This document shows, one piece after another, positions 1-64,000 of a stretch of DNA of 64,000 nucleotides. Positions within the stretch are counted from its first letter, which is position 1; each line of letters begins with the position of its first letter. The translations under genes and the position numbers were made by a program. Location: assembly GCA_963813155.1 (NCBI GenBank), contig CAWEYG010000003.1, positions 320,001-384,000 of the forward strand, given 5' to 3'. The notes beneath the pieces were generated by a model. It did no database searches and was not told the DNA's origin. It saw only the letters and a list, made by a program, of their open reading frames with translations. The stretch comes from an uncultured Acidobacteriota bacterium (lineage in GTDB: Bacteria; Acidobacteriota; Thermoanaerobaculia; UBA5066; DATFVB01).

Positions 1-798
1 CTCAAGCGCGCTTGGAGCAGACGTGAGACATCGCGAGGGGCTCGGCAGGGCGGCTGACTGGCAGCGCGAACCAATGCTTGTCGGGGTGCTCATATGCGAA
101 CTCGAGAGCCTTCTTGTGGTCGATGTCGTGGGCGAGCGGCGTATGGCATATGACCGGCCACAGCTCCTCAGATGGAGTAGCGCTTGGTCAGGCGGCGGCA
201 TGCGGAATGAGCCTCGGAATGCCGGCGTCTACGCGCCAATTTCTGTGGATGAGTACCGCCGCCGAGGTCTTTCCAACCAGGTGCGTCTTGAAGGCCTTCG
301 AGAATGCGGCGCCATCGTGTTAGCTCGCGAACGCCTCGACACAGCTGGTCTCCAGGAGCGACGAGGCTTTCATGGCCTTCATGCGTACGCAAGAAGGCCT
401 CGCCGAAGAATGCCTCGAACGAACTTCTTCAGTGGAGTCGAGAAACGCCAGGAGCGCGGCTTGCGTCGGATGTGTCGATGATCAAAGGACCAAGCGGTAT
501 CCCATGAGCCGCCTTTTCCGAACTTGACCAGCGCGGGACGAGAACTGGAAACGCTGGATGACGATGCATCAAGAGGCTAACGGTGCGGCTTCAGCGTCGA
601 GACCGCAGGCCGAAGCCCTGGCCCGCTGGCCGGGAGCCTTGGCGGAGGCAGTCACGCCCGAGGAACCAAGTTTCTCAATCTGCTCCTCAGCGATCTCCAG
701 GGAAGAAAGTAGTTGGATCGTTACGGGAGGCTCTGGCACGCCCGCAGTTCGGCATGTTCCCAGCTGGCGCGAATTGCGCCCGGGGTTGGTGGCTGTCG

Positions 799-1473
799 CT
801 ACCCGCTGGCCGCGGGGAGCCCTGTCCCCTTGAGCAGATCCTTGATGACGAGCGCCGTCTCTTCCTTGCCCGGCACGCAGAGGTTCGGGTCCTTCTCCGT
901 CCCCGCGGCGATCGCCGCCGCGTAGCCCTCGCAGTCGTAGCCGCACGCGGTGCAGTCGGTCTGCGCCATCGCCGCGTAGAGCTTCGTCTTCAGGTCGCCG
1001 GCCTTGGCCATTTCCATCCGCTTCGGGAGCGGAATCGTTTCGTCGTGGAACGCGGGGGCTTCCGTCTTGACGGCCGGTTTCGCCTTGACCTCGTCCGTTT
1101 TTCCGGTGTTCAGCCAGAACCCGAACGAAAGGCAGCTCGGGCAGATGAACTTGTAGTCCCACTGCATCGGCATGTGCTTCGCCGGCGTGCGGTACACGAC
1201 GAGCGCCTGAAAGTCCTGCGGGCAGGCCGGGTTCTCCAGCTCCTGCGCGTCGGTGACCATCGCCTTGAGGTGCCCCATCGAGAACTGGATCTGCTTCGGC
1301 TTCTGGTTGAACCGATACATCTTCCCTTTCGGGGAAACCATCACGACCTGGGGATTGAACGTCCGTTCGACGTAGAACGCGCGCATCGGCTCGCCCGAAT
1401 CCGGATCGAGCACCGGGTTCTGGCTCCAGAATCCCGCGACGAGGCGGCTCTGATCTTCGAGCGAAAGTTTCAT
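799..1473 (-). CDS. Hypothetical protein with C-terminal RnfB-type [4Fe-4S] (FeS) module
   Basis: C-terminal AMAQTDCTACGYDCEGYAAAIAAG...NLCVPG (CxxCxxxC-x17-C). N-terminal part unrecognised, with CPQD and CPSC. ATG at 1473 follows TAAAAT by 8 nt. Confidence 0.75.
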   Translation of the reverse strand: MKLSLEDQSRLVAGFWSQNPVLDPDSGEPMRAFYVERTFNPQVVMVSPKGKMYRFNQKPKQIQFSMGHLKAMVTDAQELENPACPQDFQALVVYRTPAKHMPMQWDYKFICPSCLSFGFWLNTGKTDEVKAKPAVKTEAPAFHDETIPLPKRMEMAKAGDLKTKLYAAMAQTDCTACGYDCEGYAAAIAAGTEKDPNLCVPGKEETALVIKDLLKGTGLPAASG

Positions 1474-1495
1474 GCGCCGGGATTTTAGCAAAAGT

Positions 1496-2137
1496 TCAGG
1501 CCGGGCGGACAAAAGGATTTCCGCGCATTTCGCGCCCCACGGTCGTCTCCGCCCCGTGGCCCGGAATCACGCGCAGGGTCTCCGGAAGCGAATAGAGCTT
1601 TCGGCGAATCGAGGCTTCGATCGTCTCGAAGGAGCCTCCCCACAGATCCGTGCGGCCGATCGAATCGCGAAAGAGCGTGTCGCCCGAAAACAGGGCCGGC
1701 TCCGCGCCTTCGAGCAGGAAGCACGTGGACCCGGGCGAGTGGCCGGGCGTGTGCACGGCGCGGATTCGCGATTCTCCGAACTCGAAGGTTTCCCCGTCCG
1801 CGATCCATCGGTTCACGGCGGGAGGAGAGCCAAAGGAGAAACCGAACATTCGGCCTTGCTCCGGCAGCTGCTCGTAGAGGAATCGGTCGTCCGGGTGCAG
1901 GCAGACGGGCGCGCCGGTCGCCTCCTGGACGCCGCCGGCCGCGCCGATGTGGTCGAAATGCGCATGGGTGTGGAGCAGAAAGACGGCGGTCGCGCCCGCT
2001 TGCCGGAGCGCTTCGAGGATCTTCGGGGCCTCGTCGCCCGGGTCGACGACGACGGCCTCGCCCGTGGGCTCGTCGAGGACGATCGAACAGTTGCACGCGA
2101 GGGGCCCGACCGGGATCGTTGCGGCGATGCGCGTCAT
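1496..2137 (-). CDS. MBL-fold metallo-hydrolase (glyoxalase II-like)
   Basis: THAHFDH, HTPGHSPG, FSGDTLF and IPGHG motifs. Confidence 0.92.
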   Translation of the reverse strand: MTRIAATIPVGPLACNCSIVLDEPTGEAVVVDPGDEAPKILEALRQAGATAVFLLHTHAHFDHIGAAGGVQEATGAPVCLHPDDRFLYEQLPEQGRMFGFSFGSPPAVNRWIADGETFEFGESRIRAVHTPGHSPGSTCFLLEGAEPALFSGDTLFRDSIGRTDLWGGSFETIEASIRRKLYSLPETLRVIPGHGAETTVGREMRGNPFVRPA

Positions 2138-2152
2138 CTGCCGGTCGTTTCC

Positions 2153-2572
2153 TTACCGGATGACGGGCACGACGGTTTCCACGTCGTGCCGCTCTTTCCG
2201 CTGCGCATCCGCCCACACCTTTTCGGCCGAGCCGAGGTTGATCTGAACCGCCCACTCGTCGTTGCCCGGGTCGCGCCTTTCGGAGGCGAAGAGCTTGCGC
2301 CGAGACCGCGGGGTGAAGATTTCCCACCGGATGTAGCCGAAATCCGCGACGTCCCCCCGGACGCAGAAGGCGGGGATCCGCTCTCCCGCTTCGATCGGGG
2401 CCTCCCGGACAGTGACGGGGCGAAACCCGTTCGCCTCGAGCCGCGCGAGGAAATCCGCCGTCACGTCCCTGCCGTCGAGAAAGAGGCGGTGCCGGCCGCG
2501 CGCGACGCCCCGGCCGAGGACGAGGTCGTCGAGCGCGTCGTCGAGGGCCCGGTCTCCCGCCGTTTCCTTCAC
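2153..2572 (-). CDS. Hypothetical protein
   Basis: Globular-looking 139-aa ORF co-oriented with the MBL gene. TAGAAT lies 6 nt before the GTG. Confidence 0.65.
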   Translation of the reverse strand: MKETAGDRALDDALDDLVLGRGVARGRHRLFLDGRDVTADFLARLEANGFRPVTVREAPIEAGERIPAFCVRGDVADFGYIRWEIFTPRSRRKLFASERRDPGNDEWAVQINLGSAEKVWADAQRKERHDVETVVPVIR

Positions 2573-2625
2573 GGGATCATTCTAGCGTCCCGTTCGGGGC
2601 CCGTGCGGTGGGTTAGACTCCCGCC

Positions 2626-3086
2626 GTGAATCCCGCGGACATCGTTCTCCTCCGCTTCCCGCTCGCGCTCTGGGTGGGCGGCGCGGCGTTTTCCGCCGTC
2701 GCCGCGCCGGCGATTTTCCGCGAGATCGCGTCGCGCGACCTCGCGGGGAAGGTCTTCGGCGAAGTCCTCAAGCGGCTCGAAGGGCTCTTCCACGTTCTTT
2801 CGGTCGTCCTCGTCATCGGCGTTTTCTCGGCGGTCGGCCGCGAGGGACGCATCGCGGGCCGGGCCGCGGGAACCGCGATCGGGATCTTTCTCGCGATCGC
2901 GACGAACGTGTACGCGTCGATGGTGCTCCGTCCCCGCATGGCGTACTACCGCGCGCAGGCAGGCTCGTTCGACGATTCGCCCGAAGACGGCCCGTGGAGA
3001 CGGAAGTTCCAGGCCCTTCACCGGAGGTCGACGCGCGTCGCGATGCTGGGGCTCCTCTCCGCGGCCACCGCCCTCTTCTTCGCGCC

Positions 3087-3090
<4 letters not shown>
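2626..3090 (+). CDS. DUF4149/TMEM205-like membrane protein
   Basis: About four hydrophobic segments, LWVGG...APAIF motif and F..LHRRS near the C-terminus. Confidence 0.75.
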
Positions 3091-4105
<1,015 letters not shown>

Positions 4106-4109
<4 letters not shown>

Positions 4110-5405
4110 GCGGGGTTCGGCGCGTTTTTCTCCTGCTGCCGATTCTGGCCGTTGCGGCCGCCGGAGGCTCCGGATGCAAGGCCAGGGACGCCGCATGGGC
4201 CCGCCCGCTTCGGAACACGACGTTCGAGAGGTCCGAAGCCCGAAGGGAACGCGGCCGATACCTCGCCGAAGGGGTCCTTCAGTGCTTCAACTGTCACTCG
4301 GACCGAGATTCCGCCCGGCCGGGCGCGCCGCCGGTCGAGGAAAAGAAGGGCGCCGGCCATGTCTGGTACGACGAACCCGGCGCCCGCCTCGTTTCGCCGA
4401 ACATCACTCCGGATGCCGAGACGGGAGCCGGCAGGTGGACGGACGACATGCTCGCGCGGGCGATACGCGAAGGGGTGGGCCACGACGGGCGGCCCCTCCA
4501 TCCCCAGATGTGGTACGACGCCTTCGGCTCGTTGTCCGACAGCGACGTCGCGGCCGTCGTCGTCTACCTCCGCTCGATTCCACCGGTGAAGAATCGGCTC
4601 CCGCCGACTCTCCTGAAGGCGGGAAGAGCAGCCATCATCGAAGGGCACCCTCCGACCCCTGACATCCCCGGTGCCGGCCCCTGACGTTTCGACTCCGGTA
4701 AAACGCGGCCGATACCTCACCCAGGTCGCCAATTGCCAGGGATGTCACACGGCCTGGGAAGCGCCCTTGAACCCGGGCCGTTTCGGGGGCGGGAATTTCG
4801 TCGAATCGACGATCGGGGGAAAGAAGCTCGCGAAGTTCAGCCGCAACCTCACTTCGGATTCCACGGGGATTCCCTATTACGACGACGCCCTGTTCATCGA
4901 GGCGATGCGGACGGGCAAGGTTCGCACGCGCGAGCTCTCGCCCCTGATGCCGTGGACCGTATTCCGGAACATGACCGACGACGACCTGAAGGCGGTGCGC
5001 GCCTACTTGAGGAGCCTTCTTCCCGTGCGGCATCTGATCGACCCCGACGAGCCGGAAGGGCTCTGCCCCGTCTGCGGCCAGAAACACGGAGCAGGGAAAC
5101 TCAACGCCGCGAAGGAGAGCCGGGCGATCCGATCGACCCGAAAGCGATCGACGGCTGCGAGGGCGAGTATCGGTTCTCCGACGCGCCACCGATCGTGCTC
5201 GTTCGCGAGAACGGCAGGCTCTTCGCCCGGACAGGCAACCAGAAAGACGAGCTCTTCACGGAAGACAATCGACTCTTCTTCACGAAGACCGCGCCCGACG
5301 TGATTGAATTCGTCCGCGACCGAAGGCGGGCGCGTCACGAAAATCGTCGACCGGGCTTTCGACGACGACGTCGGGATGAAAGTCAGTCCCTCGTCTTCGC
5401 GATGA
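4106..5405 (+). CDS. Exported di-heme c-type cytochrome with C-terminal DUF3471-like domain (frameshifted)
   Basis: Signal/lipobox-like N-terminus, CFNCH and CQGCH heme motifs, SPNITPD..TG / SRNLTSD..TG repeats. Split by indels near 4645, 5130 and 5325. Confidence 0.75.
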
Positions 5406-5763
5406 GGTCGATCTCGAGACGCGCTCCCGCGGGAAGCTCCGCGACGGCAACGGTCGAGCGCGCCGGCCGGTGGGAGCCGAAGCGCCGCGCATAGACCTCG
5501 TTCATCTTCGCGAAGTCGGACATCCGCAGGAGGAACACCGTCGTCTTCACGACGTCGGCGAACGTGAGCTTCGCCTCTTCCAGCACCGCCTGGAGGTTGT
5601 CGAAGACGCGCTCCGCCTGGACGTCGATGTCGCCCTCGACGAGCTTCATCGTGGCCGGATCGAGGGGAATCTGGCCGGCCGTGAACAGGAATCCTCCGGA
5701 GTGGACCGCCTGCGAGTAGGGACCGATCGCCTTCGGCGCCCTGTCGGTCGATACGGGTTTCAT
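5383..5763 (-). CDS. ridA: RidA family enamine/imine deaminase
   Basis: APKAIGPYSQA, AGQIPLDP, PARSTVAV and LP.GARLEID motifs. Confidence 0.93.
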   Translation of the reverse strand: MKPVSTDRAPKAIGPYSQAVHSGGFLFTAGQIPLDPATMKLVEGDIDVQAERVFDNLQAVLEEAKLTFADVVKTTVFLLRMSDFAKMNEVYARRFGSHRPARSTVAVAELPAGARLEIDLIAKTRD

Positions 5764-6323
5764 GGAGCTCCTTTCGTCTCGTCTTTTGCCTCGTCTTTTA
5801 TTTCTTCAATCGCCGCCACGTAAGGAAGGTTTCGGTGAGCCTCGGCCAGGTCCAGACCGTAGCCGACGACGAACCGGTCTTCGATCTCGAAACCGAGGTA
5901 GTCCACGGGCACCGGCTCCGCGCCCGCGACTCGCTTGCGCAGAAGAGCGCAGACCTTCAGCGACCTCGGGTTGCGCGCGCGCAGGAGCTCGAGGATCTTC
6001 CGAAGGGTTCTTCCGGAATCGACGATGTCTTCCACCACGATCACATCCCGGCCCGCGATGTCCTCCGGCAGGTCGCCGACGAGCCGAACCTCTCCCGAGG
6101 AACGGGTGCTCGACCCGTACGAAGAGACTCGGAGGAAATCCAGCGTGATCGGCGCCCGGATTCTCCGCGCGAGGTCGCACAGAAAGAAGATCGACCCCTT
6201 GAGAACGCCGACGAGAAGGGCGGCCCGGCCGCCGAGATCCCGGTCGATCGCTCCCGCCAGTCGCTCCACGCCCTCGCGAACGGCGCTTTCTTCGAGGATC
6301 ACCTCTGAAATCTGATGACCCAC
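5760..6323 (-). CDS. hpt: Hypoxanthine phosphoribosyltransferase
   Basis: C-terminal part of the 5760..10577 ORF: GVLKGS, VSSYG, VIVVEDIVDSGRT, FVVGYGLD. GTG at 6323. Confidence 0.95.
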   Translation of the reverse strand: MGHQISEVILEESAVREGVERLAGAIDRDLGGRAALLVGVLKGSIFFLCDLARRIRAPITLDFLRVSSYGSSTRSSGEVRLVGDLPEDIAGRDVIVVEDIVDSGRTLRKILELLRARNPRSLKVCALLRKRVAGAEPVPVDYLGFEIEDRFVVGYGLDLAEAHRNLPYVAAIEEIKDEAKDETKGAP

Positions 6324-6356
6324 ACCTCGTCCTTGTCCTAAAATGAGCGGGAATTC

Positions 6357-7832
6357 ATGCTCGTATCCGAACTTCAGACTCTGCATGGAGCGTATATCCG
6401 GCTGACGGAGAAATTCAAGGCGCTGTGGACTTTCCACCAGTTCCTCAAAGGAGTTCACAAGAATTTTCTCGCCGATGCTCCGACCTATGAGGTCGATTTC
6501 AATTCTCTCTACGAGCAGCTGCGCAAAGTCTCCGGAGAAATCTCCACCGGATCGACTTCCGTCCGGGACGACATCGACCGCGTCGAGACCGAGCTCGCGC
6601 TCGTCTCTCGCAAGCTCCGGCTCGGAGACAAGGCCGTTTCGCCGTCGCTCGTCCGACGATTCTTCCAGCAGCTTCGCACCGAAGACGAGAAGATCGTCTA
6701 CAACCTCCTCCGCTTCTACTTTTCGCAGCCCGAGATGGACGAGGACCTCGCCGACAAGATCGATTTTCTGGCGACCCTCGCCGCCACCCATCCCGCCGGG
6801 GAGGGCGTCGTTCCCCGGCCCCGGGCCGAGGTCGTCCGGATTTTCGAAGCCGTCGTGTCGCAGTGCTCCTGGCCGGCGACCGGAAACGACGAGGTCAACG
6901 CCCTCGTGGCCGCCATGGACGAGCTCGCCGACAACGTTTCGCGCGCCCGCAATTTCGAGGCCCTGACCTCGGAGAAGCTCGTCGAAAACATCCGAACCAT
7001 GAAGCGCCGCCTCGGCCATGCCCTCGCGAACCCCCAGGTCCTCGCCTCCGTCGCGATCTGCAACGTCAAGACGAAGGACGTCTTCCGGAGGCGTCTCCAG
7101 GAGGAGAGGAACCGGATCCGCGAGGCCGGCGACCGAATCGCGAGCCTCGAGCAGGAGTTCGCCCGCACGGGGCGAAAGGACCTTCCCGATGAATTTCGGC
7201 GGTTCCGCGACAACCACGACGAGTTCCAGAGGCTCGCGGGCGAGTCCAACCTTCGAAGCGAGCACGTTCTCGCCGTGATGCGATCCATCACCGACGTTCT
7301 CGGAAAGTTCGATCTCGGCGAGATTGCCCTGGAGGAGATCGACGACGCGCTCGAGATCCCCGACGCCGGGCCGGACGAGGCCACGGAGCCGCCGGACGGC
7401 CTTCGGCATGCGATCCAGAAGATCCTCGCGGCCGTCGAGATGAGCGACGGTGGCTTCAAGGAGATCGCCAATCTCGGGCTGGAGTCCTGGGAGGTGCGTT
7501 CCGCGAAGGAGGCGATCGCGAACGCCGGGCGGCCGCCGTCCGAGCGGGACGAGCTTCTCCTGGAGGGCGCCGCGCTTCGGGGGAAAGCCGAGGAAGAGGC
7601 CGCCCGGTGGACCCAGAACAAGCGGATGGGCAACCCGCTGGGGGCCCTCCGGACGGAGGCGGAGGAGACGCTCGCTCTGGCCGGAGCGACCGACCACCGG
7701 TTCGCCGACATGATCCGGGACGCGGGGGACGGTTCGATGCCGGAGGAGATGGGCTCTCTCGTCCGCTCGCGCTTCCGGTTGCTTCGCGCCTACTCGACCC
7801 TCTGGCTCCTCAACGACGCCGAGAAGCGATAG
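6357..7832 (+). CDS. Hypothetical alpha-helical/coiled-coil protein
   Basis: 491-aa ORF with natural composition, no recognised motif. It ends 21 nt before the MinD-like gene. Confidence 0.8.
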   Translation: MLVSELQTLHGAYIRLTEKFKALWTFHQFLKGVHKNFLADAPTYEVDFNSLYEQLRKVSGEISTGSTSVRDDIDRVETELALVSRKLRLGDKAVSPSLVRRFFQQLRTEDEKIVYNLLRFYFSQPEMDEDLADKIDFLATLAATHPAGEGVVPRPRAEVVRIFEAVVSQCSWPATGNDEVNALVAAMDELADNVSRARNFEALTSEKLVENIRTMKRRLGHALANPQVLASVAICNVKTKDVFRRRLQEERNRIREAGDRIASLEQEFARTGRKDLPDEFRRFRDNHDEFQRLAGESNLRSEHVLAVMRSITDVLGKFDLGEIALEEIDDALEIPDAGPDEATEPPDGLRHAIQKILAAVEMSDGGFKEIANLGLESWEVRSAKEAIANAGRPPSERDELLLEGAALRGKAEEEAARWTQNKRMGNPLGALRTEAEETLALAGATDHRFADMIRDAGDGSMPEEMGSLVRSRFRLLRAYSTLWLLNDAEKR

Positions 7833-7853
7833 CATCCCACCAACGAAAAATCC

Positions 7854-9089
7854 ATGAAGAGGATACTGACCGTCTCGTCGGGCAAGGGGGGCGTCGGCAA
7901 AACGACGTTCGCGATCAATTTCGCGCTCGCCCTCTCGAAGGCGGGCCCGACGGTGCTCGTCGACCTCGACACGGGGACCTCGTCGATCCGCAACTCGATC
8001 GACGCGCCCGTGCCGCGCGACCTCTACCATTTCCTCAAAAAAGACGTGCCGCTGCGCGACTGCATCACGACGCTGACGCCAGATCTCGACCCGGAAGGCC
8101 ATTTTCGCGACTTCGGATTCATCGCCGGCCCGAAGCACCTGATCGACGACGTGTCGAACTTCGGAGGGCCCGCGAAGGCGAAATTGATTTCCGCCATCAA
8201 CCAGCTGCCGACGAAATACGTCGTTCTCGACATGAAAGCCGGGCTCGACCCGAATGTCATCGACTTCCTCCCGTATTCGAACTCCGGGATCCTCGTCTTC
8301 ACGCCCCAGTTGCCGTCCGCCACGCTTGCGGCGTCCGACATCGTGAAGGCAATCCTCTTCCGCAAGCTCCGGATCCTTTTTTCCCCGGAGTCGCCCGTTT
8401 ACCGCGATCTCGGGCCCGGATACCCGGAGATGGTGTCCGAGCTGCTCGACTCCGTCGAGGACGTCTACGACGAATCGATTTCGAACATCGACGCGTTTCT
8501 CGTCGACCTCGCCCAGAGCCTCGGGGACAACCCGATCCTCGGCCTCCTTCGGGACACCGTCGAATATTTTCGCGTGTATTACGTCCTGAATATGTTCAAT
8601 GGAGTTCGGGAATCCTATGAAACGGCCGTGGCGCCGTTCGTCGAAAACCTCGTCGACAATGTTTCCTCCCGATTGAACCTGACAAATCTCGGATGGGTGC
8701 TCAAGAGCGACCGCATCCACGACGCGAATTGCCGCCGGCGGCCGATCCTCCTCGCCTCGGACGCCGTCGCCGGGCCGCGCGCGGCATCGGCCGTCGATCG
8801 CGAGGTGAGCGAGCTCGAGAAGCGTTTCCTTCACCTGAAGATCGACAAGCCGCCCCGGTCCGAGCGCCCCGTTCCCCTCCTCGCCGCCGACCCGAAACGC
8901 GCCCTCGCCGACCAGCTCGATTCGCTTCGGGCGATGTACGCGGATCAGAAAGAGTCGGGGGTGAAGGAGAATTTCGCCTACATCACGCAGCGTGCGCTTC
9001 ACCTGATCGAGGGAGTGCGGGCCTCGGAGTTCGGTGAGACGAAGATCTGCCGGCCCGACGAGATCCTTTCCCATTTCTTCCCTCTTTGA
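7854..9089 (+). CDS. MinD/FlhG/ParA family ATPase with large insertion and C-terminal extension
   Basis: Deviant Walker A SGKGGVGKT, VDLD, VVLDMKAG. C-terminus DEILSHFFPL. Confidence 0.85.
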   Translation: MKRILTVSSGKGGVGKTTFAINFALALSKAGPTVLVDLDTGTSSIRNSIDAPVPRDLYHFLKKDVPLRDCITTLTPDLDPEGHFRDFGFIAGPKHLIDDVSNFGGPAKAKLISAINQLPTKYVVLDMKAGLDPNVIDFLPYSNSGILVFTPQLPSATLAASDIVKAILFRKLRILFSPESPVYRDLGPGYPEMVSELLDSVEDVYDESISNIDAFLVDLAQSLGDNPILGLLRDTVEYFRVYYVLNMFNGVRESYETAVAPFVENLVDNVSSRLNLTNLGWVLKSDRIHDANCRRRPILLASDAVAGPRAASAVDREVSELEKRFLHLKIDKPPRSERPVPLLAADPKRALADQLDSLRAMYADQKESGVKENFAYITQRALHLIEGVRASEFGETKICRPDEILSHFFPL

Positions 9090-9149
9090 CTTCCCCTCCC
9101 ATCGTTGATAAAAACCGCGTTCGGACCGCGCCGCGGAGTCAGGAGCATC

Positions 9150-10700
9150 ATGAGCACTGTGGAAATCGTCAACCCGAAAAAGGTGACGGCGAAGAAGATC
9201 CTGAAAGACCTCACGGGTCCGGAGCTTCGGGACCTCGCGAAGGCGGAAGAGACGACCTCTTCCTACGGATCGCCGATCTACTTCACGACCGTCAAGAACC
9301 GCTCCGCGAAGAACACGTTCGTCGTCGAGAACGGTGTCCGCCTGGGGTCTTCCCAGAAGGGCATGAACCCGGAAAAGGCCCGCGACCTCGTGCGAAAGCT
9401 GCAGGAATCGATCGCCTCCCGGGTGATGATCCAGGTTGACCGCCGGATGGGAATGTCTCCCGAGGCGACCCTCCACTGCCGCCTTTTCGTTCCGGTCGAG
9501 TTCGCGCGCATCGCCTACATGTGGCACAACATGCTGTTCCCGATCGCCTCCTCGGGCGAGCCGGATTTCGTGTCGGTGTACGTCCCCGACTGGCCCGAGC
9601 GGATCATCTTTCTGGATCCGAACGAGGGGTACACGTACATCTGCGGCACGGATTACCCGGGAGAAGCGAAGAAATCGATGCTCCGCCAGGCGATGTACTG
9701 GATGAAGAAACGCGGAGGCCTCGGGCTCCACGCCGGGTCGAAGATCCTCCGCGTCGCCGGCCCGGACGGGCAGCTCCGCGACGTCGGATTTCTGCTGTTC
9801 GGGCTGTCGGGAACCGGAAAGACGACCCTCACGCTCCACGACCACGGCCTGGCTGCGCCCGAGAGGGTGATCATCAAGCAGGACGACGTCGTCCTGCTCG
9901 CGCCGGACGCGCAGGCCTTCGGCACCGAAGACGGCTTCTACATCAAGACCGAGGGTCTCGAACCCACCCAGCGGGTCCTGTGGGATGCCGCGATCTCCCC
10001 GACGGCCTGCTTCGAAAACGTCAAGATCCACGAGAACGGCGACATCGATTTCGTCGACACGACGCTCACTTCCAACGGCCGGGGCGTCGTTCTGCGAAAG
10101 TTCATCCACGGCACGGACGACGGAATCGACCTGCCGAGGGTTCACAAGATCATCTTCATCACGCGCCGAAACGACGTCGTCCCGGTCGTCGCGAAACTCA
10201 CCCCGCAGCAGGGAGCCGCGTTCTTCATGCTCGGAGAATCGATCGAAACGTCCGCGGGCGACCCCACGAAAGCCGGCCAGGCGAAGCGGGAGGTCGGGAC
10301 CAACCCCTTCATCGTCGGCCCCGAGGCCGAGGAGGGAAATCGCATTCTGAAGTTCCTCTCCGAGAACCCCGACATGGAGGCGTACATCCTGAACACCGGC
10401 TCCGTCGGGGCGGCGGACGGAACCGCCGGCGAGAAGATCTCGATTCGCGTTTCGACCGAGATCATGAAGCAAATCGCGAAGGACGGCATTTCCTGGCAGC
10501 CGGACCCCGACTGGGGATATGCCGTGCCCCGGGAGGTCCCCGGCGTCGACCTCTCGAAATACGATCCCCGGGCGCACTATTCGCCGGAGGAGTACGCCTC
10601 CCGCGTCGCGAAGCTCCGGGCCGAGCGCGAAGCCTGGCTCGCCCAGTTTCCCGGGCTCGATCCTTCGATTCCGAACGCCATCCGGCCGGTGCGCGGATAA
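9150..10700 (+). CDS. pckA: Phosphoenolpyruvate carboxykinase (ATP)
   Basis: YPGEAKKS, LHAG, FGLSGTGKTTL, QDD and EDGFYIK motifs. AGGAG RBS at 9141. Confidence 0.93.
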   Translation: MSTVEIVNPKKVTAKKILKDLTGPELRDLAKAEETTSSYGSPIYFTTVKNRSAKNTFVVENGVRLGSSQKGMNPEKARDLVRKLQESIASRVMIQVDRRMGMSPEATLHCRLFVPVEFARIAYMWHNMLFPIASSGEPDFVSVYVPDWPERIIFLDPNEGYTYICGTDYPGEAKKSMLRQAMYWMKKRGGLGLHAGSKILRVAGPDGQLRDVGFLLFGLSGTGKTTLTLHDHGLAAPERVIIKQDDVVLLAPDAQAFGTEDGFYIKTEGLEPTQRVLWDAAISPTACFENVKIHENGDIDFVDTTLTSNGRGVVLRKFIHGTDDGIDLPRVHKIIFITRRNDVVPVVAKLTPQQGAAFFMLGESIETSAGDPTKAGQAKREVGTNPFIVGPEAEEGNRILKFLSENPDMEAYILNTGSVGAADGTAGEKISIRVSTEIMKQIAKDGISWQPDPDWGYAVPREVPGVDLSKYDPRAHYSPEEYASRVAKLRAEREAWLAQFPGLDPSIPNAIRPVRG

Positions 10701-10705
10701 CGTCC

Positions 10706-11857
10706 GTGGAGAAAACGATCGAGAGCGAACACCGGTTCCACGAAGGGCTCGAGGACGTCGTCGCGGCCGAGTCCGCGATCTGCTACATCGACGGCAAACG
10801 CGGCGTTCTCTCGTACCGCGGGTACGACATTCACGACCTCGCCGAGAATTCCTCGTTCGAGGAGACGTGTTTCCTCCTCTGGGAGGGACGGCTCCCGACG
10901 AAGGCGGAGGTCGCTGCCCTTCGAATTGGCCTCGGGAACGAGCGGGAAGTCTCTCCAGAGATCCTGACGCTGACCCGGGATTTCCTGAAACACGGGATGA
11001 TTCCCATGGACGCGCTGCGCACGGCCGTTTCGGCCCTCTGCGAGACGGACCCCGACGTCGCTTCGAACGACCCGGCGGCGAACCGGCGCAAGGCTCAGCG
11101 CCTTACCGCGAAGATGTCCACGCTCGTCGCGGCCATTCATCGCTTTCGAGAGAACCAGGACCCGGTGAGCCCCAACCCCGGCCGAGGCCATGCCGAGGAC
11201 TTCCTCGCGATGCTCAACGGCAGCGCGCCCTCCGCGGAGATGACCCGCGCTTTCGACATGGCGCTCGTCCTCCACGCCGACCACGAGCTGAACGCTTCGA
11301 CGTTCGCCGCCCGCGTCACCGCCGCGACCCTCTCCGACATGCATTCGGCCGTCGTCTCGGCCATCGGAACGCTCAAGGGCCCCCTCCACGGCGGCGCCAA
11401 CGAGGCCGTAATGGGGATGCTGATCGAAATCGGCGACCTGTCGCGCGTGGACGACTACATCCACCAGTTGCTCGCCGCCCACAAGAAAGTAATGGGGTTC
11501 GGCCACCGGGTCTACACGACCGAAGACCCCCGGGCCACACACCTGCGCCAGATGTCCCAGCACCTCGCCGAGTCGTCCGGGGTCAGCAAGTGGTACGACA
11601 TGTCCCGCCGCATCGAAACGATCATCAATCAGGAAAAGCGCCTGAACTGCAACGTGGACTTCTATTCGGCTTCGACGTACTACATGCTCGGGATTCCGCC
11701 GGACCTCTACACGCCGATCTTCGCGCTGTCGCGCTGCGCCGGGTGGACGGCCCATGTCATGGAACAGCACCAGAGCAACCGGCTGATCCGCCCCCGCGCG
11801 GACTACATCGGCCCGGCGTATCCCCAGAAGTACGTCCCCCTCGACTCCCGGGGATGA
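10706..11857 (+). CDS. gltA: Citrate synthase (short type)
   Basis: GLEDVVA, LHADHELNAST, GPLHGGANE, MGFGHRVY and NVDFYS motifs. 2-methylcitrate synthase is not excluded. Confidence 0.9.
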   Translation: MEKTIESEHRFHEGLEDVVAAESAICYIDGKRGVLSYRGYDIHDLAENSSFEETCFLLWEGRLPTKAEVAALRIGLGNEREVSPEILTLTRDFLKHGMIPMDALRTAVSALCETDPDVASNDPAANRRKAQRLTAKMSTLVAAIHRFRENQDPVSPNPGRGHAEDFLAMLNGSAPSAEMTRAFDMALVLHADHELNASTFAARVTAATLSDMHSAVVSAIGTLKGPLHGGANEAVMGMLIEIGDLSRVDDYIHQLLAAHKKVMGFGHRVYTTEDPRATHLRQMSQHLAESSGVSKWYDMSRRIETIINQEKRLNCNVDFYSASTYYMLGIPPDLYTPIFALSRCAGWTAHVMEQHQSNRLIRPRADYIGPAYPQKYVPLDSRG

Positions 11858-11870
11858 TTCCGGCCCGCGG

Positions 11871-12578
11871 CTACTCGCCCAGGTAGGCTTCCTTCACCTT
11901 CGGATTCGTCGCGATCTCCGCGGAGGGGCCGGAGAGGGTGACGGTCCCCGTCTCGAGGACGTAGGCGCGATGGCTGTGCTTGAGCGCGGCGTTCGCGTTC
12001 TGCTCGACGAGGAGCACGGAAGCGCCTTCCCGATTGATCGTCTCGATCGCTTCGAAAATCGTGTGCACGAGGATCGGCGCCAGGCCCAGCGAAGGCTCGT
12101 CGAGCAACAGCACCTCCGGGTGCGACATCAGGGCGCGACCGATCGCGAGCATCTGCTGCTCTCCCCCGGACAGAGTCCCCGCCCGCTGGCGGATCCGCTC
12201 CTTCAGCCGGGGAAAGACCGCGAGGACGCGGTCGAAATCCGAGGAGATCCGCGACGCGTCGCGGCGGGAGTACGCGCCCAGCTCCAGGTTTTCCCGGACG
12301 GTGAGGTTCGCAAAAATCGCGCGCCCCTCGGGAACGAGGGTCATCCGGTCGCGAACGATCTTGTAGGTCGGCGTCCCGACGATCGAGCGGTCCCGGTAAC
12401 GGATCGCGCCGGAGACCGGCGGAACGAGCCCCATGATCGCCCGCAGCGTCGTGGACTTCCCGGCGCCGTTGGCGCCGATCAAGGTGACGATCTCCCCCTT
12501 TTCGAGGGTCAGGGAGATTCCCCGGACGGCCGACACGGCGCCGTAGCGAACCTGGAGATCTTCCACCTCGAGGATCAT
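11871..12578 (-). CDS. livF: Branched-chain amino acid ABC transporter ATP-binding protein
   Basis: GANGAGKST, LSGGEQQM and LLLDEPSLGLAP motifs. Confidence 0.95.
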   Translation of the reverse strand: MILEVEDLQVRYGAVSAVRGISLTLEKGEIVTLIGANGAGKSTTLRAIMGLVPPVSGAIRYRDRSIVGTPTYKIVRDRMTLVPEGRAIFANLTVRENLELGAYSRRDASRISSDFDRVLAVFPRLKERIRQRAGTLSGGEQQMLAIGRALMSHPEVLLLDEPSLGLAPILVHTIFEAIETINREGASVLLVEQNANAALKHSHRAYVLETGTVTLSGPSAEIATNPKVKEAYLGE

Positions 12579-13336
12579 GCGCCTCCCAGGTACGCCTCGA
12601 TCGTTCGCGGGTCCCGCTGAACCTCGGCCGGCGTACCGAGGCAGATCGTCGACCCGTAGTCCACGACGTGGACCTTCTCGCAGACCCCCATGACGACCTT
12701 CATGTTGTGCTCGACGAGGAAGATGGCCATCTGGAACTGGTCGCGGAGCCAGCGGATCAGGTCCATCAGCTCGTGCGACTCGTGCGGGTTCATCCCGGCG
12801 GCTGGCTCGTCGAGGCAAAGGAGCCTCGGCCGGGTCGCCATCGCCCGAGCGATCTCGAGGCGCCGCTGGCTTCCGTAGGGCAGGTTCCGCGCCGTCTCGC
12901 CGGCCAGGTGGTCGAGCTTGAAGACCCGAAGGAGCTCGAGGGATTCCCGCTCGATTCGCTCCTCCTCCCGCACGTACATGGGACCCCGCACGATCGACGA
13001 GAGGATCGACGCCTTCTGGCGGCGCGCGAAACCCACCTTGACGTTGTCGATGACCGTCAGGTTCGCGAAGAGCCGGATGTTCTGAAACGTCCGGGCGATG
13101 CCGTCTTCGGTGATCTTCCAGGATTTCTCGCCGTCGATTCGGCGCCCGCCGAAAAGAATCTCTCCGGCGGTTGGCTTGTAGACCCCCGTGATCATGTTGA
13201 AAATCGTCGTCTTGCCGGCGCCGTTCGGCCCAATCAGCCCGTACAACGCTTTCTCCTCGATCGCGAGATCGAAGTCCTTGACGGCCGTCAGGCCTCCGAA
13301 CCGCATCGTCACCGAATGGGCTTCGAGGAGCGCCAT
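12575..13336 (-). CDS. livG: Branched-chain amino acid ABC transporter ATP-binding protein
   Basis: GPNGAGKTT, LPYGSQRRLEIARA and LDEPAAGMN motifs. Confidence 0.95.
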   Translation of the reverse strand: MALLEAHSVTMRFGGLTAVKDFDLAIEEKALYGLIGPNGAGKTTIFNMITGVYKPTAGEILFGGRRIDGEKSWKITEDGIARTFQNIRLFANLTVIDNVKVGFARRQKASILSSIVRGPMYVREEERIERESLELLRVFKLDHLAGETARNLPYGSQRRLEIARAMATRPRLLCLDEPAAGMNPHESHELMDLIRWLRDQFQMAIFLVEHNMKVVMGVCEKVHVVDYGSTICLGTPAEVQRDPRTIEAYLGGA

Positions 13337-13342
13337 CGGCGT

Positions 13343-14353
13343 TTAGGCTCCGGCTCCCGGACGGCTCGGCGGCGCCGCGTCCCGCCGTTTTCGCCCGAAG
13401 AGCTCGCGATGGCCCATCAGGCCCTGCGGGCGAAAGATCATGATGAGGATCAGGAGCAGGGAGAAGACCACCATCCGGTATTGTTCCGCCGCGCGCAGGC
13501 CTTCCGTCAGGCCGATGTACAGCACGGCTCCCACGACCGACCCGGTGATCGACCCCAGCCCGCCGATCACGATCATGATGATGATCTCGATCGACTTCAG
13601 GAACGTGAACGAATTCGTGTGAACGTACATGAGATAGTGGGCGAAGAGGCCGCCGGCGACGCCCGCCATCGCGCTCGAGATCACGAACGAGATCACTTTC
13701 GTGCGCGTCGTGTCGACGCCCATCGCCTCGGCGGCGATCTCGTCCTCCCGCACGGCGAGGAGAGTGCGGCCGAATGAAGAATTGACGAGACGCGACACGA
13801 GCACGATCGAGGCGACCGCGAAGAAATACACCCACCCGAAGCTCGCGTACTTGGGAATGCCGCCGAGCCCGCGGGCCCCCCCGACGGCGTCGATGTTCAG
13901 GATGAAAACCCGGATGATCTCGCCGAACCCCAGCGTCACGATCGCGAGGTAATCGCCCCGCAGCCGGAGCGACGGGACGCCGACGAGAAACCCCGCGATC
14001 GACGCGCACACCGCGCCCACCGCGAGCACGATCAGGAGAACGACAGCCCCCCGGCCGGCGGGCGGCAGGAACGAGAAGGCCTGTTCGATCCGGGCGCCGA
14101 ACGTGACCGAGACGAACGCCGACGTGTACGCGCCGATCGCCATGAAGCCCGCATGCCCGATCGAGAACTGCCCCGTGAATCCGTTGATGAGGTTCAGGGA
14201 CACCGCCAGGATGATGTTGATCCCGGCGAGCGTGAGCACCTGGAGGACGTAGGGCGAAATTCGGGCGGCGGCGACGATCCGGCCGGAGAGCAGCGCGTCG
14301 ACGAACCAGATCGAGACTCCCGCGATCGCGAGCGCGAGAAAGCGTCGCGTCAC
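13343..14353 (-). CDS. livM: Branched-chain amino acid ABC transporter permease
   Basis: GQFSIGHAGF, LRLRGDYLAIVTLGFGEI and AVREDEIAA motifs. Confidence 0.95.
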   Translation of the reverse strand: MTRRFLALAIAGVSIWFVDALLSGRIVAAARISPYVLQVLTLAGINIILAVSLNLINGFTGQFSIGHAGFMAIGAYTSAFVSVTFGARIEQAFSFLPPAGRGAVVLLIVLAVGAVCASIAGFLVGVPSLRLRGDYLAIVTLGFGEIIRVFILNIDAVGGARGLGGIPKYASFGWVYFFAVASIVLVSRLVNSSFGRTLLAVREDEIAAEAMGVDTTRTKVISFVISSAMAGVAGGLFAHYLMYVHTNSFTFLKSIEIIIMIVIGGLGSITGSVVGAVLYIGLTEGLRAAEQYRMVVFSLLLILIMIFRPQGLMGHRELFGRKRRDAAPPSRPGAGA

Positions 14354-15246
14354 ACTTTTTCCTTTTCCACCCGTCCAAGGATTCCCTGGGGCCGGAAAAG
14401 GAGGATCGCGATCAGGATCGCGAACGCGATCGCGTCACGGTACGTCGGCGACAGGTAGCCGACCGTGAAGACCTCGGCCATGCCGATGATCAAGCCGCCG
14501 AGCAGAGCGCCAGGGACGTTGCCGATCCCGCCGAGGACGGCCGCGACGAACGCCTTGAGGCCGCTCAGTATCCCCATCAGGGGATCGACCTTGGGAATCG
14601 CCATCGCGACGAGGACTCCCGCCGCGGCCGCGAATGCGGAGCCGAGCGCGAACGTGATCGCGATGATCCGGTCGGTCGACACGCCCATGAGCTTCGCGGC
14701 GTCGAGGTTGAACGAAACGGCGCGCATCGCCTTTCCCGTCTTCGTGGCCTGGATGAAGAAGAGGAGGATCAGCGTGAGAACGAGAGAGACGACGAAGACC
14801 GTCAATTGCTCCGACGTGAGCCGGACGGAGCCCACGTTGAATTCCCGATGGGGCGCGTTGGACGGAAAGAACTTGGGATCCGCGCCGAAGAGAATCTGGC
14901 CCCCGTTTTCGAGCAGGAGCGACACGCCGATCGCCGTGATGAGAGACGTCATCTTGGCGGCCCGGCGCACCGGCCGATAGGCGAAACGCTCGATCACGAT
15001 CCCGAGGACCGCGCACACCGCCATCGAAAGGATCATGATCCCGAGGGCCCTCGGGTACGACGGCGTCTCGCCGCGAAAACGCGACGACGCGTAGTACCCG
15101 ACATACGCGCCGACCATGTAGACGTCCCCGTGCGCGAAGTTGATCAGGCGAAGAATGCCGTACACCATGGTGTAACCGAGGGCGATCAGCGCATAGATCG
15201 ACCCCAGCGACAACCCGTTGACGAGTTGCTGGAAGAACGTGCTCAC
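14350..15246 (-). CDS. livH: Branched-chain amino acid ABC transporter permease
   Basis: LVNGLSLGSIYALIALG, INFAHG and KAFVAAVLGGIG motifs. Confidence 0.95.
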   Translation of the reverse strand: MSTFFQQLVNGLSLGSIYALIALGYTMVYGILRLINFAHGDVYMVGAYVGYYASSRFRGETPSYPRALGIMILSMAVCAVLGIVIERFAYRPVRRAAKMTSLITAIGVSLLLENGGQILFGADPKFFPSNAPHREFNVGSVRLTSEQLTVFVVSLVLTLILLFFIQATKTGKAMRAVSFNLDAAKLMGVSTDRIIAITFALGSAFAAAAGVLVAMAIPKVDPLMGILSGLKAFVAAVLGGIGNVPGALLGGLIIGMAEVFTVGYLSPTYRDAIAFAILIAILLFRPQGILGRVEKEKV

Positions 15247-16385
15247 GCGCCGGGTTCGATCCGTTCCTGGAAGACTTTCTTACCGTCCTGGACCTTCAGG
15301 ATGACGACCGGCTTCACGGCGTTGCGTTCCGCGTCGATCGTGATCGAGCCCGTGACGCCGGCGAAACCCTTCGTCGCGACGAGCGCGTCCCGGACTTTGG
15401 AGGGCTCGGCGCTGTTGGCGCGCGTAACGGCGTCAGCGTAAATCCGGGCGGCGTCATAGCCGAGAGCCGCGAGGGCGTCGGGAATGGCGCCGTATTTCGC
15501 CTTGTAGTCGGCGACGAACTTCTGAACCGCCGGGGCCGGGTCGTCCACCGAATAATGGTTCGAGAAGAAACATCCGTTCAGGGCCTTGCCGCCGATTTCC
15601 CAGAGCCGCGGGGAATCCCATCCGTCGCCGCCGGAAAGCGGAACCGTGATTCCGAGGTCGCGCGCCTGGCGAGCGATCGTGCCGACCTCGGTGTAGTAGC
15701 CGGGCACGTAGATGATTTCCGGGTTGGCCGACTTGAGCTGAGTCAACTGCGCGCGAAAATCGGAATCGCCTTCGGAGTACGACTGCTCCGCGACGATTTC
15801 GCCGCCGTACTCCTTGAATTTCTGCATGAAGACGAGACGCAGGCCCACCGAGTAGTCGTTGCGCACGTCGTAGAGAATCGCCGCCTTTTTCAGCTTGAGG
15901 GACTTCGCCGCGAACTTGGCGTCGGCCTCGCCCTGCTGGATGTCGGTGAAGCACACCCGGAAAATGTAGTCTCCGACCTGCGTGACCTTGGGATTCGTCG
16001 ACGAGGGCGTGATCATCGGGATCTTCGCCCCCTGGCAGATCGGGGCCGCGGCCAGCGAGCGCGACGAGGCGACTTCCCCGAGCACGGCCTGAACGCTGTT
16101 CTGATTGATGAGCTTCGTCACCGCCGTGGCGGCCTCTTCGGGTTTGGACTGGTCGTCCTCGACGATCAGCTTGACCTGCTTGCCGAGAAGGCCCCCGGCC
16201 TGGTTGATCTCCGCGAAAGCCATCTCGCTGCCGTTTTTCGTCGACTGGCCGAAGGTGGCGGTGTTGCCCGTCAGCGACCCGTATTCGCCCACCACGATTT
16301 CCTTGGAATTGCCGCCCGGCGCACAGCCCGCGGCGACGAGAGCCGCAACCGCCGCCAGGAGCCCCGTCAGAGTTCGAATTCTCAT
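15243..16385 (-). CDS. Branched-chain amino acid ABC transporter substrate-binding lipoprotein (LivJ/K family)
   Basis: Lipobox AAGC and PBP type I motifs (LTG.TATFG, YIFRVCFTD). First gene of the liv operon. Confidence 0.92.
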   Translation of the reverse strand: MRIRTLTGLLAAVAALVAAGCAPGGNSKEIVVGEYGSLTGNTATFGQSTKNGSEMAFAEINQAGGLLGKQVKLIVEDDQSKPEEAATAVTKLINQNSVQAVLGEVASSRSLAAAPICQGAKIPMITPSSTNPKVTQVGDYIFRVCFTDIQQGEADAKFAAKSLKLKKAAILYDVRNDYSVGLRLVFMQKFKEYGGEIVAEQSYSEGDSDFRAQLTQLKSANPEIIYVPGYYTEVGTIARQARDLGITVPLSGGDGWDSPRLWEIGGKALNGCFFSNHYSVDDPAPAVQKFVADYKAKYGAIPDALAALGYDAARIYADAVTRANSAEPSKVRDALVATKGFAGVTGSITIDAERNAVKPVVILKVQDGKKVFQERIEPGA

Positions 16386-16477
16386 GGTTTCCGATCCTCC
16401 TCAAACTGGTTTATGCAAAAACGGGCTATTATTTCTTCGGTCTCCGGAAAAGTCAAAAAGCTAGAATCGAGAGGTTG

Positions 16478-17812
16478 ATGAATCAGGGGCTTCCGATCGT
16501 CCGGCCGCGCAGCGCCCATCCGATTTCGCGGGACGCGATCGACCCCGACGCGTTGAAGGTGCTCTACCGCCTGAAGAGCAGCGGATACCGGGCCTATCTC
16601 GTCGGGGGAAGCGTTCGAGACCTCATGCTGGGCCGATCCCCGAAGGATTTCGACATCGGCACGGATGCCCGCCCCGAAGACGTCCGGTCGCTCTTCCGCA
16701 ACAGCCGCCTCATCGGGCGCCGCTTTCGTCTCGCCCACATCCTGTTCCGGGGAGGGAAGATCATCGAAGTCGCGACGTTTCGCGGGCGCCCGGCGCCGGC
16801 GGAGGACCCCGAAGCCGACCTTCTCGTGACCTCCGACAACACCTACGGAACGCCCGAGGAAGACGCCGAGAGGCGCGACTTCACGGTCAACGGCCTGTTC
16901 TACGACATCGCCGATTTCTCCGTCATCGACTACGTCGGCGGCCTGGCCGACCTGGAGGCCGGCCTGATCCGGGCGATCGGAGACCCGGACGTTCGGTTCC
17001 GGGAGGATCCCGTTCGCATGCTCCGCGCGGCGGAGTTCGCGAGCCGCCTCTCGTTTGCGATCACGCCGCTGGATTACGAGGCGATTCTTCGCCACCGGAA
17101 GGACCTCGTCCGTTCCGCCACCCCGCGGGTCACCGAGGAGCTGACGGGAATGCTCCGCGGCGGCCATGCGCTGCCGACGTTCCTCCTGTTGCGCGAGATG
17201 GGCCTGCTCGACGTCATCCTGCCCGACCTCTCCGCGGAGCTCCGGCGGATCGACCCCGAACACCCCGGCGGAACCGGCCACTATTTCTGGACGCTCCTCG
17301 AGGTTCTCGACGCCGAGAGGCGCCACGGGCGATCGTTCGACGACGCCGTCTATTTCTCGCTGCTCGCCCTGCCGTTGCTTCGGGCCGAGCTGCGGCGCGC
17401 CCGTCCCGCGGGCCCCGCGGAGCCGGGACTCGTCATCGCGAAAGCCAACGAAGTGGTCGAGCCCCTCGCGGCCAGCCTCGCGGCGCCGAACGCCCTCGTC
17501 CACGCGGTCAAGTCCATCCTGTTCGCCCAGACGAAGCTCGAGCAGAGGCCCGAATGGAAGGCGTCCACCCGGAGATTCCTGTTTCACCCCGATTTCCTTC
17601 CCGCGCTCGACCTCTTCGACCTGCGCTCCATGGCTCGAGGGCGCGATGTCACCCCGGTGCGGGAATGGCGCAATCTTCACCAGCGCGTGCACGAGGCCGG
17701 GCACACATTTTCCGCGCCTACCGCTCCCGCGGCGCCCGCGGCGCCCGCCGCCGAAGGCCATCCGCCCCGGGCGCGCCGCGGTCGAAGACGAAAACGCCGC
17801 CCTCCCGTCTGA
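16478..17812 (+). CDS. pcnB: Poly(A) polymerase I-like nucleotidyltransferase
   Basis: VGGSVRD, PKDFD, LIGRRFRLAH (PAP signature), RRDFTVN and EDPVRMLR motifs, basic C-terminal tail. Confidence 0.9.
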   Translation: MNQGLPIVRPRSAHPISRDAIDPDALKVLYRLKSSGYRAYLVGGSVRDLMLGRSPKDFDIGTDARPEDVRSLFRNSRLIGRRFRLAHILFRGGKIIEVATFRGRPAPAEDPEADLLVTSDNTYGTPEEDAERRDFTVNGLFYDIADFSVIDYVGGLADLEAGLIRAIGDPDVRFREDPVRMLRAAEFASRLSFAITPLDYEAILRHRKDLVRSATPRVTEELTGMLRGGHALPTFLLLREMGLLDVILPDLSAELRRIDPEHPGGTGHYFWTLLEVLDAERRHGRSFDDAVYFSLLALPLLRAELRRARPAGPAEPGLVIAKANEVVEPLAASLAAPNALVHAVKSILFAQTKLEQRPEWKASTRRFLFHPDFLPALDLFDLRSMARGRDVTPVREWRNLHQRVHEAGHTFSAPTAPAAPAAPAAEGHPPRARRGRRRKRRPPV

Positions 17813-17871
17813 AATGGATTGATTCCCCCTTACCGATCGTCTATAAGGCGATTGATTCACGAGGAGTGCAA

Positions 17872-18426
17872 ATGTTTGTCGCCAAAAAAGTTTTCCTGAC
17901 GAAGGGTGTGGGCCGCCATCGGGAGAAGCTCACTTCTTTCGAAATGGCGCTCCGGGACGCGGGGATCGCCGACCAGAATCTCGTTCGGGTGTCGTCGATC
18001 TTCCCTCCCCACTGCAAGATCGTTTCCCGGAAGGAGGGGTCGAAGAAGCTGAAGTCCGGCGCCGTGACGTTCGTCGTGATGAGCGAGAACGCCACGAACG
18101 AGCCGCACCGGCTCATCGCCGCGTCGGTCGGCGTCGCGATCCCGAAGAACTCGGACACCTACGGCTATCTCTCCGAGCACCATTCCTACGGGCAGACGGA
18201 AAAGGTCGCCGGCGACTACGCCGAAGATCTCGCGGCCGGCATGCTCGCAACGACGCTCGGCGTCGAGCTCGACTACGACAAGTCGTACGACGAGCGGAAG
18301 GAACAGTGGAAGATCTCCGGCCAGATCGTCCGAACGATGAATATTTCCCAGACCGCCGTGGGCGACAAGAAGGGTCTCTGGACGACCGTCATCTCGGCCT
18401 GCATCCTGCTCGCGCCGGAAAACTAG
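17872..18426 (+). CDS. pdaD: Pyruvoyl-dependent arginine decarboxylase
   Basis: SFEMALRDAGI, NLVRVSSIFP (Ser-Ser autocleavage site), YGYLSEHH. GAGGAG RBS. Confidence 0.93.
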   Translation: MFVAKKVFLTKGVGRHREKLTSFEMALRDAGIADQNLVRVSSIFPPHCKIVSRKEGSKKLKSGAVTFVVMSENATNEPHRLIAASVGVAIPKNSDTYGYLSEHHSYGQTEKVAGDYAEDLAAGMLATTLGVELDYDKSYDERKEQWKISGQIVRTMNISQTAVGDKKGLWTTVISACILLAPEN

Positions 18427-18701
18427 TGTCCCGAACCGGAAATAGCTGTAGCGTCGTTCGGAGCGCCGTCGGGTCGGATGCGAGGCGACGCGACGCAGGC
18501 GATGCCGAAGCATCGTCGAGGAGCGGGAACGAAGCAGACGGCCCGACGCCGCCCGAACCCTTCGGGCGCCAGCGCATTGCGGGCGATCTCGGCGTTGCGG
18601 CTCGGGTCCGATCGCTACGGCATCTGTCCCCTCGCCGCGCCTTGACCTCGCCCGCAAGCCGCCGGCGCGACGCTCGAGTTATTTCCGGTTCGGGACACTA
18701 G
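18423..18701. mobile_element. Non-autonomous MITE-like element (~280 bp)
   Basis: Perfect 22-bp terminal inverted repeats CTAGTGTCCCGAACCGGAAATA (18423-18444 and 18680-18701), CTAG at both ends, internal hairpins, no convincing ORF. Confidence 0.8.
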
Positions 18702-18713
18702 GAACGCGCCCCG

Positions 18714-19628
18714 GTGCCGTCCATACCGCAGAATTTCCTCGGCATCCCCGGGGAAGAAAACGGGCCGGAAAAGGCGCGCGTCCTCGTCTTCCCGGTCCCG
18801 TACGAGCGCACCGTTTCCTACGGCACCGGAACGCGGAACGGCCCGTCGGCGATTCTCGAGGCGTCGCGGTTCGTCGAGCTGTACGACGACGAGCTCGACG
18901 CCAACCCCCATGAGGCCGGCATCCACACGCTCGAGCCGTGGATCCCTCACGACCCCGAGCCCGACGCGATGGTCGGGGAGCTGGAGGAGAGAGCCGCGGA
19001 GCTTCTGGAGGCCGGCAAGCTGCTCTTCCTGCTCGGGGGCGAGCACTCGATCTCGCCGCCCGTGATCCGGGCGCACGCGAAGAAATACCCCGGCCTCTCG
19101 ATCCTGCACTTCGACGCCCACGGCGACCTCCGAGACGAATACGAGGGGTCGCGCAATTCCCACGCCTGCGCGGCCAGACGGTTCGTCGACTGCGGGCCTT
19201 CGGTTCACGTCGGGATTCGGTCGATCTCGCGGGAGGAGGCCGATTTCGTCCTGGAGCGGAAACTCTTCGTCGTCTCGAACCGGGAGATGCACGCGGGCTG
19301 GGACTGGATGGAAGGAGCTCTCGAGCGGCTCACGGCGGACGTGTACGTGACGTTCGACATCGATTTTCTGGACGGATCGCTCGTGCCGGGCACGGGAACG
19401 CCCGAGCCCGGGGGCGGTACCTACGCCCAGGCGCTGGAGATCCTTCGGCGCGTCTCCGCAGCGAAACGGATCGTCGGGGCCGACCTCGTCGAGCACGCGC
19501 CGCTGGCCGGGAACCGCGCGCCGGATTTCCTCGCCGCGAAGCTCGCGTACAAGATGATCAGCTACGCGCTGCTGCCCGAAAAGGCCCGCAACCCCGTGCT
19601 CTCCCCCCGTTTTCGACGCCGTTCCTGA
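18714..19628 (+). CDS. speB: Agmatinase
   Basis: LGGEHSIS, FDAHGDLR and TFDIDFLD..PGTGTPEPGG ureohydrolase motifs. Directly downstream of arginine decarboxylase. Confidence 0.93.
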   Translation: MPSIPQNFLGIPGEENGPEKARVLVFPVPYERTVSYGTGTRNGPSAILEASRFVELYDDELDANPHEAGIHTLEPWIPHDPEPDAMVGELEERAAELLEAGKLLFLLGGEHSISPPVIRAHAKKYPGLSILHFDAHGDLRDEYEGSRNSHACAARRFVDCGPSVHVGIRSISREEADFVLERKLFVVSNREMHAGWDWMEGALERLTADVYVTFDIDFLDGSLVPGTGTPEPGGGTYAQALEILRRVSAAKRIVGADLVEHAPLAGNRAPDFLAAKLAYKMISYALLPEKARNPVLSPRFRRRS

Positions 19629-19663
19629 TAAGATTCAGTGCATTAACCCCGAAAGGAGCGCCC

Positions 19664-20845
19664 GTGGCTGCGTTTCCCGGCGTCGATTACCTGGATTTCG
19701 ACTCCCTCCTGACCGAGGAACAAAAGCTCGTCCGCCAGACCGTGCGGGACTTCGTCGACGACCGGGTGATGCCGATCATCGAAGACTGCGCCTACGAGGG
19801 GCGCTTTCCGAAGGAGCTGATCCCGCAGCTGGCGGAGCTCCAGCTGTTCGGATCGACGATCCACGAATACGGGCTTCCCGGCCTCGATTCGGTCGCCTAC
19901 GGCCTCACGATGCAGGAGCTCGAACGCGGTGACTCCGGCCTGCGGTCGTTCGTCTCCGTGCAATCGGGGCTCGTGATGTTCCCGATTTACGCCTACGGGT
20001 CGCAGAAGCACAAAGACCACTGGATCCCCCGGATGGCCGCGGGCACGGCGATCGGCTGTTTCGGGCTGACCGAACCGGACTTCGGCTCGAACCCGTCGGG
20101 AATGCGAACGACCGCGCGTACCGACGGCGATTCCTTCGTCCTGAACGGCGCGAAGGCCTGGATCACGAACGGCTCGATTGCCGACGTCGCCGTCGTCTGG
20201 GCCCGCCTCGACGGCGGCAAGATTCGCGGGTTCCTCGTGGAGAAGGGAACGAAGGGGTTCTCGACCTCGGAGCACCGCGGAAAGATGTCTCTCCGGGCCT
20301 CGGTCACTTCGCAGCTCGCATTCGAAGATTGCCGGATCCCCAAGGACAACATCCTGAACGTCGAGGGGATCAAGGGACCCCTTTCGTGCCTGACCCAGGC
20401 CCGGTACGGGATTGCCTGGGGGGCCATCGGATCCGCGATGGCGACTTATCGGGCCGCGCTCGACTACGCGATGGCCCGAAAGCAATTCCGCGACCGCCCG
20501 ATCGCGGCGCACCAGCTCGTGCAGGAGCGCCTCGCCTGGATGATCACCGAGATCACGAAGGCACAGCTCCTCGCCTGGCAGCTGGCCAAGCTGAAGGACG
20601 CCGGGACCATGAAGCCCGAGCACGTTTCCATGGGCAAGCGAAACAACGTCTGGGTCGCCCGCGAGTGCGCGAAGCTGGCGCGGGAGACGCTCGGCGCGAA
20701 CGGCGTCGTCAACGAATACCCGGTTTTCCGACACCTCGCGAACATCGAATCGGTATACACGTACGAGGGAACTCACGACATCCACACCCTCGTGATCGGC
20801 GAGGCCATCACGGGAATACCGTCGTACAACCCTCCGATGGAGTAA
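19664..20845 (+). CDS. Acyl-CoA dehydrogenase, glutaryl-CoA dehydrogenase-like
   Basis: ELERGDSGLRS, GCFGLTEPDFGS and YTYEGTHDIH motifs. AAGGAG RBS before the GTG. Confidence 0.9.
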   Translation: MAAFPGVDYLDFDSLLTEEQKLVRQTVRDFVDDRVMPIIEDCAYEGRFPKELIPQLAELQLFGSTIHEYGLPGLDSVAYGLTMQELERGDSGLRSFVSVQSGLVMFPIYAYGSQKHKDHWIPRMAAGTAIGCFGLTEPDFGSNPSGMRTTARTDGDSFVLNGAKAWITNGSIADVAVVWARLDGGKIRGFLVEKGTKGFSTSEHRGKMSLRASVTSQLAFEDCRIPKDNILNVEGIKGPLSCLTQARYGIAWGAIGSAMATYRAALDYAMARKQFRDRPIAAHQLVQERLAWMITEITKAQLLAWQLAKLKDAGTMKPEHVSMGKRNNVWVARECAKLARETLGANGVVNEYPVFRHLANIESVYTYEGTHDIHTLVIGEAITGIPSYNPPME

Positions 20846-20851
20846 CCCCCG

Positions 20852-21979
20852 GTGGGTATCACCGGAAACCTCAAGACCATGGTGCTGTCGGAGCTCCTCC
20901 AGTGGCTCTCGCTGGGGGTCAAGACGGGGACCCTCCTCGTCGAGGGACGCGGAATCCAGAAGAGGATCTATTTCGGCGATGGCCGGATCACGTCCACGTC
21001 GTCGTCGGATCCCCGCGAATACCTGGGCCAGTTCCTCGTGTCGCACGGGTACATCAGCGAGGAAGAGCTGAAAATGGCGATGCAGGTCCAGGAAGAGTCG
21101 TCGATCCTCCTCGGGAAGATCCTCGTCATGATCAACGCGATCTCCGAGCCCGACCTTCTTCGGCTGATGAAGAAGAAAGCCGAGGAGTCGATCTACGACA
21201 TCTTCCTCTGGCCGGAAGGCGAGTTCGAGTTCGTCGACAACGAGGTGCCCGATCAACAGATGGTCGCCCTGTCGCTCGACGTCACCGGAATCGTCATGGA
21301 AGGCCTTCGTCGTTTCGACGAGTGGAAGCAGATCCGGCAGAGGCTGCCCGTGCTTTCGGTCGTGCCGAAGATCGTGGGCACGTTCTCCCTCGACAACTTC
21401 TCGGACCAGGAGAAACTGGTCGTCCCCTACATCAACGGGGAGCGGTCGATCGAGGAGATTGCGGTGCAGACGCACAACGCGGATTTCGTCGTCGCGCGAA
21501 TCGTCAACGAGGGCCTTCGGGAAGGGACGATCGTCCTCGACCGGAGCCTTCCGCATGCCGAAGAGGTCGAGGAATCCGAGAAGAAGATTTCCGGCGACGT
21601 GGAGCAGTTTCTTCGCCGCGGCCGCTCGATGATGAACCAGGACCCCGAGACGGCCTGGAAGATGTTCAAGGCCGCCTCCGAGCTGGACCCCTCCGACCCC
21701 CGGCCGCGCGAGTCCCTGCGGCAGACGGAAGACCGGCTCGCGGCCTTCCTGAAGGCGGGAGGCGTCGAGCGCCACAAGGTCCCCGTCCTGAACATCCCGA
21801 TCGCCGAAGTGACGAACCTTTCCTTGACGCCGAACGAGGGATTCGTCCTCTCCCGGATCAACGGGACCTGGGACGTGAACTCGATCGCGAAGATCTCGCC
21901 GATTCGGGAGATGGAGGTTCTCCTGATCTTCCGGAAGTTCGTCTCCGAGAAGGTGATCCGCTGGAAGGAGAAGAGCTGA
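20852..21979 (+). CDS. DUF4388 (PatA-N-like) domain protein with TPR-like and C-terminal wHTH-like segments
   Basis: GITGNLKTMVLSELLQWL..KTGTL and W.EGEFEF motifs, ME.LRR.DEW. Confidence 0.8.
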   Translation: MGITGNLKTMVLSELLQWLSLGVKTGTLLVEGRGIQKRIYFGDGRITSTSSSDPREYLGQFLVSHGYISEEELKMAMQVQEESSILLGKILVMINAISEPDLLRLMKKKAEESIYDIFLWPEGEFEFVDNEVPDQQMVALSLDVTGIVMEGLRRFDEWKQIRQRLPVLSVVPKIVGTFSLDNFSDQEKLVVPYINGERSIEEIAVQTHNADFVVARIVNEGLREGTIVLDRSLPHAEEVEESEKKISGDVEQFLRRGRSMMNQDPETAWKMFKAASELDPSDPRPRESLRQTEDRLAAFLKAGGVERHKVPVLNIPIAEVTNLSLTPNEGFVLSRINGTWDVNSIAKISPIREMEVLLIFRKFVSEKVIRWKEKS

Positions 21980-22595
21980 CCTTTCCCGAAACGGCCGGTT
22001 CGCCCGCAATCCAGTACCGAAGCGGCCAATCCTTCGCCTCTCCCGCATAGTCCACGCCGATCCTCGGAGAGACGGCGATCCGCGATCGGGCGACCGGATC
22101 GAGGCGGATCTCGAATTCGGGCGAATTCAGAAGATCCATCCCGGATTGCGCTTTCGTGATCCCGAGAGCCGCGCAGAGCTTTCCCGGCCCCGACAGGAGA
22201 CGAGGGTCCGCCTCGGGGTGACGCGCCGCACGCAGGAGAACGGCCTGCGGAACTCCCGACCCGCGGGTGACCACGTTCGCGCAGAAATGGAGGCCGTAAA
22301 CCTGAAAGACGTAGAGCAGGCCGCCGTCTCCGTACATCGGCTCGACGCGCTCCGTGCGCCGGCCGCCGAAGGAATGCGCGGCCGCGTCGCGCTCTCCCAG
22401 ATAAGCCTCGACCTCGACGATCCGCGCGCCATGGACCCTCTCGCCGGATGACCGCAGAAGCCAGGCGCCGAGCAGGTCCTTTGCGACGGTTCGGGTGTCG
22501 CGCCGGAAGAAACTCCGGGTCTCGACCCGCGGAGGCAGGCGCGCCGGATCGAGGAGCAGGGCCGGGAGCGGGGTTTCGTTATGCCGGGATGGCAA
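21858..22595 (-). CDS. mpg: DNA-3-methyladenine glycosylase (MPG/AAG family)
   Basis: VAKDLLG, RIVEVEAY, YVFQVYGLH, GPGKLC.ALGI and PRIG motifs. Both ends uncertain, and the 3' tail overlaps the convergent gene. Confidence 0.85.
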   Translation of the reverse strand: MPSRHNETPLPALLLDPARLPPRVETRSFFRRDTRTVAKDLLGAWLLRSSGERVHGARIVEVEAYLGERDAAAHSFGGRRTERVEPMYGDGGLLYVFQVYGLHFCANVVTRGSGVPQAVLLRAARHPEADPRLLSGPGKLCAALGITKAQSGMDLLNSPEFEIRLDPVARSRIAVSPRIGVDYAGEAKDWPLRYWIAGEPAVSGKVSSSPSSGSPSRRRTSGRSGEPPSPESARSSRSSSRPRSR

Positions 22596-23820
22596 TTTCG
22601 GCGCTCAGGCGGCGCTCCGGGACGGGCGCCCATCCCCGCCGAAGGATGAGGAGCGTCTGGTCGTCCTCCACGGGCCCTCCCTGCGTGAACTTGCGGACCT
22701 CCGCGAGGATCGCCGCGAGGATCTCCTCCGCGGACTTCTCGTGGACGGAAGCCACGACGCGCTTCAAGCGCTCGAGGCCGAACTCGACGTCCTTCCTGTC
22801 GTGAGCCTCGACGATTCCGTCGGTGTAAAGGACGAGGACGTCGCCCGGGTCGACCGTCACGAACCCCCTGCTGTACGTCGCCTCCTTCGAAGGTCCCAGG
22901 ACCATCCCGGTCTGCCGCAGAAGCACCGCTTCCGAAGCCTTCCAGAGGATCGGCGGGTTGTGGCCCGCATTGACGTAAATGAAGTTCCCCGATTGCTCCA
23001 GCTCTCCGTAGAACAGCGAAACGAACTTCGAGGTCATCCGTGATTCGTGGATGATGCGGTTCAGCCGTTCCACGGTCTTCACGATCTTGAAATCGCGCGA
23101 AACGCCCATCCGAAGCCCGGTATAAACGTCGCGCACCTGGAGGGCCGCCGGCAGTCCGTGGCCCGACGCGTCGGCGATCGCAACCCCGATGATCTGGTCG
23201 GAGACCGGAATGATGTCGTAAAAATCCCCGCCGACCACCTCGGAGGGGCACGACCTTCCCGCGATCTCGAAGTTTCCGAACCGGGGAAGCCGCTTCGGGA
23301 GGATCGACGTCTGAATCTGCCTCGCCTCCTGCAGCAGCGTGGCGAAGCGCTCCTGCCGGATTTTCTGGTCGACCGCGTGCCGCAGGATCCCGAGGGAGAT
23401 CAGGAGGTCCTCGTCGTTGGCGCCGGGATCGACGGAGAAGGAAAGAATGAACTGCTCCTCCCCCACCGCGATCGCGGCGAAGCGGTCCGCGCCGATCTTC
23501 TCTTCGAACTCGCGGTCGACGCCGGGCGCGTTCAAGTCGAGAACGACGACTCCGCCGTCGAGTACCTGCTCGATCGGAGGGTAGTCGATCGGCACGGAGA
23601 GTCCCGGCGAAACCGGCTTGACGTCGCCGAACGTCCGCGTGATCTCGTAGGCGTTGTCGCGCCGCTCGTAGAGGCGCCCGCCCCGGACGCCGAGGTCGTC
23701 GCGAAAGTTGTCGATCACGGCACCCGCCGCCGACACGACCGTCGACGCGACGTCCGAGGACTTCTCGATCGTCTCGATGGCCCGTTCGACTTTGCGGAAG
23801 AGTGACTTTTTCGAATCCAA
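22579..23820 (-). CDS. SpoIIE/PP2C-type Ser/Thr phosphatase with N-terminal GAF-like region
   Basis: VGGDFYD, IADASGHG, NAGHNPP, LYTDGI.E and EDDQT motifs. Confidence 0.9.
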   Translation of the reverse strand: MDSKKSLFRKVERAIETIEKSSDVASTVVSAAGAVIDNFRDDLGVRGGRLYERRDNAYEITRTFGDVKPVSPGLSVPIDYPPIEQVLDGGVVVLDLNAPGVDREFEEKIGADRFAAIAVGEEQFILSFSVDPGANDEDLLISLGILRHAVDQKIRQERFATLLQEARQIQTSILPKRLPRFGNFEIAGRSCPSEVVGGDFYDIIPVSDQIIGVAIADASGHGLPAALQVRDVYTGLRMGVSRDFKIVKTVERLNRIIHESRMTSKFVSLFYGELEQSGNFIYVNAGHNPPILWKASEAVLLRQTGMVLGPSKEATYSRGFVTVDPGDVLVLYTDGIVEAHDRKDVEFGLERLKRVVASVHEKSAEEILAAILAEVRKFTQGGPVEDDQTLLILRRGWAPVPERRLSAEIAIPA

Positions 23821-23842
23821 GATAGTGGATTCTATGGAGAAA

Positions 23843-25330
23843 TCATCCTTTCGCCAAGAGCGCGCGCAGAACGCGGTCCTCGAAGGCGTGGCCCGTGCCG
23901 TCGTTGACCTTCCGGCCGTTCAGGACGATGGCGAAAACGTAGTTCTTGCCGGATGCCGCCGTCGCGTAGCCGGCGAGAGAGTTGACGTGGTCGAGGCTGC
24001 CGGTCTTCGCGAAGACGCGGCCCCGGACCGAACGGTCCCGGAAGCGATGGCGGAGCGTTCCGTCTCCCCCGCCGGACACCGCGAGCGTGGAGACCCAGTC
24101 CTCCGCGATCGAAGAAACCGCCATCTTGCGGAGGAAGGCGACGATGTCGATCGCCGCGACGTGGTTCGCGGGGTTCAGGCCGCTGCCGTCGTGCAGATCG
24201 TAGCGGCCGGGGTTCAAGCCGAGGGAGCCGACGAAGTCCTTCTCGAGCCGCACGGCTTCGGCCCAGGAGCCCTCTTTCCCTTTTTCGGCCGCCAGCGTCT
24301 TGAAGATCTGCTCGGCGTAGAAGCTCTGGCTGCGCTTGTTGGCCACCGCGATCGACGGAAGGAGGTCCGACGTGGTCGTGGCCACGACCGCCCAGCTCGC
24401 GTCGGGTTTCGCCGCCGATTCGGTCACTTTGCCGTCGATCGCGATCCCGTGCTGCGCGAGGCGTTCCTTCAGGACCGTGCCGAAATACCGCGGCGGATCG
24501 TCGATCGCGATCACGGTGGACCAGCCCGAACGATGGAACGGAACGGTGCCGGCGACGCGCACGACCTGGCTTCCGAAGTTCCGGGCGACGGCGAGCCGCG
24601 CCGGGCGGCGCGCGGAAACGGTCGTCGCCGACGACACGGCCTGGAGGAAATTCGTCGGCGGCTCGAATCGGACCGAGGCCGGCGCGCCCGGGCGCGCTCC
24701 GGGCAGGACTGACACCGAGATGCAGTTGTCGTTGAACGAGAGCGCCGAGATGGGCGCCTGGTACCAGCGGGCCTCCTGCCCGGCCGGCCAGCCCGGATTC
24801 CGGTACGCCGAGTCGAAAAACGACGCGTTTAAAATCAGATCCCCGGACACGCGGCTGACTCCGGCCAGACGCAGGCCGTCCGCCCATCGGTCGAAGATCG
24901 CCTCGATGTCGTTCTCGTAGAAGCGACCCGACAGGTTGGGGTCCCCGCCGCCGAGGACGAGGAGCGAACCCGAAAGGAGCCCGTTCGCGATCGTGCCGTT
25001 GCGATACAGCGTCGTCTTGAACCGGTAGTCGCGGCCGAGTCCGGCAAGCGCGGCGGCGGTCGAGAAGATCTTGGAGACGGAGGCGATCGTGAGCGCTCCG
25101 TCGGGGTTCACCGCGAATACCGGAGCCCCGTCCCCCGCCTCCTCGGCGACGACGATGGACACGCCGGCCGGGGACGCCGGGGGACGAAGCGCCGCGCGCG
25201 CGAGCGCCACGCGAAGCTCGGACGCCCCGTCGGACGGTTTTGCCTCGGCTCCGGACGGAACCGCGAGCGGTCCGGCGAGCGCAACGGCGAGGATCGAAAC
25301 GAGGCATTTCTTTTCCAACCCGCTGGCCAT
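23843..25330 (-). CDS. dacB: D-Ala-D-Ala carboxypeptidase/endopeptidase (PBP4, S13)
   Basis: ASVSK (SxxK), GGGDP, DGSGL and KTGS motifs, signal peptide. Confidence 0.9.
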   Translation of the reverse strand: MASGLEKKCLVSILAVALAGPLAVPSGAEAKPSDGASELRVALARAALRPPASPAGVSIVVAEEAGDGAPVFAVNPDGALTIASVSKIFSTAAALAGLGRDYRFKTTLYRNGTIANGLLSGSLLVLGGGDPNLSGRFYENDIEAIFDRWADGLRLAGVSRVSGDLILNASFFDSAYRNPGWPAGQEARWYQAPISALSFNDNCISVSVLPGARPGAPASVRFEPPTNFLQAVSSATTVSARRPARLAVARNFGSQVVRVAGTVPFHRSGWSTVIAIDDPPRYFGTVLKERLAQHGIAIDGKVTESAAKPDASWAVVATTTSDLLPSIAVANKRSQSFYAEQIFKTLAAEKGKEGSWAEAVRLEKDFVGSLGLNPGRYDLHDGSGLNPANHVAAIDIVAFLRKMAVSSIAEDWVSTLAVSGGGDGTLRHRFRDRSVRGRVFAKTGSLDHVNSLAGYATAASGKNYVFAIVLNGRKVNDGTGHAFEDRVLRALLAKG

Positions 25331-25353
25331 CAAGGGATTATAAAATAGAAATC
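25331..25353. promoter_or_regulatory. Overlapping divergent -10 boxes (putative bidirectional leaderless promoter)
   Basis: TATAAT on - (25337-25342) is 6 nt before the dacB ATG. TAAAAT on + (25341-25346) is 7 nt before the helicase TTG. Confidence 0.6.
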
Positions 25354-27762
25354 TTGATTTTCGACGAAACAACTCGCGTCTTTGAAATATCGGTCCGCGA
25401 ACTGGTGGAAGAAGACGAGAGCTTTCACCGCGTTGGCTTCGAGCGGAGCCGAAGCTGGCGGCGGCTCGCGCTCGGCGGCGAAGCTCATCGTCGAACGCTC
25501 GCATCCCGGATCGACGCCTTCCCGGGCTACCGCGGGGAGGTCTGGGTCTCCGGAGAATTCCAGACTCCGCGCTACCGCGCGATCGTCAGCGGCCGCGCCG
25601 ACGGAATCGTCGAGGGAGAAGAGGGCTCCTGGCTGATCGAGGAATACAAGACCTGCCCCTTCACCGCCGGCGGGATACCCTTCTTCCCTCCGGAGCGGGA
25701 AGCCCGGGCGCGCCGGCAGCTCCTCGTTTACGCAGCGCTCTGGGAGAAAGCGGGCCGCGGACGCGTTCGGACCGCCCTGGTCCTCGTCGACGCCGCGGGG
25801 CGCTTCGAGGAAGCGCGAACGGTCGCCTTCCGCGCGGCGGAAGTCGAAGCGGAAATCGCAGCGACCCTCGAATCGAAGTTCGACCGGCTCGAAAGACTGC
25901 GCGAAGAAAAGCGCGCGAAAGCGGAAGCCGCCGGGACGATCCGCTTCCCGTTCGCCGAGCGACGGCCGATCCAGCGGGAGATGATGGAGGCGATCGACCA
26001 CGCCGCCGCCGAGGGACGGCACCTTCTTCTCCAGAGCCCCACCGGGACCGGAAAGACGGCCGCGGCGCTGCATTCCGCGCTTTCCCAGGCGATGCGCCAG
26101 GGCAAGCGACTTGCTTTCCTGACCGCAAAGACGCTTCAACAGACCCTCGCGGTCGAAACGCTTCGAAAAATCAACGACGGCCAGTTCCGCGTTCTCTGGA
26201 TGCGCGCGAAGGAACGGATGTGCGCGAACGACAGGATTTTCTGCGACGAGGACCATTGCCGCTTCGCCCGCGACTATCCCGTGAAGATGGCTCGATCGGG
26301 GCTCGCCGACCGGCTCCTCGCGACACATCCCGTTCTCGACCCCGACTCGGTCTTCGCGAACGCGCGAGCCGAAGAGGTCTGTCCGTTCGAAGTGCAGATC
26401 GAGCTCGCGCCCCGCGCGGACGTCTTCGTCGGCGACTACAACTACGTCTTCGAGCCGGTGACGGCCCTTCGAGCCTTCGGGCCCGACGAACTGCGAAATT
26501 GCATTCTCGTCGTCGACGAGGCCCACAACCTGCCCGACCGGGCCCGAAAGATCTATTCGCCCTCGATCGACGAGGGCGACGTCGCGCTCATCGAGAATCT
26601 CGCGGCGCTCTCGGTCGGAGACGTCTGGGCCCGGCTCGGCCGCGTCCTCGCGGAGCTCCGCCAGTTCCTTCGTTCCGCGGGCGGGGAGCTGGCGGAGGAA
26701 ACCGGCGCAATCGGCGAGACCGCCTTCTCGGAGGACGATTTCGGCGACTTCCTCGCGCGGTGGGACGAGGCCATGGTGGGGTATTTCGAGTGGAAGCGCG
26801 ACACAAACGACGCCTCGGAGGACGACCCGGTGATCGGCCTTCATTTTTCCGTCGTCCGTTTCGGGGTCGTGCTCCGTTTCGCCGCGGGCAAGCCCGACTT
26901 CGCGAACGTCGTCGAGCGGACGCCGGGCGGCGTGCGCGCTTCGATGATCTGCCTCGACCCCGCGCGCGCTCTCGCGCCGATCCTCAACGCCGCGTCGTCG
27001 ACGATCCTTCTCTCCGCGACGCTCGAGCCGTTCGAGGTCCTGCGCCGCCTGACCGGCCTCTCCCGGGACCGGACCTCCGAGCTCAGCCTTCCGCCGCCGT
27101 TTCCCCGCGAGAATCGCCGCGTGCTCGTCGTCTCTTCGGTCCGGACGACGTTCACGTCTCGGGAAAAGAATTACGACAAAATCGCGGGCCTTCTCGCACG
27201 CATGGCGGACGCCCACGCCGGCAACAACCTCGCCCTGTTCCCCTCCTACAAGTTCCTGCGCGAGGTCTCCAGCCGCCTCCCGCCGATGCAGGCGCGCCTT
27301 CTGGAGCAGCGGGAGCGCCTGACCGACTTCGAGAAGAGCCAGATCCTCGCGGCGCTCGAATCGCCGCCCGAGGAGGGTCTTCTCTTCCTGGCGGTCGCCG
27401 GCGGGATGTACGCGGAAGGCGTGGACTACCCGGGAGAGAAGCTTTCGGGGGTGTTCATCGTGTCCCCATCCCTCCCCCAGGTTTCGTTCGAGCGTCAGCT
27501 CCTGAAGCGGTATTTCGACGAGCACGACGAGTCGGGTTTCGAGTTCGCGTACATCCAGCCGGGCATGACGCGCGTGATCCAGGCCGCGGGCCGGCTCATC
27601 CGCTCGGAGAGCGACCGGGGCGTCGTCGCGCTGCTGTGCCGGCGTTTCGTGGAAGAGCCGTACCAGCGATACCTCCCGCGCGATTGGTACGACGTGAGCC
27701 CGGAGGAGCTCGTGACGCGAGACCCGGAGGGAGCCGTCCGGGAGTTTTTCGCGAATGGATAG
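25354..27762 (+). CDS. DinG/XPD (Rad3) Fe-S helicase with N-terminal PD-(D/E)xK nuclease domain
   Basis: [27 protein letters not shown], Fe-S cysteines (C..C..C..CPF), DEAH, SATL and QAAGRLIR motifs. Confidence 0.9.
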
Positions 27763-28153
27763 GGGGCCCCGCCTCACCGTCGATTCGCTGACGCTCGACC
27801 CGAGCGGCCGCGTCCTGCTCATCCGCCGCGGCCGTCCACCGTTCGAGGGCCGTTGGGCCCTTCCGGGCGGCTTCGTCGAGATCGGCGAAACCGTCGAAGA
27901 GGCGTGCATCCGCGAAACCCGGGAAGAAACCGGCGTCGATGTCGAAATCGATTCGATTCTGGGCGTCTTTTCGCGCCCCGATCGCGATCCCCGGGGACAC
28001 ACGGTTTCGATCGTCTTTCGCTGCCGACTCGTCGGCGGATCGGCCGCCGGAGGCGACGACGCGGCGGAAGCCCGCTGGTTCGGCCTGGAGCAGGCGAAGT
28101 CCCTCCCGCTGGCGTTCGATCACGCCGAAATCGTCGCGCGGCTCGAGTCGTGA
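27755..28153 (+). CDS. NUDIX hydrolase
   Basis: Nudix box [23 protein letters not shown], plus RDPRGH and LAFDH. Confidence 0.93.
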
Positions 28154-29017
28154 TCGCCTTTCCGGAGTTCGGGGCGACGATTCTTCCGCACCCGGCGCGG
28201 CCCGGGATTTCCGTGGTCGCCGAGTTCGCGCTTCCGACCGGCTCCTTCAAGGACCGCGGCGCGGCCGCGGTCGTCGCGGGCGCGAAGGCATCCGCCGCCC
28301 GACGGGTCACGCTCGACTCTTCCGGCAACGCGGGCCTCGCTGTCGCGGCCGCCGCGGCCCGCGCGGGTCTCTCTTCGGTCATCCGCGTCGCCGCCTCGAT
28401 CTCCCCCGAAAAAGCGGCCCTCCTCCGCGCGACCGGCGCCCGCCTCGAGACGTATCCCACCCGGGCGGAGGCCGCCGCGGCGTGCGTCCGCGACTCGGAG
28501 TCCTACGACGCGAGCCACGTTCGAAACCCCCTTTTCCGCGCGGGCGTCGCGACGCTGGCCCGTGCCTGGATCGCAAACGCCTCGATCCCGGAGGTCGTCT
28601 ACCTGCCGGTCGGCAACGGGTCTCTCCTGCTCGGCCTGTGGGACGGCCTTCTCGCGCTTCGCGAAAGCGGCCGGATCGACGCTCTCCCGCGGCTCGTCGC
28701 CGTGCAGGCCGAGCGGTGCGCGCCGATTTCGCGCCCGGAATCTCCGGGAGACGGCGTGACGATCGCGGACGGCTGCGCGATCCTCCAACCGCCGGCGGCG
28801 GACGAGATCCGGGCGGCCATCGCGGCGAGCGGCGGCGATGCCGTGACGGCGACGGAGGAGGAGATCGAGCGGGCCTGGGTCGGAGCCTGGCGATGCTGGA
28901 TTTCCGATCGAACCGACGTCCGCGCTTGCGTTCGCGGCCCTGGCGCGCTCCGGGAATTCGGCTCCGTCGGCCGTCATCGCGACCGGATCGGGGCTCAAAG
29001 CTCCTCCCCACCGCTAG
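28150..29017 (+). CDS. Threonine synthase-like PLP-dependent enzyme (frameshifted near 28890)
   Basis: [16 protein letters not shown] and PVGNG motifs. The C-terminal EPTSA...TGSGLK lies in a shifted frame ending at TAG 29017. Confidence 0.8.
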
Positions 29018-29033
29018 AGTGAACGACGGGAGG

Positions 29034-29207
29034 CTAGGACCCCGTTTTCTCCGGAAAATTCCCCTTCAGCCACGACTTCTTGTTGCGATTCCACTCGTCT
29101 TCGGTTCGTTTCCGATTGATCTCGGCCGCGCGCGCGCGGCGCTCGTCGTCCGCGGCCGGATCGGGCGCGCCGGCGGAACCCGGGTTCTCGCTGTCCGATT
29201 CGCTCAT
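29034..29207 (-). CDS. Small hypothetical protein (57 aa)
   Basis: MSESDSENPGSAGAPDPAADDERRARAAEINRKRTEDEWNRNKKSWLKGNFPEKTGS. It fills the gap between genes, and TAGAAT lies 7 nt before the ATG. Confidence 0.55.
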   Translation of the reverse strand: MSESDSENPGSAGAPDPAADDERRARAAEINRKRTEDEWNRNKKSWLKGNFPEKTGS

Positions 29208-29217
29208 GGAGGCGATT

Positions 29218-30516
29218 CTACTCGACGAGCGCGGATCGTCGAACCGTGAGGACGGTCGTGCTGACGGCCGCGAGCAGGATGCCGTTGAAGACGAGCACCG
29301 CGGTCACCGACGTCCTCGCGGCGACGGCTCCCGCGATCACGTTTCCGAGAGGGATCGCTCCCCGGAAAGCGAGCATGTAGACCGATCCCACGCGGCCCCG
29401 CATCTCGTCCGGCACGACGGTCTGGACCAGCGACATCAACATGGTGAAAACCATCGACAGCGCGACGCCGCCGCAGAACAGCAGCGCGCAGGAAAGCGTG
29501 AAGTTCCGCGAGAGAGCGAACGCCACGATGATTGCGGCGAAAACGACCTGGGCCGAAACCGCGCGGATGCCCTTGCGCCCGGAATGCGAGAGCCGCGCCG
29601 CCGCGACGGCGCCGAGCACCGCGCCGACTCCGAAGAACGTCAGGAAGCGGCCATAGGCGCGAACGTCTTTCGCGAAGATCGCCTTCGCAAAGACCGGCAG
29701 GAACGTGGTCAACGGAAAAGCGAGAAAGCTCCCCGCGAAAGCGAGGAGAATGAGCGCCGTCAACGCCGGCGTCCGCCGGATGAAAGCCAGGCTCTCGCGG
29801 AGGCTCTGGGCCACCGGCGGATGCTTTCCCGCTTTCCGGACGAAGCGGTTCCCGATCAGCAGCAGGGCCGCGATGACGACGAAGAAGGAAAGCCCGTTGA
29901 GCCCGAAACACACGGGCGCCCCGTACTTCTGGTACGCGGCCGCCGCCAGCACCGGGCCAACGACGCGCGCGAGATTGAACTGAGTCGACTGAAGGGACAC
30001 GGCGTTCGGTACGTCCTCTTTCTCGACGAGAGTGGGGACGAGCGCCTGATAGGCGGGGCCGCCGAAGGATTGGGCGACGCCCGTCAGGAAGGAGAGCAGA
30101 AGGATGTGCCAGATGTGGACCTGGTGGAACCAGACGAGCGCGCCGAGAACGAACGCGTTCGTGAGTTGGACGATCTGGGAGCAGAGCAGGATCTTTCGCC
30201 GGTCATACCGGTCGGCGACGACTCCACCGATCAGGGAAAACAGAATGAACGGCGCGTCGCCGAGAAAGGCGTCCAGACCCAGCCAGAACGCCGAGCGCGT
30301 CATGTCGAAGATCAGCCAGTTCTGCGCCACCTCCTGCATCCAGGTCCCACAGGAGGAGGTGAACGATCCGGACCAGAGCAGGCGGTAATCCCGATACGAA
30401 AAGGCCCGAAACGTTTTTCGCCAGCCCCTCGCGTCCGCGGCCGGACTCTCCGGGATCGACGAGATCCTCGGGGATTCGTCAGCGCCGGGCGAATCGCCGA
30501 TTTCCTTGTCGCCCAT
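29218..30516 (-). CDS. MFS transporter (MFS_3/DHA3-like)
   Basis: About 12 TM segments, GGVVADRYDRRK and EMRGRV motifs. Confidence 0.92.
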   Translation of the reverse strand: MGDKEIGDSPGADESPRISSIPESPAADARGWRKTFRAFSYRDYRLLWSGSFTSSCGTWMQEVAQNWLIFDMTRSAFWLGLDAFLGDAPFILFSLIGGVVADRYDRRKILLCSQIVQLTNAFVLGALVWFHQVHIWHILLLSFLTGVAQSFGGPAYQALVPTLVEKEDVPNAVSLQSTQFNLARVVGPVLAAAAYQKYGAPVCFGLNGLSFFVVIAALLLIGNRFVRKAGKHPPVAQSLRESLAFIRRTPALTALILLAFAGSFLAFPLTTFLPVFAKAIFAKDVRAYGRFLTFFGVGAVLGAVAAARLSHSGRKGIRAVSAQVVFAAIIVAFALSRNFTLSCALLFCGGVALSMVFTMLMSLVQTVVPDEMRGRVGSVYMLAFRGAIPLGNVIAGAVAARTSVTAVLVFNGILLAAVSTTVLTVRRSALVE

Positions 30517-30550
30517 CTTTCGTATAACGTCCTCGCCCGGGAGAATATAC

Positions 30551-33265
30551 GTGAAACACCTTCGACGGTTTCGAATCCTTCTCGGATTTTTCCTCTTCTG
30601 CGGGAGCCTCCAGGCTCAGGCTCCCGACCCGGGCGCGGATCACGGCGCCGCCGCGCTGCACAGCGATCTCCTTCGCCTCCGCACGACCGCGAGCGTTCTG
30701 CAGGTCACCGCGCATCCCGACGACGAAGACGGAGGCCTCCTGACTCTCCTGTCCCGCGGACGCGGCGTCCGAACCGGCCTCGTCTCCCTCACGCGCGGCG
30801 AAGGAGGGCAGAACAAAATCGGCTCGGAGCTCTTCGACGAGCTCGGCCTCACGCGAACCGAGGAGCTGCGCGCTTCCGCCGCTTACTACGGCGTTTCGCT
30901 CTTCTTCACCCGCGCGGTCGACTACGGCTACTCCAAGACGATTTCCGAGGCGCTCGAGAAGTGGCAATTCTCCGAACGCGACGGCGGGCCGGTCGTCGAG
31001 GACCTCGTCCGGGTGATCCGGAGGTTTCGCCCCGAAGTCCTCGTCGCGCGCTTCAGCGGAACTCCGCGCGACAGCCATGCGCACCACCAGGCGTCCGCGG
31101 TCCTCGCGCGGAAGGCCTTTGCGGAGGCGGGGAATCCCTCCGCATTCCCCGAGCTTCTGCGGGAAGGTCTTGCTCCCTGGCAGCCGAAGAAGCTCTACAT
31201 CGGCATCCTCCGGGCCAACGAGGAATGGACGGTTTCCGAGGATGTCGGCGTTTACGACCCCCTCCTCGGGCTCTCCTACTCCCAGCTCGCCTGGGAAGGG
31301 CTCGCCCACCAGCGCACCCAGGGGGTCGGGCAGGTGCGGCCGGATCCCGGGTCGCGAACCGTCTATTACAAGCGCATCGACGGAACACCGCTCGCCGCCG
31401 TGGGGTCCGACGGAAAGATCGAGAATCCTTTCCACGAGGGGCCCGCGAAGCCGGAGAAGGATTTCTTCGACGGCCTCGACGAATCCGTTCCCGGAATCCG
31501 GGGCCGCCTCGCCAGCCTCGCGGGCGACGAGCTCGCCCGCGACCTCGGCGGACTCGAGAACGCCGCGCAGGAAGCCCTGAGGCGGTTCGACGCAACGCAT
31601 CCCGAGGCCTGCGCGGAGCCTCTCGCCCGGGGCCTCCGGCTCGCCCGCGAGATTCGACGGAAGATCGATTCCTCGCCGGCTCCCGCGGCGGCCCGAAGCG
31701 ACGCGGCCTTCCTGCTCGACGAAAAGATCGCCGAATTCCAGGACGCGCTGAACGATTCCCTCTCTCTCGTGCTGCTCGCCCGCGTCGAGCCGGAGAAAGA
31801 CCCGGGCTCCCCTTTTCCCGGTTTCCGCTTCGCGGTCGACACGATGAAAACGGCCGCCGCCGGCGAATCCTTTCCCGTCGCCGTGACGCTCGTCAACCGC
31901 TCTCCCCTCGCCGTGAAGGTCGTCGCGGCGGAGCTCCTCGCGCCGGCGAGATGGAAAGTCGAGCTGTCGGAGGGACCGCCTCCGAAAAGCGTCGATCCGA
32001 ATGGATCGGCCCGGTCGCTCTTCCGCGCGGGCGTGGCGCCCGGCGCGCCCCCGACGGCTCCATACTGGCACCGGCGAAGCGTGGAAGACTCGTTGTACGA
32101 GATCGACGACCCTCGCCTCACGGGCGATCCGCGCCCGGCCTACCCGCTGACGGCGCGCATTCGATACGAGTTCGCGGGCACCGAAGGGTCGATCTCTCGA
32201 ACCGTCGCGACGCGCACCGTCGATCCGCTCCGCGGGGAGCTGCCGCGGGACCTCGCCGTCGAGCCCGCCGTCTCCCTCCGCGTTCGTCCGCCGCTCGCCA
32301 TCGTTCCCCTCGCGAAAGCGGGCGAACGGAACATCGCATTCGAGATCGAGGTGACGAACCATGCCGCCGGAAAGCAGGACGGGAAGCTTCAACTCGCGCC
32401 TCCCGCCGGCTGGAAAGTGCCCGAACCCGTCGCGTTCTCGCTCGCGAAAGAAAACGACTCCGACCGCCTCGGGGCCACGCTCGCGGTCCCGAGGGGAGCG
32501 AAGGAAGGAACGTACAGCCTGAAGGCGGCCGCCGGCCCGTTCGACCGCACGCTCGACATCCTGGAACATCCCGACATCGCGCCGACGTATTTTCTCAAGC
32601 CCGCCGAAGCGAAAATCGAGGTTGTCGACGTGGCGGTTCCGGACAATCTCACGGTCGGCTACGTCCGCGGACCGGAGGATTCGATTCCGGAGTTTCTGCA
32701 GCAGCTCGGGATCCACGTCGTATTCCTCGCGCCCGAAGACCTCGAAAAGGGGAACCTCTCCGTCTTCCCGACGATCGTCACCGGGCCGCGGGCGTACGAC
32801 GTGCGCGACGACCTGAAGCGCTTTCACCGCCGGCTCATGGAATACGTCCGGAACGGGGGCCGCCTCGTCGTCCAGTACAACACGAACGTGCGCACCTTTC
32901 GGGAGTTCCCGTTCTCCGCGTCCTTTTCCCCGGATACCCGGCGAATCACCGTGGAAGACTCGCCGGTCGAGATCCTTCATCCGGAGGACCCGGTCTGGAA
33001 CTTTCCGAACAAGATCACTCTCGCGGACTTCCAGGGCTGGGTCCAGGAGCGGGGCCTCTACTTTCCCGACCAGTGGTCGAGCGACTACACGCCGCTCGTC
33101 AAGATGACCGACCCGGGCGAGGAGCCGCTCCTCGGCGGCACGCTCCTCGCGCACCCCGGGAAAGGAACCTACATTTACACGGCGCTCTCGTGGTTCCGCG
33201 AGCTGCCGGAGGGAGTCCCGGGAGCGATCCGGATCTTCGTGAATCTCATCTCGCCCTCGAAGTAG
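30551..33265 (+). CDS. Exported PIG-L/LmbE family deacetylase with Ig-like and GATase-like C-terminal domains
   Basis: Signal peptide, AHPDDED, TRGEGGQN, H.HH and GWVQERGLY motifs. Confidence 0.9.
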   Translation: MKHLRRFRILLGFFLFCGSLQAQAPDPGADHGAAALHSDLLRLRTTASVLQVTAHPDDEDGGLLTLLSRGRGVRTGLVSLTRGEGGQNKIGSELFDELGLTRTEELRASAAYYGVSLFFTRAVDYGYSKTISEALEKWQFSERDGGPVVEDLVRVIRRFRPEVLVARFSGTPRDSHAHHQASAVLARKAFAEAGNPSAFPELLREGLAPWQPKKLYIGILRANEEWTVSEDVGVYDPLLGLSYSQLAWEGLAHQRTQGVGQVRPDPGSRTVYYKRIDGTPLAAVGSDGKIENPFHEGPAKPEKDFFDGLDESVPGIRGRLASLAGDELARDLGGLENAAQEALRRFDATHPEACAEPLARGLRLAREIRRKIDSSPAPAAARSDAAFLLDEKIAEFQDALNDSLSLVLLARVEPEKDPGSPFPGFRFAVDTMKTAAAGESFPVAVTLVNRSPLAVKVVAAELLAPARWKVELSEGPPPKSVDPNGSARSLFRAGVAPGAPPTAPYWHRRSVEDSLYEIDDPRLTGDPRPAYPLTARIRYEFAGTEGSISRTVATRTVDPLRGELPRDLAVEPAVSLRVRPPLAIVPLAKAGERNIAFEIEVTNHAAGKQDGKLQLAPPAGWKVPEPVAFSLAKENDSDRLGATLAVPRGAKEGTYSLKAAAGPFDRTLDILEHPDIAPTYFLKPAEAKIEVVDVAVPDNLTVGYVRGPEDSIPEFLQQLGIHVVFLAPEDLEKGNLSVFPTIVTGPRAYDVRDDLKRFHRRLMEYVRNGGRLVVQYNTNVRTFREFPFSASFSPDTRRITVEDSPVEILHPEDPVWNFPNKITLADFQGWVQERGLYFPDQWSSDYTPLVKMTDPGEEPLLGGTLLAHPGKGTYIYTALSWFRELPEGVPGAIRIFVNLISPSK

Positions 33266-33278
33266 CGCTCAGGTTTCC

Positions 33279-34619
33279 ATGACCGAGCTCAAGCGCGAAA
33301 TCGGACTCTGGCGCGGCGTCGCCCTGAACATGATCGACATGGTCGGAATCGGCCCGTTCATCACGATGCCCTTGATCCTGTCCGCGATGGGCGGGGGCCG
33401 GGCAATGCTCGCGTGGATCCTCGGCGCCCTGCTCGCGATCTCCGACGGGCTCGTCACCGCGGAGCTCTCGGCGGAGCTGCCGGCGTCCGGCGGCTCGTAC
33501 GTGTTCCTTCGGGAGGCGTACGGACCCGCGAAGTGGGGGCGGCTCGTCTCATTCCTGTTCCTTTTCCAGATCCTCATCTCGGCGCCCCTGTCGATCGCCT
33601 CCGGCTCGAAGGGATTCGCCAGCTACCTCAAGTTCGTCTTTCCCGGGATTACCTGGAGCGGCGGCGCGATCGCCGCGCTCGCGGCGCTCCTGCTGACAGC
33701 GCTCCTGTTCCGGAAGATCGGCTCGATCGGGAAACTCTCGATCCTCCTCTGGGCGGGCGTGCTCGCGACGATCGCGATCGTCATCGGGGCCGGGCTTCCG
33801 CATTTCCGTCTCGCGGCGGTCGAGTTCTGGAACGCTCCACGATTCGACGCGCGAGTCGGGTGGTCGGGGCTGGGAGTCGCGATGATCTACGCCGTGTACG
33901 ATTACCTCGGCTACTACAACATCTGCTACATCGGCGACGAGATTCACGAGCCGGAAAAAACGATTCCACGCGTTATCGTGATTTCGATCGTCGCGATCGC
34001 CGTTCTCTACCTGCTGATGAACGCGTGCCTCGTGTCCGTACTGCCGATGAAACAGGCGATGACCTCCGAGCATGTCTTCTCCGACTACCTCGCGGTGCTC
34101 CTGGGCTCCCGCTGGGCGAGGGCCGTCTCGGTCCTGATTCTCTGGACCGGCCTGGCGTCGATTTTCTCCCTCATGCTCGGCTACTCCCGGATCCTCTACG
34201 CCGCGGCGCGGGACGGGAACTTCTTTTCGTTCTTTTCCCGCCTCCACCCGACCGGCGCGTTTCCGTATGTCGCCCTTCTCGCTCTCGGGATCGTCGGAGC
34301 GCTGTTCTGCCTGCTTCCCCTTCCGACGGTCATCAAGTCGATCCTCTCCATCCGCGCGATCATTCCTTTCATGGCTCAGATCATCGGGTCCGTCGTGATC
34401 CGCCGCCGCAACCCGAACGGGAAACGTCCTTTCAAGATGTGGCTCTACCCCGTTCCCGTGTTCGTCGCGCTCGGCCTGTGGGCGTACATCGTGGCTTCGC
34501 CGGAAAAAGGCTTCCAGGTAGCCGGAGCGGTCGTCATGTCGGCCGGCGTCGTGTTCTTCCTGGGCCGCTCGCTGCTGTTGAAGCAGTGGCCGTTCCGCAC
34601 CGGCGCGAGAGCCCGCTAA
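33279..34619 (+). CDS. APC family amino acid permease
   Basis: DMVGIGPFIT, AEL...P.SGGSY and RPFKMWLYP motifs, about 12 TM segments. Confidence 0.9.
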   Translation: MTELKREIGLWRGVALNMIDMVGIGPFITMPLILSAMGGGRAMLAWILGALLAISDGLVTAELSAELPASGGSYVFLREAYGPAKWGRLVSFLFLFQILISAPLSIASGSKGFASYLKFVFPGITWSGGAIAALAALLLTALLFRKIGSIGKLSILLWAGVLATIAIVIGAGLPHFRLAAVEFWNAPRFDARVGWSGLGVAMIYAVYDYLGYYNICYIGDEIHEPEKTIPRVIVISIVAIAVLYLLMNACLVSVLPMKQAMTSEHVFSDYLAVLLGSRWARAVSVLILWTGLASIFSLMLGYSRILYAAARDGNFFSFFSRLHPTGAFPYVALLALGIVGALFCLLPLPTVIKSILSIRAIIPFMAQIIGSVVIRRRNPNGKRPFKMWLYPVPVFVALGLWAYIVASPEKGFQVAGAVVMSAGVVFFLGRSLLLKQWPFRTGARAR

Positions 34620-34633
34620 CCGGGTTGGCCACA

Positions 34634-34664
34634 AAAGAAAAGCGCCCCTGTTGGGGCGCTTTTC
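34634..34664. terminator. Bidirectional intrinsic terminator
   Basis: GAAAAGCGCCCC-TGTT-GGGGCGCTTTTC hairpin with A/T tracts, between convergent genes. Confidence 0.85.
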
Positions 34665-34683
34665 GTGGAACCGTTCGACCGGA

Positions 34684-35289
34684 TCAGAGGCCGGGTTTGC
34701 CAGAGAGGCCAGGCTTCCCAGAGAGCCCCGGCTTGCCGGACAGTCCAGGCTTGCCCGAGAGGCCAGGCTTGCCCGAGAGGCCGGGTTTGCCCGAGAGGCC
34801 GGGTTTGCCAGAGAGGCCAGGCTTGCCAGAGAGGCCAGGCTTCCCAGAGAGCCCAGGCTTGCCAGAGAGGCCAGGCTTGCCAGAGAGGCCAGGCTTGCCA
34901 GAGAGGCCAGGCTTCCCAGAGAGCCCCGGCTTGCCAGAGAGCCCAGGCTTGCCTGAGAGGCCGGGTTTGCCAGAGAGGCCAGGCTTCCCAGAGAGCCCCG
35001 GCTTGCCAGAGAGGCCAGGCTTCCCGGAGAGCCCCGGCTTGCCAGAGAGGCCAGGCTTCCCGGAGAGCCCCGGCTTGCCGGACAGTCCAGGCTTGCCCGA
35101 AAGGCCGGGCTTACCCGAAAGGCCCTGCTTGCTGGAGAAGGTCGAGCCGGTGTGGCTCGAGTCGGGAGCCGAAAGCGCCGGGTTGTTTCCCAGGTTTCCG
35201 ACCCGGATCTCGCCCATGTCTTTGCCCGTTCCCGCCTTGATTTTCGCCATCTGCTCTTCAGTCAACTTGATTCGAACATCGTTTGCCAT
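34684..35289 (-). CDS. Leader plus (SGKPGL)x24 repeat protein: candidate multi-core RiPP precursor or collagen-like protein
   Basis: GGGAGG RBS then ATG at 35289. 201 aa, invariant hexapeptide encoded by synonymous codons, followed by a terminator. Confidence 0.85.
34687..35124. repeat. 18-bp coding tandem repeat, about 24 copies
   Basis: Units such as CCAGGCTTGCCAGAGAGG vary only at third-codon positions of the minus-strand frame. Confidence 0.95.
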
Positions 35290-35421
35290 TTTGTCCTCCC
35301 TTTCGTTAGCTATCTCACATCGCAAGGGCCGCGCCACCGCGATCCGGCGAAGTCCGGCCCATCAACCCGAACAAAATACAGGCCAAATCCCAGGCCAGCA
35401 CATCGGCTGCAAACAAGCGGA

Positions 35422-35446
35422 GTCAAAATTTGACCGGCAATTTTGA
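35422..35446. promoter_or_regulatory. Palindromic putative operator
   Basis: TCAAAATT-N8-AATTTTGA (35423-35446) overlaps GTCAAA-A-TTTGAC (35422-35434) in an AT-rich divergent intergenic region. Confidence 0.45.
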
Positions 35447-35539
35447 TCGAGACGGGGAAAAATTCTCCCTCTTCAGCCCGCAAGAGATCTTCGAGTGGCT
35501 CGGAACCCCCGAATCGTGAATGCGGTGTAAACTGCACGA

Positions 35540-35680
35540 ATGTCACAAGCAAACGGAGACAAGGCTCGCTTCGCCAAGGCGAAGAAGAAGAGATTACGGC
35601 ATCGCGAGAACATGAAGAAGATCCTGTCCCCGCCTCCCGAGCGACCGGCTCGATCCGCGCATTCGCGCCCTTCCAAGTAG
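35540..35680 (+). CDS. Small basic protein (46 aa)
   Basis: MSQANGDKARFAKAKKKRLRHRENMKKILSPPPERPARSAHSRPSK. TAAACT lies 6 nt before the ATG, and the stop is 7 nt from the convergent SDR stop. Confidence 0.6.
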   Translation: MSQANGDKARFAKAKKKRLRHRENMKKILSPPPERPARSAHSRPSK

Positions 35681-35687
35681 AAAGAGC

Positions 35688-36473
35688 TCAGCGCCGGGGT
35701 ACCAGCCCCGAAGGCAGGGAGATTCCCCCGTCGATCGTGAGACACGTTCCGGTCACGTAATCGGCGGCGGAAGAGCAGAGGTAGAGGATCGCGTCCGCCA
35801 CCTCTTCCAGCCGGGCGAGCCTTCGCGCGGGAATCGTCTTCTTCAGCTTCTCCTGCGTCTCGGGGTCCGCGAAGTTCAGGTTCTGGGACGCGCCTTCGGT
35901 CACCATGATCCCGGGAGCGATCGCGTTCACCCGGATTCCCCGCGAGCCCCATTCCGCGGCGAGCGTCTTCGTGATCGAGAGCACTCCCGCCTTCGCCGCG
36001 GCCGAATGGACGACGCCCGGCATCCCCGTTTCGGCATACGTCGCGACGACGTTCACGAGAGCTCCATGTCCCCTCGAAAGCATCCGGCGTCCCACGATCG
36101 ACGAACAGAACCAGGTTCCGTGGAGAACGATTTCCACGACCGCGCGAAATCCGTTCGGCGTCAGCTGCTCCGCCGGCACCAGGAAGTTCCCCGCGGCGTT
36201 GTTGACGAGGATGTCGAGGGGGCCGAGCTCCTTTTCGATGCGTTCGACCGCGGACTCGACGCCTTCCGGCGAGCGGACGTCGGCGGCGACCGGAAGAACA
36301 GCCGTCCCCGCCTTCCGGATCTCCGCGGCAGCCGCTTCGAGCCGCTCGGCCGATCGCGAGAGAATCGCGACGCGGGCGCCCGACTGCGCGAATGCGAGCG
36401 CCGTCGCCTTGCCGAGCCCCGACCCGCCCCCCGTCACGAGGACCGTTTTGGATTCGAATTCCCGATTCGTCAC
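35688..36473 (-). CDS. SDR family oxidoreductase (2,4-dienoyl-CoA reductase-like)
   Basis: TGGGSGLG, NNAAGNF and HSAAAKAG motifs (His at the usual catalytic Tyr position). Confidence 0.88.
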   Translation of the reverse strand: MTNREFESKTVLVTGGGSGLGKATALAFAQSGARVAILSRSAERLEAAAAEIRKAGTAVLPVAADVRSPEGVESAVERIEKELGPLDILVNNAAGNFLVPAEQLTPNGFRAVVEIVLHGTWFCSSIVGRRMLSRGHGALVNVVATYAETGMPGVVHSAAAKAGVLSITKTLAAEWGSRGIRVNAIAPGIMVTEGASQNLNFADPETQEKLKKTIPARRLARLEEVADAILYLCSSAADYVTGTCLTIDGGISLPSGLVPRR

Positions 36474-37606
36474 GATTCCTCCTCGTTCCCGCCCCTGTCC
36501 GGGGGCGCCTCGAGAGATGCCAGTGTGCCGGCCGCGATCGCCTCCCGGATCCGGGTCATCCAGGCCAGATAGAAATACACGTTGTGCTGGGAAATCAAGA
36601 CCGGCGCCGAGATGTCCTTGAGAACGAACAGGTGCCGGAGGTAGGCGCGCGAGTGACGGCGGCACACGGGACAGTCGCAATCGGGGTCGAGCGGCTCGAA
36701 ATCCGAAGCAAATCGCGAATTCTTGATCGTGACGCTTCCCCGCGACGTGAAGGCGTGGCCCATTCTCCCGTTTCGCGTCGGCAGAACGCAGTCGAAAAGA
36801 TCGATCCCCTGCCGGACGGCGCGGAGGAGGTCCGACGGCGTCCCGACCCCCATGAGGTACCGGGGCTTTTCGCCCGGAAGCGCCGCGCAGGAAATCTCGA
36901 CCGTCTCCGAGATTTCGGCCTTCGATTCCCCCACGGCGACGCCCCCGATCGCGTACCCGGGAAAATCCATCGGCACGAGTTCCTCCGCGCAGCGCCGCCG
37001 CAGGTCCGCCCGGCCGCCCCCCTGCAGGATGCCGAAAAGAGCGCCCGGCCCGCGCCACGCGTCCCGACATCGCCGCGCCCAGCGGATCGTCCGCGAGACC
37101 GCGGCTTCCAGCTCGGCTTCCGGCGCGGGAAGGCCGGGGCACACGTCCAGGCACATCGCCACGTCGGTTCCGAACGCGGACTGCAGTTCCATCGCGAGCT
37201 CCGGGGTGAGGAACCGGGGAGAGCCGTCGAGATGCGAGCGAAATTCGACGCCCTCTTCGCGGATCTTCCGGCTCTTCTCGAGCGAGAGGACCTGGAACCC
37301 TCCCGAGTCGGTCAGCAACGAGCGGTCCCAGCCGATGAAGGCATGAAGGCCGCCGGCGCGCCGGATCCCCTCGAGCCCCGGCCGCAGCATCAGGTGATAC
37401 GTGTTCGCGAGGACGAGCTGGCACCCCCATTCCTCGAGCCGGTCGAAGGGAACGCCCTTCACGGCCCCGAGAGTGCCGACCGGCATGAACGCGGGGGTCT
37501 CGACCGCGCCCCTCGACAGCGACAGACGGCCACGGCGCGCCGCCCCGTCGACCGCGAGAATTTCGAAAAATCGATCGGGGTTTTTCAAGAATCGCGAGCC
37601 TAGCAT
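36470..37606 (-). CDS. tgt: tRNA-guanine transglycosylase
   Basis: TPAFMPVGT, NTYHL, TDSGGFQ, PRYLMGVG and FDCVLPTR motifs, CDCPVC zinc site. Confidence 0.96.
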   Translation of the reverse strand: MLGSRFLKNPDRFFEILAVDGAARRGRLSLSRGAVETPAFMPVGTLGAVKGVPFDRLEEWGCQLVLANTYHLMLRPGLEGIRRAGGLHAFIGWDRSLLTDSGGFQVLSLEKSRKIREEGVEFRSHLDGSPRFLTPELAMELQSAFGTDVAMCLDVCPGLPAPEAELEAAVSRTIRWARRCRDAWRGPGALFGILQGGGRADLRRRCAEELVPMDFPGYAIGGVAVGESKAEISETVEISCAALPGEKPRYLMGVGTPSDLLRAVRQGIDLFDCVLPTRNGRMGHAFTSRGSVTIKNSRFASDFEPLDPDCDCPVCRRHSRAYLRHLFVLKDISAPVLISQHNVYFYLAWMTRIREAIAAGTLASLEAPPDRGGNEEES

Positions 37607-37673
37607 GGAAGCTTTTCAATGCCTTGACGGCTGATAGCGGGGGTGGTACGTTCGCCCCCGCTTTGGGGGGTGG

Positions 37674-37983
37674 ATGTCAAATCTCGGAAAAAAATTCGAA
37701 TGCTTCAACTGCCGGGCGAAGTTTTACGACCTCGGCAAGCCGGAAGCGATCTGCCCCAAATGCGGGGCCAACCAGAAGGACGCGAAGAACGCCGACGAGG
37801 CGGCCGGCCGCTCCGCGCCCGAGACGGATGGCTCCCATCGTCGTCGCGCCCGAAGAAGTCAACGAATTCGAAGACCAGCCGCAGGAAGAAGAGGCTGCTC
37901 CCGGGTACGGCGAAGAAGAAGAAACCGATGACGAGGAAGCCCCTCTCGAGATCCACGAACGGGAAGAAGAAGAAGAGTTCTGA
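37674..37983 (+). CDS. FYDLN-acid (TIGR02300-like) zinc-ribbon protein (frameshifted near 37806)
   Basis: LGKKFECFNCRAKFYDLGKP..CPKCG. The acidic tail is in another frame, ending at 37983. Confidence 0.85.
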
Positions 37984-38437
37984 ACCGCGCGGACCCGCCT
38001 ACCTGGGGCTCGGAAGCAATCTCGGAAACCGAACGAAGCACCTCAAAGACGCCATCCGCGAGGTCGGCAGGATCGCCCGCGTCGTTTCCGTCTCTCCGTT
38101 TCACGAAACCGAGCCCGTCGGCTTCCGGCGACAGCCCCGCTTCCTGAACGCCGCGATGAAGATCGTCACGTCCCTCCCGGCGAGGGAGCTCCTCGAACGG
38201 ACCCAGGCCATCGAGGCGCGCCTGGGAAGGGTGAGGTCCTTTCGCAACGGGCCGCGGGTCATCGACATCGATTTGCTCGACGTGCGCGGGCAGTCCCTCC
38301 GCACGAAATCGCTCACACTGCCGCACCCGAGGATGCAGGAGCGTCGTTTCGTCCTCGAGCCCCTCGCCGAGATCGCGCCCCGCTGGCGGCACCCCGAGCT
38401 CGGCAAGACCGCCCGGCAGCTGATCGGAGAGTTGTAA
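37928..38437 (+). CDS. folK: 2-amino-4-hydroxy-6-hydroxymethyldihydropteridine diphosphokinase
   Basis: YLGLGSNLG, FLNA, GPRVIDIDLL and LPHPRMQERRFVL motifs. Start uncertain. Confidence 0.92.
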   Translation: MTRKPLSRSTNGKKKKSSEPRGPAYLGLGSNLGNRTKHLKDAIREVGRIARVVSVSPFHETEPVGFRRQPRFLNAAMKIVTSLPARELLERTQAIEARLGRVRSFRNGPRVIDIDLLDVRGQSLRTKSLTLPHPRMQERRFVLEPLAEIAPRWRHPELGKTARQLIGEL

Positions 38438-38443
38438 GGGCTG

Positions 38444-39358
38444 CTACTTCCAGGCCTCGAGGTCGCGGCGCGCGTCCGCCTGAACCCGCAAGTCCTCGAT
38501 GAGGTGATCGGGGCGCGGGGTGGCGGCGACGACCTTCTTCAGGATCTGGACAGCCTCCTCGCGCTGGTCGGTGTTCTCGCGGAGGCCCTCCGCGAGAAAG
38601 AAGAGATTCACGAAATTCTCGGGCGCGATCTCGACCGACTTTCGAAGGTAACGGACGCCCGCGTCGCGGTCGACCCAACCCGTGACGAAAAGGATCTTGG
38701 GCGACACGCAGTGGAGCCTTCCGAGCACGCGATAGCCGCCGGCGTCCTCGAGCTTCGGGTCGATGGCGATCGTCGTTCGCGCCTGGTCCCGGATTTTCGC
38801 CGCGACCCCCTGGCGGGCCGCCTGCAGCCTTCCGTGCACGAGGGCCCACTGGCCGGAAGTCACGGACGCCCAGAAGAACGTCTCGCCGGCCGTCTGGTCC
38901 CCGGCGAGGGCCGAACCGAGCTGCGCCGGCTCCATCGTTCGACCGTTCTGCGCGGACCGCCGCCCCGCCGTGTCGCGCTCGATCGCGATCGCCTCGTCCG
39001 CGATCGGCAGGGCCCTCTCGTACAGAGCGGCTTTCTGCTCGTCGTTCAGTCCCGTGTACTCCGCTTTGAAGTAGGTCGACCGAAGGTATTTCCATCGGTC
39101 TTCCACGTCGCTTCGATTTTTCTTGAGAGCCGCGGAATACGACTCGAGCGACGCGTCGATCTCGATCGACGACGCGACATCCGCCTGCCGGCCTTCCGCG
39201 CGCCGCTGGTAGTGAACGTCGCCTTCTTTCGCCTGCGCCTCCAGGTGGAGATTCTCCATCGCCCGCTCCTGCGGGGACGGCAGCGTCGGCTGCGAGGGAG
39301 GAGTCGTCGTGTGGATCTGGGCAAGGACGCAAAACACGACTGCAGACACGATGTGCAT
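38444..39358 (-). CDS. Exported TPR-like helical protein
   Basis: Signal peptide, helical repeats (A..IDP..EDAGGYRVLGRLH), AAGGA RBS. Confidence 0.7.
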   Translation of the reverse strand: MHIVSAVVFCVLAQIHTTTPPSQPTLPSPQERAMENLHLEAQAKEGDVHYQRRAEGRQADVASSIEIDASLESYSAALKKNRSDVEDRWKYLRSTYFKAEYTGLNDEQKAALYERALPIADEAIAIERDTAGRRSAQNGRTMEPAQLGSALAGDQTAGETFFWASVTSGQWALVHGRLQAARQGVAAKIRDQARTTIAIDPKLEDAGGYRVLGRLHCVSPKILFVTGWVDRDAGVRYLRKSVEIAPENFVNLFFLAEGLRENTDQREEAVQILKKVVAATPRPDHLIEDLRVQADARRDLEAWK

Positions 39359-39420
39359 TTCAGTTCCTTCCGGAATCGATTATAGAGGACGCCGTGCTAG
39401 ACTGACTCAGGAGCTGATCC

Positions 39421-39720
39421 ATGAGCGACGAAAAGCCGGCCGAGTTCAAGATGACGATCGACGAACCGACGTCCGCCGGCCACTACGTGAATTTCGCGAA
39501 CATTTTGCACAACCCCACGGAATTCGTGTTCGACTTCGGGCGCATCGTTCCGGGGCGGCCCGACGTGAAGATCCACGCCCGTATCCTGACGACGCCCGTT
39601 CATGCAAAACAGTTCCTCAAAGCCCTCACGCACAACATCGGCCTCTACGAGCAGCAGTTCGGAGCGATCCCCGAATACGCGCCGGGACAGATGCCCGCGC
39701 CGGAGCCCCAGACCAACTAA
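39421..39720 (+). CDS. DUF3467 family protein
   Basis: G.YVN...I.H...EFVFDF, RI..TP.HAK and YEQQFG.I motifs. AGGAG RBS. Confidence 0.88.
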
Positions 39721-40802
39721 CGGCCCGCCGCGAGAATTCCGCCTCCGAGAATCCGCTCCCCACGAGAGAACACGGCCGCCTGGCCCGGAGAGACGGCCCG
39801 TACCGGCTCGTCGAAGACGATTCGGGCCGTGTCGCCCGCATCGGGGTGAATCGTCGCGGACGATTCCCGGCCCCGGTGGCGGATTCGAACGTCGGCGCGA
39901 ACGGGAGCGCCGGGCGAGGGGGGAGACGCCCACCGGACGTTCACCACGTCCGCTTCGCTCGACATCAGCTCCGACGCTTCGCCGAGGCGGATTGTGCCGG
40001 TTTCGGGGTCGATCCGAGTCACGTACCGGCGGCCGGACGATGCGACGCCGAGGCCGCGCCGCTGCCCCACGGTATAACGATAGATGCCGCCGTGCTCGCC
40101 GATCGTGCCGCCGGAGGAATCGACGAAATCCCCGTGGGCGGGCAGCGCGAAGCCGAGCGAGCCGGCCTGCCTTTCGATGAAATCGCCGACCGATTCCTTC
40201 GCCGGAACGAAACAGATCTCCATCGATTCGTCCTTGTCGGCCGTCGGCAAGCCCGCGCGGCGCGCCGCTTCGCGAACTTCGCTCTTCGTCAGCTCTCCGA
40301 CCGGAAAGATCGCCGCCTCGAGCTGATCCGGCGTCAGGTCATAGAGAAAATACGACTGGTCCTTTTCCGGATCCGCGGCCTTCCGAAGCACCGCCCGGCC
40401 CTTTTCGTCGCGCCCGATTCTCGCGTAGTGCCCGGTCGCGACCTTCTCGCAGCCGAAGGCGGCCGCCCGGTCGCGCAGAGCCCGAAACTTCACCTTCGTG
40501 TTGCATTCCGCGCAGGGAATCGGCGTCCGGCCCGCGACGTACTCCCCGACGAAGGGGACGACCACGTTTTCTCGGAACTCCTCCTCGAGGTCGAGAACAT
40601 AGTGAGGAATCCCGAGCGTCCACGCAACCTTGCGCGCGTCGGAAAGGTCGTCCAGCGTGCAGCAGCGCCCGCTGCGCCCCTTCTCGGCGCTGTGGTCCCA
40701 CAGCTGCATCGACAGACCCACCACTTCGTGGCCCTGCTGCTGGAGGAGGAGGGCCGCGACCGAGGAGTCGACGCCGCCCGACATCGCGACCGCGATTCTC
40801 AT
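39717..40802 (-). CDS. mnmA: tRNA 2-thiouridine(34) synthase
   Basis: [37 protein letters not shown] and PGQAAV motifs. Confidence 0.96.
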
Positions 40803-40815
40803 CGGTGGCCGGGAA

Positions 40816-41430
40816 TCATATCGTCTCGCCGGTGACGATCAGCATGAGCGTGGTGCCGCCGACCTCGAACTCGCCATAATTCTCGAGGTCCGCCCTTTCG
40901 ATTCGCCCCCCGCTGACGAACGTGCCGTTCGTCGAAGCGAGATCCACGAGAGTCACGATGTCGTCAGCGATTTCGACGGCGGCGTGCTCGCGCGAAATCT
41001 CCGAGTCGGAGAGCGCAACGTCGGCTCCCGTACGCCCGATGACAACGCGAGGCTTCTCGATGGGGAAATTCCGGCCCGAATCCGCGCCCGAGATGACCGC
41101 GAGCGAGAGTTTCTTTCCGGCGGGGAGCCTGAGATTCTGCGCCGGCATGGCCGCCCGGAGCTTCGCCAGGACGTACTGCTTCGTCGTTTCGCTCGGAGGG
41201 GGGCTGTCGTGCTCGGGCCTTCTCATCTGGGTCGTATCGCCCGCGCCGACCGGCGCCGGATTCACGACCGGCGGCTCCGGCCGCGTTTCGGAGCGCAGGG
41301 CGACCTCGGGGTTGTGCACCTCGAAGACGGTCTCGCACTTCGTGCAGCGGATTCTCTTCGACGCCTTGCCGTCGAACCGCGACTCCTCGTAGCGATACTT
41401 CGCCCCGCACGAGGCGCACGCCACGATCAT
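40816..41430 (-). CDS. Zinc-ribbon (MJ0042-type) plus FHA domain protein
   Basis: CASCGAKY...RCTKCETVF, then GR, SREHA and STNGTF FHA motifs. Confidence 0.9.
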
Positions 41431-41514
41431 GACCGAAGTCCCTTCGCCGTTGTATTCCGTGTCATCGTGTCGAGAGGCCCCTGGGAGGCATTCTCCCATC
41501 GGCCGCGCGGGAGA

Positions 41515-42646
41515 TCAAGCGTGGACCCGCTCGAGCGCTCTCGCGAGAGCATCGATCACTCGCGGAATTTCCTCCTCGCGGTTGTCCTTCCCGAACGAGA
41601 AACGCAGGGTGGACTTCGCCTCTTCGCGGGTCGCGCCGAGGGCAAGGATCGCGGGCGACGGCTTGCAGCGTCCCGGACGAGCACGCGGACCCAACCGACA
41701 CCGCGATGCCCGCAAGGTCGAGAGAGATCAGCAGGCCCTCTCCCGAGAAACCCGGGAACGCGACCGCCGACGTGTTCGGAAGGCGGAGCGACTCCCGGCC
41801 CCAGATCCTCGCGCCCTCGAACCGGGCGGCCAGCTCCGATTCGAACCGGTCGCGCAGGCGGCCGATACGCTCCCTCGATTCCGACCCCTCCTCGGCGATC
41901 AGCCGGGCGGCCTGGCCGAACCCCACGATTCCCGCGACGTTCTCCGTTCCGCCGCGCCGGCGGCGCTCCTGGCCGCCCCCCGGGAAGAGGGGCTCCAGAT
42001 CGATTCCCTTTCGGGCGTAGAGCGCGCCCGTTCCCTTCGGGCCGTAGATCTTGTGCGCGGAGAGGGAGAGGAGATCGACCCCGAGCCGGCGGACGTCGAT
42101 CGGAATCCGGCCGAGCGCCGACACCGCGTCGCTGTGGACGACGGCCCCGCGCTCCTTCGCCATCGGGGAGATCTCCGCGAGCGGGAAGACCGTCCCGTAC
42201 TCGTTGTTCGCCGCCATTACCGAAACGAGGGCCGCGGCCCCTTCGAGGGCCTTCCGCACGGAATCGGGGTCGAGACGGCCGGTCCGGTCGACGGCGATCA
42301 CGCGAGTCGGATACCCTTCGGCGGCGAGCCGGCGAACGTACTCCGACACGGCCGGATGTTCGACCGCCGTCGTCACGATCGCCGAACCCCTTTCGAACGA
42401 CCTCGCGAGCGAGAGGGCGAGCGCGTCGCTTTCGGTCCCCCCGGAGGTGAAAATGATCTCTTCGGCGGCCCCCGCTCCGATCAGGGCGCCGACCTGCTCG
42501 CGGGCCTCCTCGACGGCCCGGCGGGCTGCCCGTCCGGCCGAATGGACCGAAGACGGGTTTCCCCACGAACCTCTCAGGAACGGGTCCATCGCGGCCGCGA
42601 CGCGGGGGTCCACGGGCGTTGTTGCGTTGTGGTCCAGGTAGATCAC
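41515..42646 (-). CDS. iscS: Cysteine desulfurase (frameshifted near 41663)
   Basis: IYLDHNATTP, FTSGGTE, SAHKIYGPKG and GSACSS motifs. The C-terminal LRFSFG is in a shifted frame. Confidence 0.9.
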
Positions 42647-42723
42647 GAAGAGGATTCTAACTTCTCCAAAAAAAAGGAATAGTGTGTATTTTGACCGCGT
42701 TAGGATGCAATATCGAGGCTGGA

Positions 42724-45700
42724 ATGCGAATACCGAAATCGATCCGTTTTGTCCTTCTCCTCGCGGGATTCTTCTGTTCGGGCGGTTTTCCGAGCCGCGT
42801 CTTCGGCGAAGACCCGCCGCGCGACGAATCCGTCACGGCCGCTCCCCTGACGAAGGAGGAGAAACAGTGGCTCGACGACGTCGCTCCCCTGATGACGAAG
42901 GAGGAGAAGCGCGTTTACAGCTCTCTCGCGACCCCGGGCCAGCGGACGGCTTTCCGGGACGAGTTCTGGGCCCTGCGCGAGCGGGACGGTCTTCGCCCGC
43001 CCTTCGGCCCGAACTTCAAGAGCCGGTACGAATCGCGGCTCGAGATCGCGAACGCCGACTACGGCGGCCGAAAAACCGACGCCGGACGAATCGTTCTCGC
43101 CCTCGGCGAGCCGACGAGCGTTCTCAAGATCGAATGTGCGGGCGTGAACATCTTTCGCCCGATCGAGATCTGGGCGATGCCGCCGGCCGAAGGGCGCCAG
43201 GTCCCCCAGCGGCTCATCTTCTACCGGGACTACGAGTCCGGCCCCTTGAAGCTCTGGACGCCGATCCTCGGGCAGGAAGTCCTGCTGCAGCCGCTGGAGA
43301 GAGGAACTTCGACCCCGAAGCTCAGCAGCTCTTCAACGCGAGCCGCGACGCCCAGCAGATGTTCTCCGCGCGGTGCGGGCCGAGAGCCACGGAACCCGCG
43401 TGCGACCACGAGTGCGACGTTCTGTGGCCGACGATCATTTCGATGCGGAATTACGGAAACCTCGGCGCGGAGAGCTTCGTGGCCTCGCTCGCGCAGATTC
43501 CGTCCCCTCCGGAAGGGGACTGGAACCACTGGCGGTCGCGGTTCGTCGAAGGGAGTCCATCCCTGGCCCCCTCCACGGCGGCCGCGGCCGGCCCCCTCTC
43601 CGGAATTGTCGACGACTCCGTCGCCGATATCGCAGGAAGAGAGGCAGTGGATCGAGGAAGAGGTGGCCCCGCTCGCGACCGAGGACGAAAAGAGGCTCTA
43701 CCTGGGCCTTCCGTCGCCGAACCAGCGCACGGAGTTTCGCGCCGAATTCTGGCGGACGCGGGAAAAGGAAGGCGCGAAAGCCCCCTTCGGACCGGGATTC
43801 AAAAATCTGTACGAGACTCGCTTCCGGCTCGCCGAGGAAAAATACGGCGGCTGGAAGAGCGATCAGGGCAGGACCGTCCTGACGTTCGGCGTTCCGACGC
43901 AGGTGCTCCCGATCGAGTGTTCGGACGAGTTTCGGCCGATCCAGATCTGGGTTCTGGCGGCGGCGCCCGGACAGCCCGAGCCGCCGCGGCTCGTCTACTA
44001 CCGCGATTTCGACGGGGGCCCGTGGAAGTTGTGGACGCCGGTCATCGGCGAGGACGCCCTTCGCGTCCCTGGCCCGAAAGCGGATTGCAAGCCCGAGATC
44101 CGCGAAGTCCCTTCAGGCGGCGCTCCGCGGCCTGAGAGCCCCGGGGACGTCGGGCATTCTGGAGGAAGTCGGCCAGTTGACGGCATTCCGGCAGCCGCCG
44201 GAGACCGATTGGAACGCGTGGAAGACCCGCCTCGCCGGAAACGGTGCGCCCGCGGCTCTTTCGTCGATCGGCGTCTCGCCGGCGGCGGCCGAAACGCCGG
44301 TCTCTCCCGCCCGGAAACTCACGCGGTCCGACCGTTCGCAGCTCGAGAAGGCCCTGCCGGAGAAGTATCGGGAGTGGCTCTCCGACGTCGAGATGATCAT
44401 GACCGACGCCGAGCGCGACGTCTTCCTCCAGGTCAAGGACAGCATCGAGCGCGACAAGTTCATCGAGGAGTTCTGGCGCCGGCGCTCGATCGACAAGGAC
44501 GGCGTGCGTACGAACTTCCGCGAGGTCTACCGCGCGCGGACCGAATACGCGAGGGAGAATTTCAAGAACCTCTGGTCGGACGCCGCCAAGGTTTACGTCC
44601 TCAACGGCCCCCCGGACGCCATCATCCCGATCGATTGCTCCGAGGTCTTCGTTCCGATTCGAATCTGGTACTACGAACGCCTCGAAGCGTTGCGAAGCAA
44701 GGTGTACCTGATTTTCTACGAGCCGTACGGCGTCCCCGGCGACTGGAAGCTCTGGCTGCCTCTCGACGGGGTCGAGAAGCTCGCCGTCCGCGGGAGTTAC
44801 GACCCGCGCGCCGCGGAATCGCGCTGCTTCGACGCGCGCACGCTGCAGCAGGCGATCGCCGCCGAGAACGCGACTCTCGGAAACGGAATCTCCGGAATGG
44901 CGGAGGCCACGAAGATGTTCGTTCCCCCGCCGGTCGAGACGGAAGGAATCGACCGTTTTCTCGGCCTGACGACGCAGCTGGATGCGGGCGCCGCCTCGAT
45001 CCCGGTCGAAAAGACCTTCCTTTTCCCCGAGGAGAGGGACGGAAAGATCGCGTGCGACATCTCGGTCCTCCTCCCGCGAAAGGATCTTGCGCTGCGCGAT
45101 CTCGGCGACGAGAAGTTCTACGACATCGACCTCATCGGGGAGATCGTTCAGAACGACCGGCTCCTCGACAACTTCAAGTACCGGTTCGACATTCCTTCCG
45201 ACGAGGTCGGCGGCGACAAGCTCCCCCTCACGCTGAGGCGGTACCTCTTTCCGGGCCAGTACGAGTTGCGACTCAAGGCGGCCGACTCCAACCGAAAGGG
45301 CGAGGGACGGTTCGCGCAGGCGTTTCGAGTTCCCGAGAAGCCGGACGCCCCGGCGGCGCTCGTCGCCTCCGCCAGCCTCACGCGCAACCCCGGCGTTCTT
45401 CCGACGGGGGATTTCCGCCCCTCGGCGATCTCGATCCTGCCTCCCGTTCGGGAAATCCTGACCGGACTCCAGCGATTCGAGACGAAGTCGGCGGAAGGAA
45501 TCCTCGCCGTCGATTTCTTCCTCGACGGCATCAAAGTCATGACGCGGACGAAGTCCCCCTTCGACGCCGATCTCAACCTCGGCCCGCTGCCCCGCCGCCA
45601 CGCGGTCAAGGTCGTCGCCTACGACCGCCAGGGCCGCTCGGTCGGCGAGGACGAGCTCAACATCAACGAGGGAAGCGAGTCGTTTCGCGTGAAGATCATC

Positions 45701-46750
45701 GCTCCGCGCCGCGGGACCAACGCCTCCGGCCCGACGACGGTCGTCGCCGATGCGACGGCCCCCGAAGGGCACAAGATCACGAAGATGGAGTTCTTCTCGA
45801 ACAACACGAAAGTCGCGACGCTCTTCCAGCCCCCCTGGCAGCAGATCGTCCCTTTCCACAGCACCGGATCGCTCGGTTACGTCCGGGTCGTCGGGACGCT
45901 CGACGACGGGCTCATCGCCGAAGACCTTCGGTACGTCAACGCGCCGGCGTACATCAGCGAAGTCAACGTGGACGCCGTCGAGCTCTACACGTCCGTGACC
46001 CGCGGAAACCGGCCCGTCGAAGGCCTCGCGGAGACGAACTTCAAGGTCTTCGAGGACGGGAAGGAACAGCAGATCGCGCATTTCGAGCACGTCACGAACC
46101 TGCCCCTCACCGTCGGAGTCGCGATCGACACCTCGGCGTCGATGATCGAGAACCTTCCGGCGGCCGAGAAGGCGGCCGTGGATTTCATCGGCGCGACGCT
46201 CGGCGAAAAGGACCGCGGATTCACGATGTCGTTCGACGACTCCCCGTACACGCTGTGCAAGCTGACGAACAACCGCGAGAGGCTCGGCCGCTCGTTCGCC
46301 GGTCTTCGCGCCGAAGGCTCCACCGCGCTCTACGACGCGATCGTCTACGCGCTGTACCAGTTCCAGGGGGTCCGCGGGAAGAAGGCGCTCGTTCTCCTGA
46401 CCGACGGAAAGGACACCACCTCGAAATACGAGTTCGACACGCTGCTCGACTACGTGAAAAAGGCCGGCGTCGCGGTTTACGCGATCGGCCTGAACATCTC
46501 GAAGGCCGAGCTCGAAGTGAAGTCGAAACTCAATCGCATGGCGGAGGCCTCGGGCGGAACGACGTTCTACATCGACAGTACCCGAAGCCTTCAGAATGTT
46601 TACGGCCAGATCAACAGCGAGCTCCGGACGCAGTACCTGCTGACGTATTACTCGACGAACCCGTCGACCGACAACAAGTGGCGGCGGATCGAGATCAAGA
46701 CGAACCCGACCGCGCTGCTCGCAAGGACGATCTCCGGGTACTACCCCTAG
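42724..46750 (+). CDS. Exported protein with three GWxTD domains, Ig-like domains and a C-terminal VWA domain (frameshifted)
   Basis: Signal peptide, three W...V...T..E...F..EFW...(G)xxxD.G units and a DTSASM MIDAS motif. Indels near 43310, 43600 and 44110. Confidence 0.8.
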
Positions 46751-46753
46751 GTC

Positions 46754-47659
46754 TCAGACTTCCGGGTTCACGATCTGCGTCAGGAACCCCTCGTCCTCGC
46801 GCCAGTTCTCTCGCGTGCGGACGCGGAGGTCGAGGTAGAACCGCCCCCCGAAGCGCGCCTCGCACGCCGTGCGCGCGGCCGTGCCGATCTCGCGGATCAT
46901 CGAGCCTCCCCGGCCGATGACGATCGCCTTCTGCCCCTCGCGCTCGACCCAGAGCGTGGCTTCGACGACCGTGAGGCCCTTCTCTTCGTCGAGCCGCAGG
47001 TCGTCGACGACGACCGCGAGAGAGAAGGGCACTTCCTCCCGAGTCAGCGCGAGCGCCGGCTCCCGGATCTGTTCGGCGATCTTCTCCCGGAGGGGGCCGG
47101 GATCGGGCTCCTCCGCGGGGAAAAGGGCCGGCCCCTCTGGCAGCTGGGCCACGATCACCGTCATGAGCTCTTCAACTCCGTCGCCCGTACGGGCGGAGAT
47201 CGGCACGAGGTGGGAAAACGGCGCCAGGGCCGACAGCTCCGAAAGCTGAGGCAGGAGCTTCGATTTTGCGACGCGGTCGATCTTGTTCAGCGCCAGCACG
47301 GAGGGAGGGCCTCCCTCGCCGCGGAGGCGCTCCGCGATGCGGCGCTCGCCCGCGCCGTGCTTCTCCGACGCGTCCACCACGAAGAGCACGGCGTCGCAAC
47401 CCGCCATCGCGTCGAACGCGTCGCGAACCATCGCCGCGTTCATGCGGTGTTCGGGTCGGTGAATGCCGGGAGTATCGACGAGGACGATCTGGGCGCCGGG
47501 ACGGGACGCGACGCCAAGAATCCGCTTTCGGGTCGTCTGGGGCTTGTCCGAAACGATCGCCACCTTCGTTCCCACGAGCCGGTTGACGAGGGTGGATTTT
47601 CCGGCGTTCGGGAGGCCGACGACGGCCACCATGCCGGACCGGAACGGCGCTTCAGACAT
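46754..47659 (-). CDS. era: GTPase Era
   Basis: GLPNAGKST, KPQTTR, DTPG and NKID motifs, KH domain VIGRGG. Confidence 0.96.
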   Translation of the reverse strand: MSEAPFRSGMVAVVGLPNAGKSTLVNRLVGTKVAIVSDKPQTTRKRILGVASRPGAQIVLVDTPGIHRPEHRMNAAMVRDAFDAMAGCDAVLFVVDASEKHGAGERRIAERLRGEGGPPSVLALNKIDRVAKSKLLPQLSELSALAPFSHLVPISARTGDGVEELMTVIVAQLPEGPALFPAEEPDPGPLREKIAEQIREPALALTREEVPFSLAVVVDDLRLDEEKGLTVVEATLWVEREGQKAIVIGRGGSMIREIGTAARTACEARFGGRFYLDLRVRTRENWREDEGFLTQIVNPEV

Positions 47660-48887
47660 TCGACGCCGGCACCGCGGCCTCGGCGACCGGTTCGACGCGC
47701 ACGCGAAGCACGCGCCGGCGGTCCGCTTCCTCCACGATGAATCTCAGCGCGTCTTCCTCGCGCTTCTCGCCGACCTTGGGGATCCGACCGAGTCTCGCCG
47801 CGAGAAACCCGCCCAGGGTGTCGAACTCCTCGTCTTTCGGGCCCCGGCCGAACAGCTCGTGGAGAATCTCGACGTGAGTCTTTCCGGAGATCGAGTAGGC
47901 CCCGCCGGGCAGCTCGACGACGGCCTCGCCCTCGTCCTCGTGCTCGTCGGCGATCTCGCCGACGATCTCCTCGAGAAGGTCCTCGATCGTAACGAGCCCG
48001 GAAACACTGCCGTACTCGTCGACGACCACCGCAATCGCGAGATGCTTCCGCTGGAATTCCCGCAGGAGCTCCGCCGTCTTCTTCGTCTCGGGCACGAAGT
48101 GGACGGGCCGCGCGATTTCGGAGAGCGTTCGCGACACGTTGCGCCTCACCGCCTCGAAGACGTCCTTCACGTGGAGGATCCCCGTCACCTGGTCGATCGT
48201 TCCCTTGTACACGGGAAGGCGCGAATACTTCGTCTCGACGAAGAGGTCCGCCACCCGATCGAGGGACGTCTCGTCTCCCACCGCGACGAGGTCGGTCCTC
48301 GGCGTCATCACTTCCTTGACAGTGGTGTCCCCGAAGTCGACGATCGAAAGGAGGAGTTTTTCCTCTTCCCGTTCGAGGATCCCCTCCTCCCGCCCGACTT
48401 CGATATAGGCCTGGATTTCTTCGTCGGAGGCCGGCCCTTCGTCCTCCGTTCTCGCTTCGAAGATCGCCCGCACGGGCCATGCGAGGGGGCGGATCACCCA
48501 GGAAAAAAGGGAAATGGCCGGATGAAGGCTCGTCAGGAGCTTTTCGGGCGCGGCCCCGGAGACTGCCCGCAGGAGCGCTCCCTCGATCAGCAGCCAGCCG
48601 AGCAGAAATACCGCCCCTCCGAGCATCCAGGGAGCGGGGACATCGAGAGCCGTCAGCCCGCGAATGAGCGTCCAGAGGCCGGCGAGCAGCAGAATCTGCA
48701 CGAGCACCTTCAACGTCGTCTTGACGACCGCCGGCTCCTCTTTGCCCGAAAGCAGAGACAGGGCCTTCGGATGCTCGTCCAGGAGCCCGCGGAGCTTGAT
48801 CGGCGAGAGCCGGTCGAGCGCCTGGTAGAACAGCTCGAAGAGCAGGAAGCCGCAGAGACAGAGGGCCGAAAGAAGAAGGGAAATCAT
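47652..48887 (-). CDS. Hemolysin/CNNM-CBS-CorC family protein
   Basis: N-terminal TMs, EVMTPR, YSRLPVY, VVDEYG and TIEDLLEEIVGEI.DE motifs. Confidence 0.92.
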   Translation of the reverse strand: MISLLLSALCLCGFLLFELFYQALDRLSPIKLRGLLDEHPKALSLLSGKEEPAVVKTTLKVLVQILLLAGLWTLIRGLTALDVPAPWMLGGAVFLLGWLLIEGALLRAVSGAAPEKLLTSLHPAISLFSWVIRPLAWPVRAIFEARTEDEGPASDEEIQAYIEVGREEGILEREEEKLLLSIVDFGDTTVKEVMTPRTDLVAVGDETSLDRVADLFVETKYSRLPVYKGTIDQVTGILHVKDVFEAVRRNVSRTLSEIARPVHFVPETKKTAELLREFQRKHLAIAVVVDEYGSVSGLVTIEDLLEEIVGEIADEHEDEGEAVVELPGGAYSISGKTHVEILHELFGRGPKDEEFDTLGGFLAARLGRIPKVGEKREEDALRFIVEEADRRRVLRVRVEPVAEAAVPASNV

Positions 48888-49303
48888 CGAGCCGTCGAAA
48901 GCCGGCGCCGCAGCTTTCCCTCGAGCTCGTCCATTTCGCCCCCGTCCGTCTCGTGGTCGTACCCGAGCAGGTGGAGCAGTCCGTGGAGAAGGAGTTTTTC
49001 GACGATCTTCGGGAACGTCGACCGGACCTGCCGCGCCTGCCGCCGGGCCTCGGGCGCCGAGACGATCAAGTCGCCGAGGAAACCCTTTCTCCGTTCCCCG
49101 GAGGGGAAGGACAGCACGTCGGTCGTCCTGTCCTTGTGCCGGTACGTTCGGTTCAGCCGCCTCATCGCGGAATCACCGCAATAGAGAACGGAAATCTCCG
49201 CCGCCGAATGTCCGGAGAGCGCAAGGGCGCGATTCAGGAACTTCTTCGTTCGCGCGGCCGGGTACCCCGGGCGCTTCAGGGTCGATCGAACGTCGACCTT
49301 CAT
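48884..49303 (-). CDS. ybeY: rRNA maturation RNase YbeY
   Basis: TDVLSF and HGLLHLLGYDH motifs. Confidence 0.95.
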   Translation of the reverse strand: MKVDVRSTLKRPGYPAARTKKFLNRALALSGHSAAEISVLYCGDSAMRRLNRTYRHKDRTTDVLSFPSGERRKGFLGDLIVSAPEARRQARQVRSTFPKIVEKLLLHGLLHLLGYDHETDGGEMDELEGKLRRRLSTAR

Positions 49304-51615
49304 TTGACATGCAGCCGGACGGTGTCGCTCCCGCGGCGCGAGGACGGCTCGGGTTTTTCCAGCGCATTGAAATCGAAGCCCGGATAATCGATCCGGTGGT
49401 GAAACATCGTCGTCACCGTGCGGATGAGGGACTCCTGGATCGCCGTGAGGTCCCCCATCGTGAGGTCGCAGGAGTCGAACTGGCCGTCGCGGAGGCAATC
49501 GCTGCCGATCGCCCGGACCATCGCGGAGATCTTCGCGGGCGTGGGCTCGACGAGCGTCCGGGAAGCCGCCTCGACCGCGTCCGCCAGCATCAGGATCCCC
49601 GTGATGCGGTTCGAGGGTTTCGGCCCGGGATACCGATAGTCCGACTCCAGGATTGGCGGGGATCCGGCCTCGACCCGGGAAAGAGCCTTCTGGTAGAAGT
49701 AGCGAATCAGTTTCGTGCCGTGGTGCTCCCGGATGCCCGTCACGATCGGCTCGGGAAGCCGAGATTTTCGGGCCAGCTCGACGCCTTCCTTGACGTGGGA
49801 CGCGATGATCAGGGCGCTCATCGAGGGCTCGAGCCGGTCATGGCGATTGAAGCCCCGCGGCTGGTTCTCGATGAAGTACTCCGGCATCTTCGTCTTCCCG
49901 ATGTCGTGGTAGTAGGCGCACACGCGGGCGAGCAAGGGGTTCGCGCCGACCGCTTCGGCCGCGGTTTCCGCGAGATGACCGACCATCAGCGAGTGCTGGT
50001 AGGTCCCGGGCGCCTCGAACGCAAGGGTCCGAAGAGCCGGCAGGTTCAAGTTCGAAAGCTCCAGCAGGCGGATGTCGGTCGTGACATGAAACAGGGTTTC
50101 GAAGAGGGGCACCAGAAAGGCCACGAGGGCCGCGACGACGAGCCCTCCGGCCGCCGCGCTCGCCATGTCCGCGAGCAGGGTCGCGGCGTCTCCGGACAGG
50201 GCGTGCCAGATGGAAACGACGAACACGTTGGTGCCGGCCACGATCGCGCCCATTCCGAACAAAACGCTGCGCGAGCCGAGGCGTTTCATTCCGTAGATTC
50301 CCGCGAGCGATCCGGCCAGCGCGAAGAGTGCGAACTGGAAGTTCAGGCCGAGGAGAATTCCCGCGCCGACCGCCTGGATGGCCGCGAAAAGGACCGCGGG
50401 CCCGGGTCCGGCCCCGGCCACGAGAACGGCGACGATCGGCCCGGCCGCAAACGGCAGGGCCAGGGAATCGGACGAAAGCGCGTCGGAAGAGAAATTCGCG
50501 GAGAGCAGCTGCGCGACCGTGAACCCTCCGCGCATCACGAGCGCGAACACGATACCGACGGCGAGCAGGGGAAGCAGGGTCGAGGGCTCCTTGCGCATCG
50601 TGCGCGCCCGAACCTGGCTGTCGATCCAGAACGCGAGAGCGGCGAGGATCTGAATGCACACGACGCCGAGGAGCCGCCACCAGGGTTGCGGTTCGGAGGC
50701 CGAGCCCTGGACCGCGCCGATGATTCGCGCCGTCCGGGGCGTGATGAGATCTCCCCGGCGGACGATCGCCTGGCCTCGGGGGATCTTCACGAGGACGCTC
50801 TCGACCTGGCGGGCCGCGAGCTCCCGTCGCCGCGTGGTTTCCGCCGCGTTGTAAGTCAGGTTCGGAGTCAGGGCCGAGGCGAGAAACGCCGCGACCTCGC
50901 GAATCTCGGACGGGGTCAGCTTTCCCCCGGCGAGCTCCGCGGCGACGAGCGACTTCGTGTCCGACCCGTACTCCGCAGTCGAAAAGAGATCCACCGTCGT
51001 CCGCTCGGTCCCGGTCGCGGTATCGCGGAGCGTCACGCCCCGGTCACGGTTCTGAAGAAGGAGCTCCTTGTTGTCGACGATTCCGTCGCGGTACAGGCGC
51101 GCCGCGCTCGCGATCAGCCGGGCTTCGAGCTCGCCGGAGAACCGGTCCCGGGCGAGCGCTTGAAACGCCTCGTCGCCGATCGGCATCGTGAATCCGTCCC
51201 GGGCCGCCTCGAGGGTTCCCCGCTTCTTGCCCGACTGCGCGAGCCGCTCGGCCTCCCGGGCGCTCGCGAAAGACTTCTGGAGCCGGTCTTCGAGGCGCGC
51301 CGCGGCCTGGGTGTCGCGGTCGTAGACCGGCCGAACGGCAGCCGCCGCCTCGACTCTCTTTTTCTCGGTCGAGTCGGAATCCGGAAGAATGTAATCCTGC
51401 GCGGCGACGACGTCCCGACGCGCGATCGTGCCCGATTTCAGCTTCGTCGCGCGAAACGAGATCGCCGGCGCGAAACACAGGGACGTGACGGCGACGTAGA
51501 GCACCGTCCAGAGGGCGGTTCGATCCCGCCAGGAACTGCGGCGCGACCCGTCCGATTCCCTCTTCCGCCGAAAGGGAAACAGGCGCAATCGCGGGCGGGA
51601 GGGGCGGGAGTCCAT
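49300..51615 (-). CDS. 7TM-HDIG phosphohydrolase (PgpH-like)
   Basis: Extracellular 7TMR-HDED region, about 7 TMs, APGTYQHS, YYHDIGK, EHHGT and RYPGPKP motifs. Confidence 0.92.
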   Translation of the reverse strand: MDSRPSRPRLRLFPFRRKRESDGSRRSSWRDRTALWTVLYVAVTSLCFAPAISFRATKLKSGTIARRDVVAAQDYILPDSDSTEKKRVEAAAAVRPVYDRDTQAAARLEDRLQKSFASAREAERLAQSGKKRGTLEAARDGFTMPIGDEAFQALARDRFSGELEARLIASAARLYRDGIVDNKELLLQNRDRGVTLRDTATGTERTTVDLFSTAEYGSDTKSLVAAELAGGKLTPSEIREVAAFLASALTPNLTYNAAETTRRRELAARQVESVLVKIPRGQAIVRRGDLITPRTARIIGAVQGSASEPQPWWRLLGVVCIQILAALAFWIDSQVRARTMRKEPSTLLPLLAVGIVFALVMRGGFTVAQLLSANFSSDALSSDSLALPFAAGPIVAVLVAGAGPGPAVLFAAIQAVGAGILLGLNFQFALFALAGSLAGIYGMKRLGSRSVLFGMGAIVAGTNVFVVSIWHALSGDAATLLADMASAAAGGLVVAALVAFLVPLFETLFHVTTDIRLLELSNLNLPALRTLAFEAPGTYQHSLMVGHLAETAAEAVGANPLLARVCAYYHDIGKTKMPEYFIENQPRGFNRHDRLEPSMSALIIASHVKEGVELARKSRLPEPIVTGIREHHGTKLIRYFYQKALSRVEAGSPPILESDYRYPGPKPSNRITGILMLADAVEAASRTLVEPTPAKISAMVRAIGSDCLRDGQFDSCDLTMGDLTAIQESLIRTVTTMFHHRIDYPGFDFNALEKPEPSSRRGSDTVRLHVK

Positions 51616-51617
51616 GA

Positions 51618-52605
51618 TCAGCGGGCGCTGTTCGCGGAATTCGACTGCCGGCCGTTCTCTTCCGATTCGTAGGCCGCGACGATCTTCTGCACGATCGGGT
51701 GCCGGACAACGTCCCGCTCGTTGAAGGTCACGAACCCGATCTCCGGAACGTCGGACAGGATTCGGCGTGCCTCGCGAAGACCGGAAGCCTTCCCCTGCGG
51801 CAGGTCGACCTGCGTGACGTCTCCCGTGATGACCGCCTTGGAGAAGAAGCCGATCCGCGTCAGAAACATCTTCATCTGTTCAGTCGTCGTGTTCTGGGCT
51901 TCGTCCAGGATGATGAAAGCGTCGTTGAGGGTGCGGCCTCGCATGAAGGCGATCGGAGCGACTTCGATCACTCCCCTCTCCAGCATCTTGCCGGTTTTCT
52001 CGTAACCGAGGATGTCGTAAAGGGCGTCGTACAGCGGCCGAAGGTACGGGATTGATCTTCTCGACGAGATCGCCCGGAAGGAAGCCGAGCCTCTCCCCGG
52101 CCTCGACCGCCGGGCGGCAGAGGACGATCCGCTTGATCTTTCGCTCGAGGAGAGCGGCCGCGGCCATCGCCACCGCGAGATACGTCTTTCCCGTGCCGGC
52201 CGGGCCGATCGCGAAAACGACGTCGTGCTCGGACACGGTTTTCAAGTATTCGCGCTGCTTCGCGTTTCGCGGCGCGACGACGGCCCGCAACGCGGGGCCG
52301 AGAAAGTCTCCCGAAAAGAATTCCGTGAGGGAAGCGGTCGGGTCCTGTTTCAGGACGGAAATCGCCGTCACGACGTCCGTTTTCTGCAGGGGGAATCCGC
52401 GCTGCAACAGCTCGGACAACTCCGCCAGCATGCGCTGCACGACCGGAACCTGAGGGCCGTCGCCGACGACCGAGATCTCGGTCCCCCGCGCCTTCAGTTT
52501 GACGCCGAAGGACTCCTCGATCGCGCGGAGATTCTCGTCGAGCCTGCCGAAAAGCGCCGAAATCCCGGCCTCCGGAATCGAGACGCTCTGTAAAATCTCC
52601 GAGAT
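51618..52605 (-). CDS. phoH: PhoH-like ATPase (frameshifted near 52050)
   Basis: [29 protein letters not shown] and DEAQN motifs. Start possibly ATC at 52605. Confidence 0.9.
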
Positions 52606-52719
52606 CGTTTCCCTCCCGGCGGAACCGTTCCCGCCAGCCGAAAGGCTACCACCCCCGCGGGAGGGGCGCAAATACGAGGGCCCGCCGAAGCGGGCCCCAA
52701 GATACTCGAAGGAAAAGAG

Positions 52720-53307
52720 TTACTTTGCGGCGGCCGCCAGGAAATGCCCGATCTCGTCGCCCGCCACGTTCTCGACCCGGCGACGCAACGAATCCGAGGC
52801 TTGCGCGAGAAGCTTGTGGTGCCCCGCCGCGACGACCCTGCCCGACCCGTCGACGACCTTGAAGTCGAAAACGACCGTTCCCGAACCGGCGGCTTCCCCG
52901 ATCCAGCCCCCCCAGGAGGCTCCCGCCGAGGGCGGCCGAAACTCCGTCACCTGTCCCATCAGCTTGTAGCTTCCGGAGGATTTCGACAGCTTGATCGACC
53001 CTCCCGAACGGTCCGCCGCGTTGTCGAAGATCGCGTCCTGCATGAAGCCCGGAAGCTCTTTCCAGGAAAGATCGCCCTTTTCCTTTTCCGGGCGCTCGCA
53101 TTTGACATCGAACTTCTCGACGTGAATCGTCTTTCCCGAGAGATCCGCGCTCGGAGCGAGGTACTCCTGGTCCAGATACTTTCCCTTGTGCGTGTCGACG
53201 CCCAAGAACTCCTTGTCGGGCCCCGGGCTGTCCTTGCCCCGCGCTCGAACGACGGCGGGCGCCGCGAGAATCGCCGCCAGAATCCAAAGAATCCCGATTT
53301 TGCGCAT
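52720..53307 (-). CDS. Exported hypothetical protein (DUF4410-like)
   Basis: GAGGAGG RBS, signal peptide, G.VTEF..S....GGWIG..AG pattern. Confidence 0.65.
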   Translation of the reverse strand: MRKIGILWILAAILAAPAVVRARGKDSPGPDKEFLGVDTHKGKYLDQEYLAPSADLSGKTIHVEKFDVKCERPEKEKGDLSWKELPGFMQDAIFDNAADRSGGSIKLSKSSGSYKLMGQVTEFRPPSAGASWGGWIGEAAGSGTVVFDFKVVDGSGRVVAAGHHKLLAQASDSLRRRVENVAGDEIGHFLAAAAK

Positions 53308-53338
53308 GTCGACCTCCTCAAAAAACTTCAAAACGACA

Positions 53339-55438
53339 TCACGAAAGATGGGCGGAGAATTTCTTTCCCTGCAGGGTGATCGTGAGCACGCGGGAATCGC
53401 CTCCCGCGAGGGTCGCGTTGATCGGCTGATAGCCTTTCACCGAAGAATCCGGCGTCGTCAGCCAGACCTTGACCGTGGACGAGCCCGGCGCGACTTTCAG
53501 GGTGTCGGCCAGCACTCCCCCGTTCTCTTTCCCAAAATCGAAATTCTTCCGATAGATGATCGCATCGTTGACCGCGATCATGAGATACCCCTTCGGAATG
53601 GGGCTCGTGAACGTCACTTTGATCGTCGCGGGCGTCGTCGCGGAGGCTGCCGGCGGACGGCTTCCCGCGGAGCTCGCCGCGGCCGGCGTGGTCGCCGTCT
53701 TGGCCTGAGCCTCCCCGACCCGGGCGAGTGACTCGGCTTTCTTCTTCTTCTCGCCCTTTCTCAGCTCCGCCTTCTTTTCGTCGGTCAGGCGCTTGCGGGT
53801 GTCTTCCGAGAGCTTCGTCGCTTCCTCGTTCTTCGGGTCGAGGTTCAGAGCCGCTTCCGACTCCTTCAGCGCCGTCTCGAAGTCCTTTCCGTCCAGGGCG
53901 GTCCTGCCGGCCTGCAGGTGCGACGCGATTTGAGCGGACTTTTCCTCGTCGGCTTTTTTCTGCTGCTCGTTGCGAATCGCTTCTTCCGACATCTGGCTGA
54001 ATTCGCGAGCGGCCTTGAGCGAGGGATCCCGCTGGAGGACGGATCGAAAGAGCGCGAGGCTTTCCGCATAGCGTCCCTTCGCGTACAGGTCCTTGCCCTG
54101 GGCGACCTCTTTCTGCAGATCGAGCTGTGCGCGGCTCGCTTCCTCGACGGCTTTCGGGGGCTCGCCGCCCGGGATCCGGGACTTCAGCACGAGCAGCGCC
54201 GCCCCGACGATCACGACCACCGCGGCGACGATTCCCCACCAGTACTTCGGATTGACGGCGCTCTTCCAGACCGTCGCCTGGCCCGCCGCGGGAGCTCCTT
54301 TCGCGGCCGGACCCGGGACCGGCGCAGCGACGGCGCCGGGAACCGCCGAGGTGGCGGAGCCCAGCACTTCGCGCGTCGATTCGCCCACCGGGGCGGGAGC
54401 GCGGACGCCGCCCGTCCCTTCCGCGACCGCAACCGTCCGGCCCGGGGCCGAGTCCTCGAGCGCGGGCGCGTCGAGACGCGTGGCCTCCTCGAGCCCTTCC
54501 AGCCCTTCGAGCTTCATCGTCGGCAGGTTTTCGGCGGACGACACCATCGTCCCGAGGTCCTGGAAGATCGCCTGCTCCTCGAATCGCGCTTTCGCCTGGT
54601 AGAGCGCGAGAGCGAAATCCTTCCCGCGCTGGTAGCGATTCCACGGATCCTTCGACAGCGCCTTTCCGAGGATCGAATCGAATTCCCCCGGAACGTTCTT
54701 CGAGATGTCGGCGAGCGGCGTGAAATTCTCGTGAACGATCTTGTACGAGATGGTCGTCAGGTTCTCGCCGGAGAAGGGCTTTCGGCGGGAGAGCATTTCG
54801 TAGAGGACGACGCCGAGCGAGAAGATGTCGCTGCGCCCGTCCACCGACGCCCCGGTGACCTGCTCCGGCGACATGTAGTTCGGCGTTCCGAGGAATTGAC
54901 CCGTCGTCGTCAGGTTCGACGAGGCGACCTTCGCGATCCCGAAATCCGTGATCTTCACCTTGCCGTCGGTCGTGATCATGATGTTCGCCGGCTTGATGTC
55001 GCGATGGATGATTCCCTTGCGGTGCGCGTAGTCGAGGGCCTCGGCGACCTGGCCGATGATGTCGGAGATCTGGTCGGGGGCGAACTGGGTCATCTCGACG
55101 AGGAGGGCCTTGATCGTCTTGCCCTCGATGTACTCCATCGCGATGAAGGAGACCCCCGTCTCTTTGTCCTCGCCGACGTCGTAGATCGTGACGATGTTCG
55201 GGTGAGACAGGATTCCGGCCGTTTGCGCCTCGCGCATGAAGCGCTCGCGGAACTCCCGGGACTCCGAATCGTCCTCGTCGCCCCCGGAGGCCCGGATCGT
55301 CTTGATCGCGACGAGGCGGCCGATCGAAGGGTCCTTCGCGAGGTACACCACCCCCATCGCGCCCTTGCCGAGCTCGCTCAAGATCTCGAACCGTCCCAGG
55401 CGGCTCAACTTCGGAATGCTGTCGGCGCGATCGCTCAT
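53339..55438 (-). CDS. Membrane Ser/Thr protein kinase with extracellular TPRs
   Basis: LGKGAMGVVY, VAIK, HRDIKPAN, TDFGIAK and GTPNYMSPEQ motifs, one TM segment. Confidence 0.95.
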   Translation of the reverse strand: MSDRADSIPKLSRLGRFEILSELGKGAMGVVYLAKDPSIGRLVAIKTIRASGGDEDDSESREFRERFMREAQTAGILSHPNIVTIYDVGEDKETGVSFIAMEYIEGKTIKALLVEMTQFAPDQISDIIGQVAEALDYAHRKGIIHRDIKPANIMITTDGKVKITDFGIAKVASSNLTTTGQFLGTPNYMSPEQVTGASVDGRSDIFSLGVVLYEMLSRRKPFSGENLTTISYKIVHENFTPLADISKNVPGEFDSILGKALSKDPWNRYQRGKDFALALYQAKARFEEQAIFQDLGTMVSSAENLPTMKLEGLEGLEEATRLDAPALEDSAPGRTVAVAEGTGGVRAPAPVGESTREVLGSATSAVPGAVAAPVPGPAAKGAPAAGQATVWKSAVNPKYWWGIVAAVVVIVGAALLVLKSRIPGGEPPKAVEEASRAQLDLQKEVAQGKDLYAKGRYAESLALFRSVLQRDPSLKAAREFSQMSEEAIRNEQQKKADEEKSAQIASHLQAGRTALDGKDFETALKESEAALNLDPKNEEATKLSEDTRKRLTDEKKAELRKGEKKKKAESLARVGEAQAKTATTPAAASSAGSRPPAASATTPATIKVTFTSPIPKGYLMIAVNDAIIYRKNFDFGKENGGVLADTLKVAPGSSTVKVWLTTPDSSVKGYQPINATLAGGDSRVLTITLQGKKFSAHLS

Positions 55439-55530
55439 TGTCTTCTTTCGGTAGAAAGCCCTCTCCGAGTGGCTAAATTCTAAGAGCGACCGGATCGAGT
55501 GTCAACGCGGGGAGACCGGCGGGCCCGGCT

Positions 55531-56601
55531 CTAGCCGATTTTCGGCGGTTTTCCCCGCCGCACGGCCCCTGCGCGCCGAGCCTCGAAGCGCTCCACGCCG
55601 TAACGCACGAGACGGTCGAGGAGCTCCGGCAGGGGAACTCCGGCATCGGCCCAGAGGCGCGGGTATTGCGAAATGGAGGTGAAGCCGGGAAGGGTGTTCA
55701 GCTCGTTCAGGACGAGCCCCCCCGATTTACGGTCCAGGAAGAAGTCGACCCTCGCGAGGCCCGAACAGCCGCACAGCAGGAACGCGCGCACGGCCGTCTT
55801 TCGCACTTCGAGCGCGATCGAGTCGTCGAGAGGAGCGGGCACGAGGAGTTGGGCTGCGTTCGAAAGGTACTTGTCCTCGTAGTCGTAGAACTCCCGGCCG
55901 GGGACGATCTCGGCGCATCCCGATGCCTCCGGCTCGTCGTTTCCCAGAATCGCCGTTTCGATCTCGCGGGCGTCGATGCCCTCTTCCACGAGAAGGGAGT
56001 CGTCGTAATCGAAGGCGAGAGCGACAGCCGCCGGAAGCTCGCTCCAATCCTTGACTCTGGTGATGCCGAGCGACGATCCGCCGTTGGACGGCTTCACGAA
56101 GACCGGGAGCGCAAATCTCCGGGCGACGGAGTCGGCGAGAGCCGCCGCCGACGCCGCCCACTCGGGCCTCGAGACGGCCAACGAGCGGACGACCGGTATT
56201 CCGGCTTCCCTCATCCTCGCCTTGAAAGCGATCTTGTTCATTCCCAGGGCCGACGCCGAGACCCCCGAGCCCACGTACGGCAACCCGATCGTTTCGAAGA
56301 AGCCCTGGAGCGTGCCGTCCTCTCCCGCCTCGCCGTGCACGATCGGGAACGCGGCGTCGACGCCGCGGAAGAACCGGCACGGGTCCTGGCTCTCCGCCGG
56401 CGGCGGCAGGGAATCGAAGCCCCGTTCGAGCAGGATTCGGGAATCCTCTTCGTTGCGAAACCGGCCGGCGGCGTCGATGCCGACGGGAACGGCAATCGCC
56501 GAGCCCGAGAGGCCCTCCAGGATTGCGCGGGCCGAGACGCGCGACACTTCGCGCTCGACCGACATGCCGCCGAAGACGACGGCGACCCGGCGCTTCACCA
56601 T
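55531..56601 (-). CDS. ddl: D-alanine--D-alanine ligase
   Basis: FGGMSVEREVS, HGEAGEDG, GGSSLG, YDYEDKY and NELNTLPGFT motifs. Confidence 0.95.
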   Translation of the reverse strand: MVKRRVAVVFGGMSVEREVSRVSARAILEGLSGSAIAVPVGIDAAGRFRNEEDSRILLERGFDSLPPPAESQDPCRFFRGVDAAFPIVHGEAGEDGTLQGFFETIGLPYVGSGVSASALGMNKIAFKARMREAGIPVVRSLAVSRPEWAASAAALADSVARRFALPVFVKPSNGGSSLGITRVKDWSELPAAVALAFDYDDSLLVEEGIDAREIETAILGNDEPEASGCAEIVPGREFYDYEDKYLSNAAQLLVPAPLDDSIALEVRKTAVRAFLLCGCSGLARVDFFLDRKSGGLVLNELNTLPGFTSISQYPRLWADAGVPLPELLDRLVRYGVERFEARRAGAVRRGKPPKIG

Positions 56602-58175
56602 TCGACGACGCGGACCCGCTCGATCGCTTCGGCGGTCTCGAGCGACGCGAGCGCCTTCGCCGGCGGGACCGTGTCCACGGTAAGGACCGAGGCGGCGCCG
56701 CCCGAGCCGTCCCCGCGCGAGAGAGTGAAGTCCGCGATGTTGACGCCCGCCGCGCCGAGAATCGTTCCCACGAGGCCGACGACGCCCGGCACGTCTTTGT
56801 TGAGGACGTAGAGGGCCACGCCGCGCGGACGGAATTCGAGGGATCGCCCGTCGATGGAAACGAGCCGCGGATCGCCCTTTCCGAAGATCGTTCCTTCTGC
56901 CGTGTGGACGCCCGTCCCCGATTTCAGGATCACGCGCAGAAGCGCCGCGTAGTCTCCCCTCTCTTCGTGGGAAGTCTCGGAGATCGACACGCCGCGATCG
57001 CGGGCGACGGCCCCGGCGTTGACGAGGTTGACGGTCTCGGGCGATACGCCCGAAAGAGCGCCCTTGACGGCCGCGAGCGCGACCGGCCGAAGGAATTCCG
57101 CCGGCAGGTTCCAGGCCTCGACGGAGACGGAGGAGAGAAGGCCGTCCGAAATGCAGCGCAGGAACCTCGCGGCTCGCTCCGAGAGGTCCATCCACCCGGC
57201 CGCCGCCCCCGCGTCCGACGGCTTGCGGAACGGAAGATTCACGGCGGGAACATAGGCGGCGCCGGACAGCGCCTCCCGCAGCGCCTCGACCGTCTGCGAC
57301 GCGACGCGCTCCTGGGCCTCCTGCGTCGAAGCGCCGAGGTGCGGCGTCGCGACGACGTTTTCCATGCGAAATATCGGGTCCGCAAAATCGGGGGGCTCGG
57401 GGTCGTACACGTCGATCGCGGCCCCGCCAAGACGGCCTGACGAGAGCGCGGAGTACAGCGCGTCGCGGTCCACGAGACTTCCCCTCGCCACGTTCACGAG
57501 AACGGCGCCCGGCTTCATCGACGCGAAGGCCTTCTCGTCCATCATCTTCTTCGCGGAGTCCGTCGCAGTCGCGTGGAGCGTGACGATGTCGGCCTCGCGG
57601 AGGAGCTGCTCGAAATCGACGAGAGCGGCGCCGAGCTCGCGGGCTTTCTCGGCGGGAAGAAACGGGTCGAACCCGATGACGCGGGCGCCGAAAGCGTTCG
57701 CCCGGGTCGCGACCCTCGAACCGACCTGGCCGAGCCCGACGATCCCGATCGTCTTGCCCTCCAGCTCCGTCCCGACGAATTTCGCCCGATCCCACTTGCC
57801 CTCCTTCAGGGAAGCGGCGGCGACGGTCACCCGGCGCAGCAGGGCGAAGAGGATCGCGAACGTGTGCTCGACGGCCGACACCACGTTGCCGGTCGGCGAG
57901 TTCAGGACGAGGACTCCCCGGCGCGTCGCGGCAGCCATCTCGATGTTGTCGACGCCGACACCGGCGCGGCCGATCACGGTCAGCTTCGGCGCGCGGGAAA
58001 GCAGGCCGGCGTCGACCTTCGTTCCGCTGCGCACGAGCAGCGCGTCGGCATCCTGGAGCGCCTCGAGCAGCTTCTCCCGCGGCCAGCCGACCGCGTCGAC
58101 GACGTCGTGGCCATCCTTTCGGAGCAGGTCGATTCCGGACGAAGAGATTTTCTCGGCGACGACGACCCGGCTCAC
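56595..58175 (-). CDS. serA: D-3-phosphoglycerate dehydrogenase (with ASB and ACT domains)
   Basis: GRAGVGVDN, GLGQVG and TPHLGAST.EAQ motifs, C-terminal D.PGVVG ACT domain. Confidence 0.95.
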   Translation of the reverse strand: MSRVVVAEKISSSGIDLLRKDGHDVVDAVGWPREKLLEALQDADALLVRSGTKVDAGLLSRAPKLTVIGRAGVGVDNIEMAAATRRGVLVLNSPTGNVVSAVEHTFAILFALLRRVTVAAASLKEGKWDRAKFVGTELEGKTIGIVGLGQVGSRVATRANAFGARVIGFDPFLPAEKARELGAALVDFEQLLREADIVTLHATATDSAKKMMDEKAFASMKPGAVLVNVARGSLVDRDALYSALSSGRLGGAAIDVYDPEPPDFADPIFRMENVVATPHLGASTQEAQERVASQTVEALREALSGAAYVPAVNLPFRKPSDAGAAAGWMDLSERAARFLRCISDGLLSSVSVEAWNLPAEFLRPVALAAVKGALSGVSPETVNLVNAGAVARDRGVSISETSHEERGDYAALLRVILKSGTGVHTAEGTIFGKGDPRLVSIDGRSLEFRPRGVALYVLNKDVPGVVGLVGTILGAAGVNIADFTLSRGDGSGGAASVLTVDTVPPAKALASLETAEAIERVRVVEW

Positions 58176-59275
58176 GCCCGGCACTCGGGCAGAACCCGGT
58201 CGATCTCGGCGAGCAGCGAGTCGAGCGATTCGAGGTCGACGTCGCCCATGTGGCTGATGCGGAACGTGTCGTTCTTGAGCTTTCCGTAGCCGCCCCCGAT
58301 CGTCCATCCGCCCGCGGACAGGGCGCTCTTGAGCTTCTCCGGCGAGAACCCCGCAGGCGGCCGCAGGCACGAAACGGTCGGCGAACGCTGCTCCGGCCGA
58401 GCCGCGAAGAATTCACAGCCCTTCGCGGAAGCCCACGACTCGACACGCGAACGCATCGCGCGGTGGCGCTCGAACCGCGCCGGGAGGGTCTCCTGCTCGA
58501 AGAACCCGAGCTGGACGTCGAGAGCGAAGAGGTGCGGAAGGGAGGGCGTCGTCGGGGTGTGGTGCTTCTTCGAAAATTCCTCGTACTCGGCGAACTTGAA
58601 ATAGTGCGACCGCACTCCCGCGGACCGCGACCGGTCGAGCAGGCGCCTCGAAACGGCCCCGACCGCGAGCCCCGGCGGAAGGGCGAGGGCCTTCTGCGAG
58701 CCCGCGAGGACGAGGTCGATGCCCCACGCGTCGGTCTCGACCGGAGCCCCCGCGAGGGACGTGACGGCATCCACGAGAAGGAACGCATCGGAGTTCTCGC
58801 GGACCGCCTTCGCGATCTCTCCGAGCGGGGAAATCACCCCGGTGGAGGTTTCGTTGTGAACGACGGTGACGGCATCGTATTTCTTCTTCCCGAGGGCTTC
58901 GCGCACCCGGTCCGGGTCCGCGGCCTCGCCCCACTCGAACGAGAGCTTGTCCGCCTCGAACCCGTTGTCGGTCGCGATCTTGTTCCACCGCTCGGAAAAC
59001 GCGCCGACCGTGACCGACAGCACGCGCGACGGATTCGCGTTCTGAAGGCCGGCCTCCATGAGGCCCGTCGCCGAGGACGTCGCGAGCAGCACGAAGTTTT
59101 TCGTGTCGAACACGGCGGGAATCCGCTTTTCGATCCGCTCCTGGAGGTCGGCGTACGACTTGCCGCGGTGCCCGATCATCGGCTTCGAAAGAGCCGCGAG
59201 AACTTCCGGCCGGACGTAGACCGGCCCGGGCAGGAAAAACTTGACGGTGCCGGCGAACGGCGGTTTTTCGCTCAT
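58172..59275 (-). CDS. Class V aminotransferase (serine-pyruvate/phosphoserine aminotransferase-like)
   Basis: PGPV, HNETSTG, VDAVTS and GSQKALALPPG motifs. Translationally coupled to serA. Confidence 0.9.
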   Translation of the reverse strand: MSEKPPFAGTVKFFLPGPVYVRPEVLAALSKPMIGHRGKSYADLQERIEKRIPAVFDTKNFVLLATSSATGLMEAGLQNANPSRVLSVTVGAFSERWNKIATDNGFEADKLSFEWGEAADPDRVREALGKKKYDAVTVVHNETSTGVISPLGEIAKAVRENSDAFLLVDAVTSLAGAPVETDAWGIDLVLAGSQKALALPPGLAVGAVSRRLLDRSRSAGVRSHYFKFAEYEEFSKKHHTPTTPSLPHLFALDVQLGFFEQETLPARFERHRAMRSRVESWASAKGCEFFAARPEQRSPTVSCLRPPAGFSPEKLKSALSAGGWTIGGGYGKLKNDTFRISHMGDVDLESLDSLLAEIDRVLPECRA

Positions 59276-59301
59276 GGCCGGATTCTTTCCCGCAGGCGGA
59301 G

Positions 59302-59985
59302 CTATGTCAATGAGCGGAGATGCCCGCGAGCGGAACGCGCCGAAAGGAGCGCGAGCGCGGCGGGCAGCTCCGAGAGGTCGTCGATCAGCAGATCCGCGCC
59401 GGCGGTCTCCAGGAACGCCCGCGATCGCGATCCCGAGGGCACGACGACCGCGCGGCAACCGCCGGCCCGCGCGAATTCCACGTCGACCTCCATGTCGCCG
59501 ACGCACACCGTCGCCTCGGGCGCCGCGCCGATCTCCGCCATCAGCGCCCGGAGCATCGAGGGATCGGGTTTCGGAGCGTGCGTCGCGTCGGGGCCGGCGA
59601 AGCCCCGGAAGTATGCGGCGACGTTTTTCGACTCGAGGATCAGCCGGGAGAACCGGAGCGGCTTGTTCGAGGCGAGGCACATCGAATACCCCTCCCGGGC
59701 CAGCCTCTCGAGCACCTCCGGCACGCCGGGCAGAAGCCGGGACTTCTCGATCGCGACTTCGGGGTAATACTCGCGAAAGAGGCGCACTCCCTCCGGAGCG
59801 TCCCCGGCCCCGACCGCCTGCTCCAGGAGCTTTTCCAGGCCGTGACCGACCATCTCACGGACGCGATCGCGGCCGGGAGGCACTTTCCCGAGCGCCTTCA
59901 CGGCGTGGGCGAGGGCTTCCTCGATCGCGTCGTAGCCGTCGATGAGAGTGCCGTCGAGATCGAACACGATCGCCCCGGGCTTCAT
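59302..59985 (-). CDS. HAD family hydrolase (phosphoglycolate phosphatase-like)
   Basis: FDLDGTL, SNK, KPDP and VGD..VD motifs. Confidence 0.9.
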   Translation of the reverse strand: MKPGAIVFDLDGTLIDGYDAIEEALAHAVKALGKVPPGRDRVREMVGHGLEKLLEQAVGAGDAPEGVRLFREYYPEVAIEKSRLLPGVPEVLERLAREGYSMCLASNKPLRFSRLILESKNVAAYFRGFAGPDATHAPKPDPSMLRALMAEIGAAPEATVCVGDMEVDVEFARAGGCRAVVVPSGSRSRAFLETAGADLLIDDLSELPAALALLSARSARGHLRSLT

Positions 59986-60430
59986 TCGATTCCGAGCCGC
60001 CGAAAAAGGCGCGCGACGAGGCCCTCGAGGTCGTCGCTGTAGTCCGTCCCGTCGAATTCCACTCCGAACCGGCGGGTTTTCCCCACGTGGATTCGCGTCA
60101 TCGGAAGGCGCTTGTACCCCTCGACGAGGACGACGTCGCAATCGGAAAAGTCTCGCCGGAGGATCGTCTCGAGGTCGTCGGCTTCGCGGCGACGCACCGT
60201 GGACTCCGTCGTCCGAACGAAGGCCGACGGCTCGGCCCCGGCCGCCCGGACCCTCGACGAGTCCTTTCCCGGCAAGTCGTCCTCGACGTCGTGGGGAGTG
60301 TGCTTCACCGCGCCGACGCGAAGGCCCCGATCCCGAAGCCTCGGCACGAGCTTTTCCAGGAGCGTCGTCTTGCCGGAATTGTGCTCGCCGGAAATCCCGA
60401 TCGCCGCCGGCCGCTCCTCCGGGTAGATCC
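59982..60430 (-). CDS. mobB: Molybdopterin-guanine dinucleotide biosynthesis protein B domain (apparently fused to the upstream NamZ)
   Basis: GEHNSGKTT, VKH, GKDS and DVVLVEGYK motifs. No independent start codon visible. Confidence 0.8.
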
Positions 60431-61570
60431 GGGTTTCGGGAGACGGATCGGCGACGCTTCGCTGCCGTTCGCAGTAGCGGCCCAGGGTCCGATGCCCTCC
60501 TCCAGGAGCTCGCGGAATTCCGGCGAGCCCGTCAGGAGATCGATCGCCGGCCGGCTCTCGAACTCGTAGGGCTGGTCCCTCCAGCGAAAATCGGACGGCG
60601 CCGAGAGCCGGCACGCCTCGAGGATTCGAAGCCCCGTTTCGAACGGCCGGTAGAGCTTCGCGTCGAGGACGTGCTGAAAGACGCCGTGGCAGATCTCTCC
60701 GGCGAACTTTTGAAACGTCGGAAGGAAGTGGACCGGCAGGAACCGCACTCCGGGAAGCCCGGCACCGTTCAGAGCGTCCGCGAGCCGGTCCGCGTCGAGA
60801 AACGGCGCGCCGACCTGCTCGAACGGCCGGGTCGTGCCGCGTCCTTCCGAGAGGTTCGTCGCCTCGACGAGGCAGGCGCCCGGGTAGACGCGGGCAGTGT
60901 CGACGGTGGGCATGTTCGGAGAAGGCGCGACCCACGCCGCTCCCGCGGGCCAGCCCGTCCCTCTGGCCCATCGGCTCATTCGGACGACGGAGAGGTCGAC
61001 GTCGAGCCCCTTCCGGTCACGGTAGAGCATCGCGATCTCGCCCGCCGTGAGGCCGTGCCGGACCGGCACCGGAAGAAGCCCCACGAACGAGCAGAGGTCC
61101 GGGCGCTGAGGCTCTCCCTCGCGGGCTCCGCCGAGGGGATTCGGCCGGTCGCACACGAGCACCCGGACTCCCGCCTTCGAACACGCTTCCATCGCGAGGC
61201 AGATCGTCCACACGAACGTGTAATAGCGGCTCCCGACGTCCTGGAGATCGCAGACGAGGACGTCGAGGCCCTCGAGGTCCGCGCGGGTCGGGGAGAGCGA
61301 GGCCGCGGTGCCGCCGTACAGCGAACGAACCGGAAGGCCGGTCTCGGAATGGACAGAATCCGAGACCTCCGCCATGTCCTGGGCTCCCCCGTCGATGCCG
61401 TGCTCCGGCCCGAACAACCGAACCAGGCGGACACCCGGGAGTTTCGCGAGACGCTTCCATCCCGGAACGAGGGAAGACGTGACGCCGGCCGGGTGGGAAA
61501 GCAGTCCGACGCGCAGCCCCTCGATCGGGGAGGGGTCGTCCAGGAGCCGGTCGATTCCGAATTGGAACAC
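60431..61570 (-). CDS. namZ: Exo-beta-N-acetylmuramidase NamZ (DUF1343)
   Basis: FGPEHG, DLQDVGSRYYTF, DRPNP, PSPNMP and SEGRGTTRPFE motifs. Frameshift near 60495. Confidence 0.9.
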
Positions 61571-61628
61571 GCGAGGGGGATTCTATGGCCGGTGAATCCT
61601 TTCGCGTATTTTTTCGTATTCTCCGCAC

Positions 61629-62747
61629 ATGGCGATCTTTCGCGACTGGGCCGACATGGCGAAGGAAACGGCGCGCTCGATCGGGCGAGACGACGTGCGC
61701 GAGCTCTTCTCGAGGGAATGGGCCGGCGCGCGGGAGATCCTCGTCGCGGAATATCGCGACCGCCTTCGAACGGAGCCCAGGCGGCTGCGCCGCTTTCTCC
61801 TCGAGGTCAACGCGATCGTCTACGGGCTCGTCCGGCGCCTCGCCCCGACGCGGCGGCTCGTGCTCGCGATCGCGCTCGTCTGCGTCGTCCTGAGCGGCAT
61901 GGGAGCGTGCCAGATCGGGAGGACCGAGAGCCGGCTCCACGTTTCGATCGACTTCGGCGGCATCCTCTCCGTGTCCGTCGTTCTCCTGCTGGGTCTGCTC
62001 GCGATGGAGCTCGTCGACAAGCTCGCGTTCCGGGACGAGCTCGTGCTGGCGCGCCAGCTCCAGGCCGACCTCCTGCCAAAGACGCCTCCCTCCGTGCCGG
62101 GGTTCGAGATCTCCGCGTTCAACCGGATCGCGAACATGGTGGGCGGCGATCTCTACGACTTCGTGATCCTGCCCGACGGGCGCCTTTCGCTTCTCTTCGG
62201 CGACGCGTCGGGGCACGGAATGGCGGCGGGGCTCGTGATGGCGGTCGCGCACGCGGGATTTCAGACGCAGCTCGAGGTCGATCCTTCCCCCTCGTCCATC
62301 TTCGGCGCGTTGAACCGCATCCTCTGCCGGACGGGCGGCCCGAGGTCGTTTTTCTCCTGCGCCTACGTCCTCCTGTCGCCCGACGGAACTTTCAGCGCCA
62401 CGTTCGCCGGGCACCCTCCCCTCCTGATCTTCGGCGCCAACGGCGAGCTTCGCGACTCGCTCGGCAAAGGCGCCTATCCGCTCGGCATCAAGGACGGACT
62501 GCGATGGGAAACTCTCGCGGGATCGATCGGCCCCGGCGAAACGCTCCTTCTCTACTCCGACGGGCTGCCGGAGGCGCGGGACGGCGAGCGGGAGTTCGGC
62601 GACGAGAGCGTGCGGCTCATCGTCCGGCAGTCGGCCGGGAAGCCAGTGTCGGAGCTGACGGCAAATCTCGCGCGGGAGCTGTCGGCGTTCTGCGGCCGGC
62701 GAGCGCCGGAAGACGACGTGTCGATCGTCGCGATCCGCAGGTCCTGA
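61629..62747 (+). CDS. Membrane-anchored SpoIIE/PP2C phosphatase
   Basis: Two TM segments, then VGGDLYD, GDASGHG, AGHPP, YSDGL.E and EDDVS motifs. Confidence 0.9.
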   Translation: MAIFRDWADMAKETARSIGRDDVRELFSREWAGAREILVAEYRDRLRTEPRRLRRFLLEVNAIVYGLVRRLAPTRRLVLAIALVCVVLSGMGACQIGRTESRLHVSIDFGGILSVSVVLLLGLLAMELVDKLAFRDELVLARQLQADLLPKTPPSVPGFEISAFNRIANMVGGDLYDFVILPDGRLSLLFGDASGHGMAAGLVMAVAHAGFQTQLEVDPSPSSIFGALNRILCRTGGPRSFFSCAYVLLSPDGTFSATFAGHPPLLIFGANGELRDSLGKGAYPLGIKDGLRWETLAGSIGPGETLLLYSDGLPEARDGEREFGDESVRLIVRQSAGKPVSELTANLARELSAFCGRRAPEDDVSIVAIRRS

Positions 62748-62768
62748 CCCGGCGCGCCGGGAATCCCT

Positions 62769-64000
62769 CTAGCGGGAAGAGCTCCCGATCGGCCGGCCGG
62801 GGGGAGCCTTCGGCCCCGGGAGGCGATTCTTCCGCGTCTCGGGCTTCTCGAAGAACTCGTCGAGGTCCCGCTTCGCGAGCGCCCGAAACTGCTCCTCGTC
62901 CCCGGGCGCGGAGGGGACTGCGGCCCTGCGCCGAAGGCGCGAGAGCTCGCCCCAGGCCGCCGCGCGGACTTCCGGAGAGGCCGAAGGGTTCGCGGCGAGA
63001 TCGAACGCGGAGTCGAGCACGGCTTTTTCCCCCACGCGGCGCAGCGCCGCGAGGCGCGAGGTTTTCGGCGCGGGCGAGCCCCAGGTCGAATCCTCGAGGC
63101 GCTTCAGGACCTCGTCGAGGCGCGGCGCGCCGGGCTCGCGGTCGAGCGTCAACCTCGCCGCGCGCGCCGGGTCGAGGAGCGGTTCGACGATGAGCCCGGC
63201 GAGCGTCCGGGCCGCCGTGAGGGGACTGAAGGTTTCTCCCGCCTCGGAGGGAGAACTGTTCGCGCGTCGGCCTCTCCCCCTGGGGAGGGGCGACGAGCGC
63301 GGCGACGATCGAATCGGGAATGTCGAGGTTTTCCGGAGAGAGCGCCGAGACGAGCAGATCCAGCGCTCTTCGCTGCTGCTTCGGAGAGACCCACGCGACG
63401 GGTTTCTGTCCGTCCCCGGCCAGCGCGTTCGTCTGAAACTGCCCGCCCACGAATTGCTGGGCGGCCTGGATCGCGAACCGGTGGTACAGATACGCGAGCG
63501 AGAACCGCTCTTCCAGATCGTGCACGGGCTCCCCGGGAGCGAGCTGACTCGCGCCGAACCGCGCGAGAATCGCCCCCCGAACTTCCTGGGTGGTCTTGAG
63601 CCACTCGACCGGGTCGCTGCCCCAGTCGTACTCGGCCCAGCGCGGGTCGCTCTCGAGCGGATAGACCTGCCCCTTCGAATAACCGTCGCGGACGATCTCG
63701 CCGAGCCGCGCCGGATCGTTCGAAGCCGTGTATCCCCACCGGATCATCAACCGGTCGTAAGAGCCGACGTCGGCGGGATAGGCGTCCGAGAGGTCGAACT
63801 TGCCGTTCTTGAGCTGGATGTTCGGCGCGAGGTAATCCATGACGGACCCCCACCCGAACGTCGTCGCGGCCCAGTTGTGCATCAGGCCGAGCGTGTGGCC
63901 GACCTCGTGCGCGGCGAGGTAGCGGAGTCTCTCGAGCACGAGGGATTGCTCATCGATTCCCGGATCCCCCGGGCCGCCCGCCGCGAGCCAGGAGTAGTCG
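62769..64000 (-). CDS. Zinc-dependent metalloprotease (EcxA/DUF4953 metzincin), 5'-partial, frameshifted near 63250
   Basis: HEVGHTLGLMHN and SVMDY Met-turn. The frame stays open to the window edge. Confidence 0.88.

Follow-up and report, generated by a model that had tools for sequence, protein, structure and literature searches.

In cyanobactins, microviridins and fungal Kex2-processed proteins, one leader precedes many copies of a unit that is conserved inside each precursor and differs from taxon to taxon. Loci for peptide quorum sensing, e.g., agr, combine a precursor with a membrane protease, a kinase and a response regulator, and collagen-like proteins need a trimerisation domain together with a secretion signal or anchor. 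The described protease closest to the one reported here belongs to the daptide system, in which, as stated in the daptide preprint, a RiPP recognition element (RRE) is fused N-terminally to a site-2 protease, and MpaP removes the leader. We report a small repeat-protein gene, the family to which its N-terminal head belongs, and a seven-gene cassette with which this family is associated. The cassette and its cargo family are undescribed and are defined in this analysis; we found no description of either the head family or the cassette in the literature searched.

The gene occupies positions 34684..35289 on the minus strand of the window, by which we mean the whole stretch of 64,000 nucleotides analysed, and all features of the gene given below lie on the same strand. 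It encodes 201 amino acids followed by a stop codon and is an orphan paralogue of the cassette cargo; its neighbours are an amino-acid permease gene and an SDR gene, not the cassette. The 51-residue N-terminal part comprises the conserved head or leader of about 40 residues (residues 1-41, 35167..35289), seen in an alignment of 68 members and an AF2 model, and a variable linker (residues 42-51, 35137..35166) that is unconserved across the family. The repeat tail (34687..35136) begins with one degenerate unit, SSKQGL, and continues with 24 perfect SGKPGL units ending flush with the stop codon. The ribosome-binding site GGGAGG (35295..35300) lies 6 nt 5' of the ATG, and the string GGGAGGACAA(A/G) is found 5' of the ATG in all three cargo copies of the genome. 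An intrinsic-terminator-like hairpin (34637..34664; a stem of 12 pairs, eight being G-C, with a T-run after it) sits between the gene and a convergent permease gene ending at 34619. A Kyte-Doolittle scan found no transmembrane-like or signal-like hydrophobic stretch in the protein. An earlier note on this DNA had described the open reading frame, its ribosome-binding site, the unit count and the flush end, which translation bore out, and had also assigned the gene its own terminator and no transmembrane segment, in agreement with the hairpin and the hydropathy scan.

Tandem Repeats Finder describes the array with a period of 18, 24.8 copies, 85% matches, 0% indels and a score of 572. The 24 perfect units occur in 12 different 18-nt versions, and all differences among them are synonymous, as the earlier note had stated. 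Compared with the consensus unit, 42 nucleotide differences in the array are synonymous and two, which lie in the degenerate first unit, are nonsynonymous, giving a pN/pS of 0.02. As judged from this substitution pattern, the exact SGKPGL unit peptide is under selection, in agreement with what the earlier note had proposed from the synonymous differences.

The orphan ORF is a genuine small gene of a soil acidobacterium. The genome of a second species (L006) carries a collinear orthologous locus with 86–88% nucleotide identity over window positions 25198-44760, and its array is longer, with about 31 units before frame drift. The other two cargo copies of the source genome (C3:3430 and C4:119843) show apparent frame changes inside their arrays; all three paralogues share the SGKPGL unit, though their leaders are only 69–87% identical. 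Part of the stretch occurs in 19 public runs, of which only X1 contains half of its sampled words. The artefact check by reads, which the earlier note had suggested, gave a divided answer: short-read contigs of a public soil run cover both array ends (34400-34715 and 35063-35695), and no contig of that run spans the array, whose interior is represented only by fragments of 43–120 nt that leave the unit number unconfirmed. One 102-nt contig from an RNA library matches 34686-34764 with a repeat-like loose end; a paralogue or DNA may be its origin, which makes it no evidence that this particular copy is transcribed.

We searched 1.84 billion representatives by phmmer with residues 1-51 as the query and obtained 74 matches at E<=1e-3, ten of them at E<=1e-10, the best with an E-value of 2.9e-12. 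Two matches (P0033 and P0052) were dropped as unrelated repeat proteins. The remaining 72 real cluster representatives, along with 110 genomic matches, define a family in one order of Thermoanaerobaculia. These 72 proteins open with the same approximately 42 residues and continue with unrelated tandem repeats. Nine residues (M1, V5, L9, T10, Q13, I17, T21, G22 and E27) are invariant in the 68 complete members and are all kept in the orphan cargo, and column entropy exceeds 3 bits from residue 42 onward. The AF2 model of the head shows a strand (5-8), a helix (11-21) and a second strand (27-30), with a pLDDT of 75–86 over residues 1-30. The head alone gave nothing significant against Pfam (one weak match, E 0.23), no match against NCBIfam, and no usable match when it was the query in a protein atlas.

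The homologues thus keep residues 1-40 and change the repeat, which is the outcome that the earlier note had set as the test of its leader reading, and that reading holds. Across the aligned homologues, a conserved leader is followed by a hypervariable core, as in RiPP precursors. The proposed double-glycine type of leader did not survive the alignment. The likeness of the head to the double-glycine leaders of C39 peptidase-ABC exporters (PCATs) is a superficial one, in the pattern L-[ST]-x-x-[EQ]-x-x-x-I. The position corresponding to the cleavage site lacks a conserved Gly-Gly, Gly-Ala or Gly-Ser; there, family positions 19-20 are E, A or S followed by A (56/68) or G (10/68), T21 and G22 being the invariant residues instead, and the conserved head is 20 residues longer. 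The suggested link to a C39 exporter failed as well, with no PF03412 match in the genome (90.8% complete), whereas control genomes match in seven of 14 cases.

The tails of the family are tandem repeats of 4–22-residue units that differ between genomes. Their median length is 96 residues (IQR 86–116), and it does not follow unit length (Spearman 0.035, p 0.81, n=51), whereas units become fewer as they become longer (rho -0.78). Family tails are hydrophilic and contain neither Cys nor Trp; by net charge, 55 of the 68 are cationic, ten acidic and three neutral. The cationic tails are rich in Ala, Arg, Lys, Ser and Thr, and several units of the acidic ones, e.g., LSAQD, QDLSAN and ADTSIES, contain no basic residue. 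Many family members end in a short non-repeat C-terminal stretch. Well-phased arrays of other loci have pN/pS values of 0.00–0.25; the overall value of 0.36 (1220 synonymous and 1158 nonsynonymous differences) includes uninterpretable misphased loci, and values above 1 at some loci arise because automatic phasing failed through indels, frame drift or compound units. The orphan tail, with 159 residues, lies above the interquartile range and carries a net charge of +24 with no acidic residue. Units of the SGKPGL type are found at only four of the 80 genomic loci (L006, L007, L008 and L010), the other 76 carrying different units, and in the representative P0004, which is among the nearest relatives. 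We therefore regard SGKPGL, with moderate confidence and as part of the best explanation given below, as a genus-specific version of a freely changing tail of near 100 residues, the Gly-X-Y pattern being incidental to the family.

Upstream of the orphan gene, we identified a putative sigma-54-type -24/-12 element, TGGCGCGGCCCTTGC, at 35322..35336, ending 32 nt 5' of the ATG. All 80 related loci have the motif TGG[CT]-N7-TTGC 43–81 nt before the ATG, as do the three copies of the source genome (83/83), against a background of 0.7% among 20000 random 150-nt windows from the same loci. A scan of 34300-36000 for sigma-70 promoters returned no sites. Farther upstream, two adjacent A/T-centred dyads, GATCAAAATTGCC and GGTCAAATTTTGAC (35422..35448), form a putative activator binding site. 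The cassette copies have paired dyads of the GGTTGA-N-TCAACC type about 100–130 nt upstream of the -24 element, and 36 of the 83 upstream segments contain GGTTGAAA or its complement. The activator encoded in the cassette may bind these dyads, and, going by motif similarity, the orphan would be regulated in trans by the kinase and the sigma-54 activator of the cassette.

Upstream of the cargo, the cassette has genes for an HlyD-like adaptor of 267 residues, a kinase and a sigma-54 activator; downstream of it are the genes for an M50 protease fused to HlyD, for a GAF-HlyD protein and for a STAS protein. The source genome carries an intact copy at C3:345-9210, on the same contig as the orphan and 350 kb away from it, with an intact protease gene at C3:4230-6452. 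The term orphan, used in the earlier note, is thus apt only for the position of the gene, with no cassette nearby; the accompanying idea that the processing enzymes are encoded elsewhere agrees with the RRE-M50-HlyD protease of the distant cassette.

We determined synteny by tblastn with the cassette proteins of the source genome within 6 kb of the cargo at 80 loci. The activator is near the cargo in 77 loci and is missing at three (L006, L007 and L081). The adaptor part of the M50-HlyD protein is present in 70/80 loci, i.e., 70 of the 71 whose downstream flank exceeds 400 nt, the sole miss being L006, where no cassette lies within 10 kb of the orthologue. GAF was found in 66/80 and STAS in 63/80 loci. 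Gene order and strands are fixed across loci, with the cargo normally located between the genes for the sigma-54 activator and the RRE-M50-HlyD protein; the orphan and its orthologues are the exceptions. In the 46 loci whose flanks are complete, ORF clustering turned up no other gene shared by more than roughly half. Genes for DndB-like, LemA, M48 peptidase and EAL proteins occur upstream of the cassette in 20–23 of these 46 loci or fewer, which looks like plain synteny. Among 151 sampled genomes of the class, head and protease occur together in 30 and are both absent from the other 121, with a patchy distribution within one family (f3, 8/16); such co-occurrence is expected anyway of neighbouring genes whose gain and loss go together.

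We typed the cassette proteins of the source genome with Pfam and NCBIfam. The conserved genes include no ATPase, RND or MFS pump, outer-membrane factor, ABC transporter, modifying enzyme or second protease. A look for maturases in the neighbourhood, as the earlier note had advised, was successful only in part: the cassette contains the RRE-M50 protease but no modifying enzyme, C39 or ABC gene. An enzyme encoded at an unlinked site might still modify the core. The corresponding search of the genome yielded no YcaO and no C39 match, one Pfam PqqD match unlinked on another contig (C6), and six SPASM matches, all outside the window and the cassette. The best NCBIfam match of the kinase is PrsK (E 1.6e-40, 139 bits against a 300-bit cut-off). 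As in the PrsK/PrsR control of PEP-CTERM/exosortase systems, a sigma-54 activator would drive a low-complexity cargo needing a dedicated membrane protease. However, the kinase here is a 238-residue core that lacks the membrane part of PrsK, the cargo bears its sorting signal at the N-terminus, and the system has neither a PEP-CTERM signal nor an exosortase.

For the M50 half of the partner protease, the best NCBIfam match is NF041824, the daptide intramembrane metalloprotease (E 2.3e-34, 119.1 bits against a cut-off of 300); by these scores the protease is a relative of that family, not a member. A second relative is NF058609, YydH/LiaK (E 2.2e-11, 43.9 bits against a 225-bit cut-off). The catalytic residues are conserved: across 50 orthologues, H242, E243, H246 and D345/G346 do not vary. 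Residues 41-130, modelled with AF2 (pLDDT 81–90), fold into three strands and then three helices. When this model was compared with the PDB by Foldseek, each of the ten top matches was an RRE domain or a RiPP enzyme containing one. The targets include TbiB1 with a leader peptide, PqqD, CteB, a lasso B1 protein and TruD, with probabilities of 0.99–1.00 and TM values of 0.67–0.75 where the target is a stand-alone RRE; the E-values are weak, the best being 5.7e-3 and none reaching 1e-3. The N-terminus of the protease thus models as an RRE fold. Pfam PqqD was undetected at E<=0.01 on this domain in the source genome, and among the matches listed, only one of 120 orthologues has a precomputed PF05402 match. 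A crude hydropathy scan gave five strong transmembrane-like segments and does not fix the topology; on the positive-inside rule, the RRE would be cytoplasmic and the adaptor periplasmic. Complex prediction for protease residues 1-480 with the 51-residue head, both supplied as alignments, returned a score of 0.00 and the verdict "no answer", which is no evidence either way.

The system resembles that of the daptides in its protease, which like MpaP/DapP joins a predicted RRE fold at the N-terminus to an M50 membrane protease bearing HExxH, and in the small gene next to it, which encodes a precursor whose leader is conserved. Unlike MpaP/DapP, the protease here is also fused to an HlyD-type periplasmic adaptor, and the cassette contains no oxidoreductase, aminotransferase or methyltransferase and stands under a sigma-54 two-component pair. 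Whereas the daptide precursor MpaA is a short helical peptide ending in Thr, the cargo here has 100–200 residues with a tandem-repeat tail. The likeness to YydH/LiaK and its substrate YydF is that of an M50-type membrane protease maturing a small ribosomal peptide; in contrast, the cassette here has neither a radical-SAM epimerase nor an ABC exporter.

Taken together, we think that the orphan is probably an unlinked extra copy of the cassette cargo, transcribed with sigma-54, whose head is bound and cut by the RRE-M50-HlyD protein and whose tail goes to the envelope. The first approximately 40 residues would serve as a recognition module with a strand-helix-strand fold, bound in the cytoplasm by the N-terminal RRE of the intramembrane M50 (site-2-type) metalloprotease. 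The protease, fused to its periplasmic HlyD-type adaptor, would then remove the head, and the hydrophilic, Cys-free tail would be handed to an envelope assembly of three HlyD-type proteins. Through the promoter and dyads that they have in common, the cassette cargo and the orphan would both be turned on by the kinase and the sigma-54 activator. Since tail length is constant whatever the unit length, a function of the whole tail fits better than released units.

The latter would be expected from a multi-core precursor whose tail is cut at each unit boundary, releasing approximately 24 copies of SGKPGL or a derivative as a signal or antimicrobial, possibly sensed in an autoinducing loop by the adaptor-kinase pair. 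We consider this explanation unlikely, even though the known multi-core precursors likewise carry a short unit in many copies behind a single leader, and the conserved leader, hypervariable core, RRE and dedicated protease form the layout of a RiPP or pheromone precursor. The strong purifying selection on the unit peptide, here and in the other well-phased arrays, the flush end of the array and the unit shared among the paralogues of the genome despite their diverged leaders are also in its favor, as is the combination of precursor, membrane protease, kinase and response regulator in one locus, by analogy with agr. However, the independence of tail length from unit length points to a length-constrained whole tail, and the units of 4–22 residues have no common residue for cleavage or modification. 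The ten acidic tails, with several units devoid of basic residues, and the short non-repeat ends of many members also argue against release of each unit. Furthermore, no inter-unit processing motif, macrocyclase, ATP-grasp or Kex2-like enzyme was found here, neither a modifying enzyme nor a second protease is conserved in the cassette, the genome lacks a YcaO match, and its SPASM matches lie outside the window and the cassette.

A bolder form of the envelope model, which we rate as distinctly improbable, would be a leader-gated envelope system without a recognizable ATPase, in which the RRE-bearing protease-adaptor fusion captures the head-tagged chain, removes the head and passes a genome-specific repeat polymer through a conduit of three adaptors. 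Its product in this genus would be either an exported polycationic minimal collagen, (GKPGLS)n, assembling outside the cell, or approximately 24 hexapeptide signals sensed by the adaptor-kinase pair, with sigma-54 autoinduction to which the orphan adds precursor.

An intracellular role is a further alternative: the protein would stay in the cytoplasm, e.g., as a regulator or as a polycation binding RNA or the nucleoid, and the M50 protease would set its level by regulated proteolysis. SpoIVFB performs regulated proteolysis of pro-sigma-K, and tails of the histone-H1 type resemble the cationic tails described above. The cationic majority (55/68), the STAS, GAF and kinase signaling parts of the cassette and the missing recognizable transporter suit such a role; against it stand the 13 remaining tails, ten acidic and three neutral, and the three periplasmic adaptor-type proteins conserved in the cassette. 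Fast, genome-specific turnover of tails would also be commoner in surface or secreted proteins. Overall, we judge an intracellular function to be improbable.

The orphan array is a perfect Gly-X-Y run of 48 uninterrupted triplets, half of which have Pro at Y, and Pfam Collagen (PF01391) matches it with an E-value of 2.9e-27 and 94.6 bits against a cut-off of 27.2. A minimal bacterial collagen, (GKP-GLS)24, selected for a triple helix in a structural or adhesive fiber, is nonetheless very improbable. The uninterrupted run above the Pfam cut-off is a feature of Scl1/Scl2 and Lcl, to which partial NCBIfam matches exist (Scl2/SclB, Scl1/SclA and Lcl), but the scores are far under the adhesin cut-offs (70.7 vs 325, 40.6 vs 400 and 34.8 vs 500), and the orphan cargo lacks a signal peptide, an anchor and a globular domain nucleating trimers. 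The charge of the tail, with no acidic residue, is expected to disfavor a homotrimer. The unit is kept in the orphan, the cassette copies, the four loci named above and P0004; however, the 76 other loci have units with periods of 4, 5, 8, 9, 10 residues and so on. With same-head homologues carrying repeats other than Gly-X-Y and only four of the 80 loci keeping this pattern, the collagen-family reading of the earlier note falls by the refutation it had itself laid down.

Finally, a slipped GC-rich microsatellite or assembly artefact, open by chance, can practically be dismissed: the array is not bridged by any independent read or contig and the other two copies of the genome change frame within theirs, but the head, ribosome-binding site, sigma-54 motif and terminator are all conserved, the second species has the orthologous locus, both junctions are present in the independent soil run, and the perfect units differ only synonymously.

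If the mechanism we favor, in which the RRE-M50-HlyD protein binds and cuts the head, is true, the logic of leader peptides, with an RRE and a site-2-type peptidase, would reach unmodified repeat polypeptides of 100–200 residues and would be coupled to HlyD-type adaptors and to regulation by sigma-54. With this family, nature has in effect run an experiment, with one fixed head and dozens of unrelated tails of similar length, each kept exact, which makes two questions testable: what the machinery recognizes and what a working repeat tail requires. For annotation, a Pfam Collagen match on such a head-plus-repeat protein is misleading, and the processing genes of an "orphan" precursor can be hundreds of kilobases away. 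With the protease as a query, the protein atlas gave, as leads, look-alike clusters with M50, PqqD and adaptor-barrel domains, the commonest taxa being Pseudomonadota and Planctomycetota.

The cargo gene of the window, hereafter the orphan, spans positions 34684-35289 on the minus strand and comprises 201 codons, the translation of which consists of a 51-residue N-terminal part, one SSKQGL unit, and 24 perfect SGKPGL units up to the stop codon. Tandem Repeats Finder describes the array with a period of 18, 24.8 copies, and zero indels. Twelve different 18-nt versions encode the 24 units, and all differences among these versions are synonymous. Measured against the consensus unit, 42 differences are synonymous and 2 are nonsynonymous; the two nonsynonymous ones reside in the degenerate first unit. 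GGGAGG is located 6 nt before the ATG; 3' of the stop codon lies a strong hairpin accompanied by a T-run. The statements of the earlier note on the sequence itself (ORF, N-terminal part, SSKQGL, unit number, synonymous variation, GGGAGG, and hairpin) were all borne out. The hairpin (34637-34664) lies between the convergent permease gene, ending at 34619, and the cargo gene, ending at 34684, and could terminate both.

By itself, the N-terminal "head" matched no Pfam family significantly and no NCBIfam family at all. Exhaustive comparison of residues 1-51 with 1.84 billion cluster representatives by phmmer returned 74 hits at E ≤ 1e-3, two of which (P0033 and P0052) were set aside as unrelated multi-repeat proteins. 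The remaining proteins have about 42 starting residues in common, followed by short tandem repeats differing from protein to protein, with units such as NLSAK, KSPSV, QELSA, DDSLK, ARETARVN, and AAKTAAPR. Scanning one genome per prokaryotic species yielded 126 pattern matches, 110 of which were confirmed, and the best 80 of these 110 loci were kept. They come from Thermoanaerobaculia or Acidobacteriota MAGs, the sole exception being an 8.4-kb contig binned as "Acidithiobacillales". This contig (L032) carries a complete Thermoanaerobaculia-type cassette in the bin of another phylum and is most simply a misbinned contig. Nine head residues do not vary among the 68 complete, unbroken members, and the window protein has all nine; conservation drops off at about residue 41. 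The AF2 model of the head shows a strand-helix-strand arrangement with moderate confidence. The family is defined by the head, not by the tail.

The genome of the window contains two further cargo copies. Typing with Pfam and NCBIfam around the copy at C3:3430 revealed a cassette composed of a HlyD-type adaptor (267 aa), a histidine-kinase core whose nearest match is PrsK, a sigma-54 activator that includes a receiver domain, the cargo, an M50 peptidase of 742 aa with a HlyD-type adaptor fused to it, on the other strand from the cargo, an 808-aa GAF-GAF-HlyD protein, and a STAS protein. When these proteins were compared by tblastn with the best 80 of the 110 loci, the activator was located within 6 kb of the cargo in 77/80 and the adaptor part of the protease in 70/80, corresponding to 70/71 of those whose downstream flank exceeds 400 nt; GAF was found in 66/80 and STAS in 63/80. 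Gene order and strands were constant wherever the genes were found. Among the 46 loci with full flanks, no other gene recurred in more than about half. The three exceptions are L006 and L007, which are orthologues of the orphan, and L081, which has different genes upstream and the protease still adjoining the cargo. At L081:956-1360, cargo, sigma-54 motif, and protease are kept, and an upstream gene resembling an ECF-type sigma factor by eye replaces the adaptor, kinase, and activator.

Of 151 genomes sampled from the class, 30 have both head and protease and the other 121 have neither (28/149 with both when G004 and G104, two genomes flagged as unpublished, are left out). By family, both were present in 3/3 (f1), 17/17 (f2), 8/16 (f3), and 1/35 (f5) genomes. 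We regard this co-occurrence as support, not proof, because related genomes do not count as independent cases and neighbouring genes are lost jointly. Within this sample, more than one cargo copy was found only in G076, in the same-genus genome G104, which has two head copies, and in the window's genome; G076 carries a tandem pair of cargo genes before a single protease gene (G076:C75:17678-18600). The head family is obligatorily linked to the RRE-M50-HlyD protease, to two further adaptors, and to a signalling set.

For the M50 half of the protease, the nearest matches are NF041824, the daptide intramembrane leader peptidase (E 2.3e-34), and YydH/LiaK (E 2.2e-11), both with scores far under the equivalog cut-offs. 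H242, E243, H246, and a later N-x-x-P-x-x-x-x-D-G stretch are invariant in 50 protease orthologues, and we take them to be the metal ligands of a site-2 protease. We modeled residues 1-140 with AF2 using an alignment that included the 50 orthologues. Residues 41-130 (pLDDT 81-90) form three strands and then three helices. In a Foldseek comparison with the PDB, all ten top matches were RiPP recognition element (RRE) domains or RRE-containing RiPP enzymes, namely TbiB1 with bound leader, PqqD, CteB, a lasso B1 protein, and TruD, with TM-scores of 0.67-0.75 for stand-alone RRE targets and weak E-values (best 5.7e-3). A daptide preprint describes the fusion of an RRE to the N-terminus of a site-2 protease, and removal of the leader by MpaP.

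A TGG[CT]-N7-TTGC element, a match to the sigma-54 consensus, lies 43-81 nt before the start in 83/83 copies (the best 80 of 110 loci and the three copies of the window's genome). Of random 150-nt windows from these loci, 0.7% contain the motif. About 100-130 nt further upstream, paired A/T-centred dyads are found, the orphan having two of them at 35422-35448; GGTTGAAA or its complement occurs in 36/83 copies. The cassette activator may bind these dyads. The orphan is a real, conserved gene with a sigma-54-type promoter, belonging to a family of fixed heads and free tails.

Tail statistics exclude L013, L016, L031, L080, L006, and L010 (6/74 complete sequences). Well-phased arrays show pN/pS values of 0.00-0.25, that is, strong purifying selection on the units; the pooled value is 0.36 because badly phased arrays are included. 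The tails of the 68 complete members contain neither Cys nor Trp and consist of 26% Ala, 12% Arg, 11% Ser, 8% Lys, and 7.5% Thr. The median tail length of 96 aa (IQR 86-116) is independent of unit length (rho 0.035), longer units being present in fewer copies per tail (rho -0.78). No residue type is shared by all units, and the tail data argue against a single common modification chemistry. A frequent unit motif is [L/M]-[S/R/K]-[A/G], e.g., LSA, LRA, MRA, MKA, and LSG, and many family proteins have short non-repeat C-terminal ends (...SSV, ...ASF, ...GDV, ...NDE).

We propose that the RRE of the protease binds the cargo head, that the M50 site would cut off the head somewhere after residue ~40, and that the three adaptor-type proteins might bring the tail into the envelope or move it across. 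The kinase-activator pair would switch on the orphan as well as the cassette copy. The weakest point of this export model is the absence of a transporter, an ATPase, and an outer-membrane factor from the cassette. A multi-core precursor, as suggested in the earlier note, follows the same model with another fate of the tail; the selection, composition, and length of the tails and the lack of a common residue make a function of the tail as a whole slightly more likely than the release of units. Of the leads to such a precursor, the double-glycine leader resemblance is not conserved in the family, no C39 peptidase was found in the genome (90.8% complete), and the maturase search of the genome gave no YcaO match and six SPASM matches, none in the window or cassette. 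A true collagen-like fibre is possible for the window's genus only. The array matches Pfam Collagen. SGKPGL-type units are restricted to L006, L007, L008, and L010 among the best 80 of 110 loci, plus P0004 and the paralogues in the window's genome, and the fibre is not a family property. The tail could also serve as an intracellular polycation under regulated proteolysis; the net tail charge is cationic in 55/68, acidic in 10/68, and neutral in 3/68 members. We regard the proposed system as a case of leader-guided peptide processing, built of known parts in an undescribed combination. In the literature covered, which lay outside subscription journals, we found neither the head family nor an RRE-M50-HlyD cassette with a repeat cargo described. 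New are the orphan collagen-like copy with its orthologues, the promoter motif in 83/83 copies, the synteny and co-occurrence counts, the RRE fold test, and the tail-length and selection statistics.

The orphan is flanked by genes for an amino-acid permease and an SDR. An artefact is the weakest rival: L006 is collinear with window positions 25198-44760 at 86-88% nucleotide identity, therefore the orphan's position is inherited and not an assembly accident. An intact cassette is present in the same genome. Contigs from a public soil run enter the array from both ends and none spans it, leaving the exact number of units without independent support. The cargo of the C3 cassette (C3:3430-4330, L003/L004) has about 27 SGKPG[LM] units, then one frame change and 11 more units in the other frame, ending with GKPGL-stop, and the orthologues L006 and L010 show frame drift in or near their arrays. 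These frame changes could be real or long-read indel errors in G/C runs. A second, divergent copy of the entire cassette (C4:116900-125500, L005) has intact neighbouring genes, a protease with 64-78% identity to the intact one broken over four frames, an activator in pieces, and a cargo array with many frame changes; we read this as either a paralogous cassette in decay or a poor consensus at this place. The "cargo" ORFs of L013, L016, L031, L080, P0006, and P0014 are very long or have odd ends and look like run-on reading of high-GC DNA past a frame change in the array.
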